This document shows, piece by piece, positions 1 through 58,494 of a DNA stretch of 58,494 bases. The notes below the pieces were generated by a model. That model ran no database searches. It was not told the DNA's origin and was given only the letters and a program-made list of their open reading frames with translations. How positions within the stretch are numbered: position 1 is the stretch's first letter; each line of letters starts with the position of its first letter. Where the stretch lies: contig CP064998.1 in the NCBI GenBank assembly GCA_016700035.1, positions 857,551-916,044 of the forward strand, in the 5' to 3' direction. A program made the translations under genes and the position numbers. This DNA is from a bacterium (lineage in GTDB: Bacteria > Patescibacteriota > Saccharimonadia > CAILAD01 > GCA-016700035).

Positions 1-990
1 AAAAGCGGTAAGATTTAGGTAGCCGACCATCGCAAAAAGCACATAGCAAACAATCAGTGAGGCGCCCATAATGTATGACAAAATAAAGAATTCAGGTGAC
101 AAGCGGGGTGATGTCCAGCGCAAGGTAGAGATTAGAAAAAGAAAACCTAGCACCATGCCGTAAGCCGACGCATTGTGGAGAGTAGCATAGATGGTTCCCT
201 CCTGAAAAGGGAACAGGCCCACACAGGCTAGAGCAATTGCAATAAATACGAAGGCACCCTTAATGACATTGAGACGCATACCAGAATTACTGCCCTCAAA
301 CGCTGGAGCTAGGGCATTAAATAGATTCTCTGTTAGTGCCAACATCACTAACCCCGAAAAGATTAGTGTAAAATTAAACGCTCGAGCAGCATTGGATTGC
401 TCCATACCCAAATAGCTAAAATGCACCTGCCACCAGTCAGCCTGGCCGTTTGTGACCATTGCAAACAACACACCACCCACCAAAACAATCCCTAAGATAG
501 CTAAAATACGGTTTACCGAAACGGTGTAGGCCAGATTGATAATTATATATGAGCAACCGCCAACCACTACACCAGTAATTAGGGCCGCACTATAGGAGTC
601 CAACTCCAGGCCGATGAAGGCGTGCGAAAACACAAACGCCGTAAGTGCCATAACAGCTGCAGCTACCAGAGTGTAGGCAAAAGCTAAGGTAATGGTATCG
701 CGCCAAAATATCCAGCTTTTTGGCAAGGGTTGCTTAGCATTTTCGTGCATCCAACGCTCCCCTTGACGATAAAAATAGGCAAAAAATACAAAGCTTGCTA
801 GCGCGCCAATATAAACTGCCAAACGAGTAATTGAAAGACTGCCAGTAATTGGTACTAACTTTACTCCATTGCCCAAATACCAGGCTACAGAAATCGCAGA
901 CGCTACTAGGGCACTAATAATCCCCCAGCGTAAAGCTAGCTGTTCGGCAATCCGCGCCCTCATACCTGCAATATCTTTTTTGCGCGCCAT
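1..990 (-). CDS. polytopic integral membrane protein, C-terminus cut by the window edge
   Basis: The minus-strand frame is open from the ATG at 990-988 to position 1 (330 codons, no tta/cta/tca triplet in frame). It is missing from the ORF track because it runs off the edge. The translation starts MARKKDIAGMRARIAEQLALRWG and continues with about 8 hydrophobic helices. No family recognised. Confidence 0.6.
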   Translation of the reverse strand, partial: MARKKDIAGMRARIAEQLALRWGIISALVASAISVAWYLGNGVKLVPITGSLSITRLAVYIGALASFVFFAYFYRQGERWMHENAKQPLPKSWIFWRDTITLAFAYTLVAAAVMALTAFVFSHAFIGLELDSYSAALITGVVVGGCSYIIINLAYTVSVNRILAILGIVLVGGVLFAMVTNGQADWWQVHFSYLGMEQSNAARAFNFTLIFSGLVMLALTENLFNALAPAFEGSNSGMRLNVIKGAFVFIAIALACVGLFPFQEGTIYATLHNASAYGMVLGFLFLISTLRWTSPRLSPEFFILSYIMGASLIVCYVLFAMVGYLNLTAF

Positions 991-1079
991 ATCTGCATAC
1001 TACACCTGAAAAAAGATTTCGTCTATCCGAGAACAGTATTCTATATCAATCTGTTAGTATTATTATTACAATAGTACCG

Positions 1080-2216
1080 ATGAAAAATATTATCACAAAT
1101 GACGCTACCAGCGTTCAGCTACTTGTTATCCGCCAGCACCGTATTAGGCTGGCTGTTATTGGATCAATTTTTATACTGGCTGGCTTAATGATCTTGCAAG
1201 CACCATATATATTCTTTAACCCTTTGCAAATCATATTAAGCTTTGGCTTGATATTAAGCGGTGGCTTAAAGCTAGTGCAATTGGTGCTAGGAAAAAGCTC
1301 CAAAGGCTACAGTCTGCGCGGTATTATACTTATCCTCATTCACTCTTTATTGGATATTGGCGCCGGTATTATTTTTTTCACGTACGACAACTTATCAATC
1401 GGCTTTATCGCACTAATATTGGGGATACTATTCACTTTTGATGGAGCCGTTCAGTTTGTGGTAGCCTGGCGCTCTCGAGGTACGAAGTCACGTTTTTTAT
1501 TTTTTCTCAACGCCTGCTTCACTCTCTTTTTAGGGCTCAGCACCATTATTTTAATCCCACAATTGCGAGTCAATGGTGTAGTTTTTCTACTGACAGCACG
1601 ACTCATATCTTTTGGCGCCATTCTGCTAGTAATGGCTTATCGTAGTAAAGACAATAGCCTACCGATAATTTTTACTGAGATCGAGCCAGAGGTGGTACGC
1701 CGTAAAAGAGGTGAGCTCTATGCCTGCTATTTTGGATCGGGTTTTCACTTGGGGGTGTATATCGGCAACAATGAAGTGGTGCACTACCGAGACGATAGCA
1801 TTGTGCATCGAACCAGCTGGGAAGAATTTTTACGTGGTCGCGAGCCTCAACACTGGGTTTACCCAGATATTAAATCGGCTCCGGTTGATATAGTGATAAA
1901 AACTGCCACCGCTCAAGCTGGTAAAAAAATGAAATATAACCTGATCTATAACAATTGTGAACACTTTGCTATCCATTGTAAGACTGGTGGCAAAAACCGC
2001 GATTCACTCTACGCTCAAACCAGCTCAGCTATGCGCAACCTCAAGCAGCGCCCCTACTTAGCCGTTTTTGTTGAAGCTTACACTCGGGCTGGCGAATGGC
2101 TGGCCTTCCATTTTGGTGGCACTTTTGGACACCGAGTGTCTTATAGGATTCGTCGCCTTAACTCGATGGTGACGGCCTGGATGCTGTCATCTAAAAAGCC
2201 TTCAATCAAAAACTAA
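1080..2216 (+). CDS. membrane protein: N-terminal multi-TM (HdeD/DUF308-like) region fused to a C-terminal LRAT/NlpC-P60-type domain
   Basis: 378-aa ORF. The N-terminal ~190 aa are hydrophobic helices. The C-terminus carries the LRAT/HRASLS signature: His box GFHLGVYIGNNEVVHY and catalytic-Cys box YNNCEHF (Cys codon at 1956-1958). Confidence 0.7.
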   Translation: MKNIITNDATSVQLLVIRQHRIRLAVIGSIFILAGLMILQAPYIFFNPLQIILSFGLILSGGLKLVQLVLGKSSKGYSLRGIILILIHSLLDIGAGIIFFTYDNLSIGFIALILGILFTFDGAVQFVVAWRSRGTKSRFLFFLNACFTLFLGLSTIILIPQLRVNGVVFLLTARLISFGAILLVMAYRSKDNSLPIIFTEIEPEVVRRKRGELYACYFGSGFHLGVYIGNNEVVHYRDDSIVHRTSWEEFLRGREPQHWVYPDIKSAPVDIVIKTATAQAGKKMKYNLIYNNCEHFAIHCKTGGKNRDSLYAQTSSAMRNLKQRPYLAVFVEAYTRAGEWLAFHFGGTFGHRVSYRIRRLNSMVTAWMLSSKKPSIKN

Positions 2217-3019
2217 ACTGCTAGATCTCGCCTATTCCACCACATAGCACCAACAACGATAGTTAAGATGATGGTTCCAGCAAAAACTACTGCACCAGTA
2301 TTATTCAGACTGCCTTCAGTCAAAATTTTAGATCCTTCAAAATAATGAAAGAAAGATAGGCTACGCAACCAATCGAGCTGATCCTCCAAGCTAGCTATAA
2401 TGCGTGCCACATACATCATCAGTAGAACCCCAGCAACCACACCATAAACACGTGAGCGTTCAGAGAAGATAGCCGAACACATGTAGGCCAAGCTATAGAT
2501 CGCCATAACAAACAACCAGGCCATACCTGTTAGCTGCAACCAATGCACAATCTCCAGTTCAATATTATAGAGTCCAGCCAATGGGACTACGCCAAGCAAT
2601 GTAGTTGCTGTAAAAATAGTAATGGCGATTAGTCCAGCCAGGTATTTTGACAAATAAAGCTTGGTGCGCGAAATGGGTTGAGCTAACTCAAGGCCGATGG
2701 TACCCGATTCCACGCCACCGGCCAGGGCCTTGCCGGCGTACGAAATAGATAGAATTATTGCCAGCAGTGGCCATACCATTGATAAGTATTCGGCACTAAA
2801 ATAACTGGCAAAATTACCGATATTTAAATCAGATATCCCCATTGCCTCCATCATGGCGCTAGGAAAAGACTTAAAAATGTCCTGATATGCCGTCATCTGA
2901 CTTTTGAGAGATGGGAAAAGCGCTACATACATCCAGGCAAAGGCTAGGGCCGAAAAACAAAACACCGCAAGCGACACTCGACGGTCGCGCAGATAGCGAC
3001 GAATAATAACCGAATTCAT
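2213..3019 (-). CDS. ABC-2 type transporter permease
   Basis: 268-aa, ~6-TM protein. It is translationally coupled (4-nt overlap) to the upstream ABC ATPase gene. Confidence 0.75.
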   Translation of the reverse strand: MNSVIIRRYLRDRRVSLAVFCFSALAFAWMYVALFPSLKSQMTAYQDIFKSFPSAMMEAMGISDLNIGNFASYFSAEYLSMVWPLLAIILSISYAGKALAGGVESGTIGLELAQPISRTKLYLSKYLAGLIAITIFTATTLLGVVPLAGLYNIELEIVHWLQLTGMAWLFVMAIYSLAYMCSAIFSERSRVYGVVAGVLLMMYVARIIASLEDQLDWLRSLSFFHYFEGSKILTEGSLNNTGAVVFAGTIILTIVVGAMWWNRRDLAV

Positions 3020-3888
3020 GAGTACATCTCCAGGAATACCTCCTCTAAGCTAGCGTGAGCTATTTCTAAATCGGACAATTTATGCTTAGCTAGCATTTTG
3101 ACGACTAGATTCAAATCCCCTCGCACCAAAAAAGTAACTTCATGCTCGGCTTGACTGCGTATAGTTATCTGATCGCTCTGCAAGACAGATTTCGGTAATG
3201 GCTTAGCGCTACGAACACGCACTACATACTGAGCTTTTTGTCGTAATGACTCAAGATTTTCAACCGCCACCAGCCGACCCTGATTAATAATCGCTACCCG
3301 CTCACAAATCCGCTGAACTTCCGCTAAATTATGTGATGAAATAAAAACTGTCCCGCCAGACTCTCGGAAATCCTCCAACACGCGATAAACCTCATTTTGA
3401 AACAGCGGATCCAAGCCTTGCGTGGGTTCATCTAAAACCAAAACTTTTGGCTCTCCAATCAGCCCTAAAATAAGGTTTAGTTTTTGGCGATTACCAGTCG
3501 ATAACACCTTAACTCGACGATCTAAATCTAGCGAAAACTGCTTGAGCAAACCCCTATAATCACCACCAGCACCCCTGAGATGCACGATGTAGTCAATATG
3601 CTCGCGGGCGGTCCATTTTTCTACCAAGTGATGATCGCTCGCCACATAGCCAATCATATTTTTTACTGCCACACTACTGGCTTGAGCATCTTGACCTAGT
3701 ACCTTTATCTTCCCTGTATCGGGCGTAATAAAATTCATTAAACAACGAATAGTAGTAGTCTTGCCAGCCCCATTGGGCCCCAAAAAGCCAAAAATCTCAC
3801 CCTTCTTTACTTGAAATGTAATATTTTCTATAGCCTTGTGGCTACCAAATGATTTGGATATTCCACCTATTTCTAGCGCATTCGTCAC
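3016..3888 (-). CDS. ABC transporter ATP-binding protein
   Basis: Walker A GPNGAGKTT, ABC signature LSTGNRQKL, Walker B LVLDEPTQGLD, H-loop SSHNL. GTG start. Confidence 0.9.
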   Translation of the reverse strand: MTNALEIGGISKSFGSHKAIENITFQVKKGEIFGFLGPNGAGKTTTIRCLMNFITPDTGKIKVLGQDAQASSVAVKNMIGYVASDHHLVEKWTAREHIDYIVHLRGAGGDYRGLLKQFSLDLDRRVKVLSTGNRQKLNLILGLIGEPKVLVLDEPTQGLDPLFQNEVYRVLEDFRESGGTVFISSHNLAEVQRICERVAIINQGRLVAVENLESLRQKAQYVVRVRSAKPLPKSVLQSDQITIRSQAEHEVTFLVRGDLNLVVKMLAKHKLSDLEIAHASLEEVFLEMYS

Positions 3889-3894
3889 TTCTAC

Positions 3895-4182
3895 CTAACT
3901 ATCCTTCTTGGCTAGCTTAGTCTTTGGTTTTTTTGCTTCAACCGTACGCTCAACACTAATCACGCAATCCGCAGCCAGAGCTACAATCGCGCCCACGACT
4001 GCCAGTATTGGAGCCAACAGGGCGCCAACCACACCAACCGTTAGGGGAAATTCGGCAATTATCTTGCCTTTTTTATCCTTCACAATTATCTTGCGCACAT
4101 TACCCTCATTGACCAGCTTTTTGAGCTTAGCCATAATATCGCCACCAGAAATTTTAAACTCTTCGGTGCGTTGCGTTGCCAT
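3895..4182 (-). CDS. DUF4342-like small protein (first gene of the ABC operon)
   Basis: The sequence FKISGGDIMAKLKKLVNEGNVRKIIVKDKKGKIIAEFPLTVGVVGALLAP matches my recollection of the DUF4342 pattern. I chose the ATG at 4182 because AGGAG lies 7 nt upstream; the track ORF extends to 4242. Confidence 0.55.
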   Translation of the reverse strand: MATQRTEEFKISGGDIMAKLKKLVNEGNVRKIIVKDKKGKIIAEFPLTVGVVGALLAPILAVVGAIVALAADCVISVERTVEAKKPKTKLAKKDS

Positions 4183-4390
4183 AACTAACTCCTGTTCAAT
4201 AACTTTCATTATACTCCTGTCAATCAAGACGGCTTGATACAATGCGCCTAAATGAGCGTAAGAATGATCAAAAACTTTAATAAACTAGCCACCACTCCTC
4301 TGCGTAAAGAGACCTTGGAGATTGTTGAAGCTGACTATCGGGTCTATCAAGAGAACTTACCGATGGTAAGACGTAAAATCTAGTAAGACT

Positions 4391-5995
4391 CTAGGCTTTT
4401 GAAGTCGCTGTTCGTCTTGGTAATCGAGTTGTGGCCGCCATACCCAATGCACCTAAAGCTGCAATAGCTACAAATGAATACGTCAGAGCCTGAGCCCGAG
4501 CTTGAGCGTTAATTTCTACGACTTGCTGAGCTGTTTCTGGACTTTCATCATCAAGAGCAGATTGAAGAGCCGTATCACTAACTATCTGCGCCTGGGTCTG
4601 TAGGGCTGATGTATACTGCTGTTTTTGAGCACTCGTAAGGGTAGTGTTTTCGCTAATTAACTGTGTACTGACGCTAATTAAGAAGCCTGTTAGCACCACT
4701 CCAGCAATCGCAGTTCCTAGCGACATACCGAGATTTTGAAAAGTTGACATCAAGCCGGAAGCCTCACTAGACTGCTCTTTTGTAACTGAAGATTGAACAA
4801 GATTTTGCAACTGTGAGCCAATTAGTCCGATTCCTGCACCAGCCACAGCCAATGAAATTGGAAAGACTGGATCAGCGGCAATATCACGCGAGCGAGCTGC
4901 AATTACCAACACGCCAAAAAGTATTAATAAGTAGCCTACTCGAATTACATCGCGTGGATCGAACCGCTTTGCTAAAACATTGCCACGTGATGCCGCTAGC
5001 AGTAGACACAGTGAGAGTGGTAATAGAACGATACCGGTCTGGAAGGCTGACATACCTTGCTGGATCTGCAAGAAAAGAGCCATGACATACATCAGGCCAC
5101 CCAAGACAAATTGCTGTGAAAGAATCGTTAGTGTACCACCACTAACGGCTGGGATCTTAAATAAATCTAAGTTCACAAGCTGATCCTTACCTTTACGAAA
5201 CTGGTGAGCCTCCCAGACAGCAAATCCGAGCAAAATACAAATTCCTACTGCAATTCCAACTATCGCCGGGGATATGCCTCCAGCAGTAAACGTGAACGAG
5301 CCAAGCGAATAATCTTGACGAGCTCGCAACAGGCCGTAAGTGCCGGCCATCAGAATACCCTGAACCATTACCCCTAAACCAGCAACTGACAATATCACGC
5401 CAATTTTATCCAAACGCATCTTCTTGCCTTCTAACTTTACGTCCTTAATAAGCCCTTGCTGGAACAAAATCCATATCACCACCAACACTTCTCCGGCAAA
5501 AGCTAGACGCCAGGTTGCATAAGTCGTTAAAAACCCACCAATAATTGGCCCCAAGCCGGCGGCAATCCCCGCCATAGCGGCCACAGTACTGTAGGCCTTC
5601 AACCGATGATCGGGCTTAGTAAAGTTACCAGCAATTAATGAAAGCATGGCTGGAATTGCCAGTGCCGCCCCAATTCCCTCCAAAAATGACCAACCAAACT
5701 TTAATACCTGCACATTTGGCGCTAGAGCCGTCAGCGAACTACCCACACCATAAATACACATACCTACAATAAAAGCCCGTTTGCGGCCAATAATATCGCC
5801 AATTTTTGCACCAGCAATCATAAAGGCCGCCATCACTAAGGAGTAGAAGGCAATTGCCGCCTGAATATCACCTACAGTTGTGTTGAGATCTTGAACAAGT
5901 GTCGAGATCGATACATTCATCACGGTAGAATCTAGAGTAAAAATAAATTGTGCTGCAGCCAGCAAAATGAGCAGTTTTTTAGCTTTCTTAGACAT
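4391..5995 (-). CDS. MFS transporter, DHA2 (14-TMS drug:H+ antiporter-like) family
   Basis: 534 aa with ~14 predicted helices. MFS motif A-like GDIIGRKRAF after TM2. Confidence 0.85.
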   Translation of the reverse strand: MSKKAKKLLILLAAAQFIFTLDSTVMNVSISTLVQDLNTTVGDIQAAIAFYSLVMAAFMIAGAKIGDIIGRKRAFIVGMCIYGVGSSLTALAPNVQVLKFGWSFLEGIGAALAIPAMLSLIAGNFTKPDHRLKAYSTVAAMAGIAAGLGPIIGGFLTTYATWRLAFAGEVLVVIWILFQQGLIKDVKLEGKKMRLDKIGVILSVAGLGVMVQGILMAGTYGLLRARQDYSLGSFTFTAGGISPAIVGIAVGICILLGFAVWEAHQFRKGKDQLVNLDLFKIPAVSGGTLTILSQQFVLGGLMYVMALFLQIQQGMSAFQTGIVLLPLSLCLLLAASRGNVLAKRFDPRDVIRVGYLLILFGVLVIAARSRDIAADPVFPISLAVAGAGIGLIGSQLQNLVQSSVTKEQSSEASGLMSTFQNLGMSLGTAIAGVVLTGFLISVSTQLISENTTLTSAQKQQYTSALQTQAQIVSDTALQSALDDESPETAQQVVEINAQARAQALTYSFVAIAALGALGMAATTRLPRRTATSKA

Positions 5996-6132
5996 CTTGA
6001 TGATTACCTCTTCGGTTCATACTGTACAGTAATCTGGTAAAAATAAAAAGTTTTAAATATTGCTTATGCTTGACCTAGCATCAGATGGGTCGTATAACTA
6101 ACTAATACTAATATAGTTAAATTGTAATCATC

Positions 6133-7332
6133 ATGGCTAAACAAACTACACCCCAAAAACCATCTAAGCAGCCAGCATCAAACCGTTGGCGCCTATTTGT
6201 TGTGGGGTTACTCGTAGGTATTGGAACTATTGCATTTGCCAACTGGCTAATTTTGCGCTGGCTTAATGTCTATGTGTTCGACACGCAAAATTATGTCAAA
6301 ACAGTTGCGCCCTTAACAAAGAATAGTGAGGTTGCGTCAGCACTGAGTAAATACGCCACTGAAAAACTGTATAGTTCGATTGATTTAGAAGCCGAGATAA
6401 AGCAGGCCTTACCAGAAAGAGCTTCGTTTATCGCACCCCCACTAGCTAATCAGGTGGTTTCTGCCACTGAGAGAATTGGTACTAACCTAATTGCTAGTGA
6501 CCAATTTAATAGTGTTTGGATATCAGCTAACGAAACTGCCCACTCACGACTAATGGTAACCCTCAAGCGTCCGCAGTTTGAGTTCAATACCGAGAAAGAG
6601 CGAGCCGTATTCGGTGTAAATATCACACCCTTCTTGGAGCGAATAAGAGACCGTTTGCAATCTGGTGGTACTGGAACCATTTCAAGCACTATTCGTAATA
6701 GTCAGGCCGCTGAAATAGCTGTTAACTTACGTGACCGTATTCAAGCTATGCGGATAGCTTATCAATACACGCAAGCTCTTTATGTAATCCTACCGATGCT
6801 CTTTGCCGCCTCTTTTCTAGGTGCAATTGCTGTAGCCCGTCAAAGGTGGAAAACAACTTTGGCAATCACTCTGACTATTGTTGTGATCACCGCTCTGGAG
6901 CTAATTCTACTTAAAGCTTTCCGTCCCGAAATAATTAATAATGTAGCAGTTGCCTATCAATCGGCCGCTGGTGTAATTTGGGATGCACTTACTGCTGGCT
7001 TTAAAAATGTAACTACCAATGCACTAATTCTAGGCATTATAGCTTCAGGAATAGCAATTCTAGCTGGTCCATTTGCTTGGGCTAAAAAGTTACGTCACAT
7101 GGTCGGATTGGATAAATTTAGCAACACTCGACTTTACCAGGCGCTAAATCTTTCAAGAATCTGGCTGCGTAAAAATATACTAGGCTGGAGGGTTGCTGGT
7201 GTTGTGCTAGCTTTTCTAGCTCTTATTCTAAAACCAGCAATTACTTGGCAGACAATTATTCAGGCAGTACTAGCTTATTGTATTTTTGTCAGTATCGTTG
7301 AAATATTAGCGACTCGCAAAGCTAGCTCCTAG
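6133..7332 (+). CDS. hypothetical membrane protein
   Basis: 399-aa ORF with an N-terminal TM, a soluble middle region and 4-5 C-terminal helices. No family recognised. Confidence 0.55.
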   Translation: MAKQTTPQKPSKQPASNRWRLFVVGLLVGIGTIAFANWLILRWLNVYVFDTQNYVKTVAPLTKNSEVASALSKYATEKLYSSIDLEAEIKQALPERASFIAPPLANQVVSATERIGTNLIASDQFNSVWISANETAHSRLMVTLKRPQFEFNTEKERAVFGVNITPFLERIRDRLQSGGTGTISSTIRNSQAAEIAVNLRDRIQAMRIAYQYTQALYVILPMLFAASFLGAIAVARQRWKTTLAITLTIVVITALELILLKAFRPEIINNVAVAYQSAAGVIWDALTAGFKNVTTNALILGIIASGIAILAGPFAWAKKLRHMVGLDKFSNTRLYQALNLSRIWLRKNILGWRVAGVVLAFLALILKPAITWQTIIQAVLAYCIFVSIVEILATRKASS

Positions 7333-8548
7333 CCGACTGTATCCCCTGCCGATAAGCTTTTAAATATTCCGTCAGCATTACGGGTGTAATAAAATTCTTT
7401 TCAACGTGATTTCGAGCGGAAGTCTTTAGCCTCTTGATACGGCTCTTATCTTTAAGGGCGCGGGCAATAAGTCGTGCATCGCGATCATGATTACCGCTCA
7501 GCGCAATACCTGTCTGCCTATTTTTAATTTGCAATGAAATTCCCCCAACTGGACGAGCGCAAACTAGCGCTTCTTTCCACATCGCTTCAGTCACCGTAAG
7601 TCCAAACCCCTCGCGTGAAGAATACTGTATGACAGCTGCAGCTCTCGATTGCAAGGCATTCACCACGCGCTCATTATCATCAACATTAACCAGTATATGG
7701 GTGTCGAGCATACCTTTAGCTGCCTCCACGACCGACTCATACATGACTTTCCCCTCCGGGTCATCACTAGCATAGTTACCCAGCAACACACATTGCAGGC
7801 CAGGCAAGAGAGCCTGCAATCGCCGCGCAACTTCCAATACCCCTACCGGGTCCTTAAAGATATCATAACGGGAAATTTGAGTAATAAAAGGCCTACTAGG
7901 GTCAACCCCTAAATTGCTAATTAACCTATTGGCTACAATATCTGAGAGTGGCTGGTTCTTGGGCTGTAATGGGTCAATCGAAGGATACACAATCGAGGCC
8001 TTAGCAATACCAGCAACATAACTTTGCAGCGAAAAGATTGTATTATCAACCGCGCGCAATCGCCGCCTAAGCCAGGCAAAAGCATGTGGATCGGCACAAG
8101 TTAGGTCAATATGACATCGCCACACCACTGGCTTATCGGCAAGAAACGGAATCAGACCGAGCGTTTGTGGATCATGCAAGATATACAAATCCCCATCACG
8201 AGGCAGGCTATCAACTATAGCTCGAGTATACTCATCATAATATTCCAGATCATCCGGCAAGCCGGCTAGACCACCTTGCAAGGCATTATGAAAATGCTTA
8301 GTAATATTAAAAAAACGATTATCTGGAGGAATAACCAGCCAGCGAGCATCAATGCCCAGTCCTCGCATCAGTGGAATTTGAGAGCGTAACAATTCTGCCA
8401 CACCACCCCCTTCGGCTGTGGAGTTAATCTCATAAATGCGCATACCTTGAAATTCTTTTGCTTCTTTTTCAAGTTTTGCTGTTTGCCTCAATGTTAACCA
8501 CTGTGAATAATCTTGCAGTTTACGTGCACGAATTGGCTGATGTTGCAT
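7322..8548 (-). CDS. treT: GT4 glycosyltransferase, trehalose glycosyltransferring synthase (TreT)-like
   Basis: Colinear with archaeal/Thermotoga TreT as I recall it: NSTAEGGGVAELLRSQIPLMRGLGIDARWLVI, FFNITKHFHNALQG, WRCHIDL, SREGFGLTVTEAMWK. Confidence 0.75.
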   Translation of the reverse strand: MQHQPIRARKLQDYSQWLTLRQTAKLEKEAKEFQGMRIYEINSTAEGGGVAELLRSQIPLMRGLGIDARWLVIPPDNRFFNITKHFHNALQGGLAGLPDDLEYYDEYTRAIVDSLPRDGDLYILHDPQTLGLIPFLADKPVVWRCHIDLTCADPHAFAWLRRRLRAVDNTIFSLQSYVAGIAKASIVYPSIDPLQPKNQPLSDIVANRLISNLGVDPSRPFITQISRYDIFKDPVGVLEVARRLQALLPGLQCVLLGNYASDDPEGKVMYESVVEAAKGMLDTHILVNVDDNERVVNALQSRAAAVIQYSSREGFGLTVTEAMWKEALVCARPVGGISLQIKNRQTGIALSGNHDRDARLIARALKDKSRIKRLKTSARNHVEKNFITPVMLTEYLKAYRQGIQSARS

Positions 8549-8612
8549 ACCTATATTGTAGCGTAAGAACCATCAATGCGACTATTTATAAAAAAACGAG
8601 TACAATACAAAC

Positions 8613-9050
8613 ATGATTATTGATTTTCTCCAGTGGCTCTGGCAACTCATACTTGGCGTGGGGCTAACTCTCATCTTGGCCTATCTGGTATACATGCTAG
8701 GTCTTGGGTTGGTATTTCGTAAACTTGGCCAGCGCATGTGGCCAGCCTACATCCCAGCCTACAATTATATTGTACTCATCAGAATATTGGGTTTACCAAA
8801 ATCATGGCAGGCTGTAGCCTTTGTGCCATATTTGGGGCCAATCTATTCTATTCCAATTGGTATCAGGCTAGGGAAAATTTTTGGTAAAAGCCCGGCCTTT
8901 TCCTCTTTTTGGCTAACCATTGGAGCACCAGTTGGTATGCTAGTTTTAGCTTTCTCTAAAAAATCACTAAACCTAGATGTTATAAAAGAGCCAGCTCCGA
9001 AGATAGATACTAAAAAGCTAAAAGAACTTACTAAAAAACACCAAGCTTAA
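8613..9050 (+). CDS. small membrane protein (DUF5684-like)
   Basis: 145 aa with 3-4 TM helices. The motif AYIPAYNYIVLIRILGLPKSW resembles the DUF5684 family. Confidence 0.55.
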   Translation: MIIDFLQWLWQLILGVGLTLILAYLVYMLGLGLVFRKLGQRMWPAYIPAYNYIVLIRILGLPKSWQAVAFVPYLGPIYSIPIGIRLGKIFGKSPAFSSFWLTIGAPVGMLVLAFSKKSLNLDVIKEPAPKIDTKKLKELTKKHQA

Positions 9051-9066
9051 GGGCAAGGTGTTTTTT
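9033..9066. terminator. possible bidirectional hairpin between convergent genes
   Basis: The inverted repeat aaaaaacacc / ggtgtttttt flanks a 14-nt loop between the stops of 8613..9050(+) and 9083..9496(-). The GC core is weak. Confidence 0.35.
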
Positions 9067-9082
9067 AGTAAAGACTAGTGTC

Positions 9083-9496
9083 TTATTCTAAGTTTGCAGC
9101 TTCTTTGCCGTGAGCAACAAGAGCGTAGATAATAAGTCCACTCACAACCACCATTAGAATCGACCAGATTGGATACACTGGAATGAAGGCAAAGTTTACC
9201 ATTGCGGCAATTGTTGCCAAGATAATACCAACCACACGACCCCACATCTTGCCAGCCATAACCGCTCCGCCAGCAAAGAATAGGATAATACCGAGTAGTA
9301 AGTGTACCCATCCCCAGGTAGTCAAATCAACTATCCAGAGTCGATTTGCTCCGGCTACAAAAAGCTCATCGTTAAACAATGCAACCAAACTGGAAATAAT
9401 TGCAAAAACTGCATTTACAACCATTAGAATACCAGCAAAGTAGACCCAACCTACCCAGCCAGACACATTAGTAATATCATTAGATTTTGACGCCAT
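9083..9496 (-). CDS. small 4-TM membrane protein
   Basis: 137-aa ORF with four clear hydrophobic helices. The overlapping 9075..9311 and 9183..9443 ORFs look spurious. Confidence 0.6.
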   Translation of the reverse strand: MASKSNDITNVSGWVGWVYFAGILMVVNAVFAIISSLVALFNDELFVAGANRLWIVDLTTWGWVHLLLGIILFFAGGAVMAGKMWGRVVGIILATIAAMVNFAFIPVYPIWSILMVVVSGLIIYALVAHGKEAANLE

Positions 9497-9596
9497 AACA
9501 TACCTCTCTTTCTTAAACTTACATAGTTAATTTACCTTTTTATTATACCCCCATAATGCAAGGTTTTTGCAAGCATAGGCTATATAATAGAACACT

Positions 9597-10808
9597 ATGG
9601 CACGCCCCACTTTAAAACGCAGTCTTGGCCTTTGGCTCATGGCATTATATGGCCTAGGCAATATTGTTGGGGCTGGAATTTATGTATTAATAGGTAAAGT
9701 TGCCGGTGAAGCTGGATATGGCACCGCCCTAGCCTTTGTTATTGCTAGTATAGTAGCTGGGCTGACAGCGCTTTCATATATGGAGCTGTCAGCTCGTTTC
9801 CCGGTTAGCGCCGGAGCCACAGCTTTTGTGCATGGTGCCTTCAATAAATCTAGTCTATCTCGAATAATCGGCATCTTAATGGTTGTCAGCGGTGTAGTCT
9901 CAACTGGGGTGTTAGCACGTGGGTTTGCCGGCTACACACAGTTAATTGTTCCCCTGCCAGAGCCAGTTCTTATTATTGTAGTTATTACGATTCTAACCTT
10001 GGTGGCAGTCAAAGGCATGAAGGAGTCGGCCACATTGGCGACTATTTTTACTTTTATTGAGCTCATTGGACTAGGTTTAATCATATGGTTTGGTAAGAGT
10101 TCCCTGGTTACTGGTCTGGCAAACCCAGCCCAAACCTTTGCGATTGACCCAAGGTTTGGGCTGGCTGGCGTGTTGGCTGGCGCTTTTCTAGCATTTTATG
10201 CATTTATTGGATTTGAAGATATGGTTAACGTGGCTGAGGAAGTAAAAAAGCCGGAACGCACTATGCCACTAGCTATAATAATCGCCCTAGTGACCGCCAC
10301 TATCTTATATATTGCTGTTGCGATTATTGCTACCAACACAATTAATCCAACTGAGCTGGCAAGCAGTGAAGCTCCTATGACCTTAGTTTTCTCAAGACTC
10401 ACCACGGCGCCCGCATTCATAATCACTATTATTGGTATATCAGCTGCCATTAATGGCGGTTTAGCTCATATCATCATGGGTTCACGCATGCTCTACGGTA
10501 TGGCCAAGCGTGGCTGGATACGCGAAGAGCTTGCAAAGGTCCACGCCGACACTCGCACCCCTGTTGTCGCCACTCTAGTAATTGCCATTACAACCACCAT
10601 AATTGCTATTTTTATGCCACTTGAAATGCTGGCTCGAGCCACAAGTCTAATAGTGCTGTGTATTTTTGTACTAGTTAATATCTCCCTATACATCATTAAG
10701 GGTCACCCTCAAAAAAGACAATCTACACTTAAGGTTCCGCGCTGGATACCGTTAATGGGGGCGATTTGTAGCGCCTGCCTAATAGTTTTTGAAATTATTA
10801 ATGGCTAG
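9597..10808 (+). CDS. APC-superfamily amino acid permease
   Basis: 403 aa with ~11-12 TM helices. N-terminal GNIVGAGIYVLIG motif typical of amino acid/polyamine permeases. Confidence 0.85.
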   Translation: MARPTLKRSLGLWLMALYGLGNIVGAGIYVLIGKVAGEAGYGTALAFVIASIVAGLTALSYMELSARFPVSAGATAFVHGAFNKSSLSRIIGILMVVSGVVSTGVLARGFAGYTQLIVPLPEPVLIIVVITILTLVAVKGMKESATLATIFTFIELIGLGLIIWFGKSSLVTGLANPAQTFAIDPRFGLAGVLAGAFLAFYAFIGFEDMVNVAEEVKKPERTMPLAIIIALVTATILYIAVAIIATNTINPTELASSEAPMTLVFSRLTTAPAFIITIIGISAAINGGLAHIIMGSRMLYGMAKRGWIREELAKVHADTRTPVVATLVIAITTTIIAIFMPLEMLARATSLIVLCIFVLVNISLYIIKGHPQKRQSTLKVPRWIPLMGAICSACLIVFEIING

Positions 10809-10987
10809 CCAAAAATATAGAAGAGCGCAAACACAAACGTACTCATAATTGTAAAGAGAACCAAAATTACAATCATCAGCGTGCGATGTTCTTGTGGAAA
10901 ATCTGGCTCGATAGCAGTATCTTCATTGTGATGCTTGCGCTGAACCTGCTGGGCGTGCTCATGTTTAGCGTGTGATTTTTTACTCAT
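10805..10987 (-). CDS. small tail-anchored membrane protein (hypothetical)
   Basis: 60-aa ORF directly downstream of the helicase gene. His/Lys-rich N-terminus and a single C-terminal TM. Confidence 0.35.
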   Translation of the reverse strand: MSKKSHAKHEHAQQVQRKHHNEDTAIEPDFPQEHRTLMIVILVLFTIMSTFVFALFYIFG

Positions 10988-11000
10988 ACACCTGATAGTA

Positions 11001-12536
11001 TCACTTGTGCGCTAAAAGTGCATCATCGCCATAGAATTTTTTTATCCTAGCCCGTACTCCACCGGGCTGTCGGCCCAATGTTTGACTCATCTGGGCTACA
11101 CTCATCTGAGCATCATACATACGCCTCAATTCTGCGTCATCAGCTTGTTTCCATGGAGTAAATGCGCGTGGATACTCTTCTCTCATCTTCGCTAATCGCT
11201 CTCCCCAACTCGTAGTCGGTTTTTGAGCCTTACTATTTTCTTCAACACTAACTGCTCTTTGCGCTGCAGAAGCTTTTAAATGACTAAACCGCCCCTCATC
11301 GGCATGCGACTGCTGGCGTAATACACCATCTATTTGCACTGCATCTGAGCTGACGCGAATCGCCATGTTATTGATACCCACCAAACTCAGAGTTCCCAAG
11401 CTTCTTACCCGAGAAAGCGCCACATAACCCATACCTTCAACAAAGGCTCGGCGTAAATCTATCCGCGCTGCATCAAGCGTCATACCCTGACTCTTATGGA
11501 CTGTAATTGCCCAGGCCAGACGCAGCGGTATTTGAGAAATTGACGCGCGCTTTTTATCGCCATCCCGCAATTCCCAGGTAGCCGGCTCAATGGTAATTTT
11601 ACGACCATCCAAAAGTTCAACCCGCGGATAATTCGTCTCATCTTCAAAGCCTGTCACCACCCCTAAAGATCCATTAACATACTTTTTATCTGGACTATTA
11701 CGAATACACATCACCAGAGCACCTTCTTTAAGCTCCAGATCTTCAACCGCCAAACACGAACGCTTTAGAGTATCGAGATAATTTGATTTACCAGTCGTTT
11801 GCATAGCATAGTGTTGCGATTCACTTTTCAGCTCAGCTAATTTACGGCTATTCAAACTATCCACATCAACATTGGTTGTGTGTAGCTCTGTAACCTCCTG
11901 ACCATAACCCAACTCAGCATCCTTCTGTTCCAAAAGCCGTTCAACATGATGCCGACGCACATCACCAGCCCGCATAGCGTTTAATATATCCAAAAAACTA
12001 TCATCATTCTGGCGATGCTGTTCATCAAGATAGCAAATCACCGGACTGAGTTGATGCCATGATTTTGCATGCACCACAAATCCACCCTCACGCTCGCCGT
12101 CGCGATTAATCGGTGGCAACTGAAAAAAATCACCACACAAGACTATCTGCAAGCCTCCAAAAGGCTCGTCTCTACCTCGTACTTGACGGGTAATCTCATC
12201 AACCAAATCCAACCGGTAATCATGTAGCATAGAAATTTCATCAATCACTAGCACATCGGCTGATTCTATCAGGTCTTTACGAGACTGCGCTAAAGAATCG
12301 ATAAAACGTGGCGGCAAAACAGCATGGATACCCATACCACTCCAGGCATGAATAGTAGTGCCGCTCAAGTGCGTTGCGGCTAGCCCAGTCGTGGCAGTAA
12401 CTGCGACTGTCTTACCTTCACGTTTGGCGGTTTTGATAAACTTATTTAATACATAAGTTTTTCCCGACCCAGCCGCACCGGTTAATAAAACACTCTCACC
12501 AGAAAGCATAATTTCTAACGCTAAAGATTGATTCAT
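11001..12536 (-). CDS. PIF1/RecD-like SF1 DNA helicase
   Basis: Walker A GAAGSGKTY, Walker B VLVIDEISML, and the later SF1 motifs TVHKSQG and YVALSR. Confidence 0.85.
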   Translation of the reverse strand: MNQSLALEIMLSGESVLLTGAAGSGKTYVLNKFIKTAKREGKTVAVTATTGLAATHLSGTTIHAWSGMGIHAVLPPRFIDSLAQSRKDLIESADVLVIDEISMLHDYRLDLVDEITRQVRGRDEPFGGLQIVLCGDFFQLPPINRDGEREGGFVVHAKSWHQLSPVICYLDEQHRQNDDSFLDILNAMRAGDVRRHHVERLLEQKDAELGYGQEVTELHTTNVDVDSLNSRKLAELKSESQHYAMQTTGKSNYLDTLKRSCLAVEDLELKEGALVMCIRNSPDKKYVNGSLGVVTGFEDETNYPRVELLDGRKITIEPATWELRDGDKKRASISQIPLRLAWAITVHKSQGMTLDAARIDLRRAFVEGMGYVALSRVRSLGTLSLVGINNMAIRVSSDAVQIDGVLRQQSHADEGRFSHLKASAAQRAVSVEENSKAQKPTTSWGERLAKMREEYPRAFTPWKQADDAELRRMYDAQMSVAQMSQTLGRQPGGVRARIKKFYGDDALLAHK

Positions 12537-12564
12537 AGACCTCTAGTATACATATTAAAGTTGA

Positions 12565-13689
12565 CTATCGTGGAATGTAGTTAAAAAATACTCTTTTCCG
12601 AACAAGCACAAAAATTAAGCTTATAACACCAACATTAATAAATATGTTAAGCACAATCCCATACTTACCTGGCCACAACAATCCAACAGTAAACAATAAA
12701 ATACTGTGCACAATATAAGCATACAAAGAGTTTTGCCCCAACACAGTGATAGCTCGGCCTACTTTGGTCTTCTCATACAACCATGCAAATCGCTTAATTA
12801 CAAAATACATAGCAAAAAACCATACATAGAAAGTAATTAGACGACCAACACCTAGCCCTGGCTTATCAAAACCCGGAGATAGCCAAGTGTTCAGATCGAG
12901 AATCTTTTGCGCCGGTAACATCGAAAGCCATCCCCAGTTAGGATAATCTTTAATGTAGATCGACCCAATCACAAAAATATAGCTGGCTATAAATGTTAGC
13001 CCGGCCATTGCAATAACTACATTACGAACCCGCTTCTGAGTAATTTTTTGCAAGCCCCTAAACCAAGCATGGATCTGCTCAACATAAAACCCAAAAACTG
13101 CTCCACTAAAAAATAGTAGTTGCCAACTTAAATAAAAATTATGACTTCTCGTACCCCACAACCCCCAAACTCCAATCGAAATAATTAGCACTAGCCACCA
13201 ATATTTTTTTCTCAGTAACCAAATTGCAACTGGGCTGAAAAATAAGAAAATTGCATAATATTGCAAAAAATCAGCCCAGCCATAAACATATTGCAAGCTC
13301 AATGTTTCTTGCACAATTAAACTAACCGATGTTGATGTTGAGTAGCCTGGTTTTAACCCAACTTTATCGATAAAAACAAATGCAATTAATGTAAACAGTA
13401 GCGTTAATAGAACATTCCATATATATAATAGCGTAGCCCTGCCCCATAATTTTTTCATGACAGACAGCATTGGCTGTGACGCAGATCGTCTGCCGCGCAC
13501 CAGCCCTAAAAGAATACCGGAAAGAAAAAAGAACCCTTCAGCTGCTGATGCCCACAACAATCCTCGACCCGTAAATAGCTCAAAAAAACCCGGAAATTTC
13601 TGCAAATGATCCACTATAATCACGCACAAAAATATCCCCCGCATAAAATCGAGATGCAACAGACGAGATTTCTTATCAGAATTTTGCAT
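12565..13689 (-). CDS. OpgC-domain / acyltransferase-like membrane protein
   Basis: 374 aa with ~10 TM helices. The N-terminal LDFMRGIFLCVIIVDHL motif is typical of OpgC/acyltransferase-3-like proteins. Confidence 0.65.
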   Translation of the reverse strand: MQNSDKKSRLLHLDFMRGIFLCVIIVDHLQKFPGFFELFTGRGLLWASAAEGFFFLSGILLGLVRGRRSASQPMLSVMKKLWGRATLLYIWNVLLTLLFTLIAFVFIDKVGLKPGYSTSTSVSLIVQETLSLQYVYGWADFLQYYAIFLFFSPVAIWLLRKKYWWLVLIISIGVWGLWGTRSHNFYLSWQLLFFSGAVFGFYVEQIHAWFRGLQKITQKRVRNVVIAMAGLTFIASYIFVIGSIYIKDYPNWGWLSMLPAQKILDLNTWLSPGFDKPGLGVGRLITFYVWFFAMYFVIKRFAWLYEKTKVGRAITVLGQNSLYAYIVHSILLFTVGLLWPGKYGIVLNIFINVGVISLIFVLVRKRVFFNYIPR

Positions 13690-13860
13690 ATCTTTTAATT
13701 GTAGCGAAAAAATATAAAAAATTTATGCTATAAATCTATAAAATACTAAACTATTATGATAATTTATCCTGAAATCATATATTTAGATCAGTATTTTTGC
13801 ATAAACTTAAATCATAATCACTTCATCTACTAGCATAACTAAATATTGTATAATTAAAGT

Positions 13861-14172
13861 ATGACTACAAATACCATCTCTGGTGGCACTGTCCACGAGC
13901 TACCGACCGACCTAAAAGAAGCCCTGCTGAATGTGCCAAATGCCGTAAAAGCCTGGGAGAGCCTTACTCCCTTAGCTCGTAACGAATTTATTTGCTGGAA
14001 CATATCCGTCAAACAAGCTTCGACGCGCGCCAATCACATTAAGCGCACTATTGCTGAAATTCAAGAAGGCAAGCGCCGGCCGTGCTGTTGGATTGGCTGT
14101 ATTCACCGCACTGATAAAGAGATTAGTCCATCCATTAAAGGTATACTAGCAAAGCGCAAAATAAACCACTAA
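13861..14172 (+). CDS. YdeI/OmpD-associated family protein
   Basis: 103 aa. The pattern LPTDLKEAL...AWESLTPLARNEFICWNISVKQASTRANHIKRTI matches this family. Confidence 0.65.
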   Translation: MTTNTISGGTVHELPTDLKEALLNVPNAVKAWESLTPLARNEFICWNISVKQASTRANHIKRTIAEIQEGKRRPCCWIGCIHRTDKEISPSIKGILAKRKINH

Positions 14173-14634
14173 CTAAAAGCTAGCTATCTCGATCTTTTTC
14201 ATATCCATAAGCTTAGCAAATGCACCAGGTTTCTTCATTAACTCTTCCATGTTTGCTGGAACAATTTGCCAGCTCAACCCATACTTATCTTTGCACCAAC
14301 CACACTGCTCAGATTCCGGCACGGATGATAATTTGCCCCAGTAATAATCAATCTCAGCCTGATCTTTGCAATACACTGCAAAAGAAATTGCCTCGGTAAA
14401 TGAAAATTCTGGACCAGCATTTATAGCTGTAAAGCGCACACCCATTAACTCAAATTCAGCTGTAAGCAGACTTCCAGCCAGACCTTGCTGGAAGTCTGCC
14501 AAACCTTCCTCTTGAGCCTTGGGGTAATATTCGGTTGATATTATTCTTGAATCAGAAAAAGTATCTGTATAAAATTTTACTGCCTCTTCGGCATTTCCGT
14601 TAAACCATAGATTTGCGACAATTTTTTGTGCCAT
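14173..14634 (-). CDS. VOC/glyoxalase-superfamily protein (PhnB-like)
   Basis: 153 aa. N-terminus LWFNGNAEEAVKFYTDTF and internal CGWCKDKYGLSWQI are typical of the PhnB / 3-demethylubiquinone-methyltransferase-like fold. Confidence 0.75.
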   Translation of the reverse strand: MAQKIVANLWFNGNAEEAVKFYTDTFSDSRIISTEYYPKAQEEGLADFQQGLAGSLLTAEFELMGVRFTAINAGPEFSFTEAISFAVYCKDQAEIDYYWGKLSSVPESEQCGWCKDKYGLSWQIVPANMEELMKKPGAFAKLMDMKKIEIASF

Positions 14635-14717
14635 AATTTCCTCTCTTTATATAATGCGCCAATTATACCACTCCAGGGGTTAGGTCATTATATCTAAGAG
14701 GATAGCTTAACCGCCCA

Positions 14718-15359
14718 TTAAATACGTTCGGCCATCACCGTCAAGCGTTCATCATAGGAGCGAGTCTTTTCATCATACCTGCCGCTACAGGTTACAAGGT
14801 TAAGCTGGCTTGATACCTTTGGGTTTTGTGAAAACATAATACTAACCGAGTCCGCTACCGGCGCAGAACGCTTACCTATCACCCTATATTTAACTTCGCT
14901 ATCATTACCTAGTTGGACTAAAAATTGATCCCCCTCATTAAGTTTTTCCAGATCCTTAAACACCCCATCATTTTTACGCCCTGAAACATGTCCATCAATC
15001 AAGCTCAAGCCTTTTTGACCAGGCCGCACAGTATCCACAAACCAGCCCACCATATGCACATTGCTCGGTACCGCTACCTCTTTATTCTGATCTACTCCAA
15101 CTTTTTGAATAAAAGCATCAACTCCAATTGATGAGATAATTATCTTTTTAGGATCCTCTACTCCACCCTTCCACTGAAAGTTATCCGTAGGCTTTTTCTC
15201 ATCTGGATTTTCTGTAGAATACGTAACCACACCACCACTATCCACAAATGATGACTCAGATCTATAGTGAAATAATCCAGCTAGCAAAATAAGGCATACT
15301 ACCCCTCCCACTATTATTTTTTTAGACCCCAGCAATGTGCCTACCTTACGAATATTCAT
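14718..15359 (-). CDS. sortase (class E/F-like transpeptidase)
   Basis: N-terminal TM anchor, catalytic His in LIDGHVSG, Cys in LVTCSG, and a downstream Arg. It lies immediately downstream of a gene ending in a sorting signal. Confidence 0.85.
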   Translation of the reverse strand: MNIRKVGTLLGSKKIIVGGVVCLILLAGLFHYRSESSFVDSGGVVTYSTENPDEKKPTDNFQWKGGVEDPKKIIISSIGVDAFIQKVGVDQNKEVAVPSNVHMVGWFVDTVRPGQKGLSLIDGHVSGRKNDGVFKDLEKLNEGDQFLVQLGNDSEVKYRVIGKRSAPVADSVSIMFSQNPKVSSQLNLVTCSGRYDEKTRSYDERLTVMAERI

Positions 15360-16149
15360 CTATAACTATTATACACTCACGCCCCATACTCGAGACCCCT
15401 AGAATAATAGATATTTTAGTTTACCACATCTCTACTATATTGGGTTATGCTGGGTATCATTCTTTCACCGCACAAGATGAGTGAACATCACAGTTAGCTC
15501 ACTCCCCCTTTTTTTAAAACCCTATCCTCTTCTTCTCCTACTCCGTATCACTACAATGCTAGTGATACCAATGCTCAGTGCGGCTAGTATGCCTGCTAGG
15601 AGTTGGAGGGAATAAACATTCTCCCCCGTACTTGCTAATTGGTCATAGGTAGAGTTAGATACTGCTAGACCGATTGGGTCAGAGATAGTACCAGCTGTAG
15701 GATTAAGGTCTAGTTCACCATTGTCGATGATGGTATAGGTTAGGGTTAGAGCATGTTTACCATCGATGGTAGTTTCACTCACTACAGCATTAGCAGAAGT
15801 TGGTAAGTTAGTGTAGGTATTAGTACTAGGGTTATATTTTTTGGGTGTTACTTGGTTTGGGGTTAGATTAGTTATGAAGGTTAGGACTACTTGGTTAGAG
15901 CTTTGGTTAGTAGTAAAGCTAAAGTTTACTAGACCTAGTGGGTATTGGTTGTTAGGGTCTTGAGTTACTAGGCTAGATTCTGGGACTGTAGAGCTAGAGG
16001 TTATGTTAGTACCTGTGGGAGTAGAGATAGAGACTGGGCGGAGAGAGAAGGCTGAGATAGGGCTAGAGGGAGTGGTGAGGTTGGAGGTGTTGGAGGTTGG
16101 AGGAGTTGGAGGTTCTGGTGGGTCAACTACTTCTTGTTCTATGGTGCCG

Positions 16150-17790
16150 GTGTAGATGTTGCCAAAATGAGCTAATGCTACTAGCTTATCTCCAGCGCTA
16201 GAGCTAGCAACCGAAATCCACAGCCTACTACCAGCACTAGTTTGCTCAGTCCAGCTTGCGCCAGAATCGGTGGAGGTGTAGATGTAGCCGTTATTACTAT
16301 CTACAGCGGCTAGCTTAGTGCCATCACCCGAGCTGGCTATAGAGTACCAGCCTCGTTGACCAGCGCTAGTTTGTTCTGTCCAGCTGGCGCCAGAGTCAGT
16401 GGAGGTGTAGATGTAGCCGTTATTATTATCAACAGCTGCTAGCTTAGGGTGTTGTTAAGGGGTGGAGGTGTAGATGTAGCGTTATTAACACGCGAGCTTA
16501 GTGCCATCAGCCGAGCTGGTGATGGATTGCCAGTTTCGTTGACCAGCACTAGTTTGTTCTGTCCAGCTGGCGCCAGAGTCGGTGGAGGTGTAGATGTAGC
16601 CGTTATTATTATCAACAGCTGCTAGCTTAGTGCCATCAGCGGAGCTGATTATGGATGCCCAGGTTCTCCACCTTGCTGTCCGCGGGCGCCGGGGCCGGGG
16701 GGGGGGGAGGGGGGGCCCGTTTTTTCTACCGCCCCCCGCCCGCTGCCCCCCGCGGGGGCGGCCGGGGGGGCCCAGGTCCGTTGGCCAGAGCTAGTTTGCT
16801 CGGTCCAGGTGGCACCTGAGTCGGTGGAGGTGTAGATGTAGCCGTAGATTGATGCAGCTGCTAGCTTAGTGCCACTACTATCTGAAGTAACCGAATACCA
16901 CATTCTACTACCCATTACTGTTTGCTCAGTCCAGCTAACGCCGGAATTTGTTGAAGTATAGACCGAACCCATGGCAGCCACAGCGGCTAGCTTAGTGCCA
17001 TCAGCTGAGCTGATTATGGATGCCCAGGTTCGTTGGCCAGAGCTAGTTTGCTCGGTCCAACTGGCACCAGAGTCGGTGGAGGTGTAGATGTAGCCGTTAT
17101 TATTATCTACAGCTGCGAGCTTAGTGCCATCAGCCGAGCTGGTGATGGATTGCCAGTTTCGTTGACCAGCACTAGTTTGTTCTGTCCAGCTGGCACCGGA
17201 GTCAGTGGAGGTGTAGATGTAGCCGTTATCACCATCTACAGCGGCTAGCTTAGTGCTATCAGTGGAGCTGGTTATGGAGTTCCAGTTTCGTTGACCAGCA
17301 CTAGTTTGTTCTGTCCAGCTGGCGCCAGAGTCGGTGGAGGTGTAGATGTAGCCGTTATTATTATCAACAGCTGCTAGCTTAGTGCCATCAGCCGAGCTGG
17401 CGATGGACCGCCAGCTTCGTTGGCCAACACTAGATTGTTCTGTCCAGCTGGCGCCAGAGTCAGTGGAGGTGTAGATGTAGCCGTTATTATCTAGACCATC
17501 TACAGCCGCTAGCTTAGTGCCATCAGCCGAGCTGGTGATGGATTGCCAGGCTCGCTGGCCGGAGCTAGTTTGTTCTGTCCAGCTGGCACCGGAGTCGGTG
17601 GAGGTGTAGATGTAGCCGTTATCACCATCTACAGCGGCTAGCTTAGTGCCATCAGCTGAGCTGGTGATAGAGAACCAAAGTCGTTGACCAGCACTAGTTT
17701 GCTCTGTCCAGCTGGCACCAGAGTCGGTGGAGGTGTAGATGTAGCCAGTATTTATTGCTGCCATAGCTAGTTTAGTGCCGTCAGTGGAGC
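16150..17790 (-). repeat. in-frame tandem repeat array, 129-bp (43-aa) unit, ~12 copies
   Basis: The marker tc(g/a)gtggaggtgtagatgtagcc recurs at 17075, 17204, 17333, 17462, 17597 and 17726 (spacing 129, 129, 129, 135, 129). Long stretches are identical between units. Confidence 0.9.
16667..16779. other. 113-nt extremely GC-rich, homopolymer-rich insertion inside the repeat gene (probable sequence/assembly artefact)
   Basis: The block ...ccgcgggcgccggggccgggggggggggagggggggcccg...cgcgggggcggccggggggg sits between two copies of cccaggtYc. Removing one copy plus the block restores the normal repeat sequence gcccaggttcgttggccagag. Confidence 0.7.
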
Positions 17791-18180
17791 TGGCTATAGA
17801 CAATGAATATAGGGCATCTCCCACAATCCCATTACTACGCTTCTGCCATTGCCAATCACCCGGGGCAGCTTGAGCAATATGTGTTTCGGTTAGAATGGCA
17901 GTAGTCCAGACTACTGCTAGAGATAGGACTGATAATGTAAGGGCTAGTAGTAGCTTTTTATTAAATTTAGAACTAACAGTATGTAATTTATTGCGTGATA
18001 TCACTTGTTTTATACACCCTCTTAATACTCTTCTCTTATACTCTTTCTAGTATTGTAGCATAACCAGATTGGGTGTGAGGAGTGGGTTGGGTGTTTTTTT
18101 GAGGGTGCTTGATTTTGATGCTTTTGACATTGGAGAGATTTATAGAGGTTTGTGTTTATTAAGTAAATAATCCTCTAAGC

Positions 18181-18564
18181 CTACTTTGGACATTTAGTGC
18201 CTTCAAAGGCATATAAGCTCCAATCGCTTTTCACATTGCATTTATGCGACCTCTCAATAGCCCACTTAGTGATATCGCTAGTTACATCAATGTCGCTCGA
18301 CTGCCAATCAAGAAAATAGCGGACTTTGTTTTGTTTAATTAGCTCTTCTACTTTGGCTTTATTGACAATTTCATTATGGCCATCAAAACCGCCGAGGGCT
18401 AAGGCTGCCCGCCCGGTACTAAGCTGGATAACCGCACCATCAAAACTATTCTCGGTTGCGGCAATAAATGGATCGCCTTGAGTATTATCGTTAAGCAGTT
18501 TAAACAACTCCGCATCTGCCGTTGGCAATGGTGGGATTTGATAAAAAATATAAGCCCTAGGCAT
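18181..18564 (-). CDS. stand-alone fragment resembling the C-terminal extracytoplasmic domain of GT39 (ArnT/PMT-like) glycosyltransferases
   Basis: AALALGGFDGHNEIVNKAKVEELIKQNKVRYFL and ITKWAIERS resemble the C-terminal tail of GT39 enzymes. The ~400-aa TM domain is absent. The frame stays open upstream to 18636 (signal-like WLGVVFLVSGVSAKA) but has no canonical start there. Confidence 0.4.
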   Translation of the reverse strand: MPRAYIFYQIPPLPTADAELFKLLNDNTQGDPFIAATENSFDGAVIQLSTGRAALALGGFDGHNEIVNKAKVEELIKQNKVRYFLDWQSSDIDVTSDITKWAIERSHKCNVKSDWSLYAFEGTKCPK

Positions 18565-18666
18565 AGCGCTTGGTACATACCTGGAATAGGCTTGATTAAA
18601 AGTCGCCTTTGCCGATACGCCAGATACTAGAAATACTACTCCTAGCCATAATTATAGATATAATTT

Positions 18667-20337
18667 TTAATCAAAGTTTTTTCTGATATTTTTCTCTGAG
18701 AATGACCAAGATGCATCGGTTTTTTTATGAGGGTTAAAGATATTATCTGGATCAAAGATATGCTTTACTTTTTTTAGTATATTAAACATTTCTTTGCCAT
18801 ACATACTCTCTAGTAATGGGCCTCGAATCATGCCGTCATTATGCTCACCACTTAAGCTACCTCCATAACTTAACACTAAATCATTAACCTCTTTCATGGC
18901 TGGCATAATCTTAGCCCGCTCAGTTTTGAGCTCAATATTCATCAGTGGAATGATATGAAAATTACCATCGCCCATATGCCCCGCAACAGTTGCAAATAGC
19001 TTATATTTAGAAATAATTTTTCTTAGCTTTGGCAAAAACTCTGGCAGGTGTTCTGGCGGTACGATGAAGTCATCAATAAACGGTGCGGTATGCTTGTCTT
19101 TAACGCTACTACGTAAAATTTGAAAACTATACCGACGCATAATCCAAAACTTTTCACCTTGCCTTTCCCTGGGCGCCTCTTCAAAGCCGGAGATGCTAAA
19201 CTTCTTTGCATCGGCCTTAAGCTCATTATGCAGCTCTTTAATTTTTAACTCCACCTCTTCTGGACTATTACCCTTAATAGAAATCATTAAAATCAGACGT
19301 GGCACCCCTTTTAATAACAGTAGGCCATCAGGAATTAAACTAATTAGTAATCGTATAAATTTTTTCAAACCAAGTAGTTTATAGAACTTGGGCATAAATT
19401 TAATTGATAGTAATAGCGTATTGTCATCAAAAGACTCAAATCTAGATGGTTTTTTAGCAACTACTTTTTTAATTAATTCTCCGAGGTTTTTTGTGTCTTT
19501 CATAAACACTACCAACAACCCCTCTTCACTCCGGGCATCGGTCAACCTAAACTCTATATCAGTAACAAAGCCAAGTGTACCTTGAGCGCCGGTAATTACT
19601 TGAGTTAAATCAAATATCCCTGCTTCCCTATCCCAAACTCTCCACAAATGATAACCGGTGGAATCCTTACTAACATTTGGCTTGGCCTTTTTAATTCGAT
19701 CATAGTTGGCTTCTATCAGCTCATAGAGCTGTTTATAAACCTTCCCTTCAAAATCTTTTTGCTTAATCTTTTTATTAAGCTCAGCTTTAGTTAAGGGTCT
19801 TACCTCACGCTTCACGCCGTCAGCAAACACAAACTCAAGTTTATTAACAAAGTTCTCAACCTTACCAAACTCAATCGACTTTTCTCCACCGGCATTATTA
19901 TTTACCATGCCACCAACCGTACATAAATCACGCGAGGCAGGGTAAGTTGGCATCAAAACACCTTTTTTCTTAGCCTTTTCGTCAAAATCTTTATACATTA
20001 CGCCAGGCTGTAGTCGGCTAAACTTATTTTTAGCATCAATTGTTTCAATCTTGGTAAAGTATTTTTTAAAATCAACAATAATGGAGGTGTTAATAGCTCC
20101 GCCCGACATATCAGTACCTGCACCTCTAGCTGTTAAGGATAAATTGGGGTACTTAGCTTTATTTTTCTTAACAAACTCTACCAGTTTACAGACATCGTTG
20201 CTATCTTTGGGACTCACCACAACATCTGGTACAAGCTCAAAAAGACTGGCGTCATGACTATATAGCTCCTTTGTTTTATCATCATCGGCTACATCGCCAG
20301 CGATAATCTTCCGCAGGTCATCGGCTAAACTACTCAT
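18667..20337 (-). CDS. FAD-binding oxidoreductase (GlcD / D-lactate dehydrogenase-like, PCMH-type)
   Basis: 556 aa. FAD-binding motif ARGAGTDMSGGAIN and C-terminal FAD-oxidase motif GSLSGEHNDGMIRG. Confidence 0.85.
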   Translation of the reverse strand: MSSLADDLRKIIAGDVADDDKTKELYSHDASLFELVPDVVVSPKDSNDVCKLVEFVKKNKAKYPNLSLTARGAGTDMSGGAINTSIIVDFKKYFTKIETIDAKNKFSRLQPGVMYKDFDEKAKKKGVLMPTYPASRDLCTVGGMVNNNAGGEKSIEFGKVENFVNKLEFVFADGVKREVRPLTKAELNKKIKQKDFEGKVYKQLYELIEANYDRIKKAKPNVSKDSTGYHLWRVWDREAGIFDLTQVITGAQGTLGFVTDIEFRLTDARSEEGLLVVFMKDTKNLGELIKKVVAKKPSRFESFDDNTLLLSIKFMPKFYKLLGLKKFIRLLISLIPDGLLLLKGVPRLILMISIKGNSPEEVELKIKELHNELKADAKKFSISGFEEAPRERQGEKFWIMRRYSFQILRSSVKDKHTAPFIDDFIVPPEHLPEFLPKLRKIISKYKLFATVAGHMGDGNFHIIPLMNIELKTERAKIMPAMKEVNDLVLSYGGSLSGEHNDGMIRGPLLESMYGKEMFNILKKVKHIFDPDNIFNPHKKTDASWSFSEKNIRKNFD

Positions 20338-20346
20338 TACCCAGCA

Positions 20347-20826
20347 TTACTCCAAAATAGGATATTTTTTTACCATGCTTTGACTTACCCATTGTTTTCT
20401 AAACCCCCAAACCTGCTGCTTATTTGCTGACAATATCCCAAGCATAATGATTGAGTAAATAATATGCTCATCTATTAATGGGTTATTTTCTGGCAGTAGC
20501 ATTGACGACCACATCATCAGCATCAGTGTCACGCCAGAGATTGTGGCAATACGAATACCAATTCCAAGAATTAACGCCAAGCCAATTAGGCAAAGTCCTG
20601 CCATAAAAAGAATATCAATTAGTGGATTACCAGCTAAACTCTGATAAACATCGGCTAGTGGGCCTTTGGTGGCAAACTTTAGAAAACCGTCGGTTGGTGA
20701 GCCGCCATTAATCCAGGCTTTTTCACACATTATCATGACGGCATCAGTTTTGGCATCTCGGCAGGTTGAGAAACCCAGGCCCATCAGCTTGTCTAGAAAA
20801 GCCCAGAAGAAAGTTAGGCCCAGCAT
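20347..20826 (-). CDS. DoxX-family membrane protein (5' end possibly interrupted by an in-frame TAG)
   Basis: 159 aa with FWAFLDKL and 4 TM helices. An SD-preceded ATG at 20892 is in the same frame and is separated from this ORF only by a TAG at 20848-20850. Confidence 0.7.
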   Translation of the reverse strand: MLGLTFFWAFLDKLMGLGFSTCRDAKTDAVMIMCEKAWINGGSPTDGFLKFATKGPLADVYQSLAGNPLIDILFMAGLCLIGLALILGIGIRIATISGVTLMLMMWSSMLLPENNPLIDEHIIYSIIMLGILSANKQQVWGFRKQWVSQSMVKKYPILE

Positions 20827-21274
20827 AATACGAGCTGCAGCCCAGAACTAAACTGTCTTATCTTCATTGCTTTTTCTGATTATTTTTGGCATATTATCCT
20901 CTTCTAAGACATTAATACTTATGCTAGTAATATAGCATAGTTGCCTACATCAATCTATCAGACCTCTACAGTCCAGTATTAGGCGTCCCAACGGTAGCTG
21001 TAGCTAACCTGGCTGAGTCTTGGACTGCCAGGTTATCTTCTGAAGTCATGTCGTTAGCCGTGGCAGACAGCTACATACATATCGGTCTCTACTGTCTTAA
21101 TTAGTTAGCGGACCGACATAACCCCAATATTGGGTTGAGCACTATCTAAAATAGTATCACTATTTAAATCACCGTAGTCACTATCTTTACCACCCCCCTT
21201 CTAGATAGTCGAAGACTCAGATATGGTGGTTGTCACCATCAACACCATGAATATGGTAAATATGTTTATCTTTC

Positions 21275-21712
21275 CTAATTACTCTTTAATACGATACGAG
21301 TAGCTACACCATCATTAGCAGTGAAAACTGTAACTTTGTCACCTTTTTTAAGGTTAGATAAACTTAAAGTTTCAGTTTTTCTGGTAACTTTAGTCTTATC
21401 ACTAACCGTAAACTTCTCATCCTTATCAGTTGTCTTAACAACGATTGAGTCTTTACTAATACTAACTATCTCCCCTGTCTTGTATTTTGGTAAAAACCTA
21501 TTTGCATCACCAAGATTAGCAAATGGATTTGCAGCCATCTCCTTTTTAGCATTTGCCTGGCCCTGTTTCTCGCCATTCTTAAAGCCTGCATAGTATACCC
21601 CGCCAATTACAGCCCCAACTAAGACTACTGCAATGACCACCACAATAATCTTTTTAAGATTTTTTTGCTTACGACGATTCTGCTGTACTTGTCCAGCTGG
21701 ATTGTCATTCAT
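21275..21712 (-). CDS. hypothetical membrane-anchored protein
   Basis: I chose the ATG at 21712 because AAGGAGG lies 9 nt upstream. A basic N-terminus is followed by one TM (IIVVVIAVVLVGAVIGGVYYAGF) and a soluble beta-rich domain. Confidence 0.55.
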   Translation of the reverse strand: MNDNPAGQVQQNRRKQKNLKKIIVVVIAVVLVGAVIGGVYYAGFKNGEKQGQANAKKEMAANPFANLGDANRFLPKYKTGEIVSISKDSIVVKTTDKDEKFTVSDKTKVTRKTETLSLSNLKKGDKVTVFTANDGVATRIVLKSN

Positions 21713-22026
21713 ATATATCATCCTCCTTATTCCACTCAATACAATAGACTTCTGAAATCTAGTTTCATAAGCATTATATAACAATATTGTGACTCATGAA
21801 CAGATGTTTGAAATTGTAATTATTAAGTATCCCTCCCGCGGCTCCCCATAATCAGCTATACTTAGCTTAAGCATAAAAGGAAAGTTTGTGCTTAAACACT
21901 AGAAAGGTAAACTCTCAATCTAGGTGATGGAGTATTTATTTGGATATATAGAATTACAATATTCTGGTGGCTATACATGCCTTCAGAATAATTTACTGAA
22001 CACACTATCTAACAAAGGACATTCTA

Positions 22027-25000
22027 TTGAACCCCTTAACTAGTCATAAGTTTAGTCGGTTGTCAGGCTCTAAGGCTAAACTTAGTCGAATTATACAGGT
22101 ACGAAGAAAAACATCTCAACGCAACCCAGGCGAGAAAATGTTTATTGCAATTGTGGCCGTAGCGATTGCCGTAATAAGCTTCTTTTATGCTGGACTACTA
22201 AATGATCGTCACGGCGGTAAGGCTTTTAGTGGTACTGGCGATGGAACAATTTTTATTCCTTATGAGATAGCAACTTGTGACCAACTACAGGAAATGCGTG
22301 ATGACCTCGATGCTAACTATGCCCTAGTCGCCAATATCGACTGTACCGCTAGTTCAAGCTGGAACTCGGGTGCAGGCTTTGAGCCAATTGGCACTAGTTC
22401 AAGCCCCTTTATTGGTTCACTTGAGGGCTACAACTTCACAATTAACGGCCTTACTATTAATCGGCCGAGCTCCACTCAGCCGGTGGGTATCTTTGGCCAA
22501 CTCGGCAATACCGCAGATACCCAATCGATTAGCAGGCAATTTGTGCGCTCTGTTCTTATTACTAATCTTTCTATTGTGGGCGGTACGGCAAATACCGGTG
22601 GGTTGGTTGGCCATTCAATAAATGCAGCAATTGAAAAGGTGCAGATTAACTCCGGATCAGTGTCGGCAAATACTTCAACTCAATTTGTTGGATCTGGCAT
22701 TAGCGACAATACTGCTGGTGGGCTAGTGGGCTACTTTGAACTTCAATGCTCTAGTAATCAAAATCACTATTGTCCAAATACAGGGATACGCAACTCCAGC
22801 TACCACGGATCAATCAATAGTGGCAATGTAGCTGGCGGATTGGTTGGTAAGCTAGCGGCCCATAATGAGTACCCAATCATAACAATAAACAATAGCTACG
22901 CTGATGCCACCACCATCCTAACCGGCAGTGGCAATCAGGCCGGTGGCTTAGTCGGTGTAATGGGAGATGGATATTTATCAAATACTTATGCTAGCGGTAG
23001 CATAAGTGATAACCTAGGGAACACTCAAAAAGATATTGGTGGACTAATTGGTCGCGTGGAAGACTGGGTTGGTCAAGATGGCTCATATACATTCGGTGGT
23101 AACTTTAGTTTAACCACTCTAACTGCTGGTGCTGGTGGGGCAATTGGTCGATCGGCCGATCCATCAATTTCTCCTGTAATTTATTTTGATATCAGCAGAA
23201 GTGGATCTAATACATGTAGTTCAACTGGAGCGGGATATGCTGGTTGTATTGGAGTTAATAGTGGTAACAGTCAGCCAAATTATTTCTTTAATAATACATC
23301 TAACTCGCCACTAAATATATTTGACTTTGTAAATATATGGGACACACAAACTAGTGCTGCGCCAAAACATAAAGCCCAAACACCATTCACTACCCCTGAC
23401 GAAGTTACTGCTCTTTATAAATCAGCACAAGATCAGTCATCGGTCACGGTCACTTGGCTGCCACCAGCTAACGATGGTAACTCCGACACTATTGTTACCG
23501 CCGACAACACCCATTATGTAACGGGCTACACGGTCCAATATCGTGCGCAGGGCGATATTAATTGGCTCACCGCCTATCGAAACACTAGTAGCAGTTACTA
23601 CCAAACAGGCACCGGATCTCCAAGTCCCGTACATCATATAACTGGCCTACAACCAAACACCACCTATGAAGTAAGGGTTGCAGCCTTTAGTCCCCTTGGT
23701 CAGAGCACTTGGTCAAATACTATTACAGCCTCAACAGCGCCAAATTTTTCTGGAACTGGAGCTGGCCTACCAACTAATCCATATATAATTACTACCTGCA
23801 ATCAACTGCAAGAAATTAATAATGATCTAGATGCGCACTACGCACTCGGTAATAATATTGACTGTAGCGGTACATCGAGTTGGAATTCTGGTGAAGGATT
23901 TTCTCCGATTGGAGACTATAAGATCATTGGGCCTACCGGATATGCTAGTGGCTTTAGTGGTACACTAGACGGTCGTAATTATACAATTCAGAGCTTGTAC
24001 GTTAATCAGTCGTCGCGAGCGGGTGTTACTGCCTATCCAAATGGCTATTTTTGCTGTTCGCTCATTACTTCATCTGTAGGGCTCTTTGATACTCTTGGAA
24101 GTGCAATAGTTGTTAATCTATCATTCTCTGGTGGATCTTTGGTTGCTGGAAACACAAAGAATGGCACTACTCTAGCCAGTACGATTGCCGGCCATGAAAA
24201 TGGTAGTACCGTTCAAAATATATCATCCAATGCAGATGTCTCGAGTGGCTTCACTACTGGTGGCTTAATTGGTACTGCCACTGGCAACTATGATGCCTCA
24301 ACTAGCTTTTCGTATGGTGGATCTGCTATTCCTGCACCATTCCGAACCACACTAGAACGACTCAGCTTTTCCGGTAATGTTAGCCCTGGTACTATGAGTG
24401 GCTATAAGCCTACTGGGCAAATTATTGGAAATTCACATAGTGTTAAGCTGCGTGACAGCGTAGCATCAGGCACCACCACATGCGGGCAACATGATTACAC
24501 CATCGCATGTGGCGGCATTGTTGGAAACGAATATGACAGTACACTGGAGCGAGTTGCCTTCACCGGTACAATGGGATATTCATCCAGCCCTATTGGATCC
24601 GGCATGATTGGTAGTTATTCAGATACTTACATGGCCGATCAAACAAACATTACCGATAGTTTTTCTTCTGTAACATCAAGTAGTATGATCCCCAAATGCT
24701 CTGGACTCATTTACTATGTTAACCTATTAATTAACCCCCCCATTGTCTCCAATAGCTTCTATAATGGCACTGGTTGCTCGTCGACTGCAACCTATGGAAC
24801 ACGGATTAACTCAACCAGCTACTTCCAGGATAACAGCACTAATCCGCCATTTAATAATTGGGATTTTAACGGTTACTGGCAGCAAAACTCAGCCGCCTAC
24901 CCCACATTAAAATCTCAAGGTATTCCTGGCGCTCCGCTCACTCTATTTGGCAACTGGCAAAATATTAATGACTTCAAATTAAGATGGGTAGTTCAGCAGG

Positions 25001-28000
25001 ATAACGGTGGATCGACTATTACCGATTACTTAGTTGAATATAAGCTCAACTCAGACGTCAACTGGACCACCCTAACACATGCCCCTCTAGGTGGTAATGA
25101 CAATGTGACTGTACCGAATCTTGATGGCACACAAAGTTATGATTTTAGAATTTCTGCTATCAATGCAATAGGCCAGAGTGCACCAACCAGCTATACAGCT
25201 CAGGCCCAAACCAATATTAGCCCTACACCGCCATCCGAACCAATTGGCCTCTTTGGCGAGGGTGTTTCAGTTAGTCAAATACGAATTAGCTGGGCTGAGC
25301 CGATCTCCAACGGTAATTCACCAATTACAAATTACTCTATTCAATATCGCCCCACTCTTGGTGATGGGTCTTGGACAAGCTACGGATATGTTCCGGCCAG
25401 TAGCTTAACACGTATAATCCCCTCGCTAAATACAAATACTAGCTACGACTTTCGTGTCGCTGCAGTCAACGCTATTGGAGTTGGAGCTTGGTCAGACATA
25501 GCTAGTGCAGCCACTAACCCATCGGGTCCACCCATTCCTGACGACCCACCACCCGGGCCAAGTATTGGCACACCACAAAACCTAAATGCCACTCCGCAAA
25601 TCAATAGGGTTGACCTCAACTGGGATGATGTAGTTGGTGCCGATCATTATACGGTCGAATATAAAGTTTCCTCGGATAGCTCTTGGACTGTAGCCAATGA
25701 CGTATACTCATCATCGGCAACAATTTCTGGACTAGCTACTAACACCTCTTATGATTTTCGAGTTGCAGCAATAAATTCCAGTAGCGAACAAGGTGGCTGG
25801 GCTACTACAAATACCACAACACTAACTCAATCCACATATCACATCACCGACTGCGCCGAACTGCAAGGCATTATGATTGATCCCTACACTTTTCAGTCTG
25901 GCGATCTTACTGGCAACTATATCCTTGATAACGATATAGACTGCTCGGAAACCGCCACCTGGACTTGGGATGGACTTGTTCCAGTAGCTCCAGATGAGCC
26001 ACTTGGCTTCCTTGGCATAATGGATATTACGAATGGCCAGCCATTTACTGGGTCTTTTGATGGGCAGGGTCACACAATTTCTAATGTCTATCAAGACTTA
26101 CAGGGCTTGGCACCCTTCTCAGGTATCTTTGCAGCTGTGGCCGGTTCAACAATTGAGAATGTAACATTTTCCAATGCAACCCTTAAAGGCACAACTACAA
26201 ATACTCTTGGGGGCTCTGGTAGTTACGGCTTGGCTCAAAATGCTGGCTTAGTCAATGCTGGAATGGCAGTGGCAATCGAAAATGTTCATTTTACAGGCTT
26301 AGATATGACTACCTATCCAGGAGTCAATGCTGGCTTAGCTGGAATGCTTAGCATGGGATCGATTGTAGAAAATAGTTCCGTAACAGGCACCACAACAACC
26401 GGTGAACCTTATAGGTATGGTAAGCTAAATAGACCATCTGGTATTGCACGAGACACTAATAATAATATCTATGTTGCCGACACCTATAATAGTCGTATCC
26501 AAAAATTTGATAGTAATGGTAATTACCTACTAACCATAGGTAGTCCAAATGCACTAGACTACTATTCTTCAATAGCAGAACCTAGAGATGTCGTAGTTGA
26601 TGCCACCGGCAACATATTTGTCGCTGATACCGATGAGTATAAAATAAAAAAATATGATAGCTCAGGTAGTTATCTATCCCAGTGGGGGGCATATGGCTCA
26701 GGGAATGGTGAGTTCATTTATCCAGCTTCATTGGCTGTTGACAGCTCTGGAAATATATTAGTTGCCGACTCATACAATAGCCGTGTACAAAAATTTGACA
26801 ACAATGGCAATTATATTTCTCAATTTGGATCAATGGGTTCGGGAAATGGCCAATTTGGTAACTATTTATATATTGCAATAGACAATACAAATAACATCTA
26901 TATTGCCGATCAAGACAATAGTCGTATCCAAAAATTTGATAGTAATGGTAATTACCTACTTCAGTTTGGTACTTCTGGAACCAGCAACGGTGAATTTGAA
27001 AATATAAGCAATATAGCTATTACACCCAACGGACACATTTATGCAGTCGATAATGAATATCGCATTCAAGAATTTTTGTCAGATGGTACCTATCTTAATT
27101 CATGGGCCAATCAAGGGCTAGCTGACGGTAGCTTCATAACGATTGGCGATATTGTCATTAACTCAAGTGGACAGATGATAATATCTGACTATGACACAAA
27201 CTATATTCAGAAATTATCAAGCAATGGTAACTTTATCTCTAAGTGGGGTGGATGGGGTAATGTGCCGTATTCCGGAGGGTATATAATCGGTGGGCTTATA
27301 GGTGGTACTGATATAGGGAGCTCCAGTGGAGATGCAACAACCATAAATCAATCCTTTACTGATATAGATATAGATCTAGATGTGCCAGACTTTGTTGGGC
27401 AAAGCATGGTAGGAGGCCTGACTGGCGGTGGTAATCTAGAAATAAATAATACCTACACAAAAGGAGATACTAATGTTGCGATTCAAGATTTAGCTTACTT
27501 TACTGGTGCCGGGGGTATAAGCGGACAAATAGCTCAAGGCTCAATTAATAATTCTTATGCTTCTGGAGCAGTTACGGTTGCTGGTGATAATATTTTCTCA
27601 GGCGTCGGTGGATTGGTTGGCTTTACGTTTGGTGATATTAATAATTCTTTCGCAATGGGAGAAGTTACGGGCTCAACCGATCTTTATGGTTCAGCTGAGG
27701 TTAATCCAGGAGGCCTAATTGGAATAGTAGGCGCCACAGACCAGAATGATCCTTTCCCAACAATCAACAATAACTACTATGATCAATTTAGAAGTACCCA
27801 GCTAGAATGTGTGGGAGTGTATCTATACCTACAAACAGAAATGGAAGGTTCAGCCCCAGCCAATGACTGCTCGACAGTCAATGACAGCAACAACCAGCCC
27901 GACTACTTCTTTAATAATATTATTAATGCACCACTAACCTCATGGGACTTCACGAATATATGGAAAACCAACACCACTTCCCCGCCTGACTTTGTGGGTA

Positions 28001-31000
28001 GCGGAACTCCAGTTGGCCCTACAGCCCCATCTGTACCACAAAATCTAACTACCACCACCATAACCAGCTCCAGTATTGGTGTCCAATGGCAGGCACCAGC
28101 CTCTAACGGAGGGTCAGCCATCACTGATTACGTTATTCAATATAGACTAAGCGGTGGTAATTGGACTACTTTCAATGATGGCATTAATACAAGTCTTAAC
28201 GCCAACATTACCGGATTATCTCAATCTACTAGTTATGATATTCGAGTCGCCGCAATTAACAATGCTGGCCAGAGTAGCTTCACTAGCCCAATTACCGCTA
28301 GTACCAGTAGCAATATACTTCCCTCTGAGCCACGCAATTTAATTGCCACCAATTACCAATATATTGTCCCCTCTTTAGGTGCTGGACCCCTAGTACTACC
28401 TCATCTTAGCTGGGACTCCCCAGCTACTGGATCGCCTTTCACGGATTATGTTATTGAGTTCAAGCTTCAAGGAGAAACAAACTGGCGCAATTATACCGAT
28501 GGCCAATCCACTAGTACGAATCAAGATTTTGAATTTGGATTTGATGGTATGGATTTTCAAAACTCGAACAATAACACCCCCGAACAAAATGCTCTATTTA
28601 ACGAAGTTGTAGATGGAATAATATTTGGTCAAACCTATGAGTTTAGGGTCGCTGGAGTAAATGCCGTTGGGCAAGGGCCATTTACGCAGCCGATTAGCTA
28701 TGTACCCGCATTAACTGCCAGTGATTGCCAATTATTACATGACCTATTGGCAATGTATGGCATAACCAATGATGATATCGCTATTAATCCCCACTTTGTA
28801 CTCTTCCAAGACATAGATTGTTCCGATACCGTGAATTGGAATAGTGGGGCTGGCTGGAGCCCAATCGTCACAACGGAAGACTATTATTTCTCGGGCACAT
28901 TTGATGGCCAAGGACATAGTATAAGCAATATGTTTATCAACAATGACGATGAAGTCCCTGTAGGAATGTTCGGTATCACGATGCATGCCAGTATCGGTAA
29001 CCTCACACTTGATAATAGCAACATTAGTGGAAGCCTATCGCTCTATGGAGATGATGGAGATTCTGGTGCCCGTGTTGGTGCGCTTGTTGGAATAGCGCGA
29101 TCAGATACAGACATATCAGATGTTACGGTCAGTGGGTCTGTTTTCTCTGGTTATGCTGGTGGTGGACTAGTTGGTTACTCAGAGGCATTCGTTGATGATA
29201 CCAATCTAAGCAATATCAACTCTCACGTTAATATTACTTCCAAAAAAGAAACTTACAGTGGTGGGCCGGTAGGCGGCATTATAGGTGAAGTTTATGGTGG
29301 AGATGATAAACTTGGAACTTTCTCAAATAGTGACTTTGAGATTGACTCACTCGGCAATATTTATGCTATAAATACCTCTTCTACCAATAATAAAATCTTA
29401 CAATTTAACCCTAGCGGACAGCTCACATCCTCTTGGGGTACAGCTAACGATTTTGGGTATTATGGCCCAGGCGAAATGACAATGGACTCCAATGACAATC
29501 TTAACTTTCTAGGTATAAAAAAGTTTAGTGGTACCGGTACACCACTCTCTCAATATAATTATTCTGGACAACATCTATATGCTGATCATGCTGGCAACCT
29601 ATACCTAACTGGGTCTACTGACTATTTCTGGAACGGAACTCCTAAGGCTATTCAAAAGATAGGTAGCGATGGCACACTACTTGCCGAATTCTACACTAAA
29701 GATGAGATTCCAGGCCACATCGATGATCAGATTAACGATCTGGCTGTAGCGCCCAATGGAGACATATTCGTTTCTGCAAAATACAATAGTAATGTTCGGC
29801 ACTATAATTCTAATGGTATATTGCTCGGAAGTTTTGAGCTGGGCGGTGCAAATTACGGTAATCGATTAGTAATAGGTCAAGATGGAAAGCTATATGCCTT
29901 TAATTCTATCGGCATTTACAAGTACGACCTAAGTGGTAATCTAGAGCTTACGATACCATCGATTACCTATAGCGATAGTGTATCCGTAGACGAAGATGGC
30001 AATATCTACGTCGCAAGAAGTCAAACCCATGACGTCACTAAATATTCATCAACGGGAACCGTGCTTGGCCTTATTGAGCCTGGATATAGTGCGGGTGCAG
30101 TAATTAGTCCTAATAAACTAATTATCAAAGATAATAATTTATATGTGGCTGATTACTATCAGAGCTATGTTACCGTTAAGGTTTTTGATAAAAATACACT
30201 CACCTATTTACGGAAGATAGACGGAAAAGAAGATAATAATCCGTATAAAGTAAATATCACAAGTAGTTCAGCTGATGGCCACCTAAACGCAAAGTTTGCC
30301 GGTGGTACAGTTGGGATGCAACGTGGCGACTATACACTTATTGATGACCCTAATGAGATACCAGGCCTCGCAATTGAAGGTGTCAACACAAACACATCTA
30401 TTAATAATGACTGCCAGATAGCAGGAGGCATAATTGGTATCGCTCTTGCCGGTACCGATATCAACACATCAAACGCCCAAGGTAACTTCTCTTGTCAGGG
30501 GGGCAACTATCTCGACACCTCAACGCAGGTAAAAATTGCAGTCGGTGGTATTAGCGGGTTCCAAGGTTACTATTCAGCTCTACGCATCTCAAATTCCACA
30601 TTCAATGGAGATATTGCTGCAGTCCCGTACAACAATGATGATAGCACCGTCTATGCTGGTGGCATGGTCGGCATCTCCTCATCAAATATTGGGTACACCT
30701 ATCCTTCCGACATCATACCTGAAGACTACCTAAATAAACGAGGCTTAGTAATTAATGGCGGTTCGGTATCGGCCAATGTTCACGCATCTATAGCTAAAAA
30801 CGGTGGCGGAAGTGGGGGTGCAATCGGTGATGCTGAAAGTGCAGCTTTAAGTGGTGTGACCGTACATGGCAGTGTCCTTACCGATCAGATGGGCCTTCCA
30901 CGCACAACTGGCAGCGAGTATGCTGCTGGGGGCGTAATAGGTAGAAGTAGAATTATTGACATTGAATCAGTAAGTGCTAACAATTCTGTAAACACCTACA

Positions 31001-34000
31001 CCCCTGAAGGAGTTAGTACCATATTTGCCGGTGGCATACTTGGTGTAAGTGATGTATATCAAAACTTCTCTAATGTAACTCGCTCAGGTGACATTACCAT
31101 TGACGGGAGAGCCGATATACCTACTAGTGGCTCTATATCGACTATGGCGGGAGGCGGCTTGATTGGGTCGGCTACTAGTTACGACGAATCAAGATTTGAA
31201 AACAGTACTTCATCAAGCAACATTAGCCTCAATGGGGTTCGCGGAGGAGATCTGAATTATGGCGCACGTGCCGGTAGTGCAGGAGGTTTAATTGGATCAG
31301 CCGAGAGCAGAATAGCTCTAAATATTATCAACAGCTCATCAAGTGGCAATATCATGACTCAATCAGGCCTACCAGACCAAGACTCACACCGCTACTTCTA
31401 TGGATCCGCCTCCCTTGGTGGACTGGTTGGTAGTTTCCGCAGTAGTTTTAATAGCACTGGCGAGATTAATGTTGCCGATTCCCACAGTAGCGCAAGCGTA
31501 TCTGGTCCAGCATTTAGTCTTGGTGGCGCATATGCTGGTCTTGGTGGTGGAAGTGGCGGTCTTGTTGGATTAATTGTATCGGCAAGCGGAGGAAGTATTG
31601 AACGTTCATTCTCAACCGGCAATGTTGATAGTTCTTATGCTGGTGGCCTGGTAGGTAATATCCTAGGTGGTACTACGGTCAACTCTAGCGATAATCTTTT
31701 CACTATAAAAAATACCTATAGTACCAGCGCTGTAACTGCTCAAGATTTTTATATTGATACCGAGTTAGATGGCCAACCCATAAAGGCTGGGTTCTCTGGA
31801 ATTGCTGGTGGATTAATTGGTGGCTCCTCTGGAGTAAATATTGAAAATTCATATTCTTCAGGTATTGTGCGGGCATCTAATGGAGTGGACTATACTGGCT
31901 TTGAAATAAGCTCAACCTATGACCTCATAGGGTCAATGACGCCAAAGGGTAGTATTGCCGGTGGGCTAATCGGCCAATATTCACAAAATTACTATTCAAT
32001 GCTACCTCCAGATTACGATACATTCTATATTGCCAACTCATATATTAAGAACTCCTTTACGACAAGCAAGGTGGAAGGACCCAGTAGCGGCAATAAGGGC
32101 TCACTCGTAGGTATTTTTTATGATTATCTATCAATAGCTCTGCCACTATCTGGCAATGCCATTAATTTAGATCCCAATTTACTTATTACGCCGGAGGAAT
32201 CTCTCGAGAATAATTATTATGATATGAATCGAGTCGACCAGAATGTATGCAGTAATGAATACCTTCTAGTTAGCTTTGATCCACCTGCTACTCAAAATGG
32301 AATGCCAACTAATGTCATTACCGATACTCGTCCAGTAAATGACTGTCAGGTAGTAAATACTGATGGCACACAACCCAACTATTTTATAAATAACCATACT
32401 AATCCGCCTCTCAATGTTTGGGATTTTACGAGCGTCTGGAAAACCAACTACAATACTTATCCTGACTTCATTGGTAGCATTGAACCCCAAACCCCTCCGC
32501 CGCCACCCCCTCCGCCACAACCTCCAGCCCCCTCCCCATCACCGACCTCAACGCCAAGCCCAACCCCTACTCAGTCGCCTAGCTCAACCGTCAGTCCAAG
32601 TAACTCGCCTACGGTCAGCCCTAATGCCGGTGGATCAGGTAGCCATAGCGCCAAACCAACCAGTACTCCAAGCACAACTCAAATTTCTGACAGAGATGGT
32701 AGTCTACTTAAAAAAATAAGTGCCTTCATTGGTGCCTTAGCTCCTAGCGCCCTTATGATTGGAAACAGCTTACTGTTGCTGTTGCTACTATTGGCTATTT
32801 TCTACCTATACCAAAGCTGGCGCGAATACCAAGCCCAAGCACGCCTCAAAAAAATTACAGCCCGCTATCAAACTACTAAACAACTCCGAGACGATTTTAC
32901 AAACATAGCCTCACACTACCTAAATACTCCAATTCAAATTATGCAAGGCAGTGTTGAACTAGCTCGAAACACCCTGCCGACCATGCAATCACAGCTAAAT
33001 AGCCTTGATGCCTCGCTGAGGATTATGGCTGAAGACACCAAGGCGATTCTTAACTCCATCAACGAACCACCTAATCCAATCAGCCACACTATTGAGACCA
33101 CTAAAGTAGATAGTTGGGTTGGGTTGCTACGCAGGCCAGGATTATGGCTACCAATTGTCAGTACTGCCATACTGCTAATAATCTTCGATGTAACCGTCTT
33201 GTTAGTCGGTAAAATGGGTGGCAACCCTTACATACTGGGCATACAAATCTGCTTCTTCATCTTTGTATGTGCAATCCTAATCTTTACCTACCGAGCCAAG
33301 GTCCGCCTAAAGCGATTATCACAACAGGCCGAGTACACCCTAAGCCTAACTCGGTCACTTGATAAAGATAGAATTAATTTTATTAAAACTACCACTCGCC
33401 AGCTTCAAGAAGACCTCGACGCCATCCGCACCTCAGCGCACCGCTTAATAGCCACTGGAAAAGTACCTAATTTTGCCAGTGGACTAGGCATGGCCGAAGG
33501 CACCCTATTAAACCTTAAGCGCATCGAATCCGCCACCGATCAACCAGCCGAAACGCCACCAACCATCATGACACCTTGGCTCGATGAAAACATTCCAAAA
33601 ATTAAAGTCTTTGTAGAGGAGTCAGATTTAGCCTTCGAAGCTCAAACTGATCGTAATATTGCCATTGCGCTGCCAGTCGATAGCCTAGCTCAACTGATAG
33701 GTTCACTCATAGGTAATGCCGTAAAATTCACGCCTAGCGGAGGTAAAGTCACCCTTTCATTAAGTCAAAAGGGAGATAATGCTCATCTTCTTGTAGCCGA
33801 CACCGGGGCTGGCATTGATCCAGAAAAAGCCAAGAGCCTCTTCCAGCCATTCTCGCGCGGAACTAGCTCTCTCACTTATGATTATGAGGGTGCTGGCCTA
33901 TCTCTCTATATTAATAAACTCATAGTGGACCGAGCCGGCGGTACTATCAAAGTAGAATCAAAGCCAAAAAATGGCACTTCAGTACATGTTACACTACCAA

Positions 34001-34014
34001 TCAATAAGCTGTAG
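22027..34014 (+). CDS. giant (3,995-aa) membrane sensor histidine kinase with a ~3,500-aa extracytoplasmic GGLxG-repeat / FN3 / NHL-propeller array
   Basis: One uninterrupted ORF (TTG at 22027 with AAAGGA 8 nt upstream; alternative ATG at 22138). TM1 is at 22138-22200. There are four supermodules, each opening with CxQLQ...DLDAxYAL.NxIDCS...WNSGxGFxPIG. GGLVG/GGLIG repeats are numerous. There are six FN3 domains, two NHL-type repeat blocks and a PST linker. The C-terminus has the H-box FTNIASHYLNTPI plus N, G1, F and G2 boxes. Confidence 0.85.
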   Translation: MNPLTSHKFSRLSGSKAKLSRIIQVRRKTSQRNPGEKMFIAIVAVAIAVISFFYAGLLNDRHGGKAFSGTGDGTIFIPYEIATCDQLQEMRDDLDANYALVANIDCTASSSWNSGAGFEPIGTSSSPFIGSLEGYNFTINGLTINRPSSTQPVGIFGQLGNTADTQSISRQFVRSVLITNLSIVGGTANTGGLVGHSINAAIEKVQINSGSVSANTSTQFVGSGISDNTAGGLVGYFELQCSSNQNHYCPNTGIRNSSYHGSINSGNVAGGLVGKLAAHNEYPIITINNSYADATTILTGSGNQAGGLVGVMGDGYLSNTYASGSISDNLGNTQKDIGGLIGRVEDWVGQDGSYTFGGNFSLTTLTAGAGGAIGRSADPSISPVIYFDISRSGSNTCSSTGAGYAGCIGVNSGNSQPNYFFNNTSNSPLNIFDFVNIWDTQTSAAPKHKAQTPFTTPDEVTALYKSAQDQSSVTVTWLPPANDGNSDTIVTADNTHYVTGYTVQYRAQGDINWLTAYRNTSSSYYQTGTGSPSPVHHITGLQPNTTYEVRVAAFSPLGQSTWSNTITASTAPNFSGTGAGLPTNPYIITTCNQLQEINNDLDAHYALGNNIDCSGTSSWNSGEGFSPIGDYKIIGPTGYASGFSGTLDGRNYTIQSLYVNQSSRAGVTAYPNGYFCCSLITSSVGLFDTLGSAIVVNLSFSGGSLVAGNTKNGTTLASTIAGHENGSTVQNISSNADVSSGFTTGGLIGTATGNYDASTSFSYGGSAIPAPFRTTLERLSFSGNVSPGTMSGYKPTGQIIGNSHSVKLRDSVASGTTTCGQHDYTIACGGIVGNEYDSTLERVAFTGTMGYSSSPIGSGMIGSYSDTYMADQTNITDSFSSVTSSSMIPKCSGLIYYVNLLINPPIVSNSFYNGTGCSSTATYGTRINSTSYFQDNSTNPPFNNWDFNGYWQQNSAAYPTLKSQGIPGAPLTLFGNWQNINDFKLRWVVQQDNGGSTITDYLVEYKLNSDVNWTTLTHAPLGGNDNVTVPNLDGTQSYDFRISAINAIGQSAPTSYTAQAQTNISPTPPSEPIGLFGEGVSVSQIRISWAEPISNGNSPITNYSIQYRPTLGDGSWTSYGYVPASSLTRIIPSLNTNTSYDFRVAAVNAIGVGAWSDIASAATNPSGPPIPDDPPPGPSIGTPQNLNATPQINRVDLNWDDVVGADHYTVEYKVSSDSSWTVANDVYSSSATISGLATNTSYDFRVAAINSSSEQGGWATTNTTTLTQSTYHITDCAELQGIMIDPYTFQSGDLTGNYILDNDIDCSETATWTWDGLVPVAPDEPLGFLGIMDITNGQPFTGSFDGQGHTISNVYQDLQGLAPFSGIFAAVAGSTIENVTFSNATLKGTTTNTLGGSGSYGLAQNAGLVNAGMAVAIENVHFTGLDMTTYPGVNAGLAGMLSMGSIVENSSVTGTTTTGEPYRYGKLNRPSGIARDTNNNIYVADTYNSRIQKFDSNGNYLLTIGSPNALDYYSSIAEPRDVVVDATGNIFVADTDEYKIKKYDSSGSYLSQWGAYGSGNGEFIYPASLAVDSSGNILVADSYNSRVQKFDNNGNYISQFGSMGSGNGQFGNYLYIAIDNTNNIYIADQDNSRIQKFDSNGNYLLQFGTSGTSNGEFENISNIAITPNGHIYAVDNEYRIQEFLSDGTYLNSWANQGLADGSFITIGDIVINSSGQMIISDYDTNYIQKLSSNGNFISKWGGWGNVPYSGGYIIGGLIGGTDIGSSSGDATTINQSFTDIDIDLDVPDFVGQSMVGGLTGGGNLEINNTYTKGDTNVAIQDLAYFTGAGGISGQIAQGSINNSYASGAVTVAGDNIFSGVGGLVGFTFGDINNSFAMGEVTGSTDLYGSAEVNPGGLIGIVGATDQNDPFPTINNNYYDQFRSTQLECVGVYLYLQTEMEGSAPANDCSTVNDSNNQPDYFFNNIINAPLTSWDFTNIWKTNTTSPPDFVGSGTPVGPTAPSVPQNLTTTTITSSSIGVQWQAPASNGGSAITDYVIQYRLSGGNWTTFNDGINTSLNANITGLSQSTSYDIRVAAINNAGQSSFTSPITASTSSNILPSEPRNLIATNYQYIVPSLGAGPLVLPHLSWDSPATGSPFTDYVIEFKLQGETNWRNYTDGQSTSTNQDFEFGFDGMDFQNSNNNTPEQNALFNEVVDGIIFGQTYEFRVAGVNAVGQGPFTQPISYVPALTASDCQLLHDLLAMYGITNDDIAINPHFVLFQDIDCSDTVNWNSGAGWSPIVTTEDYYFSGTFDGQGHSISNMFINNDDEVPVGMFGITMHASIGNLTLDNSNISGSLSLYGDDGDSGARVGALVGIARSDTDISDVTVSGSVFSGYAGGGLVGYSEAFVDDTNLSNINSHVNITSKKETYSGGPVGGIIGEVYGGDDKLGTFSNSDFEIDSLGNIYAINTSSTNNKILQFNPSGQLTSSWGTANDFGYYGPGEMTMDSNDNLNFLGIKKFSGTGTPLSQYNYSGQHLYADHAGNLYLTGSTDYFWNGTPKAIQKIGSDGTLLAEFYTKDEIPGHIDDQINDLAVAPNGDIFVSAKYNSNVRHYNSNGILLGSFELGGANYGNRLVIGQDGKLYAFNSIGIYKYDLSGNLELTIPSITYSDSVSVDEDGNIYVARSQTHDVTKYSSTGTVLGLIEPGYSAGAVISPNKLIIKDNNLYVADYYQSYVTVKVFDKNTLTYLRKIDGKEDNNPYKVNITSSSADGHLNAKFAGGTVGMQRGDYTLIDDPNEIPGLAIEGVNTNTSINNDCQIAGGIIGIALAGTDINTSNAQGNFSCQGGNYLDTSTQVKIAVGGISGFQGYYSALRISNSTFNGDIAAVPYNNDDSTVYAGGMVGISSSNIGYTYPSDIIPEDYLNKRGLVINGGSVSANVHASIAKNGGGSGGAIGDAESAALSGVTVHGSVLTDQMGLPRTTGSEYAAGGVIGRSRIIDIESVSANNSVNTYTPEGVSTIFAGGILGVSDVYQNFSNVTRSGDITIDGRADIPTSGSISTMAGGGLIGSATSYDESRFENSTSSSNISLNGVRGGDLNYGARAGSAGGLIGSAESRIALNIINSSSSGNIMTQSGLPDQDSHRYFYGSASLGGLVGSFRSSFNSTGEINVADSHSSASVSGPAFSLGGAYAGLGGGSGGLVGLIVSASGGSIERSFSTGNVDSSYAGGLVGNILGGTTVNSSDNLFTIKNTYSTSAVTAQDFYIDTELDGQPIKAGFSGIAGGLIGGSSGVNIENSYSSGIVRASNGVDYTGFEISSTYDLIGSMTPKGSIAGGLIGQYSQNYYSMLPPDYDTFYIANSYIKNSFTTSKVEGPSSGNKGSLVGIFYDYLSIALPLSGNAINLDPNLLITPEESLENNYYDMNRVDQNVCSNEYLLVSFDPPATQNGMPTNVITDTRPVNDCQVVNTDGTQPNYFINNHTNPPLNVWDFTSVWKTNYNTYPDFIGSIEPQTPPPPPPPPQPPAPSPSPTSTPSPTPTQSPSSTVSPSNSPTVSPNAGGSGSHSAKPTSTPSTTQISDRDGSLLKKISAFIGALAPSALMIGNSLLLLLLLLAIFYLYQSWREYQAQARLKKITARYQTTKQLRDDFTNIASHYLNTPIQIMQGSVELARNTLPTMQSQLNSLDASLRIMAEDTKAILNSINEPPNPISHTIETTKVDSWVGLLRRPGLWLPIVSTAILLIIFDVTVLLVGKMGGNPYILGIQICFFIFVCAILIFTYRAKVRLKRLSQQAEYTLSLTRSLDKDRINFIKTTTRQLQEDLDAIRTSAHRLIATGKVPNFASGLGMAEGTLLNLKRIESATDQPAETPPTIMTPWLDENIPKIKVFVEESDLAFEAQTDRNIAIALPVDSLAQLIGSLIGNAVKFTPSGGKVTLSLSQKGDNAHLLVADTGAGIDPEKAKSLFQPFSRGTSSLTYDYEGAGLSLYINKLIVDRAGGTIKVESKPKNGTSVHVTLPINKL
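26400..27255 (+). other. NHL-repeat beta-propeller block 1 within the giant ORF
   Basis: About 7 units of the type NNIYVADTYNSRIQKFDSNGNYLLTIGS...G.GNGEF. Two units share 44 identical nt (26488-26531 and 26917-26960). Confidence 0.8.
29320..30200 (+). other. second, more divergent NHL/YVTN-like propeller block within the giant ORF
   Basis: Repeated G(N)IY(V)A..... patterns: DSLGNIYAIN, HAGNLYLTG, APNGDIFVSAKYNSNVRHYNSNG, GQDGKLYAFN, DEDGNIYVARSQTHDVTKYSSTG, DNNLYVADYY. Confidence 0.6.
32485..32700 (+). other. Pro/Ser/Thr-rich low-complexity linker preceding TM2 of the giant ORF
   Basis: Translation PQTPPPPPPPPQPPAPSPSPTSTPSPTPTQSPSSTVSPSNSPTVSPN..., followed at 32720-32815 by a hydrophobic helix (LLLLLLLLAIFYLY). 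Confidence 0.85.
32890..34011 (+). other. histidine-kinase core of the giant ORF: DHp with H-box, TM hairpin, degenerate second DHp, HATPase_c
   Basis: His codon at 32914-32916 (aa 3630) in SHYLNTPI. Two TM helices at ~33140-33295. FIKTTTRQLQEDLDAI at ~33371-33425 looks like an H-box without the His. N box GNAVKFTPSGG at ~33710, G1 DTGAGI at ~33800, F box FQPFSRG, G2 GAGLSL at ~33890. Confidence 0.8.
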
Positions 34015-34156
34015 TAGCTAATCTCGTCATGCTTGCGCAGTCATTGTGACACCTCCCACCATAAGCTTCTTACACAATGCTTAACTACTTTATCTAATAG
34101 ATATACTAATAATGCACGAAGCACACATAACCAACATTAGTTAGCTCAAGCTTGTG

Positions 34157-34372
34157 TTACCCCTGCAATCTTGTTTTGGGTTCTCCAACCGTAAGCTCTG
34201 CACTAATCCAACTGACTTTAGCGATATTGTCTGCACCGTCTACCGCTACACCATAGACATCATCAAATAAGCCACTAAACTCACTCCCGTAGTCCCAACC
34301 AAAGCTTGAAGTATAGCTCGGACTATCACTCGATGCAGTGTTAGCTCTTGGAGCATAGGCGCCAAATAAAAA
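34157..34372 (-). pseudogene. 5' remnant of an NHL-repeat surface protein gene (paralog of 37539..39950)
   Basis: The minus-frame translation FGAYAPRANTASSDSPSYTSSFGWDYGSEFSGLFDDVYGVAVDGADNI aligns with residues ~30-78 of the 803-aa NHL protein (SLYAPGVHAAPTDVPAFHSMINRFDPASANGKFSDAYGVAIDSSGNI). There is no start codon, and similarity ends after ~50 aa. Confidence 0.65.
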
Positions 34373-34379
34373 ATAGCCC

Positions 34380-34395
34380 TGTAGAACACACTACA
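34380..34395. promoter_or_regulatory. perfect 16-bp palindrome TGTAG-N6-CTACA, candidate Crp/Fnr-family operator (copy 1)
   Basis: tgtagaacacactaca lies 92 nt upstream of the Crp-family gene ATG. It sits within a ~75-nt block that is ~90% identical to 40000-40075. Confidence 0.5.
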
Positions 34396-34486
34396 GCAAA
34401 AGTATAAGCTATTTGTATATAGCTTTATATCATTTATATAAAATATTTTACAAAAATCTCTGTCTAGCATATTATTAATATCAGTC

Positions 34487-35140
34487 ATGAGTTTTTTTCA
34501 ATATGCCCACTCCCATGAAAAGTTTTTTAAGGCTCAAGGTAGAGCCAGCCAAATAAAACGGGGTCAACTACTTACTAATAACCTATCAGATAATACAAAT
34601 GTTTTCTTTCTGTATAAGGGCTTGGTGCAGGTTTCCTTCAATTTGCTAGATGGAAGCGAACGACTAATTGGCTATTTTCTACCTGGTATGACCTTTGCCC
34701 AAAGTGGATCTTTCTTTCAGGACGATGGCGGACAATTAGAATACACCACCGTGCAACCATCGACTATCTATCACATATCTAGAGACATATTTCAGAAACA
34801 GCTACAAACTAATCAACAGTTCAATACAGACTATTTGGACATGGTTTTACGTAATCAAATATTTTTAATCGATAGAATTGTGTATCAGGGTGAAAACGGG
34901 GCGGAGAAGAAATTTATAAAATGGCTACTTTTTATGGCCAAGTACTATGGTTGTCAGACAAAAAATAATGAAGTAAAAATCACTATCCCAATCAGCCAAG
35001 AAGGTATTGCTAATTTCCTGCATGTCACGCGTGTTAGCGTTAATAAAATAATTAGAGAAATGAGAACTAAAGATTTAATTCGTATTGAGCAAAAGCAAAT
35101 TATTATTTGCGATGCAAATACATTACGTAATCTTCTTTAA
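34487..35140 (+). CDS. Crp/Fnr-family transcriptional regulator
   Basis: 217 aa. N-terminal cNMP-binding-like beta-roll (FFLYKGLVQVSFNLLDGSERLIGYFLPGMTF) and C-terminal HTH (ISQEGIANFLHVTRVSVNKIIREM). Confidence 0.85.
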   Translation: MSFFQYAHSHEKFFKAQGRASQIKRGQLLTNNLSDNTNVFFLYKGLVQVSFNLLDGSERLIGYFLPGMTFAQSGSFFQDDGGQLEYTTVQPSTIYHISRDIFQKQLQTNQQFNTDYLDMVLRNQIFLIDRIVYQGENGAEKKFIKWLLFMAKYYGCQTKNNEVKITIPISQEGIANFLHVTRVSVNKIIREMRTKDLIRIEQKQIIICDANTLRNLL

Positions 35141-35175
35141 TTAAAACCTCAGGCTAGGCTAGCGAGCCTACAATA

Positions 35176-35874
35176 TTACCCCTTATTAGCTTCGTAGCCT
35201 GGAAAATAATCAAACTTAGTATGCGCTTCGTCTATCCCCATATCTTTAAACAAATCCTCAAATGCTTCAACCATTGGTTCGGGCCCAGAAACATAGTAGA
35301 TTGGGCTATTTAATTTAGCCGAGACTTCCTCTATGGCAAACCGATCAATTCTTTGCTCACCATAAAAATAGCTAATTTTTAGATCCTGGTTGGCTTTTGC
35401 TAGAGCATCAAACTCATCCTTAAATGGTACAGACTCCGCACTGCGATTAGCCCACAAAAGCCTTACTCGCACTGGTTTAGAGTCATGATTTAATTGCTTT
35501 AAGATAGATCGAATAGGTGTAATGCCAATACCGCCAATTATAAATACATAATCTCGACCAATATCTTCTAACGTAAAATCACCCTCTGGCTCACCGGCCT
35601 CAATTTTATCACCAGGCTCCAAGCCAATAAGGTGTTGCTTAAAGCTACTTAATGGCATAGCATCCACTCTGGTAGATAGCCAGATATCTTGCTCAAATGG
35701 CGCACTAGATATCGTAAACCAACGACTATCTCCTCGCTCATCACTATTTTGATGTGGTAAGTGATACTTTATATATTGACCAGCCCGCCAAGCCACAGGT
35801 TTTTCTGGTGCAAACTTAAAAATTGTTACTCCGCTAAGCTGAATGTCTTTATCTTTTAATGTTAAAATCATCAC
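35176..35874 (-). CDS. ferredoxin-reductase-type FAD/NAD(P)-binding oxidoreductase
   Basis: 232 aa. RxYS-type FAD motif RWFTISS and NAD(P)-binding GGIGITP. Confidence 0.75.
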   Translation of the reverse strand: MMILTLKDKDIQLSGVTIFKFAPEKPVAWRAGQYIKYHLPHQNSDERGDSRWFTISSAPFEQDIWLSTRVDAMPLSSFKQHLIGLEPGDKIEAGEPEGDFTLEDIGRDYVFIIGGIGITPIRSILKQLNHDSKPVRVRLLWANRSAESVPFKDEFDALAKANQDLKISYFYGEQRIDRFAIEEVSAKLNSPIYYVSGPEPMVEAFEDLFKDMGIDEAHTKFDYFPGYEANKG

Positions 35875-35891
35875 TTACTCTCCTTTTACCA

Positions 35892-36476
35892 TTACTGTAG
35901 CATCTGCTTAACCTTCTGTCTTAAGGCTGGCACCACTTCCAGCTCAAACCATGGGTTTTTAGCTTGCCAGCGAAAATTGAGAGGGCTAGGGTGAACTAGT
36001 GGAAAATATTCTGGCAGATAGTCTTTATAGTTACGAACAGTTTCAGTTAAGTTTTTCTTAGCAGCTTCCTTTAAGTAGTGCTTTTGTGCATAGTTGCCAA
36101 TTAAAATTATTAGCTTAATATTCGGCATTTCGTTTAATAGTTTGGGATGCCATTTATCGGCAAAACCTTTGCGCGGTGGTAAATCTCCACTCTTACCTTT
36201 TCCAGGAAAATAAAAGTCCATCGGTAATAGTGCAATAACGTTGGGATCATAAAATTGATCCTCGCTCACACCCAGCCAGCTGCGTAGGGTATCTCCACTT
36301 TTATCACGCCAAGCCTGCATGGATTCCTGTGCCCTTTTTCCTGGGGCCTGTCCAATTATTACAATTTTTGCACCGGCGGCTGCCGTATATAGAGGGGCAT
36401 ACCCCTTTTTACGCATTTGTACATTTTGCGCATCAGCCACGATTACACTATGTATTGTGAGAAAAATATCTGACAT
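35892..36476 (-). CDS. uracil-DNA glycosylase superfamily protein
   Basis: Motif A-like IIGQAPG and motif B-like HPSPLN. I preferred the start at MSDIF (36476) over the track start at 36503. Confidence 0.7.
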   Translation of the reverse strand: MSDIFLTIHSVIVADAQNVQMRKKGYAPLYTAAAGAKIVIIGQAPGKRAQESMQAWRDKSGDTLRSWLGVSEDQFYDPNVIALLPMDFYFPGKGKSGDLPPRKGFADKWHPKLLNEMPNIKLIILIGNYAQKHYLKEAAKKNLTETVRNYKDYLPEYFPLVHPSPLNFRWQAKNPWFELEVVPALRQKVKQMLQ

Positions 36477-36521
36477 ACACCTATTATATACCCTGCTGCG
36501 CATGATCTTGCCATCTGCACA

Positions 36522-36827
36522 TCAGCTCGACATAAGTGTAATGATAAAAATAAAATAAATACCCAATGCTGTATAAGCTAAGTATTGAGGCCAATTATTC
36601 TTATGCTTACTGCTCCATAAAAAACTGGCTATTCCTAATAAAAACCAGCATATTGAGTGAGTATAGGTTAATATAACTTTTTGAAAACCTGTGGCGGAGT
36701 CAGCCCCTTTAGGCAAAATAAATATATACACCACCATAATGACTAGCGCCACCACCGCACCAACTGTACCGAAAATTCTGCGATGTTTTTGTATAGCTTT
36801 CTTTATTTTCAATACTGGACTTGCCAT
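36522..36827 (-). CDS. small 3-TM membrane protein (hypothetical)
   Basis: 101-aa ORF with three hydrophobic helices, tightly packed between neighbouring genes. Confidence 0.5.
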   Translation of the reverse strand: MASPVLKIKKAIQKHRRIFGTVGAVVALVIMVVYIFILPKGADSATGFQKVILTYTHSICWFLLGIASFLWSSKHKNNWPQYLAYTALGIYFIFIITLMSS

Positions 36828-36836
36828 ACGGACTTC

Positions 36837-37373
36837 TTAAATTAACTCCAGAAGTTTAGTTGTTGTGTTCCAGTTGCGAATCGTCATGAATTGATACTCT
36901 GGCGTAGAGATTATTTTATTAAGATTGCTTTTAGTGCGTAGTGCGCTAACCCGTTGTGAGTAAATTACACAATCACCAGGCCAAATTCTATCCACGTCAG
37001 CTTTAGGGCGAAAAACTTTTAGAGCATCACTCACCCCTAGCTTCATCAAAAAAATTACATCACTGTGATATTTATCTGGGTGTACACCAAAACCTTTGGG
37101 CTTATGCTCGATTATTCGCCGCAACTCCCCCTCACTTAAAACAAGAGTTTTAATAATTGAGCTATCTAGCTTAAAATTGCCCACTATCGTAGCCTCAATC
37201 TTTTCTTCTAACTCCTTCCGACTAAGCTCCGATTGAAACAATACGTTGCCACTATTGATGTAAGTTCTCACACCTGAAAATCCAGCATTCTCCAGATGTT
37301 GCTTGAGATCGGCCATAGAAATTTTATTCTTCCCGCCAACGTTTATGCCACGCAACAAAGCTATGTAGTTCAT
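36837..37373 (-). CDS. DUF1697 domain protein
   Basis: The N-terminus MNYIALLRGINVGGKNKISMADLK is the characteristic DUF1697 opening motif. Confidence 0.8.
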   Translation of the reverse strand: MNYIALLRGINVGGKNKISMADLKQHLENAGFSGVRTYINSGNVLFQSELSRKELEEKIEATIVGNFKLDSSIIKTLVLSEGELRRIIEHKPKGFGVHPDKYHSDVIFLMKLGVSDALKVFRPKADVDRIWPGDCVIYSQRVSALRTKSNLNKIISTPEYQFMTIRNWNTTTKLLELI

Positions 37374-37538
37374 GAATCAATTATACAAAATAATCTTCAT
37401 CCAGATATCACTAGATGATTAAAAGCTATATCCGAAATAATCAATATCTTTCTTAATTTGTTAGTTTTAGTCCTGATGAATGTAATGCCTTCCAATGTAT
37501 AACTACAAACCTTCTAGAGGCACTTTCACAAACCTAAT

Positions 37539-39950
37539 TTATAATCCGGTATTTGGTGCGCCGATTACTGATTGAGCTAGGCCGGCCGGGTCCTTAATTA
37601 TGCCGTCTACAAGACCATCAATATCCCGTTCACTGCCATCAGTTATTTGATAAGTAACCACCGTTACCGTATGTCCGTTAATGTTTTGAGTTGATATATT
37701 AGCGTCACTAATGGTGAAATAGGCATTTGTGTTAGGATTATGCTTTCTCAGTACTCTACCATCTGGTGAGATGTCATAATAATACAGTTTAATAGTTGTG
37801 GTGTAGCCTGGAGTACCGCAATCTGCCTCAAAATCCCAAAGTCCACTTTCGTAATTGTAAGCAGAGTCTTGGACGGCTAACTGATCTTCAAGAACATAAT
37901 CATCGGTGGTCAATTCGCAAGCATTGCCAACATCAATCGCTGTAATTTTACCAGTAATTGGGTTAGTGTAGCCACCAACGTTTGGCTGAGTGCTATCGGC
38001 TATACTGTCGCCATTTAGGTCTGTACTAACTTCATCTGGGCCATACTTAAATATCTGAATACGCTCGTTGTCGCTATCGGCCACCATCACAGTATTGCCA
38101 TTGGCTGATACTTGCAACCCCTCTGGGTGATTAAACTGGCCATCACCAGTTCCAGGCGAACCCCATTTTGCTAGGAAGTTACCGTTGGCATCAAACTTTT
38201 GTACACGAGCGTTGTCATAATCTAGGGCATAGACATTACCCTGACTATCAACATCTACGGCGCTAACAGCGCTAAATTCGCCATCACCAGAGCCACTTGA
38301 ACTGTCACCACCGTTAGCACCCCATTTGGAGACAAAAGTACCGTTGCTGCTAAACTTTTGAATGCGGTTATTATACATATCGGCTACATAGATATTGCCA
38401 CTAAAGTCAGTAGCTACACCTGCTGGTGCGCTAAATTCACCATCGGCATTACCAGATGTACCGAACTTAGAAATAAACGCGCCAGTGGTGCTATTGAGTT
38501 TCTGGATGCGATAATTCCCCTCGTCTACCACCAATAGATTGCCATCGGGAGCTATAGCTATGCCTCGTATACCATTAAACTCACCATCACCCGAGCCACT
38601 TGAGCCATCACCGCCATTAGCGCCCCATTTAGCAATGAAGTTACCGTCGCTGTCTAGTTTTTGGACACGGTAGTTATTAGCATCGCCAACATATACGTTA
38701 TCTGACGAGTCAATTATGATTGATTCTGGGAAGTCAAACTCGCCATTTCCAGTACCATTGGTGCCATCACCACTATTGGCTCCCCATGCTTCTATAAACA
38801 CGCCACCGCTAGTAAATTTTTGAATGCGATTATTAGCCCCATCCGCTACATATATGTTACCGTGGCTATCTTGAGCCATGTCTCGCGGTGCGTTAAATTT
38901 GCCATTATCGCTAGACGGACTAATATCTAGTTCGCCATATTCACCAAATTGGCTTACAAAAGTTCCGTTGCTGGTAAATTTCTGGACGTTCTCGTTGCTA
39001 GAATCTGTGACATATATATTATTAGATGCATCGTGTGCTATACCTCTGGGGTTATCAAATGCACCATCTTCGCTATCTTCGCCGTATACACCGAAGCTAG
39101 ATTGAAAATCATAGCTAGAATTAAATTTCTGCACCCGATCTTGACCCCTATCCACGACATAGATATTCCCATTACCATCCACCGTTACAGAATAGACATT
39201 GTTAAACTCGCCATCGGCGCTCCCCTGCGAGCCAAACTGGCTAATGTAGTTACCGCTATTGTCAAACTTCTGGATACGGTAGTTGTTTGCATCTACGACA
39301 TAGACATTATCTGTAGAGTCAACCGCTAAACGAGTTAATCCATCAAAATCGCCATCATCATTCCCCTGCGAGCCGAATTGACTAATGTAGTTACCGCTAT
39401 TGTCAAACTTCTGCACGCGGTAGTTGTCATCATCCGTTACAAATAAATTGCCAGTTGAATCTATGGCTATGCCGTTAGGAGTGTCAAACTGGCCATCAGC
39501 ACTCCCCTGCGAGCCAAACTGGCTGATGTAGTTACCGCTATTGTCAAACTTTTGTACGCGGTTATTGCCGGTGTCTACCACAAAAACATTGCCCACTGGG
39601 TCAATGGCTATATCGCGCGCATAATCAAACTGGCCATCGCCACTACCAGAGGTTCCCCACTGCGAGATATATGTGGAGCTAGAGTTAAACTTCTGCACAC
39701 GGCTGTTGTCTCGGTCTAGTACGAATATATTTCCCGACGAATCAATCGCAACACCGTAAGCATCACTAAACTTTCCATTAGCAGATGCCGGGTCAAACCG
39801 ATTGATCATAGAATGAAACGCCGGCACATCAGTTGGTGCCGCATGTACTCCTGGCGCATACAAACTTAACGAAATAATACCTAGAATAAGAAAGCATCCG
39901 GCTAGGGCTTTGGATGATCTTTGATTAAACTTAAGAATTCTTTGTTTCAA
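37539..39950 (-). CDS. secreted NHL-repeat protein (two propellers) with a C-terminal pre-anchor domain ending in APNTGL
   Basis: 803 aa with a signal peptide. About 12 units of NxRVQKFDNSGNYISQFGSQGSADGQF. The C-terminal ~170 aa are homologous to the C-terminal domain of the sortase substrate at 15522-16100. Confidence 0.85.
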   Translation of the reverse strand: MKQRILKFNQRSSKALAGCFLILGIISLSLYAPGVHAAPTDVPAFHSMINRFDPASANGKFSDAYGVAIDSSGNIFVLDRDNSRVQKFNSSSTYISQWGTSGSGDGQFDYARDIAIDPVGNVFVVDTGNNRVQKFDNSGNYISQFGSQGSADGQFDTPNGIAIDSTGNLFVTDDDNYRVQKFDNSGNYISQFGSQGNDDGDFDGLTRLAVDSTDNVYVVDANNYRIQKFDNSGNYISQFGSQGSADGEFNNVYSVTVDGNGNIYVVDRGQDRVQKFNSSYDFQSSFGVYGEDSEDGAFDNPRGIAHDASNNIYVTDSSNENVQKFTSNGTFVSQFGEYGELDISPSSDNGKFNAPRDMAQDSHGNIYVADGANNRIQKFTSGGVFIEAWGANSGDGTNGTGNGEFDFPESIIIDSSDNVYVGDANNYRVQKLDSDGNFIAKWGANGGDGSSGSGDGEFNGIRGIAIAPDGNLLVVDEGNYRIQKLNSTTGAFISKFGTSGNADGEFSAPAGVATDFSGNIYVADMYNNRIQKFSSNGTFVSKWGANGGDSSSGSGDGEFSAVSAVDVDSQGNVYALDYDNARVQKFDANGNFLAKWGSPGTGDGQFNHPEGLQVSANGNTVMVADSDNERIQIFKYGPDEVSTDLNGDSIADSTQPNVGGYTNPITGKITAIDVGNACELTTDDYVLEDQLAVQDSAYNYESGLWDFEADCGTPGYTTTIKLYYYDISPDGRVLRKHNPNTNAYFTISDANISTQNINGHTVTVVTYQITDGSERDIDGLVDGIIKDPAGLAQSVIGAPNTGL

Positions 39951-39999
39951 AATTTTATTCTCCTAATAAATAGATTGGCTCACAGATTAAAAATACCTA

Positions 40000-40015
40000 T
40001 GTAGAACATACTACA
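40000..40015. promoter_or_regulatory. perfect 16-bp palindrome TGTAG-N6-CTACA, candidate Crp/Fnr-family operator (copy 2)
   Basis: tgtagaacatactaca is centred ~57 nt upstream of the NHL-protein ATG (39950) and 91 nt upstream of the decayed crp-like ATG (40106). Confidence 0.5.
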
Positions 40016-40105
40016 ACAAAAGCATAAGCTATTTCTATACATTGCTTTACATCATTTATATAAAATATTTTACATATAATTCTTTTAGCCCTACATTAAA
40101 CTTAG

Positions 40106-40350
40106 ATGAGCTTTTTTCAATACTCTAAACCACGGGCAGACTTCTATGCGGCTAATGGTCAAAAAGTTACCAATCACAAGGCGAACACAATATCGAAAAT
40201 AAGTTCTTACGATAGCTATATTTTATGACCAAGTACTATGGTAAGCCATAATATAAGCTCACGAAAATCATTATTAAATTGACACAGAAAGATAAGACAC
40301 AGACTTTTTTACAGGAGTCAGGGGTAAATCCAGAAAAAGCAAAAACTGGT
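40106..40350 (+). pseudogene. decayed paralog of the Crp/Fnr regulator gene (internal deletion, stops)
   Basis: MSFFQYSKPRADFYAANGQKVTNHKAN parallels MSFFQYAHSHEKFFKAQGRASQIKRGQ of 34487..35140. After a stop, ctatattttatgaccaagtactatgg matches ctactttttatggccaagtactatgg at ~34925, implying a ~330-bp deletion. Confidence 0.7.
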
Positions 40351-40386
40351 CACGGGGACCGATCTACCTCTGTCGATCACTTGCTT

Positions 40387-40404
40387 TGGCTCCGGGGGCC
40401 GGAT
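40387..40404 (-). repeat. 18-nt exact duplicate of the tRNA-Asn 3' end (att-like scar)
   Basis: tggctccgggggccggat occurs at 40387-40404 and again at 40507-40524 (acceptor 3' strand, CCA and part of the T arm of the tRNA). Confidence 0.85.
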
Positions 40405-40468
40405 AGCGGGCTTTGCCCTTCTTCACTTTGCTACTACGAACCTCCGGTTTGATTCTGCTCCGCAGAAG

Positions 40469-40509
40469 CCATGGAAAAAGCCAGACCGTTGGTCTGGCTT
40501 TTTCCATGG
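40469..40509. terminator. bidirectional rho-independent terminator hairpin abutting the tRNA 3' end
   Basis: Perfect 19-bp inverted repeat ccatggaaaaagccagacc gtt ggtctggctttttccatgg. The GC core gccagacc/ggtctggc has an A-run on one side and a T-run on the other. Confidence 0.75.
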
Positions 40510-40815
40510 CTCCGGGGGCCGGATTCGAACCGGCGGCCAATTGGTTACACCTGCCTCATATTTTCATACAAGAGTGGACTATCTCATCATCCATTATGGA
40601 TGCAGGGCGCTATCTGAGAGATTATTGTTGGGCTCACTCTCTAGTCTCTGAACCTTCCGAGAACCTTTATCCCATTCTCGGCTTGGCTGCGGATTACCAT
40701 ATCCTACAACTCTCTTTGGACGTAGGCTTCCCGCAATTCACCCTGTTTTCACTACTTAATTACTTAAGTAGGCTGCCTTTAACAGCCAACTGCTCTACCG
40801 CTGAGCTACCCCGGA
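40507..40815 (-). tRNA. tRNA-Asn(GUU) interrupted by a group I intron in the anticodon loop
   Basis: The exons (40815-40782 and 40547-40507) join to UCCGGGG UA GCUC AGCGGUA GAGC A GUUGG CUGUUAA CCAAU UGGCC GCCGG UUCGAAU CCGGC CCCCGGA G CCA. This gives a perfect 7-bp acceptor stem, a 4-bp D stem, 5-bp anticodon and T stems, U1-A72 and G73 as in E. coli tRNA-Asn, and an encoded CCA. Confidence 0.9.
40548..40781 (-). ncRNA. group I self-splicing intron, 234 nt, no ORF
   Basis: All four classical conserved elements are present on the minus strand: P gaauugcgggaag (~40727-40739), Q aauccgcagcc (40685-40695), R guucagagacua (40642-40653), S gagauagucc (40576-40585). P1 pairs exon GGCUGU with guide GGCAGCC, with U.G at the 5' splice site. 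The intron ends in G. P2 has a GUAA loop and P9 a GAAA loop. Confidence 0.85.
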
Positions 40816-40915
40816 TTATTTGGTACATCTTTTATTTACGAAAGACTGACATATTATACCTGTCAACAGATGTAGCGTCAACGTCGGTCACTCGCCAACT
40901 GAACCCAGGCGCGCT

Positions 40916-41959
40916 ATGCTACTAATAATGAAAAAACCACCCGTCAAACTAACTTGGCTGGCCTATACCCTACCTATCATCGCATCGATACTGGGATTTA
41001 TTTTTATGATTAGCATGATATGCATGGTAATTTTTTATGTGCGTCACAAAGATGAGCCCGAAACGATTGGTGTTAGCTTCTCACAAGTTCAGGCTGATCG
41101 TTTTGGCATAGATTGGCGTAAGGCCTACACCGCAACTCTTGATGAGTTAGGTTTTAGACACATCCGGGTTGCAACTTATTGGGATAGGATAGAAAAAACT
41201 CCCGGTAACTATGATTTTTCGGAACTTGATTTTATGGTTGCGGAAGCTGAAAAACGGAATGCGAAAATAAAGTTAGTTTTAGGTCAAAAAGTAATCCGTT
41301 GGCCAGAATGTTTTTACCCCACCTGGCTTGATAAAAATAATTCAGGCCTGGTAGCTGAAAAAACTAATGCCTTAATTACTGCTACGGTAAATCGTTATAA
41401 AAATAGCCCAGCCATTGAAACTTGGCAGGTTGAAAATGAGTTTTTGCTCAAAACTTTTGGGGAATGCCCAAAACAAAACCTCACCAACCAAGCCTTAGCT
41501 CGTGAAATAGAGACGGTTCGCGCCATCGACTCCACTCACCCAATTGAACTCACGCAATCTAATCAAAATGGCTTCCCTGCCTTCGGCCCAAACACCGAAA
41601 CATTTGGCTTTTCGATGTATCGAGTGGTGCATAATAATGTGTTTGGTTACTACACCTACCCACAAACCGGGATTTACACCTGGTGGAAAGCATCATTAAT
41701 TGAAGCCTATCGGAATACTCGCGTGACCATTCATGAACTTCAGGGCGAAGCCTGGGGATCCAAAGGTAATGAAGACTTAAGCTGGGAGGAGGCTCAGCGT
41801 TCAATGAATCCCGACCAACTACGAGACAATTTAGCTTATGCTCGCTCGGCTCAAATAAAAACTATGTATTTATGGGGTGCTGAGTGGTGGTACTGGCTAA
41901 AACATAGCCAAAACCAGCCCGAAATGTGGGAGGCTGTTCGGGCTGAGCTGGCTCGCTAA
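40916..41959 (+). CDS. membrane-anchored clan GH-A (TIM-barrel) glycoside hydrolase, family uncertain
   Basis: N-terminal TM. RVATYWDRIEKTPGNYDFSELD and the acid/base-type motif WQVENEF. The start may be the second ATG at 40928. Confidence 0.65.
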   Translation: MLLIMKKPPVKLTWLAYTLPIIASILGFIFMISMICMVIFYVRHKDEPETIGVSFSQVQADRFGIDWRKAYTATLDELGFRHIRVATYWDRIEKTPGNYDFSELDFMVAEAEKRNAKIKLVLGQKVIRWPECFYPTWLDKNNSGLVAEKTNALITATVNRYKNSPAIETWQVENEFLLKTFGECPKQNLTNQALAREIETVRAIDSTHPIELTQSNQNGFPAFGPNTETFGFSMYRVVHNNVFGYYTYPQTGIYTWWKASLIEAYRNTRVTIHELQGEAWGSKGNEDLSWEEAQRSMNPDQLRDNLAYARSAQIKTMYLWGAEWWYWLKHSQNQPEMWEAVRAELAR

Positions 41960-43074
41960 CTCTTTAGCGCTTCATTATAGCTATGTACTAGCTCTCGAGC
42001 TGACTTGGCCCAAGAGTATTTTTGTACCTGCCCATACCCAAGCTGGACTAGTTTTTTGCGCCGAGTATCATCTAGGGCTAAATCACCGATCACTCGTGCC
42101 ATCATATCAATATTTTTTGGGTCAAAATAAGCTGCACCTTTACCAAAAATTTCCGGTAGGCAAGTAGCGTTTGAACTCGCCACTGGCACCCCGTAACTCA
42201 TCGCCTCCAACCCCGGGATACCAAAGCCTTCCGATAGCGATGGAAAAACATACAGTAATGCTTTTTTATATATTCCAGCTAGCTCTACGTCATTTATGTA
42301 CCCTGTATATTTAATCCTATTTTCAAGTTTTAATTTTTTAGTAAGTTTTTTCTGACGATCCATAAATTCATTATCCCGCCCCACTATCACCAGCTGACAA
42401 TTAAAGTCTTTATTTTGAGTAAGTTGAGCAAAAGCCTTCTGTAGGCGATCTAAGTTTTTATGCGGATAAGGATTACCCACACAAAGAATAAAGGGCTGGG
42501 TAATCCCATATTGATTGAGATTAATGCGGCCATTGGCAATATGTTTATCGGCAGCATTATTGGTAATAATTATTTTTTGCGGATCACAGTGATACCGCCC
42601 CACCACATCTTCTTTTACAAACTGACTTGGTGTAAAAATACGCCGACTACGCTTGACGGCAGTTTTTAGAATATGTCTCATGACAACATCTTTTAGGTGA
42701 TAAGTAAATGGAGCTAGTAGCCCACCTTTTATACTTTTATAGCGCAAAAGAGTAAGGTCATGAATAGTCACTACAAATGGCTTGTGATAGCTTAGTGGAA
42801 TATTAAAGTTAGTAAAATGCACTAAATCTGGATTCTGAGCCTCTAAGAGTTTAGGTAGCGCGATTTGCTCCTGGGGTGTATACCAACCAATATCAGTTTC
42901 GACATATTCAACTCGATTGTCCTGAACTGACAAACAGCCAGATTCACCTTTTTTAACCAAGATAATGTAAGTATTTTTCTTATCCTGGCAAATAACCTCA
43001 GTAGTGAGATTTTCGACGTAGCGACCAATACCGCTATCCTTAATCCATCTGCCGTCTATAAGTATCCGTGCCAT
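41956..43074 (-). CDS. GT4-family (group 1) glycosyltransferase
   Basis: 372 aa. C-terminal EGFGIPGLEAMSYGVPV motif typical of GT-B group 1 enzymes. Confidence 0.8.
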   Translation of the reverse strand: MARILIDGRWIKDSGIGRYVENLTTEVICQDKKNTYIILVKKGESGCLSVQDNRVEYVETDIGWYTPQEQIALPKLLEAQNPDLVHFTNFNIPLSYHKPFVVTIHDLTLLRYKSIKGGLLAPFTYHLKDVVMRHILKTAVKRSRRIFTPSQFVKEDVVGRYHCDPQKIIITNNAADKHIANGRINLNQYGITQPFILCVGNPYPHKNLDRLQKAFAQLTQNKDFNCQLVIVGRDNEFMDRQKKLTKKLKLENRIKYTGYINDVELAGIYKKALLYVFPSLSEGFGIPGLEAMSYGVPVASSNATCLPEIFGKGAAYFDPKNIDMMARVIGDLALDDTRRKKLVQLGYGQVQKYSWAKSARELVHSYNEALKS

Positions 43075-43183
43075 AAACCTATTATACCGATATTTTTACC
43101 CTGATGTTGCACATGCTTGCAGATAAAACGCTTATCTAGGTATGGTGAAGTGGTCCCATCCACGCGACCTATAGGAGGGTACG

Positions 43184-44395
43184 ATGGCGACATACTCACA
43201 GACCTGGAGGGTGAGCCTACGGGTGCTAGTAGTAGCACTCATAGGCATGGTCTTCGGGATAACCAACTCGCCAATAGCTGATGCTGCTGTTGTTGGCGAG
43301 GGCGGTGCTGGTGCTGCTTGGGCCAATGCCTACAACCGCATTGGTGGCGGTGGCACAATTGGTGGCGCTGAAAATGGTGTACACTGGTGGAATAATGGCT
43401 GTCTGCAGGATTACGTTGGCGGATCATTTAGTGATGCCGCCCTGATGTCCCCCACCTGCAATCAGAGTTTGGTTTTTCCGGTAGTTGGCCAACACTGGCA
43501 GTATGTAGCCCGAGTAAATAGCTATTATGTTGGCTACCCATATAACGATTCTCATCGTTGGGGTACCGGCTGGACCCAAGACTTTAGCTATGGTGCTTGG
43601 GGTTGGACGCTACTTATGCGTGGCGACGCAGTTGGTCAGGCCTATGGAGTGCATGGTGGTATTCGTGACTACTTCATCGCGCAAGGTGGGGCAAATAGCT
43701 GGCTCGGCTACCCCAGAAGTGATGAATATTCGTGGGGTAGTGTAATCCGACAAGACTTCCAGGGCGGATCAATAGTTTGGCGAGCCGATCTGGGCGCTAA
43801 GCCGTTTATCCCTCTAGCTGAACGCAACCTGTACTATTCGGCAGGATATGGCCCCGCAACCTACGTCGTATTGGGTGGACGTAGTTACATAGTTACTAGC
43901 ACCACTCAACTCAATTCGTGTTTTGGCGGATGGGGTAATGTACGACAAGTTTCGACTGAGATGGCTCAAGCCTATACAGCTATTTATCCGGTTAGTGGGC
44001 CTGCACCAGATTGTACGAGCGTGCGCGAACTACGTGCCATCAACTGGGCTCATAGCATGATAGGCAATAGAAACTATGCCAACCTGTGCGAGCGCTTTGT
44101 TGAGAATGCCTTTGGTACAACTGGGCGCTACTATAGCGCTAAAGCTAATCTTAATAGCAAGATTACTTCTGGTCAGCTCCATAGTGGTGACACCAATGTT
44201 CCGGCCGGAGCACTGGCCTTCTTCGGACCGGCTCGGCAAAATGGCTACTATGGCCATGTGATGCTCTCGATTGGTGGCGGTCGATTCATTAGCTCTGGCA
44301 AAACAGTCCATATAACCGGACTCAACACCGTAGCTTTTGGACCCTACGCCGGTTGGGCGTGGGCGGACGGGTCATGGCCTGGTAGGACCGGTTAA
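43184..44395 (+). CDS. secreted LGFP-repeat protein with a C-terminal NlpC/P60-like domain
   Basis: Signal peptide. LGFP-type repeat GIRDYFIAQGGANSWLGYPRSDEYSWGSVIRQDFQGGSIVW plus a degenerate earlier copy. The C-terminus has NYANLCERFVENAFG (Cys) and GHVMLSIGGGRFISSG (His). Confidence 0.7.
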   Translation: MATYSQTWRVSLRVLVVALIGMVFGITNSPIADAAVVGEGGAGAAWANAYNRIGGGGTIGGAENGVHWWNNGCLQDYVGGSFSDAALMSPTCNQSLVFPVVGQHWQYVARVNSYYVGYPYNDSHRWGTGWTQDFSYGAWGWTLLMRGDAVGQAYGVHGGIRDYFIAQGGANSWLGYPRSDEYSWGSVIRQDFQGGSIVWRADLGAKPFIPLAERNLYYSAGYGPATYVVLGGRSYIVTSTTQLNSCFGGWGNVRQVSTEMAQAYTAIYPVSGPAPDCTSVRELRAINWAHSMIGNRNYANLCERFVENAFGTTGRYYSAKANLNSKITSGQLHSGDTNVPAGALAFFGPARQNGYYGHVMLSIGGGRFISSGKTVHITGLNTVAFGPYAGWAWADGSWPGRTG

Positions 44396-44404
44396 GACAC
44401 TATT

Positions 44405-44432
44405 GCCCTGCTTTAAAATGCAGGGCTTTTTT
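44405..44432 (+). terminator. rho-independent terminator
   Basis: gccctgc tttaaaat gcagggc followed by tttttt, 10 nt after the stop at 44395. Confidence 0.8.
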
Positions 44433-44491
44433 AATTAGCTAACCGAACAAAAACCAGTTATACTATAAATGACTGCGGGGTTATTGTAATT

Positions 44492-46264
44492 ATGAATTCC
44501 ACTCACCAGCACAGACTATTTAGTCATCATAAGCTCAAGCTTTGGCACACTGTACTAATAGTGTTGGTTGGTGTTTGTGTTTTTGTGGTTTTATTACTAA
44601 GCATACTTCGCCTAACTTATCAGAGCCGCTTTATGCCTGGAGTTAAAATATATGGAGTTTATGTCGGTGGACTCACTAAAGACGAGGCAACAACCCTCTT
44701 AAAAAAAGAGACGACTCAATATATTGATAGTTCAACAATTATAATAGATACCCAGTCATCTAATACAAAGGCAATGATTCCAGCTTCTGAGGTGGGGCTC
44801 ACATATGATATTCAGTCGGATGTTGATACTGCCTATCAACAAGGCCGAGACGGTCAATTACTACAAAAGCTCTTTACTCAAGCTCAACTTTTAGTGGGTT
44901 TGAATAATAGCCAGCCCGCTCATATTAATTACAACTCCACTAAGCTCTATGCGATTATTCAACCTATCTCAAAAAGCCTTGCTACCCCTAGCCAAAATGC
45001 CAGTCTTACAGCTACCCCTCAAGGTGCACTCGCTATTCAAGGCGAGCAAGCTGGCAATCGCCTTAACTTAGTGAATTTTATTGATAGCTACACTAAAACG
45101 GTTAGTTTATTACAGAGAAATAACATTACAGCACAGGTAAATATTCAACCAGCAGCCGTCTCTAGTAACTCTCTGCAAATACATAAAAATAATTTAGAGC
45201 AATTTGTCCGCAATCCAATGTCTGTGTCATACAGAGAAAAAAGCTGGACAATACCAACAAATGATCTGCTAAGTTGGCTCAGCTACACCAGTGGCATCAC
45301 TCCACTCCGGGAAGATATTCTACATAACTATTATCATCAGCAACCCCCATCTAATACACAACTAGGATTCGATACGTCACGCATTAAAAGCTATATCAGC
45401 ACCACCACCAAAGAAATTAACCAGAAAGCTATAGACGCTAAGCTCACTATAGAAAATGGGCGAGCTACAATATTCCAACAAAATCAGGATGGGCGAGCTG
45501 TCGATTTAGATATCACAGCTAAAGCAATTGTTGATAATCTCCTTGCTTCATCACCAACCAATACGATACCGCTCACTGTGGTTGTGACAAAAGCAGATGT
45601 TACCAGTGACACAATCGAACAGCTCGGTATTAAGGAACTATTATCGGAAGGGGTCTCCTACTTTCCGGGGTCTTCGGCTAATCGTATGACAAACGTTCGA
45701 ATTGGAGCAAATCGGTATAATGGAGTGCTTTTAAAACCGGGCCAGGTTTTTAGTTTTGGTGAACTGCTTGGCAAGGTTGGTCCCGAACAAGGCTACAAAG
45801 AGGGCCGAGTAATTTTAGAAGGGCGAACCGAAAGCCAGTACGGAGGTGGACTTTGTCAGGTTAGCTCCACCGCCTTCCGAGCCGCTCTTTTGGCTGGATT
45901 ACCAATCTTAGAGCGCTACAATCATTCTTTTGCTGTCGACTACTACACTCAGCCCTATGGTGTTCCTGGGGTTGATGCAACTATTTATTATCCATCTGTT
46001 GATTTTAAATTTAGAAATGATACCGCCAATCATATCCTCATCCAAACCGAGATGGTTGGTACCACGCTGAAGTTTCGCTTTTATGGCACAAAGGAGAAAA
46101 GTGGAGTTATTCGGGGACCATACTTTATATCCGGTAGTAATGATGCCACTCAGCCATCAAAGACTGTCTTCTACCGAGATATTATAGTAAATGAAAAAGT
46201 AGCTAAAACCACTACTTTCTACACAACCTATCGATCATCGCTGGACTTTCCGCCAGTAAACTAG
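44492..46264 (+). CDS. VanW-family protein
   Basis: N-terminal TM. VanW core motifs YGGGLCQVSSTAFRAALLAGLPILERYNHSF and GVDATIYYPSVDFKFRND. Confidence 0.85.
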   Translation: MNSTHQHRLFSHHKLKLWHTVLIVLVGVCVFVVLLLSILRLTYQSRFMPGVKIYGVYVGGLTKDEATTLLKKETTQYIDSSTIIIDTQSSNTKAMIPASEVGLTYDIQSDVDTAYQQGRDGQLLQKLFTQAQLLVGLNNSQPAHINYNSTKLYAIIQPISKSLATPSQNASLTATPQGALAIQGEQAGNRLNLVNFIDSYTKTVSLLQRNNITAQVNIQPAAVSSNSLQIHKNNLEQFVRNPMSVSYREKSWTIPTNDLLSWLSYTSGITPLREDILHNYYHQQPPSNTQLGFDTSRIKSYISTTTKEINQKAIDAKLTIENGRATIFQQNQDGRAVDLDITAKAIVDNLLASSPTNTIPLTVVVTKADVTSDTIEQLGIKELLSEGVSYFPGSSANRMTNVRIGANRYNGVLLKPGQVFSFGELLGKVGPEQGYKEGRVILEGRTESQYGGGLCQVSSTAFRAALLAGLPILERYNHSFAVDYYTQPYGVPGVDATIYYPSVDFKFRNDTANHILIQTEMVGTTLKFRFYGTKEKSGVIRGPYFISGSNDATQPSKTVFYRDIIVNEKVAKTTTFYTTYRSSLDFPPVN

Positions 46265-46728
46265 CTTTGTTTTAGTCTAATTATCACCTTACGATTAGGA
46301 TCTTCACCAACGCTCTCAGTTTCTAGTTCTGGTATCTCGGCTAGTACGGTATGGACAATCCGTCGCTCAAATGCATTCATAGGCTTCATTTCTTGCTCTC
46401 GACCATAATCTCGTACCTTTTTAGCCGTATCTTCAGCAATCCGCATCACCTTCTCAATGCGCTCTTTTTTATACCCCGCAATATCAATAGTAATGAATGG
46501 TGCAGTTGGATCTTGGTGTTTTAAAATAACATTAAAGAGTGTTTGGAAGGCTGTTAAACTCTCCCCTTTACGACCAATTAATACTGCTTGGTTTTCGGCA
46601 GCAATTGATAATATCTGCCGACTCTCTAATTGATCCTCGTAAATGGTGTACTCCACAAACCCCATTGCTTCTAGCATTGCCGAGATTATCTGCTTAGCCT
46701 GCGTAATGTGCTCTTCCGAAATTTTCAT
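46261..46728 (-). CDS. jag: Jag/KhpB-like RNA-binding protein (KH + R3H)
   Basis: KH-like LIGRKGESLTAFQ and R3H-like MNAFERRIVHTVL. It follows yidC. I chose the ATG at 46728, 5 nt after the yidC stop, over the overlapping track start at 46836. Confidence 0.8.
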   Translation of the reverse strand: MKISEEHITQAKQIISAMLEAMGFVEYTIYEDQLESRQILSIAAENQAVLIGRKGESLTAFQTLFNVILKHQDPTAPFITIDIAGYKKERIEKVMRIAEDTAKKVRDYGREQEMKPMNAFERRIVHTVLAEIPELETESVGEDPNRKVIIRLKQS

Positions 46729-46732
46729 CCCC

Positions 46733-47551
46733 CTACCCTTTCTTTCGTTTAGCCTTACCCTTACTCTTAGATTTCTTTGTATTACCTGTAGCTTCTCGCA
46801 CCTTAGTGACAACTTTTGCTTCTTCCATCTTATCAACTTCTTCGCGCATTGTCAGAGTTTGCTGTAAAATACTTATTCCATTTGATACTGCCCAATACAG
46901 CGGAAGTGCCGCCACAAGCGTGTAGCCAATCCAGGCTGTCATTAATGGAAACATCCAAGTCATCATCTTATTAGCTGCAGCACTTGGATCGTTTGGGGTA
47001 GTTTGCTTGGGGGTAATCTGCCAAACCTGATAATACTGAGTCGCTCCAGCCAGTAGTGCTAGAACGATATTATTTTTTGCAGCTAGATCGACAACTCCAA
47101 ACAATTCGGCAGAAAATAGGCTAGGATTTTGAATAACTTGCTGGATCCAGCTAAGGTTTTTTACTGGCCCATATAGTAGCGGTGCAACTGTTTCAATTCC
47201 CTGTGTTGCTCGACTAAAGACGGCAAATAATGCAATTAAAAAAGGTAACTGAATAATTAATGGCAAACAAGAAGCTAAAGGGTTAATCTCTCTTTCCTTA
47301 TATAACTCCATTAACCGAGCACTCTCCTGCTGCTTATCGCCTTTTGCCTCAGATTTTATTCGAGCAATCTCTGGTTGTAGTTCCTGCATCTTCTTTTGTG
47401 AGTGTAGTTGCTTCGCCATAACTGGCCACATCGCAAAACGAATTATGATTGTCATAATAATTACCGCTATACCAAAATCATGCCCAGGAATTATGCCATA
47501 GATAAAAAACAGTACATTCATCAACGGCTGAACAAAAATTGCATCAAACAT
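46733..47551 (-). CDS. yidC: membrane protein insertase YidC (short, Gram-positive type)
   Basis: 272 aa. Conserved QPEIARIK..YKE..INPLASCLPLIIQLPFLIALF motif, a basic C-terminal tail, and rnpA-yidD-yidC synteny. Confidence 0.9.
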   Translation of the reverse strand: MFDAIFVQPLMNVLFFIYGIIPGHDFGIAVIIMTIIIRFAMWPVMAKQLHSQKKMQELQPEIARIKSEAKGDKQQESARLMELYKEREINPLASCLPLIIQLPFLIALFAVFSRATQGIETVAPLLYGPVKNLSWIQQVIQNPSLFSAELFGVVDLAAKNNIVLALLAGATQYYQVWQITPKQTTPNDPSAAANKMMTWMFPLMTAWIGYTLVAALPLYWAVSNGISILQQTLTMREEVDKMEEAKVVTKVREATGNTKKSKSKGKAKRKKG

Positions 47552-47554
47552 ACA

Positions 47555-47809
47555 CTAACCTTTCTTACTTATACTGGGAACCAAATCTATTCCACCTCGG
47601 TTCCATGGATTACAGCGCCCCAACCGCTTCACTGCCAGTGCACCACCACGTACCACACCATGCTCACCAATAGCCTGATGCGCGTACTCACTGCAGGTTG
47701 GATAAAATCGGCAACAGCCATACGGATAGAATACTTTCAATAAACCGTGGTCTGGAGATAAGCTAAATTGATATACCCGAATAGCCTTCTGTGTAAATCG
47801 AATTAAAAT
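47555..47809 (-). CDS. yidD: membrane protein insertion efficiency factor YidD (start codon uncertain)
   Basis: [11 protein letters not shown] core. Family-typical N-terminal sequence [18 protein letters not shown] is in frame upstream of the track start (TTG at 47740), up to a TGA at 47816-47818. That stretch has no ATG, GTG or TTG. Confidence 0.7.
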
Positions 47810-47810
47810 A

Positions 47811-48152
47811 CTACCTCATCCTTCCCAACAGTTGCCTAACCTCGCTACGCAACTCACTCACACTAACGTTAATTAGACTTGTTTGTATAGTAACTATTAT
47901 ATCAAATTGAGTTAGGGATAAAACTTTCAATTCTTCTCGAATTAACTCCCGCACTCGACGCTTTGCAGTATTTCTAATAACAGCTCGTTTATCAACTTTT
48001 TTTGAAACCACTACAGCCACCCGAGTACCTCTTGGGTTAACAACATAATGTAGCTTTAAGTGATTAGTATAAGCTCTGTTTCCGCGCTTATACACACGTA
48101 ATATATCGGAGTTTTTACGTAGGCGCTGTGAGCGCGCAAACATATTATTCAA
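47811..48152 (-). CDS. rnpA: ribonuclease P protein component
   Basis: 113-aa basic protein with [15 protein letters not shown] and the RNR-like motif [10 protein letters not shown]. It lies directly downstream of rpmH. Confidence 0.85.
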
Positions 48153-48158
48153 GTACTC

Positions 48159-48293
48159 CTAGATAGCTACGCGCGCGCGACCTTTTAGACGGCGACGTTT
48201 TAAAACCGCCCGGCCAACTCGCGTCTTCATACGAGCCATAAATCCATGTACGCGCTGACGGCGACGTTTCTTTGGTTGATAAGTTCGTTTCAT
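48159..48293 (-). CDS. rpmH: 50S ribosomal protein L34
   Basis: Not in the ORF track (44 aa). The minus-strand translation is [44 protein letters not shown], with a TAG stop. Confidence 0.95.
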
Positions 48294-48338
48294 ATCTGCA
48301 ATAGTATACCGACTTTTGCAATAAATTTCAACCCTAAT

Positions 48339-48412
48339 GTATCCACATATCCACAGGCTATAATAAAATTGTGGCTAATATGTGGATAAGTACTTGGCAG
48401 ACCTGTGGAAAA
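48339..48412. promoter_or_regulatory. DnaA-box cluster in the rpmH-dnaA spacer
   Basis: gTATCCACA (48339-47), aTATCCACA (48347-55), perfect TTATCCACA on the minus strand (tgtggataa, 48381-89), and TTTTCCACA on the minus strand (48404-12). Confidence 0.8.
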
Positions 48413-48454
48413 CTAGTAGTATACTGAGTAAAGCTATGTGAAGGAGTGGTGAGT

Positions 48455-49861
48455 ATGGGGCAAGAACGCTCTGACTTAAATTCGATTTGGCAAACGGTGC
48501 TTGGTGAACTTGAGGTTTCACTAAGTGGGCACAGTTTTAAGACTTTTGTAAAACCAGTTAACCTGGAGTCGGTTACTGGCGGTACGGCTGTACTGGTGGT
48601 GCCTAATCCATTTTCGAGTGCCCAAATTAAGGCTCGGTTTGAATCTGATATTTTAAATGCTCTAGCTCAACACATTGATGGAATTGAAAAAATTGACTAT
48701 GTTATTCGATCTAGCTCCACTAGTCAAGAAACTAACCTCGATATCCCAGAAGGAATAAGTCGTAAGCGCCACAATAAACCCAGCTCTAGACAAACAGCTC
48801 CTCAGCCAAACCTATTCAATCAAAAGCAACATCTAGTTGAACGATATAATTTTGATAACTTTATAGTAGGATCATCTAATCGCTTAGCCCATTCGGCAGC
48901 TCGCCTAGTAACGGAAAAGCCTGGTACCGACTACAATCCCCTCTTTCTATACGGCCCGGCTGGTGTTGGAAAAACTCATTTGATGTGGGGAATTTACGGT
49001 GAACTAGCTCGGCGTAATAAAAATCTTGAACTGATGTATATTACGATTGAAGAATTTTATAAAACATTTGTTGATTCGGTGAGAAAATCTGAGGCATTCA
49101 CTAATAAATATCGTGAGGTAGATGTCTTGTTTGTGGATGATATTCAATTTATTAAAAAGAAAGAAACTACTCAAGAAGAGTTTTTCCATACCTTTAACGC
49201 TCTCCACCAAGCTAATAAACAGATTGTGATTTGCTCTGATCGACCACCAAAAGAAATACCAGAGCTAGAAGAACGTCTGAGGAGTCGATTTGAGTGGGGT
49301 ATGGTGGTAGATATTCAGCCACCCGACCTAGAAACTAGAGTAGCAATTATTCAGGCTAAGGCAGAGGAAAAGAACTTTTCTATATCACTTGAGATTGCCG
49401 AAGAAATTGCTGAGCGTATTGCTACAAATATTCGTGAGCTTGAAGGCGGATTTAATAAAGTATATATGCACTGTGAACTACATAATGAAAAACCATCGCT
49501 CGAGCTGGTTGCTCAAATACTTGGAGGAGCCACTCAAGCCCGCAATACTAGACGTAAGCCTAGTCCTAAACAAGTTATTGAAGAAATTGCTGAATATTAT
49601 GGCCTAAGAGTGGATGACTTATCTGGAAAACGTCGCAGTAAAGATGTAGTTTTACCTCGCCAAATTGCTATGTATATCCTACGTTCAGAACTAGATTTAT
49701 CATTTCCGCAAATTGGTGGTCACCTCGGCGGTCGTGACCACACAACCATAATGCACGGTTGTGAAAAAGTTGAAACCTTAATGCAGACAAAAGATCCAAT
49801 CACTCAAGAAATTTCTGAAGTGAGAGAGAGAATTCATCAAGAATTTACGGCAACTGCCTAA
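48455..49861 (+). CDS. dnaA: chromosomal replication initiator protein DnaA
   Basis: Walker A GPAGVGKTHL, Walker B LFVDDIQF, and the domain IV DNA-binding motif LPRQIAMY..R....SFPQIG...GGRDHTT. The ATG at 48455 has AAGGAG 8 nt upstream; the track uses the GTG at 48446. Confidence 0.95.
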   Translation: MGQERSDLNSIWQTVLGELEVSLSGHSFKTFVKPVNLESVTGGTAVLVVPNPFSSAQIKARFESDILNALAQHIDGIEKIDYVIRSSSTSQETNLDIPEGISRKRHNKPSSRQTAPQPNLFNQKQHLVERYNFDNFIVGSSNRLAHSAARLVTEKPGTDYNPLFLYGPAGVGKTHLMWGIYGELARRNKNLELMYITIEEFYKTFVDSVRKSEAFTNKYREVDVLFVDDIQFIKKKETTQEEFFHTFNALHQANKQIVICSDRPPKEIPELEERLRSRFEWGMVVDIQPPDLETRVAIIQAKAEEKNFSISLEIAEEIAERIATNIRELEGGFNKVYMHCELHNEKPSLELVAQILGGATQARNTRRKPSPKQVIEEIAEYYGLRVDDLSGKRRSKDVVLPRQIAMYILRSELDLSFPQIGGHLGGRDHTTIMHGCEKVETLMQTKDPITQEISEVRERIHQEFTATA

Positions 49862-50197
49862 TGGATACGCCAACTAATTGTTTCGGTTTTTGTCCACAGT
49901 TTAGCTGTGGACAACATGAGGATAACATCGTGGAAAAGTTGCGGAAAAAATGTTGGCAAACTGTGGTTTACCCTGCAAATAATCCACATAATATCCATAG
50001 CCACCAATCCATAATCCACACAACTAGTACTATCCCCAAGTTATCCAACTCCCCTATGCACACCTCCTCCACAATCCAAAAGCCGCCCTTACTCTCGATT
50101 AAATCAAGTATTCTCAATAGATTTTCCCCACTTTCCACAGCACCCACTACTACCAATTCCATATATATAAATAGAATAAAGAAGGGATTTTAGTTTT
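49862..50197. other. candidate oriC (dnaA-dnaN spacer with DnaA boxes and an AT-rich unwinding element)
   Basis: Boxes: ttgtccaca (49890-98) and its inverted partner tgtggacaa (49906-14), taatccaca (49980-88 and 50012-20), ttatccaac (50041-49), ctttccaca (50131-39). The AT-rich run atatatataaatagaataaa lies at 50161-50180. Confidence 0.7.
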
Positions 50198-51295
50198 ATG
50201 AAAATATCAGTTGTACAAGAAAATCTAGTAAAGGCCGTAGCTACAGTTAGTCGAGTAGTTGGATCTAGAGCTAGCTTACCTATTTTAGGAAATATTTTAC
50301 TTAAAGCTGATAAGTCATCTCTAAGTTTATCTACCACTAATTTAGAGATAGCCCTAACTGTAACAATTGGCTGCAAGGCAGAACAGACCGGCACAGTTTG
50401 TGTGCCAGCTAAATTACTACTTGAAACCTTGCAGAGTTTGCAGAGTGAGAAGATTATGCTATCGAGCGATGACAGTAAGCTTGAGATTGCATCAGCTGGG
50501 GCGGAAGTACAGATTCAAGCCATGTCTGCCGATGAATTTCCAGCTATACCAACCATATCATCACCGCAACACCTCACCCTACCGCGTGATATTATGGTAG
50601 ATGCCTTAGCTGAGGTAGTGGTAGCAGCCTCGCTCGATGAATCTAGGCCGGTGTTAGCTGGTGTATTTATGCAATCCAAACAGGATGAAATTATATTTGC
50701 CGCAACCGATAGCTACAGGTTGGCAGAAACCCGAATATCAGTTAGTAGTAAGGGTGATACAGCGATAATATTCCCTCTTCGCACGGTTCAGGAAGTTTTG
50801 AGACTAGCGGGATCTTCGGAAGCTTCGGAGGTTGCCTTAGAGCTCGGCAAGACAGAAGCTAAAATCACCATTAATAATGTAGAGCTTGTCACAAGACTTA
50901 TTGAAGGTAGTTTTCCAAATTATTCACAAATTATCCCCTCTCAAGCAACCTCCACATTAAGGGTTTTACGCTCCGAGTTAGTGCAGGCAGCGCGACTAGC
51001 GGGTATTTTTGCTCGCGAGAGCGCTCACACGATCACTCTTAAGGCATCAGGTTCAACGCTACAACTGCATGCTGAAGCTGCTCAAGTTGGTCAAAATACT
51101 TCGGAGGTATCACTAAAGCTGGATGGTGCGGAGGCAGCTATCTCGCTTAATGTTCGATTCCTAATCGATGCCCTGTCGGTAATTTCAACAGATGAAGTGG
51201 AGCTACGCTTAAATGACAAGCTCGATCCATGTGTTGTGGTGCCGGTTGATAAGAAAAGTCACTATATTCACCTCATAATGCCACTGCGCAGTTAA
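50198..51295 (+). CDS. dnaN: DNA polymerase III beta sliding clamp
   Basis: 365 aa. The N-terminus LPILGNILLKA and the C-terminus LIMPLR are typical, and dnaA-dnaN-recF synteny supports the call. Confidence 0.95.
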   Translation: MKISVVQENLVKAVATVSRVVGSRASLPILGNILLKADKSSLSLSTTNLEIALTVTIGCKAEQTGTVCVPAKLLLETLQSLQSEKIMLSSDDSKLEIASAGAEVQIQAMSADEFPAIPTISSPQHLTLPRDIMVDALAEVVVAASLDESRPVLAGVFMQSKQDEIIFAATDSYRLAETRISVSSKGDTAIIFPLRTVQEVLRLAGSSEASEVALELGKTEAKITINNVELVTRLIEGSFPNYSQIIPSQATSTLRVLRSELVQAARLAGIFARESAHTITLKASGSTLQLHAEAAQVGQNTSEVSLKLDGAEAAISLNVRFLIDALSVISTDEVELRLNDKLDPCVVVPVDKKSHYIHLIMPLRS

Positions 51296-51306
51296 GATGA
51301 TAAAAA

Positions 51307-52359
51307 ATGCTGACCCAGCTCCGTCTATCCCATTTTCGTTCGTATGAATCGCTCGATCTAGTATTTGGTGAGTTGGTTTTTTTAATACTGGGCCCTAATG
51401 CTACTGGTAAGACTAATATTTTAGAGGCTATTTATATCGCCTCGACTGGAAAATCTTTCCGCGCTCAGGAAGATCAGCTAGTGACACATGGGCAGGATGG
51501 ATATTCTATTGAGGCTCGCTATGACGATGAGGTAATCCGAGTGGTATCACACATTACTCCTAATAAGAAGAAGCTATTCGAGAGGAATGCAGTTAAGATT
51601 TCTCGGTCGACGCTACTAGGTCGGCATCCAGTGGTATTGTTTGAGCCTAATGATTTAAACCTTCTCTCGGCCACGCCAGAGCAACGTCGACGCTATTTAG
51701 ATACAGTTTTAATACAAACCAACCAGCACTACCGAAGAAGCTATTTAATGTATCGTCGCTTGCTTAAACAGCGCAATTCCCTATTGCGGCACAATAAGCG
51801 TATGCCGGTTTTAAAACTTGATGATCAGTTGTTTATTTTAGATACCCAAATTAGCCCACTAGCAGAAGAAATATCACATTATCGTCAAAATCTACTAAAA
51901 GATATAGAAGAGATCCTTATTCAAGTAGTTCCTAGAATTGCAAAAAAAGATCATGCAATGCGAGTAGAATTTAAGCAAAGGAGTTCAGATTTTATGATAC
52001 GTATTCAAGCTGCTCGCAGACGTGATGTAGCGGTTGGTAGTACGACGGAGGGGCCACACCGAGAGGATTGGTCGCTATGGTTTGATGACTACCCTATTTA
52101 TCAAACTGCATCTCGAGGCGAGACGCGAACGGCTATTTTAGCCTTAAAGCTAGCTGAACTGCAGTATGTAAAAACCCATAGTGATAATCGGCAGCCAATC
52201 TTATTATTGGATGATGTATTTAGTGAGCTAGATGAGTCGCGTCGTCGACAATTAATACAGGAATTAACAGATATACAGACAGTAATTACAAGTACCGATA
52301 TTGATAAGAGATTAAAATTACCAGCTCAAACTCTAGACTTAACAAGGCCAGTCAAGTGA
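51307..52359 (+). CDS. recF: DNA replication and repair protein RecF
   Basis: Walker A GPNATGKTNILEAI, signature-like SRGE(T)R, Walker B ILLLDDVFSELD. Confidence 0.9.
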   Translation: MLTQLRLSHFRSYESLDLVFGELVFLILGPNATGKTNILEAIYIASTGKSFRAQEDQLVTHGQDGYSIEARYDDEVIRVVSHITPNKKKLFERNAVKISRSTLLGRHPVVLFEPNDLNLLSATPEQRRRYLDTVLIQTNQHYRRSYLMYRRLLKQRNSLLRHNKRMPVLKLDDQLFILDTQISPLAEEISHYRQNLLKDIEEILIQVVPRIAKKDHAMRVEFKQRSSDFMIRIQAARRRDVAVGSTTEGPHREDWSLWFDDYPIYQTASRGETRTAILALKLAELQYVKTHSDNRQPILLLDDVFSELDESRRRQLIQELTDIQTVITSTDIDKRLKLPAQTLDLTRPVK

Positions 52360-52631
52360 GTTTTGAGAGAATTGGCGATAGCTTATCGCGGAAAAATCTT
52401 GATCAACCTTTTGATGCGGTTAATTTTTTTACAGTTGTAAAAGAAGTAATAAAAAGACGCTCTGGCGTTAGTGTTGATACGGTTAGTTTTAATAACGGTT
52501 TCCTGCGAGTTTCCGTAAGTCATCCAGTGGAAGCAAGTGAAATACGTATGCGAAAAATCCAAATTGAGCGAGAAATAGTAAAAAAAACCCAACAAAAGAT
52601 TAGTAAGTTTTATATACGTATATTACATTAA
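52356..52631 (+). CDS. DUF721 (DciA-like) protein
   Basis: 91 aa with a GTG start overlapping the recF TGA by 4 nt. The pattern NGFLRVSVSHPVEASEIRMRKIQIEREI resembles the DUF721 core, and the position after recF is typical. Confidence 0.6.
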   Translation: MSFERIGDSLSRKNLDQPFDAVNFFTVVKEVIKRRSGVSVDTVSFNNGFLRVSVSHPVEASEIRMRKIQIEREIVKKTQQKISKFYIRILH

Positions 52632-53419
52632 TCGATAGCTTGCGGTTGAGCTTCGTAGCCACTCGGAAACTCATTACGTAACTCGGGCTCGGTGTAATAA
52701 ATTATATATCTGCTTATATCTATTCCGTTTTGCTTTAGGTAGTCTAGCGCTTCGGTGCGATATTTTCGGACATCGTTTAAGTAGTCTTGATGTTCTTCTG
52801 GAGTGGCTGGCATGGCCGCATCACCTGGTGCGAAAAACTTCATAGTAATAGTTATGGCAGCTGGTGTTTCAGCATCTTCGGCTGAAAATATATAGCTCAT
52901 TTTATAGTAATTAGTTTGATGTGGAAGTAATTTAACAATAGGATCCTGCTGAGGGGTCTCTCCTTCAGATGCATATTCATCAAAAAGTTTTTGAGCTTCA
53001 GGGCTGAGTTGGTCGTACTCGATCTTTTTTACAATAAAGGGAATCTCCTTAGATAAAATGCTGCCATCGACTGAGCGTATATTATTAAGATTTAATTTGT
53101 AGCTACCAGATTTAGGTGTTTCTTGAATGGTAATTTTTAAGGTCTTATCGTATACCTCTATGTAGGCTAGGCTATTAAAGCTAAATTTCACAACGCTAGC
53201 GGCATCTTTATTATAGGCTGCACGAATAGACTCGGCATCGAGTTTTTCATTAAATTCCAGAACTAGAACCCCCATACTACTCGGATAGTTATTGGTATCT
53301 GGTGTAGATTTAATAATTCTAAATTGGAGAGCTTGAATTGCGAGTAGTGCAATTCCGGCTATCGCCAAGACAATTAATAGCCCAATAATAATTTTTACTT
53401 GCTTGGATAGACTTTGCAT
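52628..53419 (-). CDS. hypothetical membrane-anchored extracytoplasmic protein
   Basis: 263 aa with an N-terminal TM followed by a beta-rich (Ig-like?) domain. It lies downstream of the two hydrolase genes on the same strand. Confidence 0.5.
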   Translation of the reverse strand: MQSLSKQVKIIIGLLIVLAIAGIALLAIQALQFRIIKSTPDTNNYPSSMGVLVLEFNEKLDAESIRAAYNKDAASVVKFSFNSLAYIEVYDKTLKITIQETPKSGSYKLNLNNIRSVDGSILSKEIPFIVKKIEYDQLSPEAQKLFDEYASEGETPQQDPIVKLLPHQTNYYKMSYIFSAEDAETPAAITITMKFFAPGDAAMPATPEEHQDYLNDVRKYRTEALDYLKQNGIDISRYIIYYTEPELRNEFPSGYEAQPQAID

Positions 53420-53444
53420 TTATCTTACCTCTCTCATTTATAAC

Positions 53445-55346
53445 CTATGGCAGTCGTTGATAGCTATCGAAAAGCGCTTTTGGTAGCCCTATCTTATCAC
53501 TACCAGCCTGAAATAGAGCCTTATTCTCGGCTGAGCAACTTTCACGCTTGCAACCAATTCGACGGTTAGTGGTATTAGCATCGATATGTAGGTGTGGAGT
53601 TCCGCAACCGGCTCCTGGTGGCCCCACAAAGCCAATTACTTGTCCCTCGGCGATCGGCTCACCTTCCTTAACTATAGTTTGTTCCACAGAAAGGTGGAGA
53701 TATGCTACTGTAACACCTTGCTGTTCACTCCAAACTGATAGCATTCGACCACCGCACTTGTCATTACCTACTTTTACTACTTGACCAGATATAACTGCGA
53801 CTACTGGCGTTCCTGGGTCGGCATTAATGTCATGCGCAGCGTACGGATGACCACTAAACTTCATAACGCCGTTACTGAATTGTCCGCCATTCAACTCGGT
53901 CATACGGGCTTTTGTGGTTTGCAAGGGGAACCCGACAAATCCTGCCGACATTCCGCCAGCGGCGGAGTTACAGCTAGTAGTACCGCTAATTAATGATGTG
54001 CCTGCACCTGAACCATCTCCATATAATTCCAATATTTTTTGCCCCATACCAGCCCGTTTTTGCTTAGCAGATTCACTTTGGTCTTTTGGGCGTTCAAACT
54101 TCGTCATAAATACGTCAGAAGCAGAGCGTAGATCGGATGATAACTTAAGCGCGTCATAAACACCTTTATAGTTGACGGTGAGTTCTTGCATGAGGTAGTC
54201 AAGCTGCAATGCTAAATCTCCCTCTATGGTCATACCGCGTGATCGCGCTAAATCAACTAGCCCTTGCTGGCGACCAGATGATGTCCACTGAGCGATGCCA
54301 TATCCAGTATGATTATTGACGGTAATATTATCCTTATCCCCCTCTGGAGTTCCGGTGTTCTGTACGCGCTTTGGGTTTACTCCAGATTCTGCTTGAAGGT
54401 TTCCAAGAATTCCGCCAGACTGCTGTGGTGTGAAGCCTTTACTTATGAAAAAGTTAAAGGCCTTTTCCATATTGTCATTTCCAGACAGGTTAACAGTGGC
54501 ATCAACACTGCCACCTGTACCACCAGACACTGGGCACTGGCAGGGGCTAGCAGAGCTAGGTGTAGCAAGAGCGGAAGCAGTAGTGATGGTGGTTTGGATT
54601 ACTCCAGATAGTGCTTCGTAGCCTTGCGAAGTAGTGCTATGTACGCCTTGCTTATCAAATGGCATGGATGGGTTTGTGGCATTCTCATAGGTTTCAGGAT
54701 TTCCACCAGGGTAGTATATTTTAAAACGGCTAATTACAGGAGTTCCTAGCTCGGTTGCTTTAGCATAAATTACCTTATTGGTAGCTGCGGCACCAATTCT
54801 AGTTGCGTCAGAAGGGCTAGCAGCAACATCGACAAGATATATTTTTGCCTGAGTACCAGTAGCTTTAATTTGATTAATTAGGGTGTTTAGCTTGTCTTGA
54901 AAATTATTTTCTGAATTAGTCCCCAGCTCGATTATTACTGCCTGAGAGCCTTTAATTGTTTCGGCGTCGGCCGTAGCAGCTTCTAGGCCTGATGTATGGG
55001 TGTTTTGACCTGGTCCAGCGATAGATCTGGAGGCATCGGCGTTAACTACTACTTTATAGCCTGCAGTAGCAAGGTTTTTTTCAAGACTTACCTTAACACC
55101 TTCGCCAATGGAGTCACCGAGATAATATACAGAACCACCAGCCGTTAACCCTCCACCTCCAGCTGTCGGGGTGGTGCTAGAGGGGCCACAAATTAGCTCA
55201 GCATTTTTGTCGTAAAATGGTGTACGTTCAATATCTTTACGTTGTTCAGAGGCAGCTTGGGATGGGGTTGCGATAAGAATAATAGTAAGTGCAATATAAC
55301 TCAAGCGAGTTATAGATTTTAGTAGATGATTAGAAACTTTTATCAT
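53445..55346 (-). CDS. secreted three-domain cell-wall hydrolase: SGNH/GDSL-like + phage-tail-lysozyme-like + M23 peptidase
   Basis: Start at MIKVSNHLL (55346, signal peptide ...ATPSQA), 1 nt after the upstream stop. The track's longer start overlaps the upstream gene by 278 nt. GDS block YYLGDSIGEG. Lysozyme-like GGILGNLQAESGVNP...GYGIAQWT. M23 motifs AHDINADPGTPV, YLHLS, TPHLHID. Confidence 0.8.
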   Translation of the reverse strand: MIKVSNHLLKSITRLSYIALTIILIATPSQAASEQRKDIERTPFYDKNAELICGPSSTTPTAGGGGLTAGGSVYYLGDSIGEGVKVSLEKNLATAGYKVVVNADASRSIAGPGQNTHTSGLEAATADAETIKGSQAVIIELGTNSENNFQDKLNTLINQIKATGTQAKIYLVDVAASPSDATRIGAAATNKVIYAKATELGTPVISRFKIYYPGGNPETYENATNPSMPFDKQGVHSTTSQGYEALSGVIQTTITTASALATPSSASPCQCPVSGGTGGSVDATVNLSGNDNMEKAFNFFISKGFTPQQSGGILGNLQAESGVNPKRVQNTGTPEGDKDNITVNNHTGYGIAQWTSSGRQQGLVDLARSRGMTIEGDLALQLDYLMQELTVNYKGVYDALKLSSDLRSASDVFMTKFERPKDQSESAKQKRAGMGQKILELYGDGSGAGTSLISGTTSCNSAAGGMSAGFVGFPLQTTKARMTELNGGQFSNGVMKFSGHPYAAHDINADPGTPVVAVISGQVVKVGNDKCGGRMLSVWSEQQGVTVAYLHLSVEQTIVKEGEPIAEGQVIGFVGPPGAGCGTPHLHIDANTTNRRIGCKRESCSAENKALFQAGSDKIGLPKALFDSYQRLP

Positions 55347-55347
55347 A

Positions 55348-58300
55348 TTATTTTCCATTAATTGACCAGTGCCAAGATTCGGATGGTAGATTTTTAAAAC
55401 CATAACGGCCAGCGTTTGAGGATAGCCACCTAAACTGTGCAGAGCCCGATCTAATCGACGATCCATTAACATTAAAGTCGATTGCTTCACCGTTTTCGTG
55501 GTTTGATTGACCGGGCCTTGCAGTTGGTGTTGCACAGGTGCTTGAAGAGCTATTGTAGGTGTCGGGGCAGCCATTCTTACCTCGAAGCTCCACTTGTTTA
55601 TCGAAAGTTCGATAGCCCCACCCACTTATATTTATTCCAGCTGCCTGCATGTCATTTAGCATGGCGTTGAGGGAATTTGCTACCGATACATTAACCGTTA
55701 TGTCATGCACCGTACAAAGTCTTAAGCGATGCATTAAAACCCTTCCAACACCGTATTTTTCCCCAATTCCAGCATCAGTAGTACCGGGAGGGCATTGTTG
55801 AGCTGAGGTGTCACCACTGGGGTTGGTTGGTGTTTGAGTAGATGTAGTTTCTACTGGATTACTAGTGGTAGCACCCTCTGGTGCGCTAAAGTTGGGATCT
55901 TCCTTGTTGGGATTAGACAAATAAACTAAAGCATCAGCCTGAAGCATATGGAAGTGATAGGCGCGGTAGCGTAGAGGTAAACTATTAAGATCACGAGATG
56001 CGGTGCTGTCTAGGAGTGGTGTACAGACATTTTTATATAAGTCCACTTTATCCGGCGGTGGATTTAAGAGATGGAATCGGCTTGGTATAAACTCTTGAAA
56101 ACATTTATCATATTCAGCTAATTCAGCAGCTAAAATAGCATTATTTTTTTTAATATTTTCGATGTAGCGAGCATTTTCCATAGGATTAATTTGATTAAAA
56201 ATTTCTGGAATACCAGCTGGATCGAGCTTTAGATTGGTTGAGTCGTAAACTGTACTGGCTGAAGCCACCCTACTATTACCAGTTATAAAGGCAGTGAGAG
56301 TACCACTTTCGCCGGCAGCATTTCTTATGGGGCTAATAATAGAGGCAATTGTAGAGGTGACATTACCCGGAATATTTTGTGGCTTATCAAGAGAGGCAAC
56401 CGCTAGTCGACTAGCAAAAGATCCTGGGTTATCTAAGTTAAAGAAGCGCCAAGCCAAGCCCTTGGTTTTATCATCGTAATATCTGGCAACTCGTACTGAT
56501 TCATCGCGGGTTAGAGCTTCGTTTTGAGTTAGGAAATTGCCACCCATCGCTAGAGTAAAAGCATTTGTATAGGCTTTCATACCAAAATTCATACGATTAA
56601 AGTTTTGTGGGCCGTCTTCTGTGCCAGCAGTCGCAACGTTTGATTCAATTCGGATAAGTCTAAAGCGTAAATCTTCGTAGGTGAGATCCTTGTAAATTTG
56701 ACTAATCGACTTACTCTTTGATGGGTTGGAATAAAAATCGATACCAGCAATAGCTTTTTTAAAGGCGGGATATACATTTTGGTAGAATGCATTAATGGTT
56801 GCGTCTCGCTGAGGGTCGTTTGCGCTGGTGTTGTCAAAATCACCAGTATCGCGAGCGGCATCACACGGTGACGCATCCCCACCTTGAGTAACGTATGTAA
56901 AGATTAGGTTGAGAGCATCTTGAAATTGTTTTTCTTGCTGAATTGCTGGGAAATCATCAGCTTGCTTGTTGTAGTAACCAACGATGCGCGATATAGCATC
57001 TGGCTCTAGGGCTACTCCAGTTTTTCGATAATCTAGCGTGTAGTTATATTCCTGGCCTTCCTGCATACCAGCTATCTTGTAAAAGTCTCCACCCAACTCT
57101 TTTAGGTCAATAAAACGCTTTTGATGAGTATCGGCATAAGTCATGGCTTGCCAGCCAGCCACGGCAGCCGAATTTATGCGATCCTTCACTTTTTGGCGAT
57201 ACTTATCAACAGCTGGGGCATACTCACTATCTGGAGCAAGAAGGTTATAGTAGAGATCGCAGACTATATTGAGAGAGGCTCGCTTGGGTTTTATGGACAT
57301 CGTTGGATCAGGGTCATTTAAGAGGCTTTCTGGTGGGCTTGTAGTGTAGAGTAAGATATCTTTTGGGTTAATTCCGCACGATAAATCGTGATTCATCTTG
57401 TCTATATCTTTCTGGTAGTAAACATCGCCTTTTGGCACATACATATCAGCACACTCAATAATTTTCGCATCATATTTAGATATTAAGCTTGCATCTTTAT
57501 ATTTTTGAACAGAGCGAGTGTTTGCAAAGAATTGCAAGACCTCTGCATCATTTGCGTCTACTTCCTCTTGTGAGGATTGGATTGGCTGACTAATGGCTTG
57601 CCCTCTATTCCAGATGCGAGTAAGTGTTTTATTACGTAGGGTGTCGCCAAATTCATCGCCAGGTTCCTTAAGTGTGGGGGAGTCTTGAGGCTCAGCATAA
57701 GCATAGCGAACATTAAGGTTTTTATTTACACCATCCCTCACAAACTGAGAGCGCATCATGGTGTTCCAGATTGGGTAATTATTATTTATACAATTTGCTC
57801 GAGCTACACCTGTTAGCTCTTTGCCAGGATTTGTTTTGAGCTGAATGGATTCAACTACCGATCGTTCTTTACCATCTAGTACGGATACTACTTTTTTGGT
57901 TTTAATGACACATCGATTATCAATTGGAAGGGTCTGATATTTGGCTTTCTCCCAGTCTATTTGTGATAACTTGTATTCATATGTCCCCTCTTCTGGGTGG
58001 GTTGCACCACCATGTGCAGCAACTGCAGTATTGCTACCAACCTCAACTTCATAGGCCATTTTTGATGCCCCACCATTTTCTATAACTAGCGCCTGAACGG
58101 CACCGACGAATGTTTTAAAATTAGTAAAAGATAGCTTTAGCATCTGGGCTGGGTGCTTCCATGCAAAAAATATGATCAATGCAAATACAGCAATTGGAAC
58201 AAGAGCCAGGAGTGGTGCCAGAAGCAATGCGTAGGCAATATACTGGTCTTTTATATTGATACCAACCTTACGTAGAGCAGCTTGTGTGCCACGAATTGCC

Positions 58301-58494
58301 GTAGTGATAGCCGTACCAATACCAGTTTTTGAGACAACTGCTTCAGTGGCTTTTAGGCCAGCGGCAGCGGCTGCTGCCCCAGCACCGTCTTGATCTTTAA
58401 TATTTTTTATTTCTCTTGCGTCACCAACTGCATTAAGGCCGCGGCCGACCGATCCAAGAGCCGCCTTACCGACAGACTTACTAGCGGCGTTGGT
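55348..58494 (-). CDS. large membrane protein with C-terminal VanY/M15B-type D,D-peptidase domain; N-terminus beyond the window edge
   Basis: The frame stays open from the track start (TTG at 58227) up to position 58494 (TNAASKSVGKAALGSVGRGLNAVGD...). One TM (LLLAPLLALVPIAVFALIIFFAW), ~800 aa with no recognised domain, then M15 motifs GQSNHENGEAIDF and SESWHWS. Confidence 0.75.
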   Translation of the reverse strand, partial: TNAASKSVGKAALGSVGRGLNAVGDAREIKNIKDQDGAGAAAAAAGLKATEAVVSKTGIGTAITTAIRGTQAALRKVGINIKDQYIAYALLLAPLLALVPIAVFALIIFFAWKHPAQMLKLSFTNFKTFVGAVQALVIENGGASKMAYEVEVGSNTAVAAHGGATHPEEGTYEYKLSQIDWEKAKYQTLPIDNRCVIKTKKVVSVLDGKERSVVESIQLKTNPGKELTGVARANCINNNYPIWNTMMRSQFVRDGVNKNLNVRYAYAEPQDSPTLKEPGDEFGDTLRNKTLTRIWNRGQAISQPIQSSQEEVDANDAEVLQFFANTRSVQKYKDASLISKYDAKIIECADMYVPKGDVYYQKDIDKMNHDLSCGINPKDILLYTTSPPESLLNDPDPTMSIKPKRASLNIVCDLYYNLLAPDSEYAPAVDKYRQKVKDRINSAAVAGWQAMTYADTHQKRFIDLKELGGDFYKIAGMQEGQEYNYTLDYRKTGVALEPDAISRIVGYYNKQADDFPAIQQEKQFQDALNLIFTYVTQGGDASPCDAARDTGDFDNTSANDPQRDATINAFYQNVYPAFKKAIAGIDFYSNPSKSKSISQIYKDLTYEDLRFRLIRIESNVATAGTEDGPQNFNRMNFGMKAYTNAFTLAMGGNFLTQNEALTRDESVRVARYYDDKTKGLAWRFFNLDNPGSFASRLAVASLDKPQNIPGNVTSTIASIISPIRNAAGESGTLTAFITGNSRVASASTVYDSTNLKLDPAGIPEIFNQINPMENARYIENIKKNNAILAAELAEYDKCFQEFIPSRFHLLNPPPDKVDLYKNVCTPLLDSTASRDLNSLPLRYRAYHFHMLQADALVYLSNPNKEDPNFSAPEGATTSNPVETTSTQTPTNPSGDTSAQQCPPGTTDAGIGEKYGVGRVLMHRLRLCTVHDITVNVSVANSLNAMLNDMQAAGINISGWGYRTFDKQVELRGKNGCPDTYNSSSSTCATPTARPGQSNHENGEAIDFNVNGSSIRSGSAQFRWLSSNAGRYGFKNLPSESWHWSINGK

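Follow-up and report, generated by a model that had tools for sequence, protein, structure and literature searches.

The locus and its reading frame

We analyzed a window of 58,494 nucleotides of DNA from a Saccharibacteria (TM7) bacterium. A lone open frame on the forward strand, the strand of every feature described here, extends from 22027 to 34014, with 3,995 uninterrupted codons followed by a stop; the probability of so long a stop-free run arising by chance at the base composition of the window is about 1e-104. The start codon is TTG, with an AAGGA Shine-Dalgarno-like motif 7 nt upstream, and the N-terminal extension RIIQVRRKT is similar to that of an ortholog, L003. This ortholog, a Saccharibacteria protein of 3,095 aa encoded at a syntenic locus, is collinear with the window protein over 2,008 aa at 49% identity, spanning ectodomain, linker, and kinase junction. 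An earlier note on this DNA had taken 22027-34014 as one gene, and both the frame, open throughout, and the collinear ortholog agree. The gene is a genuine fusion in which an adhesin-like surface domain is joined to a histidine kinase; the description in that note, of an adhesin-like ectodomain built from GLUG beta-helices, FN3 domains, and NHL propellers and fused to a histidine-kinase module, is borne out, with an ectodomain of about 3,400 aa.

Putative export signal and modular ectodomain

The protein begins (22027..22224) with a K/R-rich region (aa 1-38), a hydrophobic helix (aa 39-58), and the polar sequence NDRHGGKA, with a signal-peptidase-like site that, from the sequence pattern, probably lies between A66 and F67. 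A hydrophobic helix is found at the N-terminus of 79 of 89 long members of the family described below, many of which continue with A-x-A and then FSGxGxG, while in the window protein the hydrophobic stretch is followed by G-K-A and then FSGTGDG. The helix is therefore probably a cleavable Sec signal peptide rather than a permanent membrane anchor, and the proposal that a transmembrane (TM) helix bounds the ectodomain on its N-terminal side is probably incorrect.

Four GLUG beta-helix modules and six FN3 domains make up the ectodomain, together with two beta-propellers set within the last two GLUG modules. GLUG module 1 (aa 76-459; 22252..23403) has a conserved head, I..C.QLQ...Y.L..DIDCS..WN.G.GF.PIG, and a conserved tail, C..VN...QPNYF.NN..P...WDF..W. 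FN3 domain 1 (aa 460-568; 23404..23730) leads to GLUG module 2 (aa 583-974; 23773..24948) and then to FN3 domains 2-4 (aa 970-1059, 1072-1161, and 1183-1264; 24934..25818). GLUG module 3 (aa 1268-2004; 25828..28038) is split by an NHL beta-propeller (about aa 1445-1760, nt ~26359-27306), with blades starting at aa 1470, 1519, 1566, and 1614. FN3 domains 5 and 6 (aa 2004-2091 and 2124-2225, the second with an insertion; 28036..28701) precede GLUG module 4 (aa 2227-3496; 28705..32514), a region collinear with L003 at 49% identity. This last module is split by a second, irregular propeller (about aa 2470-2860, nt ~29434-30606) with SGL, SBBP, and WD40-like matches at aa 2508-2690, after which comes a long beta-helix region rich in GGLxG. 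All three of the Pfam assignments anticipated for the ectodomain in the earlier note, GLUG, fn3, and NHL, were recovered: fn3 matched in six stretches, corresponding to the six domains listed (190 bits), NHL scored 114 bits, SGL and other propeller models also matched, and GLUG (PF07581) exceeded its cut-off of 20.5 bits in two segments, one at aa 1780-1990 in module 3 (22.6 bits) and one in module 4 (24.0 bits). Repetitive beta-rich modules of these kinds (FN3, beta-helix, propeller) are a trait of cell-surface adhesins and S-layer proteins. No C-terminal LPXTG is present, the sole match (LPLSG at aa 3372) being internal, and no SLH-type anchoring domain was matched by Pfam anywhere in the protein; its C-terminus is the kinase module.

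Between ectodomain and membrane lies a linker of 74 residues (aa 3487-3560; 32485..32706), 70% Pro, Ser, and Thr and starting with a run of eight Pro, with equivalents in L003 and in a second, truncated relative, L004. Presumably it serves as a flexible stalk crossing the cell wall. Next comes TM2 (aa ~3572-3596; 32740..32814), and farther on TM3 and TM4 (aa ~3704-3727 and 3734-3757; 33136..33297), which form a membrane hairpin with an outer loop of about six residues. The idea of an ectodomain bounded by TM helices thus stands for TM2 on the C-terminal side, but the protein has four hydrophobic helices (aa 39-58 and the three just given) rather than two. When conservation was scored by column-wise hydropathy of the family alignment, TM2, TM3, and TM4 were all hydrophobic in 130 of 137 members.

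A kinase core split by a membrane hairpin

TM2 is followed by DHp1 (32815..33066), a cytoplasmic helical hairpin of the dimerization and phosphotransfer (DHp) type with the H-box FTNIASHYLNTP, whose histidine in the motif SHYLNTP, H3630 (codon 32914-32916), is the proposed phospho-acceptor. Similarity to canonical HisKA is located here: the H-box helix of HK853 aligns to DHp1, and an HMM made from the HisKA regions of ordinary kinases matches the DHp1 segment in 135 of 137 family members. Among the same 137, the histidine is kept in 136, Tyr at +1 in 128, Thr at +4 in 132, and Pro at +5 in 135. A second helical hairpin, DHp2 (33298..33537), is continuous with TM4 and has R3791 (codon 33397-33399) at the canonical histidine position, a column in which only two of the 137 members have His. 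Aligned to each other by hhalign, DHp1 and DHp2 match in register (probability 88-95%, E 3e-6 to 6e-8), and when the HisKA region of ordinary kinases is aligned at DHp2, their His faces Arg. By these profile comparisons, DHp2 is a diverged duplicate of DHp1 that has lost its histidine.

The catalytic and ATP-binding (CA) domain, HATPase_c (33559..34011), has intact N, G1, F, and G2 boxes, represented by N3897, D3925-x-G-x-G3929, P3941-F3942, and G3955-x-G3957-L, and these residues are conserved at 96-100% across the family. Pfam model PF02518 scores 83-87 bits at aa 3885-3992 (cut-off 26.4), whereas HisKA, PF00512, reaches only 17-21.7 bits, under its gathering score of 26.9. An acidic residue, Glu or Asp, directly after the His has a reported catalytic role in HisKA kinases; the residue after H3630 is Tyr. 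What had been described as a canonical HisKA plus HATPase_c pair therefore survives in part: HATPase_c is intact and an H-box is present, but HisKA is below threshold, Tyr follows the His, and the core is split. From the H-box the chain reaches CA only by way of TM3, TM4, and the His-less DHp2 (aa ~3704-3837), so the His-bearing hairpin is not contiguous with CA. The kinase core is non-canonical, its phosphorylatable histidine separated from CA by a membrane hairpin and a His-less DHp copy.

Structure prediction for the C-terminal region, which the earlier note had proposed, returned a kinase-like fold, but split and with two DHp-type hairpins. The AF2 model (pLDDT 81, pTM 0.72) has two long unbroken helices, one made of TM2 and DHp1 helix 1 (q39-110) and one of TM4 and DHp2 helix 1 (q195-270), with H3630 and R3791 each 34 residues below its own TM helix. 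Foldseek matches the model to HK853, WalK, ZraS, CpxA, and BceS.

A family of proteins with a split kinase core

At E<1e-30, an exhaustive HMMER search with the kinase module returned 197 proteins. The module is matched end to end, and always at the C-terminus, in no fewer than 136 diverged proteins of 423 to 4,413 aa; among the 149 matches listed, with the window's own fragment excluded, 136 cover query residues ~36-455 in one stretch. Identity of the window module to family sequences ranges from 21 to 53%, with 47% for L003 and 53% for P0121. We define the family by a C-terminal module in which a TM helix and a SHYLNTP-bearing DHp are followed by a two-TM hairpin and then by a His-less DHp that leads to CA, and the window protein has this arrangement from end to end. 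It belongs to a Saccharibacteria-specific family of probable receptor-type histidine kinases with multiple paralogs. Members whose Pfam domains were recorded (P0001 and P0243) or were scanned here have PF02518, with HisKA never above cut-off, and ectodomain make-up varies freely from member to member, drawing on NHL, Big_7, DUF11, DUF285, TIG, and F5/8-C domains. Word-indexed protein searches, with the module and then with a family profile, were dominated by ordinary kinases sharing words in the CA domain, and P0001 and P0243 were the only members they returned.

The suggested search for orthologs was thus productive, yielding L003, L004, and the proteins that share the module. The protein is not unique, nor does the claim that it is one of the largest sensor kinases single it out, since the family comprises at least 136 sequence clusters and one member has 4,413 aa. 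That the note was aware of no described family with this architecture agrees with our searches: Pfam and NCBIfam have no model for the architecture, no NCBIfam model hits at cut-off, and full-text literature searches did not find it described.

Genomic neighborhood

A receiver-domain HMM run over all six frames of the window found nothing, its best score being 2.2 bits versus 98-122 bits for positive controls, in agreement with the observation that no response regulator is encoded within 58 kb. Receiver domains were likewise found near none of five family loci, versus 62 of 80 ordinary kinase loci scanned in the same way; the flanks covered were at least 8 kb around four complete genes and, for the truncated L004, about 1.8 kb upstream only. 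The 80 control loci are ordinary kinases from a metagenome scan that used the family alignment with a generic N-box pattern, and that scan returned ordinary kinases only. Saccharibacteria do encode response regulators (10.1101/211649; PMC7567580).

Immediately downstream, at 34487..35140, is a gene that had been called a Crp/Fnr regulator, correctly, as it matches cNMP_binding and HTH_Crp_2. No Crp/Fnr homolog occurs at the equivalent place of the syntenic L003 locus, so the adjacency is no evidence of partnership, and we rejected this neighbor as the output partner. The window also encodes large cell-wall hydrolases.

Relationship to known systems

The closest relatives of the module by fold are class I HisKA kinases such as Thermotoga HK853, WalK/YycG, CpxA, and ZraS, which were the best matches to its DHp-type hairpin and CA in both Foldseek and a PDB profile search. 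The window protein shares with them all the ATP-binding boxes of CA, a similar H-box (SHYLNTP versus SHELRTP), and a DHp helix continuous with a TM helix. It differs in that its His hairpin is not attached to CA, a TM hairpin and the duplicated His-less DHp lying between, and in having Tyr instead of an acidic residue after the His. Its ectodomain is 10-20 times larger, and the adjacent response regulator is absent. The TM3-loop-TM4-DHp2-CA half has the exact layout of the intramembrane-sensing kinases typified by BceS (8g3a_D, aligned by Foldseek over 328 columns). BceS, however, has its own His on its DHp and partners with BceAB and an adjacent regulator, whereas the corresponding DHp of the window protein is His-less and comes after a complete ectodomain-TM-DHp unit.

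A helical domain that adjoins CA but has no phosphorylatable His also occurs in CheA and DivL, and CheA presents to its CA an acceptor His carried on a separate unit, a logic that may be similar here. The acceptor unit of the window protein, unlike that of CheA, would be a class I DHp, present in duplicate and tethered via the membrane. Pfam searches of the C-terminal 504 aa at E up to 10 found no HPt (P1), CheA-type H-kinase_dim, or CheW-like P5 domain, and in the PDB profile search CheA chains match only the CA domain. The resemblance to CheA and DivL is one of analogy, not membership. Extracytoplasmic beta-propellers are shared with the hybrid two-component systems of Bacteroides, where they are thought to bind surface glycans, but those proteins are about 1,300 aa, with Reg_prop/Y_Y_Y, a contiguous HisKA-HATPase, and their own receiver and AraC output. 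Response_reg, HTH_AraC, and Y_Y_Y have no Pfam match in the window protein, and the receiver HMM is negative as well. The ectodomain resembles the GLUG/M26 proteins that have the N-terminal beta-helix of IgA1 proteases, with module matches to 3n6z and to proteases of S. pneumoniae and Gemella. The window protein differs from these, and from FN3/NHL surface proteins, in the absence of a protease domain, LPXTG, and SLH, its C-terminal anchor being the kinase module.

Proposed mechanism

The explanation that we favor, at a probability of roughly 0.6, is a receptor-type histidine kinase with a split core in which CA acts on the histidine of the other hairpin. Behind the putative export signal, the extracellular array of about 3,400 aa is joined through the Pro/Ser/Thr linker to TM2, which runs as one helix into DHp1 with the only conserved histidine, H3630. 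The chain then recrosses the membrane by TM3-TM4 and comes down as DHp2 bearing CA. With the His on DHp1 and CA on the His-less DHp2, CA would have to phosphorylate the histidine of the other hairpin: CA tethered to DHp2 would act on H3630, either within one chain, DHp1 and DHp2 then packing into a four-helix bundle of pseudo-dimeric form, or from one chain to another once the chains are brought together. From there the phosphoryl group would pass on to a response regulator whose gene lies elsewhere in the genome. Because a flexible linker could not relay piston or rotational movement, the most likely signal from the ectodomain is tension, or clustering when it binds a surface, for example the envelope of a host cell; the ectodomain may in this way serve as a sensor of contact.

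A more ambitious proposal, tentative and to our minds somewhat doubtful, is that these proteins form a distinct class of receptor kinase: single-chain pseudo-dimers with swappable giant ectodomains, which would report attachment of Saccharibacteria to the host, or pulling on it, to unlinked CheY-like regulators, such as those thought to steer type IV pili. The duplicated TM-DHp unit would stand in for the second subunit of a kinase dimer, so that a single acceptor His remains on one hairpin and a single CA on the other. In a mutual information analysis with APC correction for contacts between DHp1 and DHp2 (137 sequences), a few hub columns dominate.

Alternative explanations

The protein might be mainly a surface adhesin or structural protein, its kinase-like module no more than a membrane anchor or a silent pseudokinase of the DivL type that takes part in no phosphorelay. 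Several findings would suit such a protein, namely the lack of a response regulator near any family locus examined, the sub-threshold HisKA, the Tyr in place of an acidic residue, and the loss of His from the hairpin that adjoins CA. What makes this reading unlikely is conservation: at 21-53% identity to the window sequence, the H-box His persists in 136 of 137 members and the ATP-binding residues at 96-100%, as expected only if both are under selection, and a plain anchor needs neither.

The kinase might be active but linked to an ectodomain that serves as an enzyme or attack device, cleaving glycan or protein, instead of one that senses by binding; the role of the kinase would be to report on that activity or to regulate it. 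GLUG module 1 gave an all-beta AF2 model (pLDDT 86.4, pTM 0.89) whose top Foldseek matches were to the beta-helix of BACOVA_03286 (3n6z), with the beta-helices of M26 IgA1 proteases (7uvl, 7uvk, 6xja) also among the best; a sequence search against PDB had found no match for a GLUG module, and fold comparison alone gave any. Such likeness to an IgA1 protease could hint at an enzyme, as could weaker matches to pectate lyases and phage tailspikes, weak SGL/lactonase-like matches in the propellers, and the cell-wall hydrolases encoded in the same window. The lyase and tailspike matches, however, are poor (E>0.07, TM about 0.2-0.3). Peptidase_M26_N scores 14.9-17.5 bits, below cut-off, and covers the N-terminal beta-helix region only, while Pfam finds no M26 catalytic domain, and HExxH is absent from the whole protein, for which reason we rejected a protease as the function of the ectodomain. 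Freely varying module composition is, moreover, more typical of binding modules, and we regard an enzymatic ectodomain as quite improbable.

That H-box and HATPase_c are both there could suggest an ordinary two-TM sensor kinase, its H-box feeding straight into CA and only its size unusual, but this is very improbable given that the chain passes through two extra TM helices and then a further DHp hairpin (aa ~3704-3837), kept in 130 of 137 members and confidently modeled, before it reaches CA.

Finally, the junction between ectodomain and kinase was examined, as the earlier note had raised the prospect of a chimeric join. Two independent Logan contigs, L001 and L002, are identical to the window across linker, TM2, and kinase save for one synonymous SNP, and read through the Pro/Ser/Thr linker without a stop. 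Their starts, at window 32483 and 32531, fall exactly on the poly-Pro run, and the join of ectodomain to linker in this organism therefore rests on the window's own assembly only; the gene caller, in addition, divided the Logan fragments into two genes. The main frame, however, is open all along, and the first called gene stops at 32719, precisely where a 101-aa ORF in another frame (32414-32719) finishes, which identifies the split as a gene-calling artifact. The junction recurs in relatives: the order of tail motif, Pro-rich linker, TM helix, and kinase module is found in L003, L004, and P0121, as well as in more than 80 proteins longer than 1,000 aa. The gene is no chimera, and the chance that assembly wrongly joined an adhesin gene to a kinase gene over a low-complexity Pro-rich stretch is negligible.

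Implications

Saccharibacteria live as obligate epibionts, their genomes are tiny and encode very few signaling genes, and how they recognize and respond to their hosts is a question on which this kinase family may bear. A conserved, multi-paralog family in which large, fast-diversifying, surface-binding ectodomains are wired to a kinase stands out as a candidate for host recognition and response, and H3630, N3897, and the ectodomain modules offer concrete targets for the genetic systems now available in the phylum. For studies of two-component signaling, an acceptor His set apart from the hairpin that carries CA would force phosphorylation across hairpins; should the two hairpins pack within one chain, the protein would be a natural single-chain kinase dimer, useful for work on cis versus trans autophosphorylation and on asymmetry. 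Labels based on individual domains, such as HATPase_c only, "FN3 domain protein", or "6-bladed beta-propeller", conceal the split-DHp family.

A single open frame from probable signal peptide to kinase

The giant gene is one open reading frame of 3,995 codons (22027-34014, + strand) according to an ORF search of the window, in which the second-longest ORF has 959 aa; at the base composition of the window, an open frame of such length is expected by chance with a probability of about 1e-104. AAGGA lies 7 nt upstream of a TTG start at 22027. Because residues 1-37 are rich in Lys and Arg and resemble the N-terminus of an ortholog, translation probably starts upstream of Met38. After a hydrophobic stretch (aa 39-58) come NDRHGGKA and FSGTGDG, in that order, and many relatives show the same layout with an A-x-A site: ...SPSLANA/FSGSGAG, ...ARA/FTGSGDG and ...AKA/FSGAGAG. 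The earlier note had described an ectodomain bounded by transmembrane (TM) helices, which holds for the C-terminal side; the sequence pattern of relatives makes the N-terminal helix a probable Sec signal peptide, probably cleaved after A66, and the mature protein would therefore have a free outer tip and be held by its C-terminal membrane module only.

That ectodomain and kinase are fused in frame, as first proposed from the window itself, is confirmed elsewhere. Contigs from two independent Logan assemblies (SRR14092363 and SRR14092366) match window positions 32483-34510 and 32531-34371 exactly, save for one synonymous SNP, and in both the frame is open across the Pro-rich linker, the second TM helix (TM2) and the kinase. 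Both contigs begin at the poly-Pro run, so that for the source organism the window assembly is the one source for the join of ectodomain to linker. The nearest loci in the one-genome-per-species collection, L003 and L004, belong to two Candidatus Saccharibacteria MAGs. The L003 ortholog (3,095 codons; NCBI MFO0955449.1, 3,052 aa) is collinear with aa 2001-3991 of the window protein at 49% identity over 2,008 aa, and L004, up to its contig end, has the ectodomain tail motif, Pro-rich linker, TM helix and H-box in identical order. These orthologs settle that the fusion is real. A chimeric assembly join is contradicted by their having the same junction.

The Logan fragments were called as two genes, the first ending at the equivalent of window position 32719. 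A 101-aa ORF in another frame inside the linker (32414-32719, +), almost certainly spurious, has the same end and was evidently taken by the gene caller, so the split is an artefact. The L004 family gene (1848 onward) begins partway through an NHL propeller, lacking a start or signal peptide, and an ORF in another frame that overlaps it (1144-1878, listed also to 1881) encodes NHL repeats too, which suggests a frameshift near position 1850-1880, either a sequencing error or the mark of a pseudogene.

A split kinase core in a family of Saccharibacteria

Pfam finds HATPase_c at 83-87 bits and, at aa 3621-3666, HisKA at 17-21.7 bits, below its gathering score of 26.9; hydropathy reveals three hydrophobic helices besides the N-terminal one. 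In an AF2 model of the kinase module (pLDDT 81, pTM 0.72, with 32 family sequences as input; query numbering, q, is protein numbering minus 3539), a 72-residue helix (q39-110) takes TM2 straight into the first helix of a dimerisation and phosphotransfer hairpin, DHp1, with H3630 at q91. The second DHp1 helix (q112-140) and a disordered link lead to TM3 (q165-188), a 6-residue loop, and a 76-residue helix (q195-270) that takes TM4 into the first helix of another hairpin, DHp2; the second DHp2 helix (q275-298) precedes an alpha/beta ATP-binding (CA) domain. Foldseek matches to the model are HK853, WalK, ZraS, CpxA and, longest at 328 columns, BceS, which has two TM helices.

With the last 456 aa as query, HMMER searched exhaustively across 1.84 billion cluster representatives returned 197 proteins at E<1e-30. 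Query residues ~36-455 are matched in one stretch, always C-terminal, by 136 of the 149 matches listed (window's own fragment excluded). These 136 are between 423 and 4,413 aa long (median 1,464), with 36 above 2,000 aa and 4 above 3,000. The window protein, with at least 136 relatives, one of them of 4,413 aa, is therefore not unique, and it is not the largest such protein. Named source organisms are all Saccharibacteria or "Patescibacteria group", with at least two paralogs in MAG GCA_964409615.1. N-terminal parts vary widely (NHL propellers, Big_7, fn3, GLUG, DUF11, DUF285, TIG, F5/8-C), and source annotations read "fibronectin type III domain-containing", "6-bladed beta-propeller", "hypothetical" or "signal transduction histidine kinase". 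No NCBIfam model scores as high as its cut-off, the precomputed Pfam domains of family proteins P0001 and P0243, where listed, are PF02518 only, and full-text literature searches found no description of the architecture, in agreement with the earlier note. Public data contain this family, which has no name and is structurally distinctive.

Alignment of 137 diverged members gives the first H-box a consensus of [FY][LIV]x[IL]x[ST]-H-Y-L-N-T-P. Its His is present in 136 members, the Tyr after it in 128, the Thr in 132 and the Pro in 135. The DHp2 column matching the canonical His holds His in just two members and Arg in the window protein. The N, G1, F and G2 residues of the CA domain are 96-100% conserved; TM2, TM3 and TM4 are all hydrophobic in 130 members, with a TM3-TM4 loop of 5-6 residues. 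Searched with the HisKA profile of 101 ordinary kinases, 135 of the 137 match in DHp1 and 2 in DHp2. Profile-profile comparison aligns the two hairpins in register (probability 88-95%, E 3e-6 to 6e-8), from which we take DHp2 to be a diverged duplicate of DHp1. Against HK853, the family profile pairs the H-box helix with DHp1, and HK853 helix 2 and CA with DHp2 helix 2 and CA. DHp1, DHp2 and CA are all predicted to be cytoplasmic, given that K/R-rich segments follow TM2 and TM4 and that the TM3-TM4 loop is tiny. Of the "canonical" H-box and HATPase_c first described, the HATPase_c domain and a conserved H-box stand; the word canonical does not, since HisKA is sub-threshold and a TM hairpin and second DHp intervene. 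These conserved insertions contradict an ordinary contiguous kinase core.

Ectodomain and linker

Pfam matches fn3 (six stretches), NHL and other propeller models, with GLUG above threshold in two segments. Iterated profile searches within the protein delimit four GLUG modules: aa 76-459, 583-974, 1268-2004 (with an inserted NHL propeller) and 2227-3496 (with a second, irregular propeller). All four share a head motif, I..C.QLQ...Y.L..DIDCS.T..WN.G.GF.PIG, and a tail motif, C..VN...QPNYF.NN..NPPL..WDF..WKT...YP.F, and FN3 domains lie between them (aa 460-568; three at 970-1264; two at 2004-2225). GG[LIV]xG motifs occur 23 times in the protein. Module 1, modelled confidently by AF2 (pLDDT 86.4, pTM 0.89; 18 homologous modules as input), is all-beta; its best structural match is the BACOVA_03286 beta-helix (3n6z, E 1.4e-5), followed by the N-terminal beta-helix of the IgA1 proteases from pneumococcus and Gemella (E 1e-4 to 1e-3, TM ~0.46-0.49) and, with far weaker likeness, SRRP adhesins, pectate lyases and phage tailspikes. 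Pfam, internal profiles, model and structural matches thus bear out the adhesin-like array of beta-helix GLUG modules, FN3 and NHL described earlier. An enzymatic ectodomain is conceivable, although the lyase matches are weak and there is no catalytic motif; HExxH is absent from the whole protein, as is a C-terminal LPXTG signal.

The linker (aa 3487-3560) is 70% Pro, Ser and Thr, with eight prolines at its start, and orthologs have equivalent stretches. Pro-rich regions of Gram-positive surface proteins span the wall, and by analogy the linker probably crosses the cell wall as a flexible stalk.

Proposed mode of action

Hairpin 1 bears the only conserved His, and hairpin 2, which lacks one, carries the intact ATP-binding domain; provided that the protein is an autokinase, CA must therefore phosphorylate the His of a hairpin not its own. 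Both hairpins of one chain might pack as a four-helix bundle, mimicking a kinase dimer. The first helices of DHp1 and DHp2 are equal in length, and the AF2 model puts both H3630 and R3791 34 residues below the TM helix of their own hairpin, which fits side-by-side packing, although duplication alone may explain both; the pTM of 0.72 suggests that the relative placement of parts carries some confidence. Alternatively, phosphorylation could occur between molecules brought together. The Tyr that replaces an acidic residue after the His accounts for the low HisKA score and may alter the catalytic mechanism. Because neither a piston movement nor a rotation can be relayed by a flexible linker of 74 residues, tension or clustering on a bound surface would be a likelier means of signaling by the ectodomain than classical allostery. 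Sensing of contact or of a host is a hypothesis. The near invariance of the His and of the ATP-binding residues in members only 21-53% identical to the window module fits poorly with a silent pseudokinase or a mere anchor.

The giant protein shares the fold of class I sensor kinases and would work like them, but lacks textbook features: HisKA above the Pfam threshold, a His-bearing DHp contiguous with CA, and an acidic residue after the His. The second half of its module resembles a BceS-type intramembrane kinase, but without the His. Its logic is similar to that of CheA, where the acceptor His is on a unit apart from the helical domain adjoining CA, yet it has none of the CheA domains. Bacteroides hybrid systems also have large propeller sensors, but these systems are far smaller and include a receiver, which the giant protein lacks.

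Output and gene neighborhood

All frames of the window lack a recognizable receiver domain (best score 2.2 bits, against 98-122 bits for controls), so the earlier statement that no response regulator is encoded within 58 kb stands. Nor was one found in the flanks of family loci L003, L004, L021/22 and L023/24 (at least 8 kb around complete genes; ~1.8 kb upstream of truncated L004). By the same scan, 62 of 80 ordinary kinase loci have at least one receiver, a difference with a hypergeometric p of ~0.001-0.004 (calculated by hand; loci not fully independent). Response regulators do occur in Saccharibacteria, among them CheY-like ones with a proposed role in guiding twitching motility (10.1101/211649) and one of a BceRS-like pair (PMC7567580), so a regulator encoded away from the giant kinase gene is plausible.

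Synteny between the window and L003 covers three stretches (the OB-fold gene upstream, the giant gene, and all of the window from 40.85 kb on), with 55-79% protein identity. Between two of these blocks gene content is wholly different: window 34.0-40.9 kb holds genes for Crp/Fnr, an NAD-binding oxidoreductase, a UDG-family glycosylase, DUF1697, an NHL protein and an intron-containing tRNA, and L003 11.4-14.9 kb holds a trehalase and an unrelated, weak cyclase-like gene. By this comparison the segment is a variable island adjoining the giant gene. The Crp/Fnr gene, directly downstream of the giant gene, has no counterpart in L003, which rules it out as a conserved partner. The gene for the separate 803-aa NHL propeller protein (37539-39950, -; NHL 240 bits) follows the giant gene at a distance of 3.5 kb, and a homolog (49% identity) is directly upstream of the L004 family gene; stand-alone NHL surface proteins may therefore travel with the kinase family. 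The tRNA gene (40507-40815, -) contains a group I intron at 40555-40793 (Rfam RF00028, 93.8 bits); default ARAGORN finds no tRNA in the window, and its intron option finds tRNA-Thr(TGT) with a 234-nt intron, on either side of which the sequence gives normal acceptor, D and T arms.

A jag/KhpB-like R3H protein gene, yidC, dnaA (48446-49861), dnaN and recF cluster at 46261-52359, putting the giant gene ~14 kb from a likely oriC. A 451-aa BNR/Asp-box (sialidase-like propeller) ORF (16649-18004, -) lies in the sole stretch of the window with 52.5% G+C, against ~43% elsewhere, and may have been acquired horizontally. Two large, adjacent proteins predicted to act on cell walls are encoded at 53445-58227 (-): a 726-aa fusion of GDSL-lipase, phage-tail-lysozyme and M23-peptidase domains (53445-55625, -) and a 959-aa protein with a VanY D-Ala-D-Ala carboxypeptidase domain at its end. 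Their ORFs overlap by 278 nt as listed, the start of the downstream 726-aa gene (at its 55625 end) being uncertain, and both are candidate enzymes for attack on, or remodelling of, the host envelope.

Follow-up and report, generated by a model that had tools for sequence, protein, structure and literature searches.

The tRNA-Asn(GUU) locus and its flanks

The window (the whole 58,494-nt stretch of DNA analyzed here) lies close to the replication origin of a bacterial chromosome; dnaA, dnaN and recF are located at 48.4-52.4 kb. Its minus strand carries a tRNA-Asn(GUU) gene that is interrupted by a group I intron, and the gene is flanked by promoter-like and terminator-like sequences. The locus is made up of the following features.

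40815..40507, minus strand: tRNA-Asn(GUU) gene split by a group I intron (Rfam, in-silico splicing and ARAGORN)
40782..40815, minus strand: 5' exon of tRNA-Asn(GUU), containing the acceptor strand, the D arm, the 5' side of the anticodon stem and loop nucleotides C32-U35 (in-silico splicing and ARAGORN)
40548..40781, minus strand: group I intron of 234 nt, with no ORF (RF00028, leave-one-out HMM and covariation)
40507..40547, minus strand: 3' exon of tRNA-Asn, containing U36, A37, A38, the 3' side of the anticodon stem, the variable loop, the T arm, the acceptor strand, G73 and CCA (ARAGORN on the joined exons; uninterrupted alleles)
40853..40881, minus strand: putative sigma-70-like promoter, TTGACG-17 nt-TATAAT (consensus scan, 11/12 matches)
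40469..40509, minus strand: perfect 19-bp hairpin, -32 kcal/mol (RNAfold)

Intron_gpI (RF00028) was the sole Rfam family above threshold in the 58-kb window, with a match at 40793..40555 on the minus strand that scored 93.8 bits (E 6.9e-23), against a gathering cut-off of 50 bits, and that extended over model positions 1-253 of 253. In its default mode, ARAGORN reported no tRNA anywhere in the window. Excision of 40781..40548 joins 40815..40782 to 40547..40507 and yields a 75-nt cloverleaf, which ARAGORN called as tRNA-Asn(GUU), with U1-A72, G73 and an encoded CCA; U1-A72 and G73 fit the identity pattern of tRNA-Asn, as in the E. coli molecule. An earlier note, made from the letters alone, had proposed a group I intron in tRNA-Asn(GUU) at this place, and the Rfam match and the spliced product agree with it on the kind of intron, the identity of the exons, the coordinates and the 234-nt length.

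Between the end of the promoter-like site and the 5' end of the tRNA downstream of it are about 38 nt. The 19-bp hairpin begins on the encoded CCA and has a G+C-rich inner stem followed by UUUUU; it is a probable terminator, and a simple terminator scan of the sequence did not call it. The 521-nt region containing the tRNA gene, the intron and the flanks (40380-40900) is 100% identical in another strain (L367), which has 98.9% identity with the window over 5.2 kb, and four further contigs are identical over the parts of this region that they cover. All five contigs come from other samples, and carriers of the same sequence include runs SRR14932662 and SRR14932695 and assembly GCA_041910035.1.

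The surrounding DNA has additional features of its own. The 18 nt at the 3' end of the tRNA (AUCCGGCCCCCGGAGCCA, 40507-40524) recur as an exact copy 120 nt downstream, at 40387-40404 on the minus strand (chance expectation 0.01). Two contigs (L365 and L366, from Logan SRR14932662 and SRR14932695) match the window at ~100% identity starting at the 3' end of the tRNA (40507) and going rightwards, and to the left of 40507 a gene for a 519-aa large serine recombinase (Resolvase/Recombinase/Zn_ribbon) replaces the window's spacer and NHL-repeat gene. Given the 18-nt repeat and the recombinase next to 40507 in these two contigs, the 3' end of tRNA-Asn looks like a strain-variable integration site, and the repeat in the window may be an att scar. 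Antisense to the tRNA and intron are ORFs of 170 aa (window 40413-40925, plus strand), 109 aa (L365 2681-3010) and 139 aa (L367 2591-3010), none of which had a Pfam match. The 109- and 139-aa ORFs have been called as proteins in other assemblies, and the antisense ORFs are almost certainly spurious calls that stem from the unannotated split tRNA. Elsewhere in the window, positions 22027-34014 on the plus strand form a single 3,995-aa ORF with a TTG start.

Structure and splice sites of the intron

We scanned one genome per GTDB species with a degenerate core pattern (AGAGACUA ... AGCGCC ... GAGAUAGUCC) and obtained matches at at least 120 loci. Of the 120 matches listed, 50 lie in tRNA-Asn(GUU) at the site between anticodon nucleotides 35 and 36; other hosts among the matches listed are CAU-anticodon tRNAs (position 5), tRNA-Phe (2), tRNA-Leu(UAA) (2) and tRNA-Tyr (4). 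By record title, the tRNA-Asn introns listed come from about 20 differently named lineages, including Cyanobacteria, Acidobacteriota, Nitrospirota, Binatia, Aminicenantes, 'Eubacteriales', Elusimicrobia, Rokubacteria, Chloroflexi, Planctomycetes, Actinomycetota, Bacteroidota, Proteobacteria and Margulisbacteria, as well as several CPR lineages (Saccharibacteria, Paceibacterota, Peribacteria and Peregrinibacteria). The closest relatives of the window intron among the matches listed are in Saccharibacteria MAGs, with 76-78% intron identity and near-identical exons. These relatives (L034 and L112), along with synteny of the glycoside-hydrolase-like gene beside the tRNA, make a Saccharibacteria-like source probable and a CPR organism with a small genome plausible. 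Intron-split tRNA-Asn also appeared in assemblies labelled 'Woesearchaeota archaeon' (L069) and 'Klebsiella pneumoniae' MAG (L118); these contigs are probably mis-binned or mislabelled, as is also suspected of an 'archaeal' match in Williams 2020 (bioRxiv 10.1101/2020.01.27.920355).

The 50 tRNA-Asn introns were aligned with that of the window (alignment A1; 51 sequences, 506 columns). When a structure written from the window sequence, itself one of those aligned, was tested on A1, 93.1% of cells fell in standard pairs, versus 34-42% when the 3' partners were slid by 1-3 columns, and 44/67 pairs had compensatory changes on both sides; none of 500 shuffles attained the observed value on any measure. 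Nearly every pair covaries in P2, P6a, P8 and P9, and P3, P4, P5 and P6 covary wherever they are variable. A profile HMM trained on the 50 other tRNA-Asn introns, with the window left out, gave a single match in the window, spanning positions 2-267 of 268 (E 4.9e-47). The training set of this HMM holds copies 93-97% identical to Pam37, the published seed of class Asn.4Ug, and the match thus amounts to sequence homology with that class. The elements of the folded intron are listed below, in order from the 5' splice site.

40787..40782, minus strand: 5' strand of P1, GGCUGU, the last six nucleotides of the 5' exon
40781..40777, minus strand: L1, UAAAG
40771..40776, minus strand: internal guide sequence GCAGCC, the 3' strand of P1 (GCAGC invariant in the alignment)
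40752..40771, minus strand: P2, 8 bp, with GUAA tetraloop L2 (compensatory changes in 7/7 tested pairs)
40739..40745, minus strand: 5' strand of P3, CAGGGUG, with its partner CGCCCUG at 40609..40603
40688..40735, minus strand: P4-P5-P5a domain (P4 98% paired and P5 100% paired, both covarying)
40652..40687, minus strand: P6 (GCC/GGU) and the P6a hairpin (CCGAGAA/UUCUCGG), with covariation
40642..40648, minus strand: 5' strand of P7, G-A(bulge)-GACUA, the R element (Rfam alignment)
40616..40641, minus strand: P7.1-type hairpin of 26 nt between P7 and P3', GAGAG / UGAGCCCAACAAUAAU / CUCUC
40588..40602, minus strand: P8 hairpin, CAUCC-AUAAU-GGAUG (97% paired, 4/5 pairs covary)
40549..40575, minus strand: P9.0 and P9, with AC (40575..40574) pairing with GU (40550..40549) and enclosing P9

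At the 5' splice site, the CUGU that ends the 5' exon is unchanged in 51/51 homologues, and G40776 lies opposite U35 to form the splice-site wobble, which is U·G in 51/51 sequences. In P3, 100% of cells are paired and three pairs have double changes, with part of the 3' strand set by the search pattern. P4 is UGCGGG/UCCGCA, and P5 (CCUACG...UAUGG) is one base off the 11-nt GAAA-tetraloop receptor (CCUAAG...UAUGG), the canonical form of which is held by several homologues. Because L9 is GAAA and P5 is this close to the receptor, a contact between L9 and P5 like that of Azoarcus-type introns is likely. P6 is 99% paired and includes a C-G to G-C exchange, and all 7/7 pairs of P6a covary. P7, the guanosine-binding helix, is completed by UAGUCC (the S element) at 40581..40576, and its invariance is uninformative in that its columns were set by the search pattern. 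P9 has 7 bp and a GAAA tetraloop and is 97% paired. The 2-bp P9.0, in which the dinucleotide that directly precedes the terminal G pairs with the one that directly follows the 3' strand of P7, is 100% paired, with AU and GC at one position and CG, AU, GC, UA and UG at the other. A minimum-free-energy fold computed without a prior recovered P1, P2, P3, P4, P5, P6a, P8 and P9 (z -2.57). By eye, we found no convincing P10, as the 3' exon UAAC and the L1 UAAAG offer one or two pairs at most, and alignment of the exons would therefore have to use the anticodon stem, whose G30 and G31 are contested between that stem and P1. A requirement for the anticodon stem was reportedly described for Anabaena pre-tRNA-Leu by Zaug et al. 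1993 (cited in PMC3984707).

In its intron mode (-i), ARAGORN called a different product from the same locus, a tRNA-Thr(UGU) with a 234-nt intron whose splice sites lie 2 nt upstream. That register resembles the tRNA-Asn register in having a U ahead of the 5' site and an intron that ends in G, but the U would face A in P1 rather than G. The P9.0 pairing, which covaries over the 51 introns and lies next to the terminal G, fixes G40548 as omega-G, and in about half of the homologues the U/G rule (U as the last nucleotide of the 5' exon, G as that of the intron) is satisfied by the Asn register alone. Uninterrupted genes that share the 5' half read ...GGCUGU-UAACC..., with CUGUUAA running through the junction. 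Moreover, comparison of introns without the initial U (L034, L112 and others) with uninterrupted genes that have identical exons (L245, L246, L252 and others) makes the junction between U35 and U36 unambiguous. The tRNA-Thr(UGU) product was set aside on the strength of the U·G rule, the P9.0 covariation and the intronless alleles, and with U1-A72 and G73 also agreeing with the tRNA-Asn pattern of E. coli, we give it next to no credence.

The splice sites of the tRNA-Asn register are those that the earlier note had deduced from the U/G rule. A P1 helix is present as it proposed (here GGCUGU/GCAGCC), the U·G wobble that it placed there recurs in all 51 aligned sequences, its terminal G is the G40548 now anchored by P9.0, and its insertion point between anticodon nucleotides 35 and 36 is confirmed by the intronless alleles. 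P2-P9, P9.0 and the extra hairpin between P7 and P3', most of which it had also described, are all intact in the window copy. The host tRNA-Asn(GUU), the canonical tRNA formed on joining of the exons, the 35/36 site, U-1 and omega-G together place the intron in class Asn.4Ug.

Mobility, splicing and alternative readings

A scan of contigs from metagenomes for the 5' half of this tRNA-Asn found at least 120 loci; among the matches listed, about 99 are uninterrupted, 17 are interrupted and 4 are incomplete. The same exons are found in interrupted and in uninterrupted genes. A glycoside-hydrolase-like gene, which lies at 40916-41959 in the window, adjoins tRNA-Asn in four intronless contigs (L259, L266, L274 and L328) and likewise in four that bear the intron (L301, L311, L334 and L342), and its presence beside both kinds of allele points to gain or loss of the intron at an orthologous locus. 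Two of the introns are longer (597 nt in L297 and 539 nt in L313) and contain, in L1, an HNH-type ORF of 107-121 aa with a C..C/HH/CANCH motif; against the Pfam HNH cut-off of 21.4, the L297 ORF scored above (22.4 bits) and the L313 ORF below (16.7 bits). The window intron has no ORF that could encode a homing endonuclease, and the window copy is presumably immobile by itself. Judged by these relatives and by the alleles with and without it, the intron belongs to a mobile lineage. Long insertions in L1 of three A1 introns (L063, L073 and L085) resemble remnants of HNH ORFs.

The features of the locus suggest the following course of events. Transcription would start at the promoter-like site (40881..40853) and stop at the hairpin past the CCA. 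In the precursor, C32-U35 together with G30 and G31 would pair with the guide GCAGCC to form P1, placing U35 opposite G, and the P3-P8 and P4-P6 domains would assemble, with the P7.1 hairpin and a contact of the L9 GAAA with the receptor-like P5 probably bracing them. A free guanosine bound in P7 would attack after U35. P9.0 would then bring the terminal G, G40548, into the guanosine site, U35 would attack after this G with its 3' hydroxyl, and ligation of the exons would produce the 75-nt tRNA-Asn.

A different interpretation is that the locus is a relic whose intron has lost the ability to splice, the cell being supplied by another tRNA-Asn gene, without an intron, elsewhere in the genome. 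The genome probably measures about 0.9 Mb, of which the window covers 58 kb, and this leaves room for such a gene. Against a relic, the window copy preserves all core helices as well as the U·G pair, the terminal G and P9.0, the leave-one-out HMM match is full-length, there are zero substitutions among strains in the tRNA and intron region, and promoter-like and terminator-like signals stand on either side of the gene. Relatives also keep tRNA-Asn, with or without the intron, at the syntenic locus by the glycoside-hydrolase-like gene, and we regard a relic as highly unlikely. It is also conceivable that the intron is functional but not autonomous in vivo, either needing a host protein or chaperone or splicing conditionally in a way that regulates the supply of tRNA-Asn. 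The weak or absent P10 and the competition between the anticodon stem and P1 would fit such dependence, and there are other group I introns that are known to splice with the help of proteins (review PMC3984707). The sequence offers no sign of a cofactor, however, and the compact core with its tetraloop and receptor elements resembles that of introns that splice unaided, such as those of Azoarcus and Anabaena. Dependence on a helper or a condition seems unlikely for the window intron.

Together, these data indicate that the group I intron in tRNA-Asn(GUU) is genuine and intact, and we put at about 0.88 the probability that the feature as a whole is an intact tRNA-Asn(GUU) gene split between U35 and U36 by a 234-nt, ORF-less group I ribozyme. 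The intron is very probably functional; its transcription, its catalysis and the dependence of the organism on splicing for tRNA-Asn are what we infer from the sequence.

The value of this example is mainly practical, and it raises no new biological question, since introns of this kind are widespread and their class, insertion site and hairpin have all been described before. Split tRNA genes of this kind are missed by standard tRNA finders, and a genome like that of the window would be scored as lacking tRNA-Asn as a result, while spurious "hypothetical proteins" arise on the opposite strand at such loci. The compact 234-nt locus is a clean example for tests of Asn.4Ug splicing.

Relation to known group I introns

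According to Williams 2020, a search of 80,413 bacterial genomes raised the number of intron-split tRNA classes from 4 (the classical Leu.3Ug, Arg.5Ug, fMet.2Ug and Ile2.5Ug) to 21, and the seed alignment includes Pam37.Asn.4Ug, with the same site and hairpin as the window. The same source gives 0.49 interrupted tRNA genes per genome for metagenomic assemblies of unnamed phyla, a frequency second only to that of cyanobacteria. The literature that we searched contained no report of a splicing assay on a tRNA-Asn intron; what was returned on tRNA-Asn group I introns was otherwise on organelles or unrelated, and no paper turned up under the accessions of the related assemblies and runs. 'Group I introns' of 22-49 nt have been described in cyanobacterial tRNAs, Asn not included (PMC5733544); these are too short for group I ribozymes. 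The earlier note had considered an Asn host and a CPR genome to be unusual and had pointed out that the 35/36 insertion point differs from that in tRNA-Leu. None of the three is unusual, given the catalogue and the lineage spread of Asn introns: the 21 published classes include Asn.4Ug, Pam37.Asn.4Ug and 50 of the 120 matches listed share both host and site with the window, four CPR lineages are among the matches listed, and the unnamed-phylum assemblies are, in Williams 2020, rich in split tRNAs. The class has been catalogued since 2020 and is widespread, and the window intron is one more member.

The hairpin between P7 and P3', with its loop motif (UGAG..CC.AAC.AAUAA), also occurs in the Williams seeds Asn.4Ug, Phe.2Ug, Lys.2Ug and Leu.1Ug. 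It is present in most tRNA-Asn homologues of A1, some of which have a two-hairpin form (of the 'GAGC....GCUCGUAC' type), and in introns on viral contigs (e.g., GCUGG-UGAGUCCCAACAAUAAG-CCAGC in L135), where some P7.1 loops are almost identical. Because it is common to the Williams seeds, the Asn homologues and the viral-contig introns, the window hairpin is a P7.1-type peripheral element that is not peculiar to the window intron. Elements of this type are among the features that define group I subclasses (review PMC3984707).

A scan of IMG/VR with the same core pattern gave at least 120 viral loci, and of the 120 listed, 4 are within tRNA genes. The viral loci (L125-L244) combine the core signature with a P7.1-type hairpin almost always outside tRNA genes. 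On their 3' side, many of the viral copies have a coding-like sequence that is conserved (...GAAYGAYTTTCCNAAG...), pointing to a single protein gene as their recurrent target.

With respect to subgroup, the hairpin at 40641..40616 sets the window intron apart from IC3, which has no extra pairing between P7 and P3'. For IA, which is marked by P7.1 together with P7.1a or P7.2, the window has one hairpin, and two are seen in some members of the family. When the intron was compared with 50,697 phage records by BLASTN, the sole match was to a 65-nt stretch of core in Brochothrix phages, which is uninformative on subgroup. One possible reading, which we hold only tentatively and consider doubtful, is that the P7.1-bearing lineage constitutes a separate, unnamed subgroup apart from IC3 that extends across phage protein genes and at least five tRNA anticodon loops (in Asn, CAU-anticodon tRNAs, Phe, Leu and Tyr) in many phyla and is spread by an HNH endonuclease encoded in L1. 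If it were true, small genomes with a single tRNA-Asn gene would rely on such a ribozyme for all Asn decoding.

The window intron shares several features with the classical tRNA introns, which are classed as IC3 in Williams 2020 and are found in tRNA-Leu(UAA) of cyanobacteria and plastids, tRNA-Ile(CAU) of Azoarcus, tRNA-Arg(CCU) of Agrobacterium and tRNA-fMet. Like them, it is located in the anticodon loop, forms P1 from anticodon loop and stem nucleotides, is small, has a GNRA L2 and an L9 GAAA with a receptor-like P5, and lacks an ORF, as most of them do. It differs from them in its insertion point (4 in the Williams numbering, versus 3 for Leu, 5 for Arg and Ile, and 2 for fMet), in the presence of a hairpin between P7 and P3', which the classical introns lack in the Williams alignment, in J3/4 (AAU rather than AAAU) and J8/7 (AUGAGA rather than AAGGGA), and in its P9 region, which is less elaborate than theirs. 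With the IA-type introns of phages and bacteria (e.g., in phage protein genes and tmRNA), it shares the extra pairing between P7 and P3', but IA-type introns have a P7.1 and P7.2 pair whereas the window has a single hairpin. The introns with the same core signature on at least 120 viral contigs are in mostly non-tRNA contexts, in contrast to that of the window, which is in a tRNA gene.

The closest counterpart is Asn.4Ug itself, whose seed (Pam37.Asn.4Ug) shares 93-97% identity with three A1 introns from cyanobacteria. The seed and the window intron have in common the host tRNA, the anticodon, the site after the fourth anticodon-loop nucleotide (35/36), U-1 and omega-G, the core motifs GGGUGAAUU..., AGAGACUA, AGCGCCC and AUGAGAUAGUCC, the P7-P3' hairpin with an AAUAA-containing loop, and a short P9 with a GAAA loop. 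The two differ in sequence only, with the P7.1 loop of the window being the shorter form.
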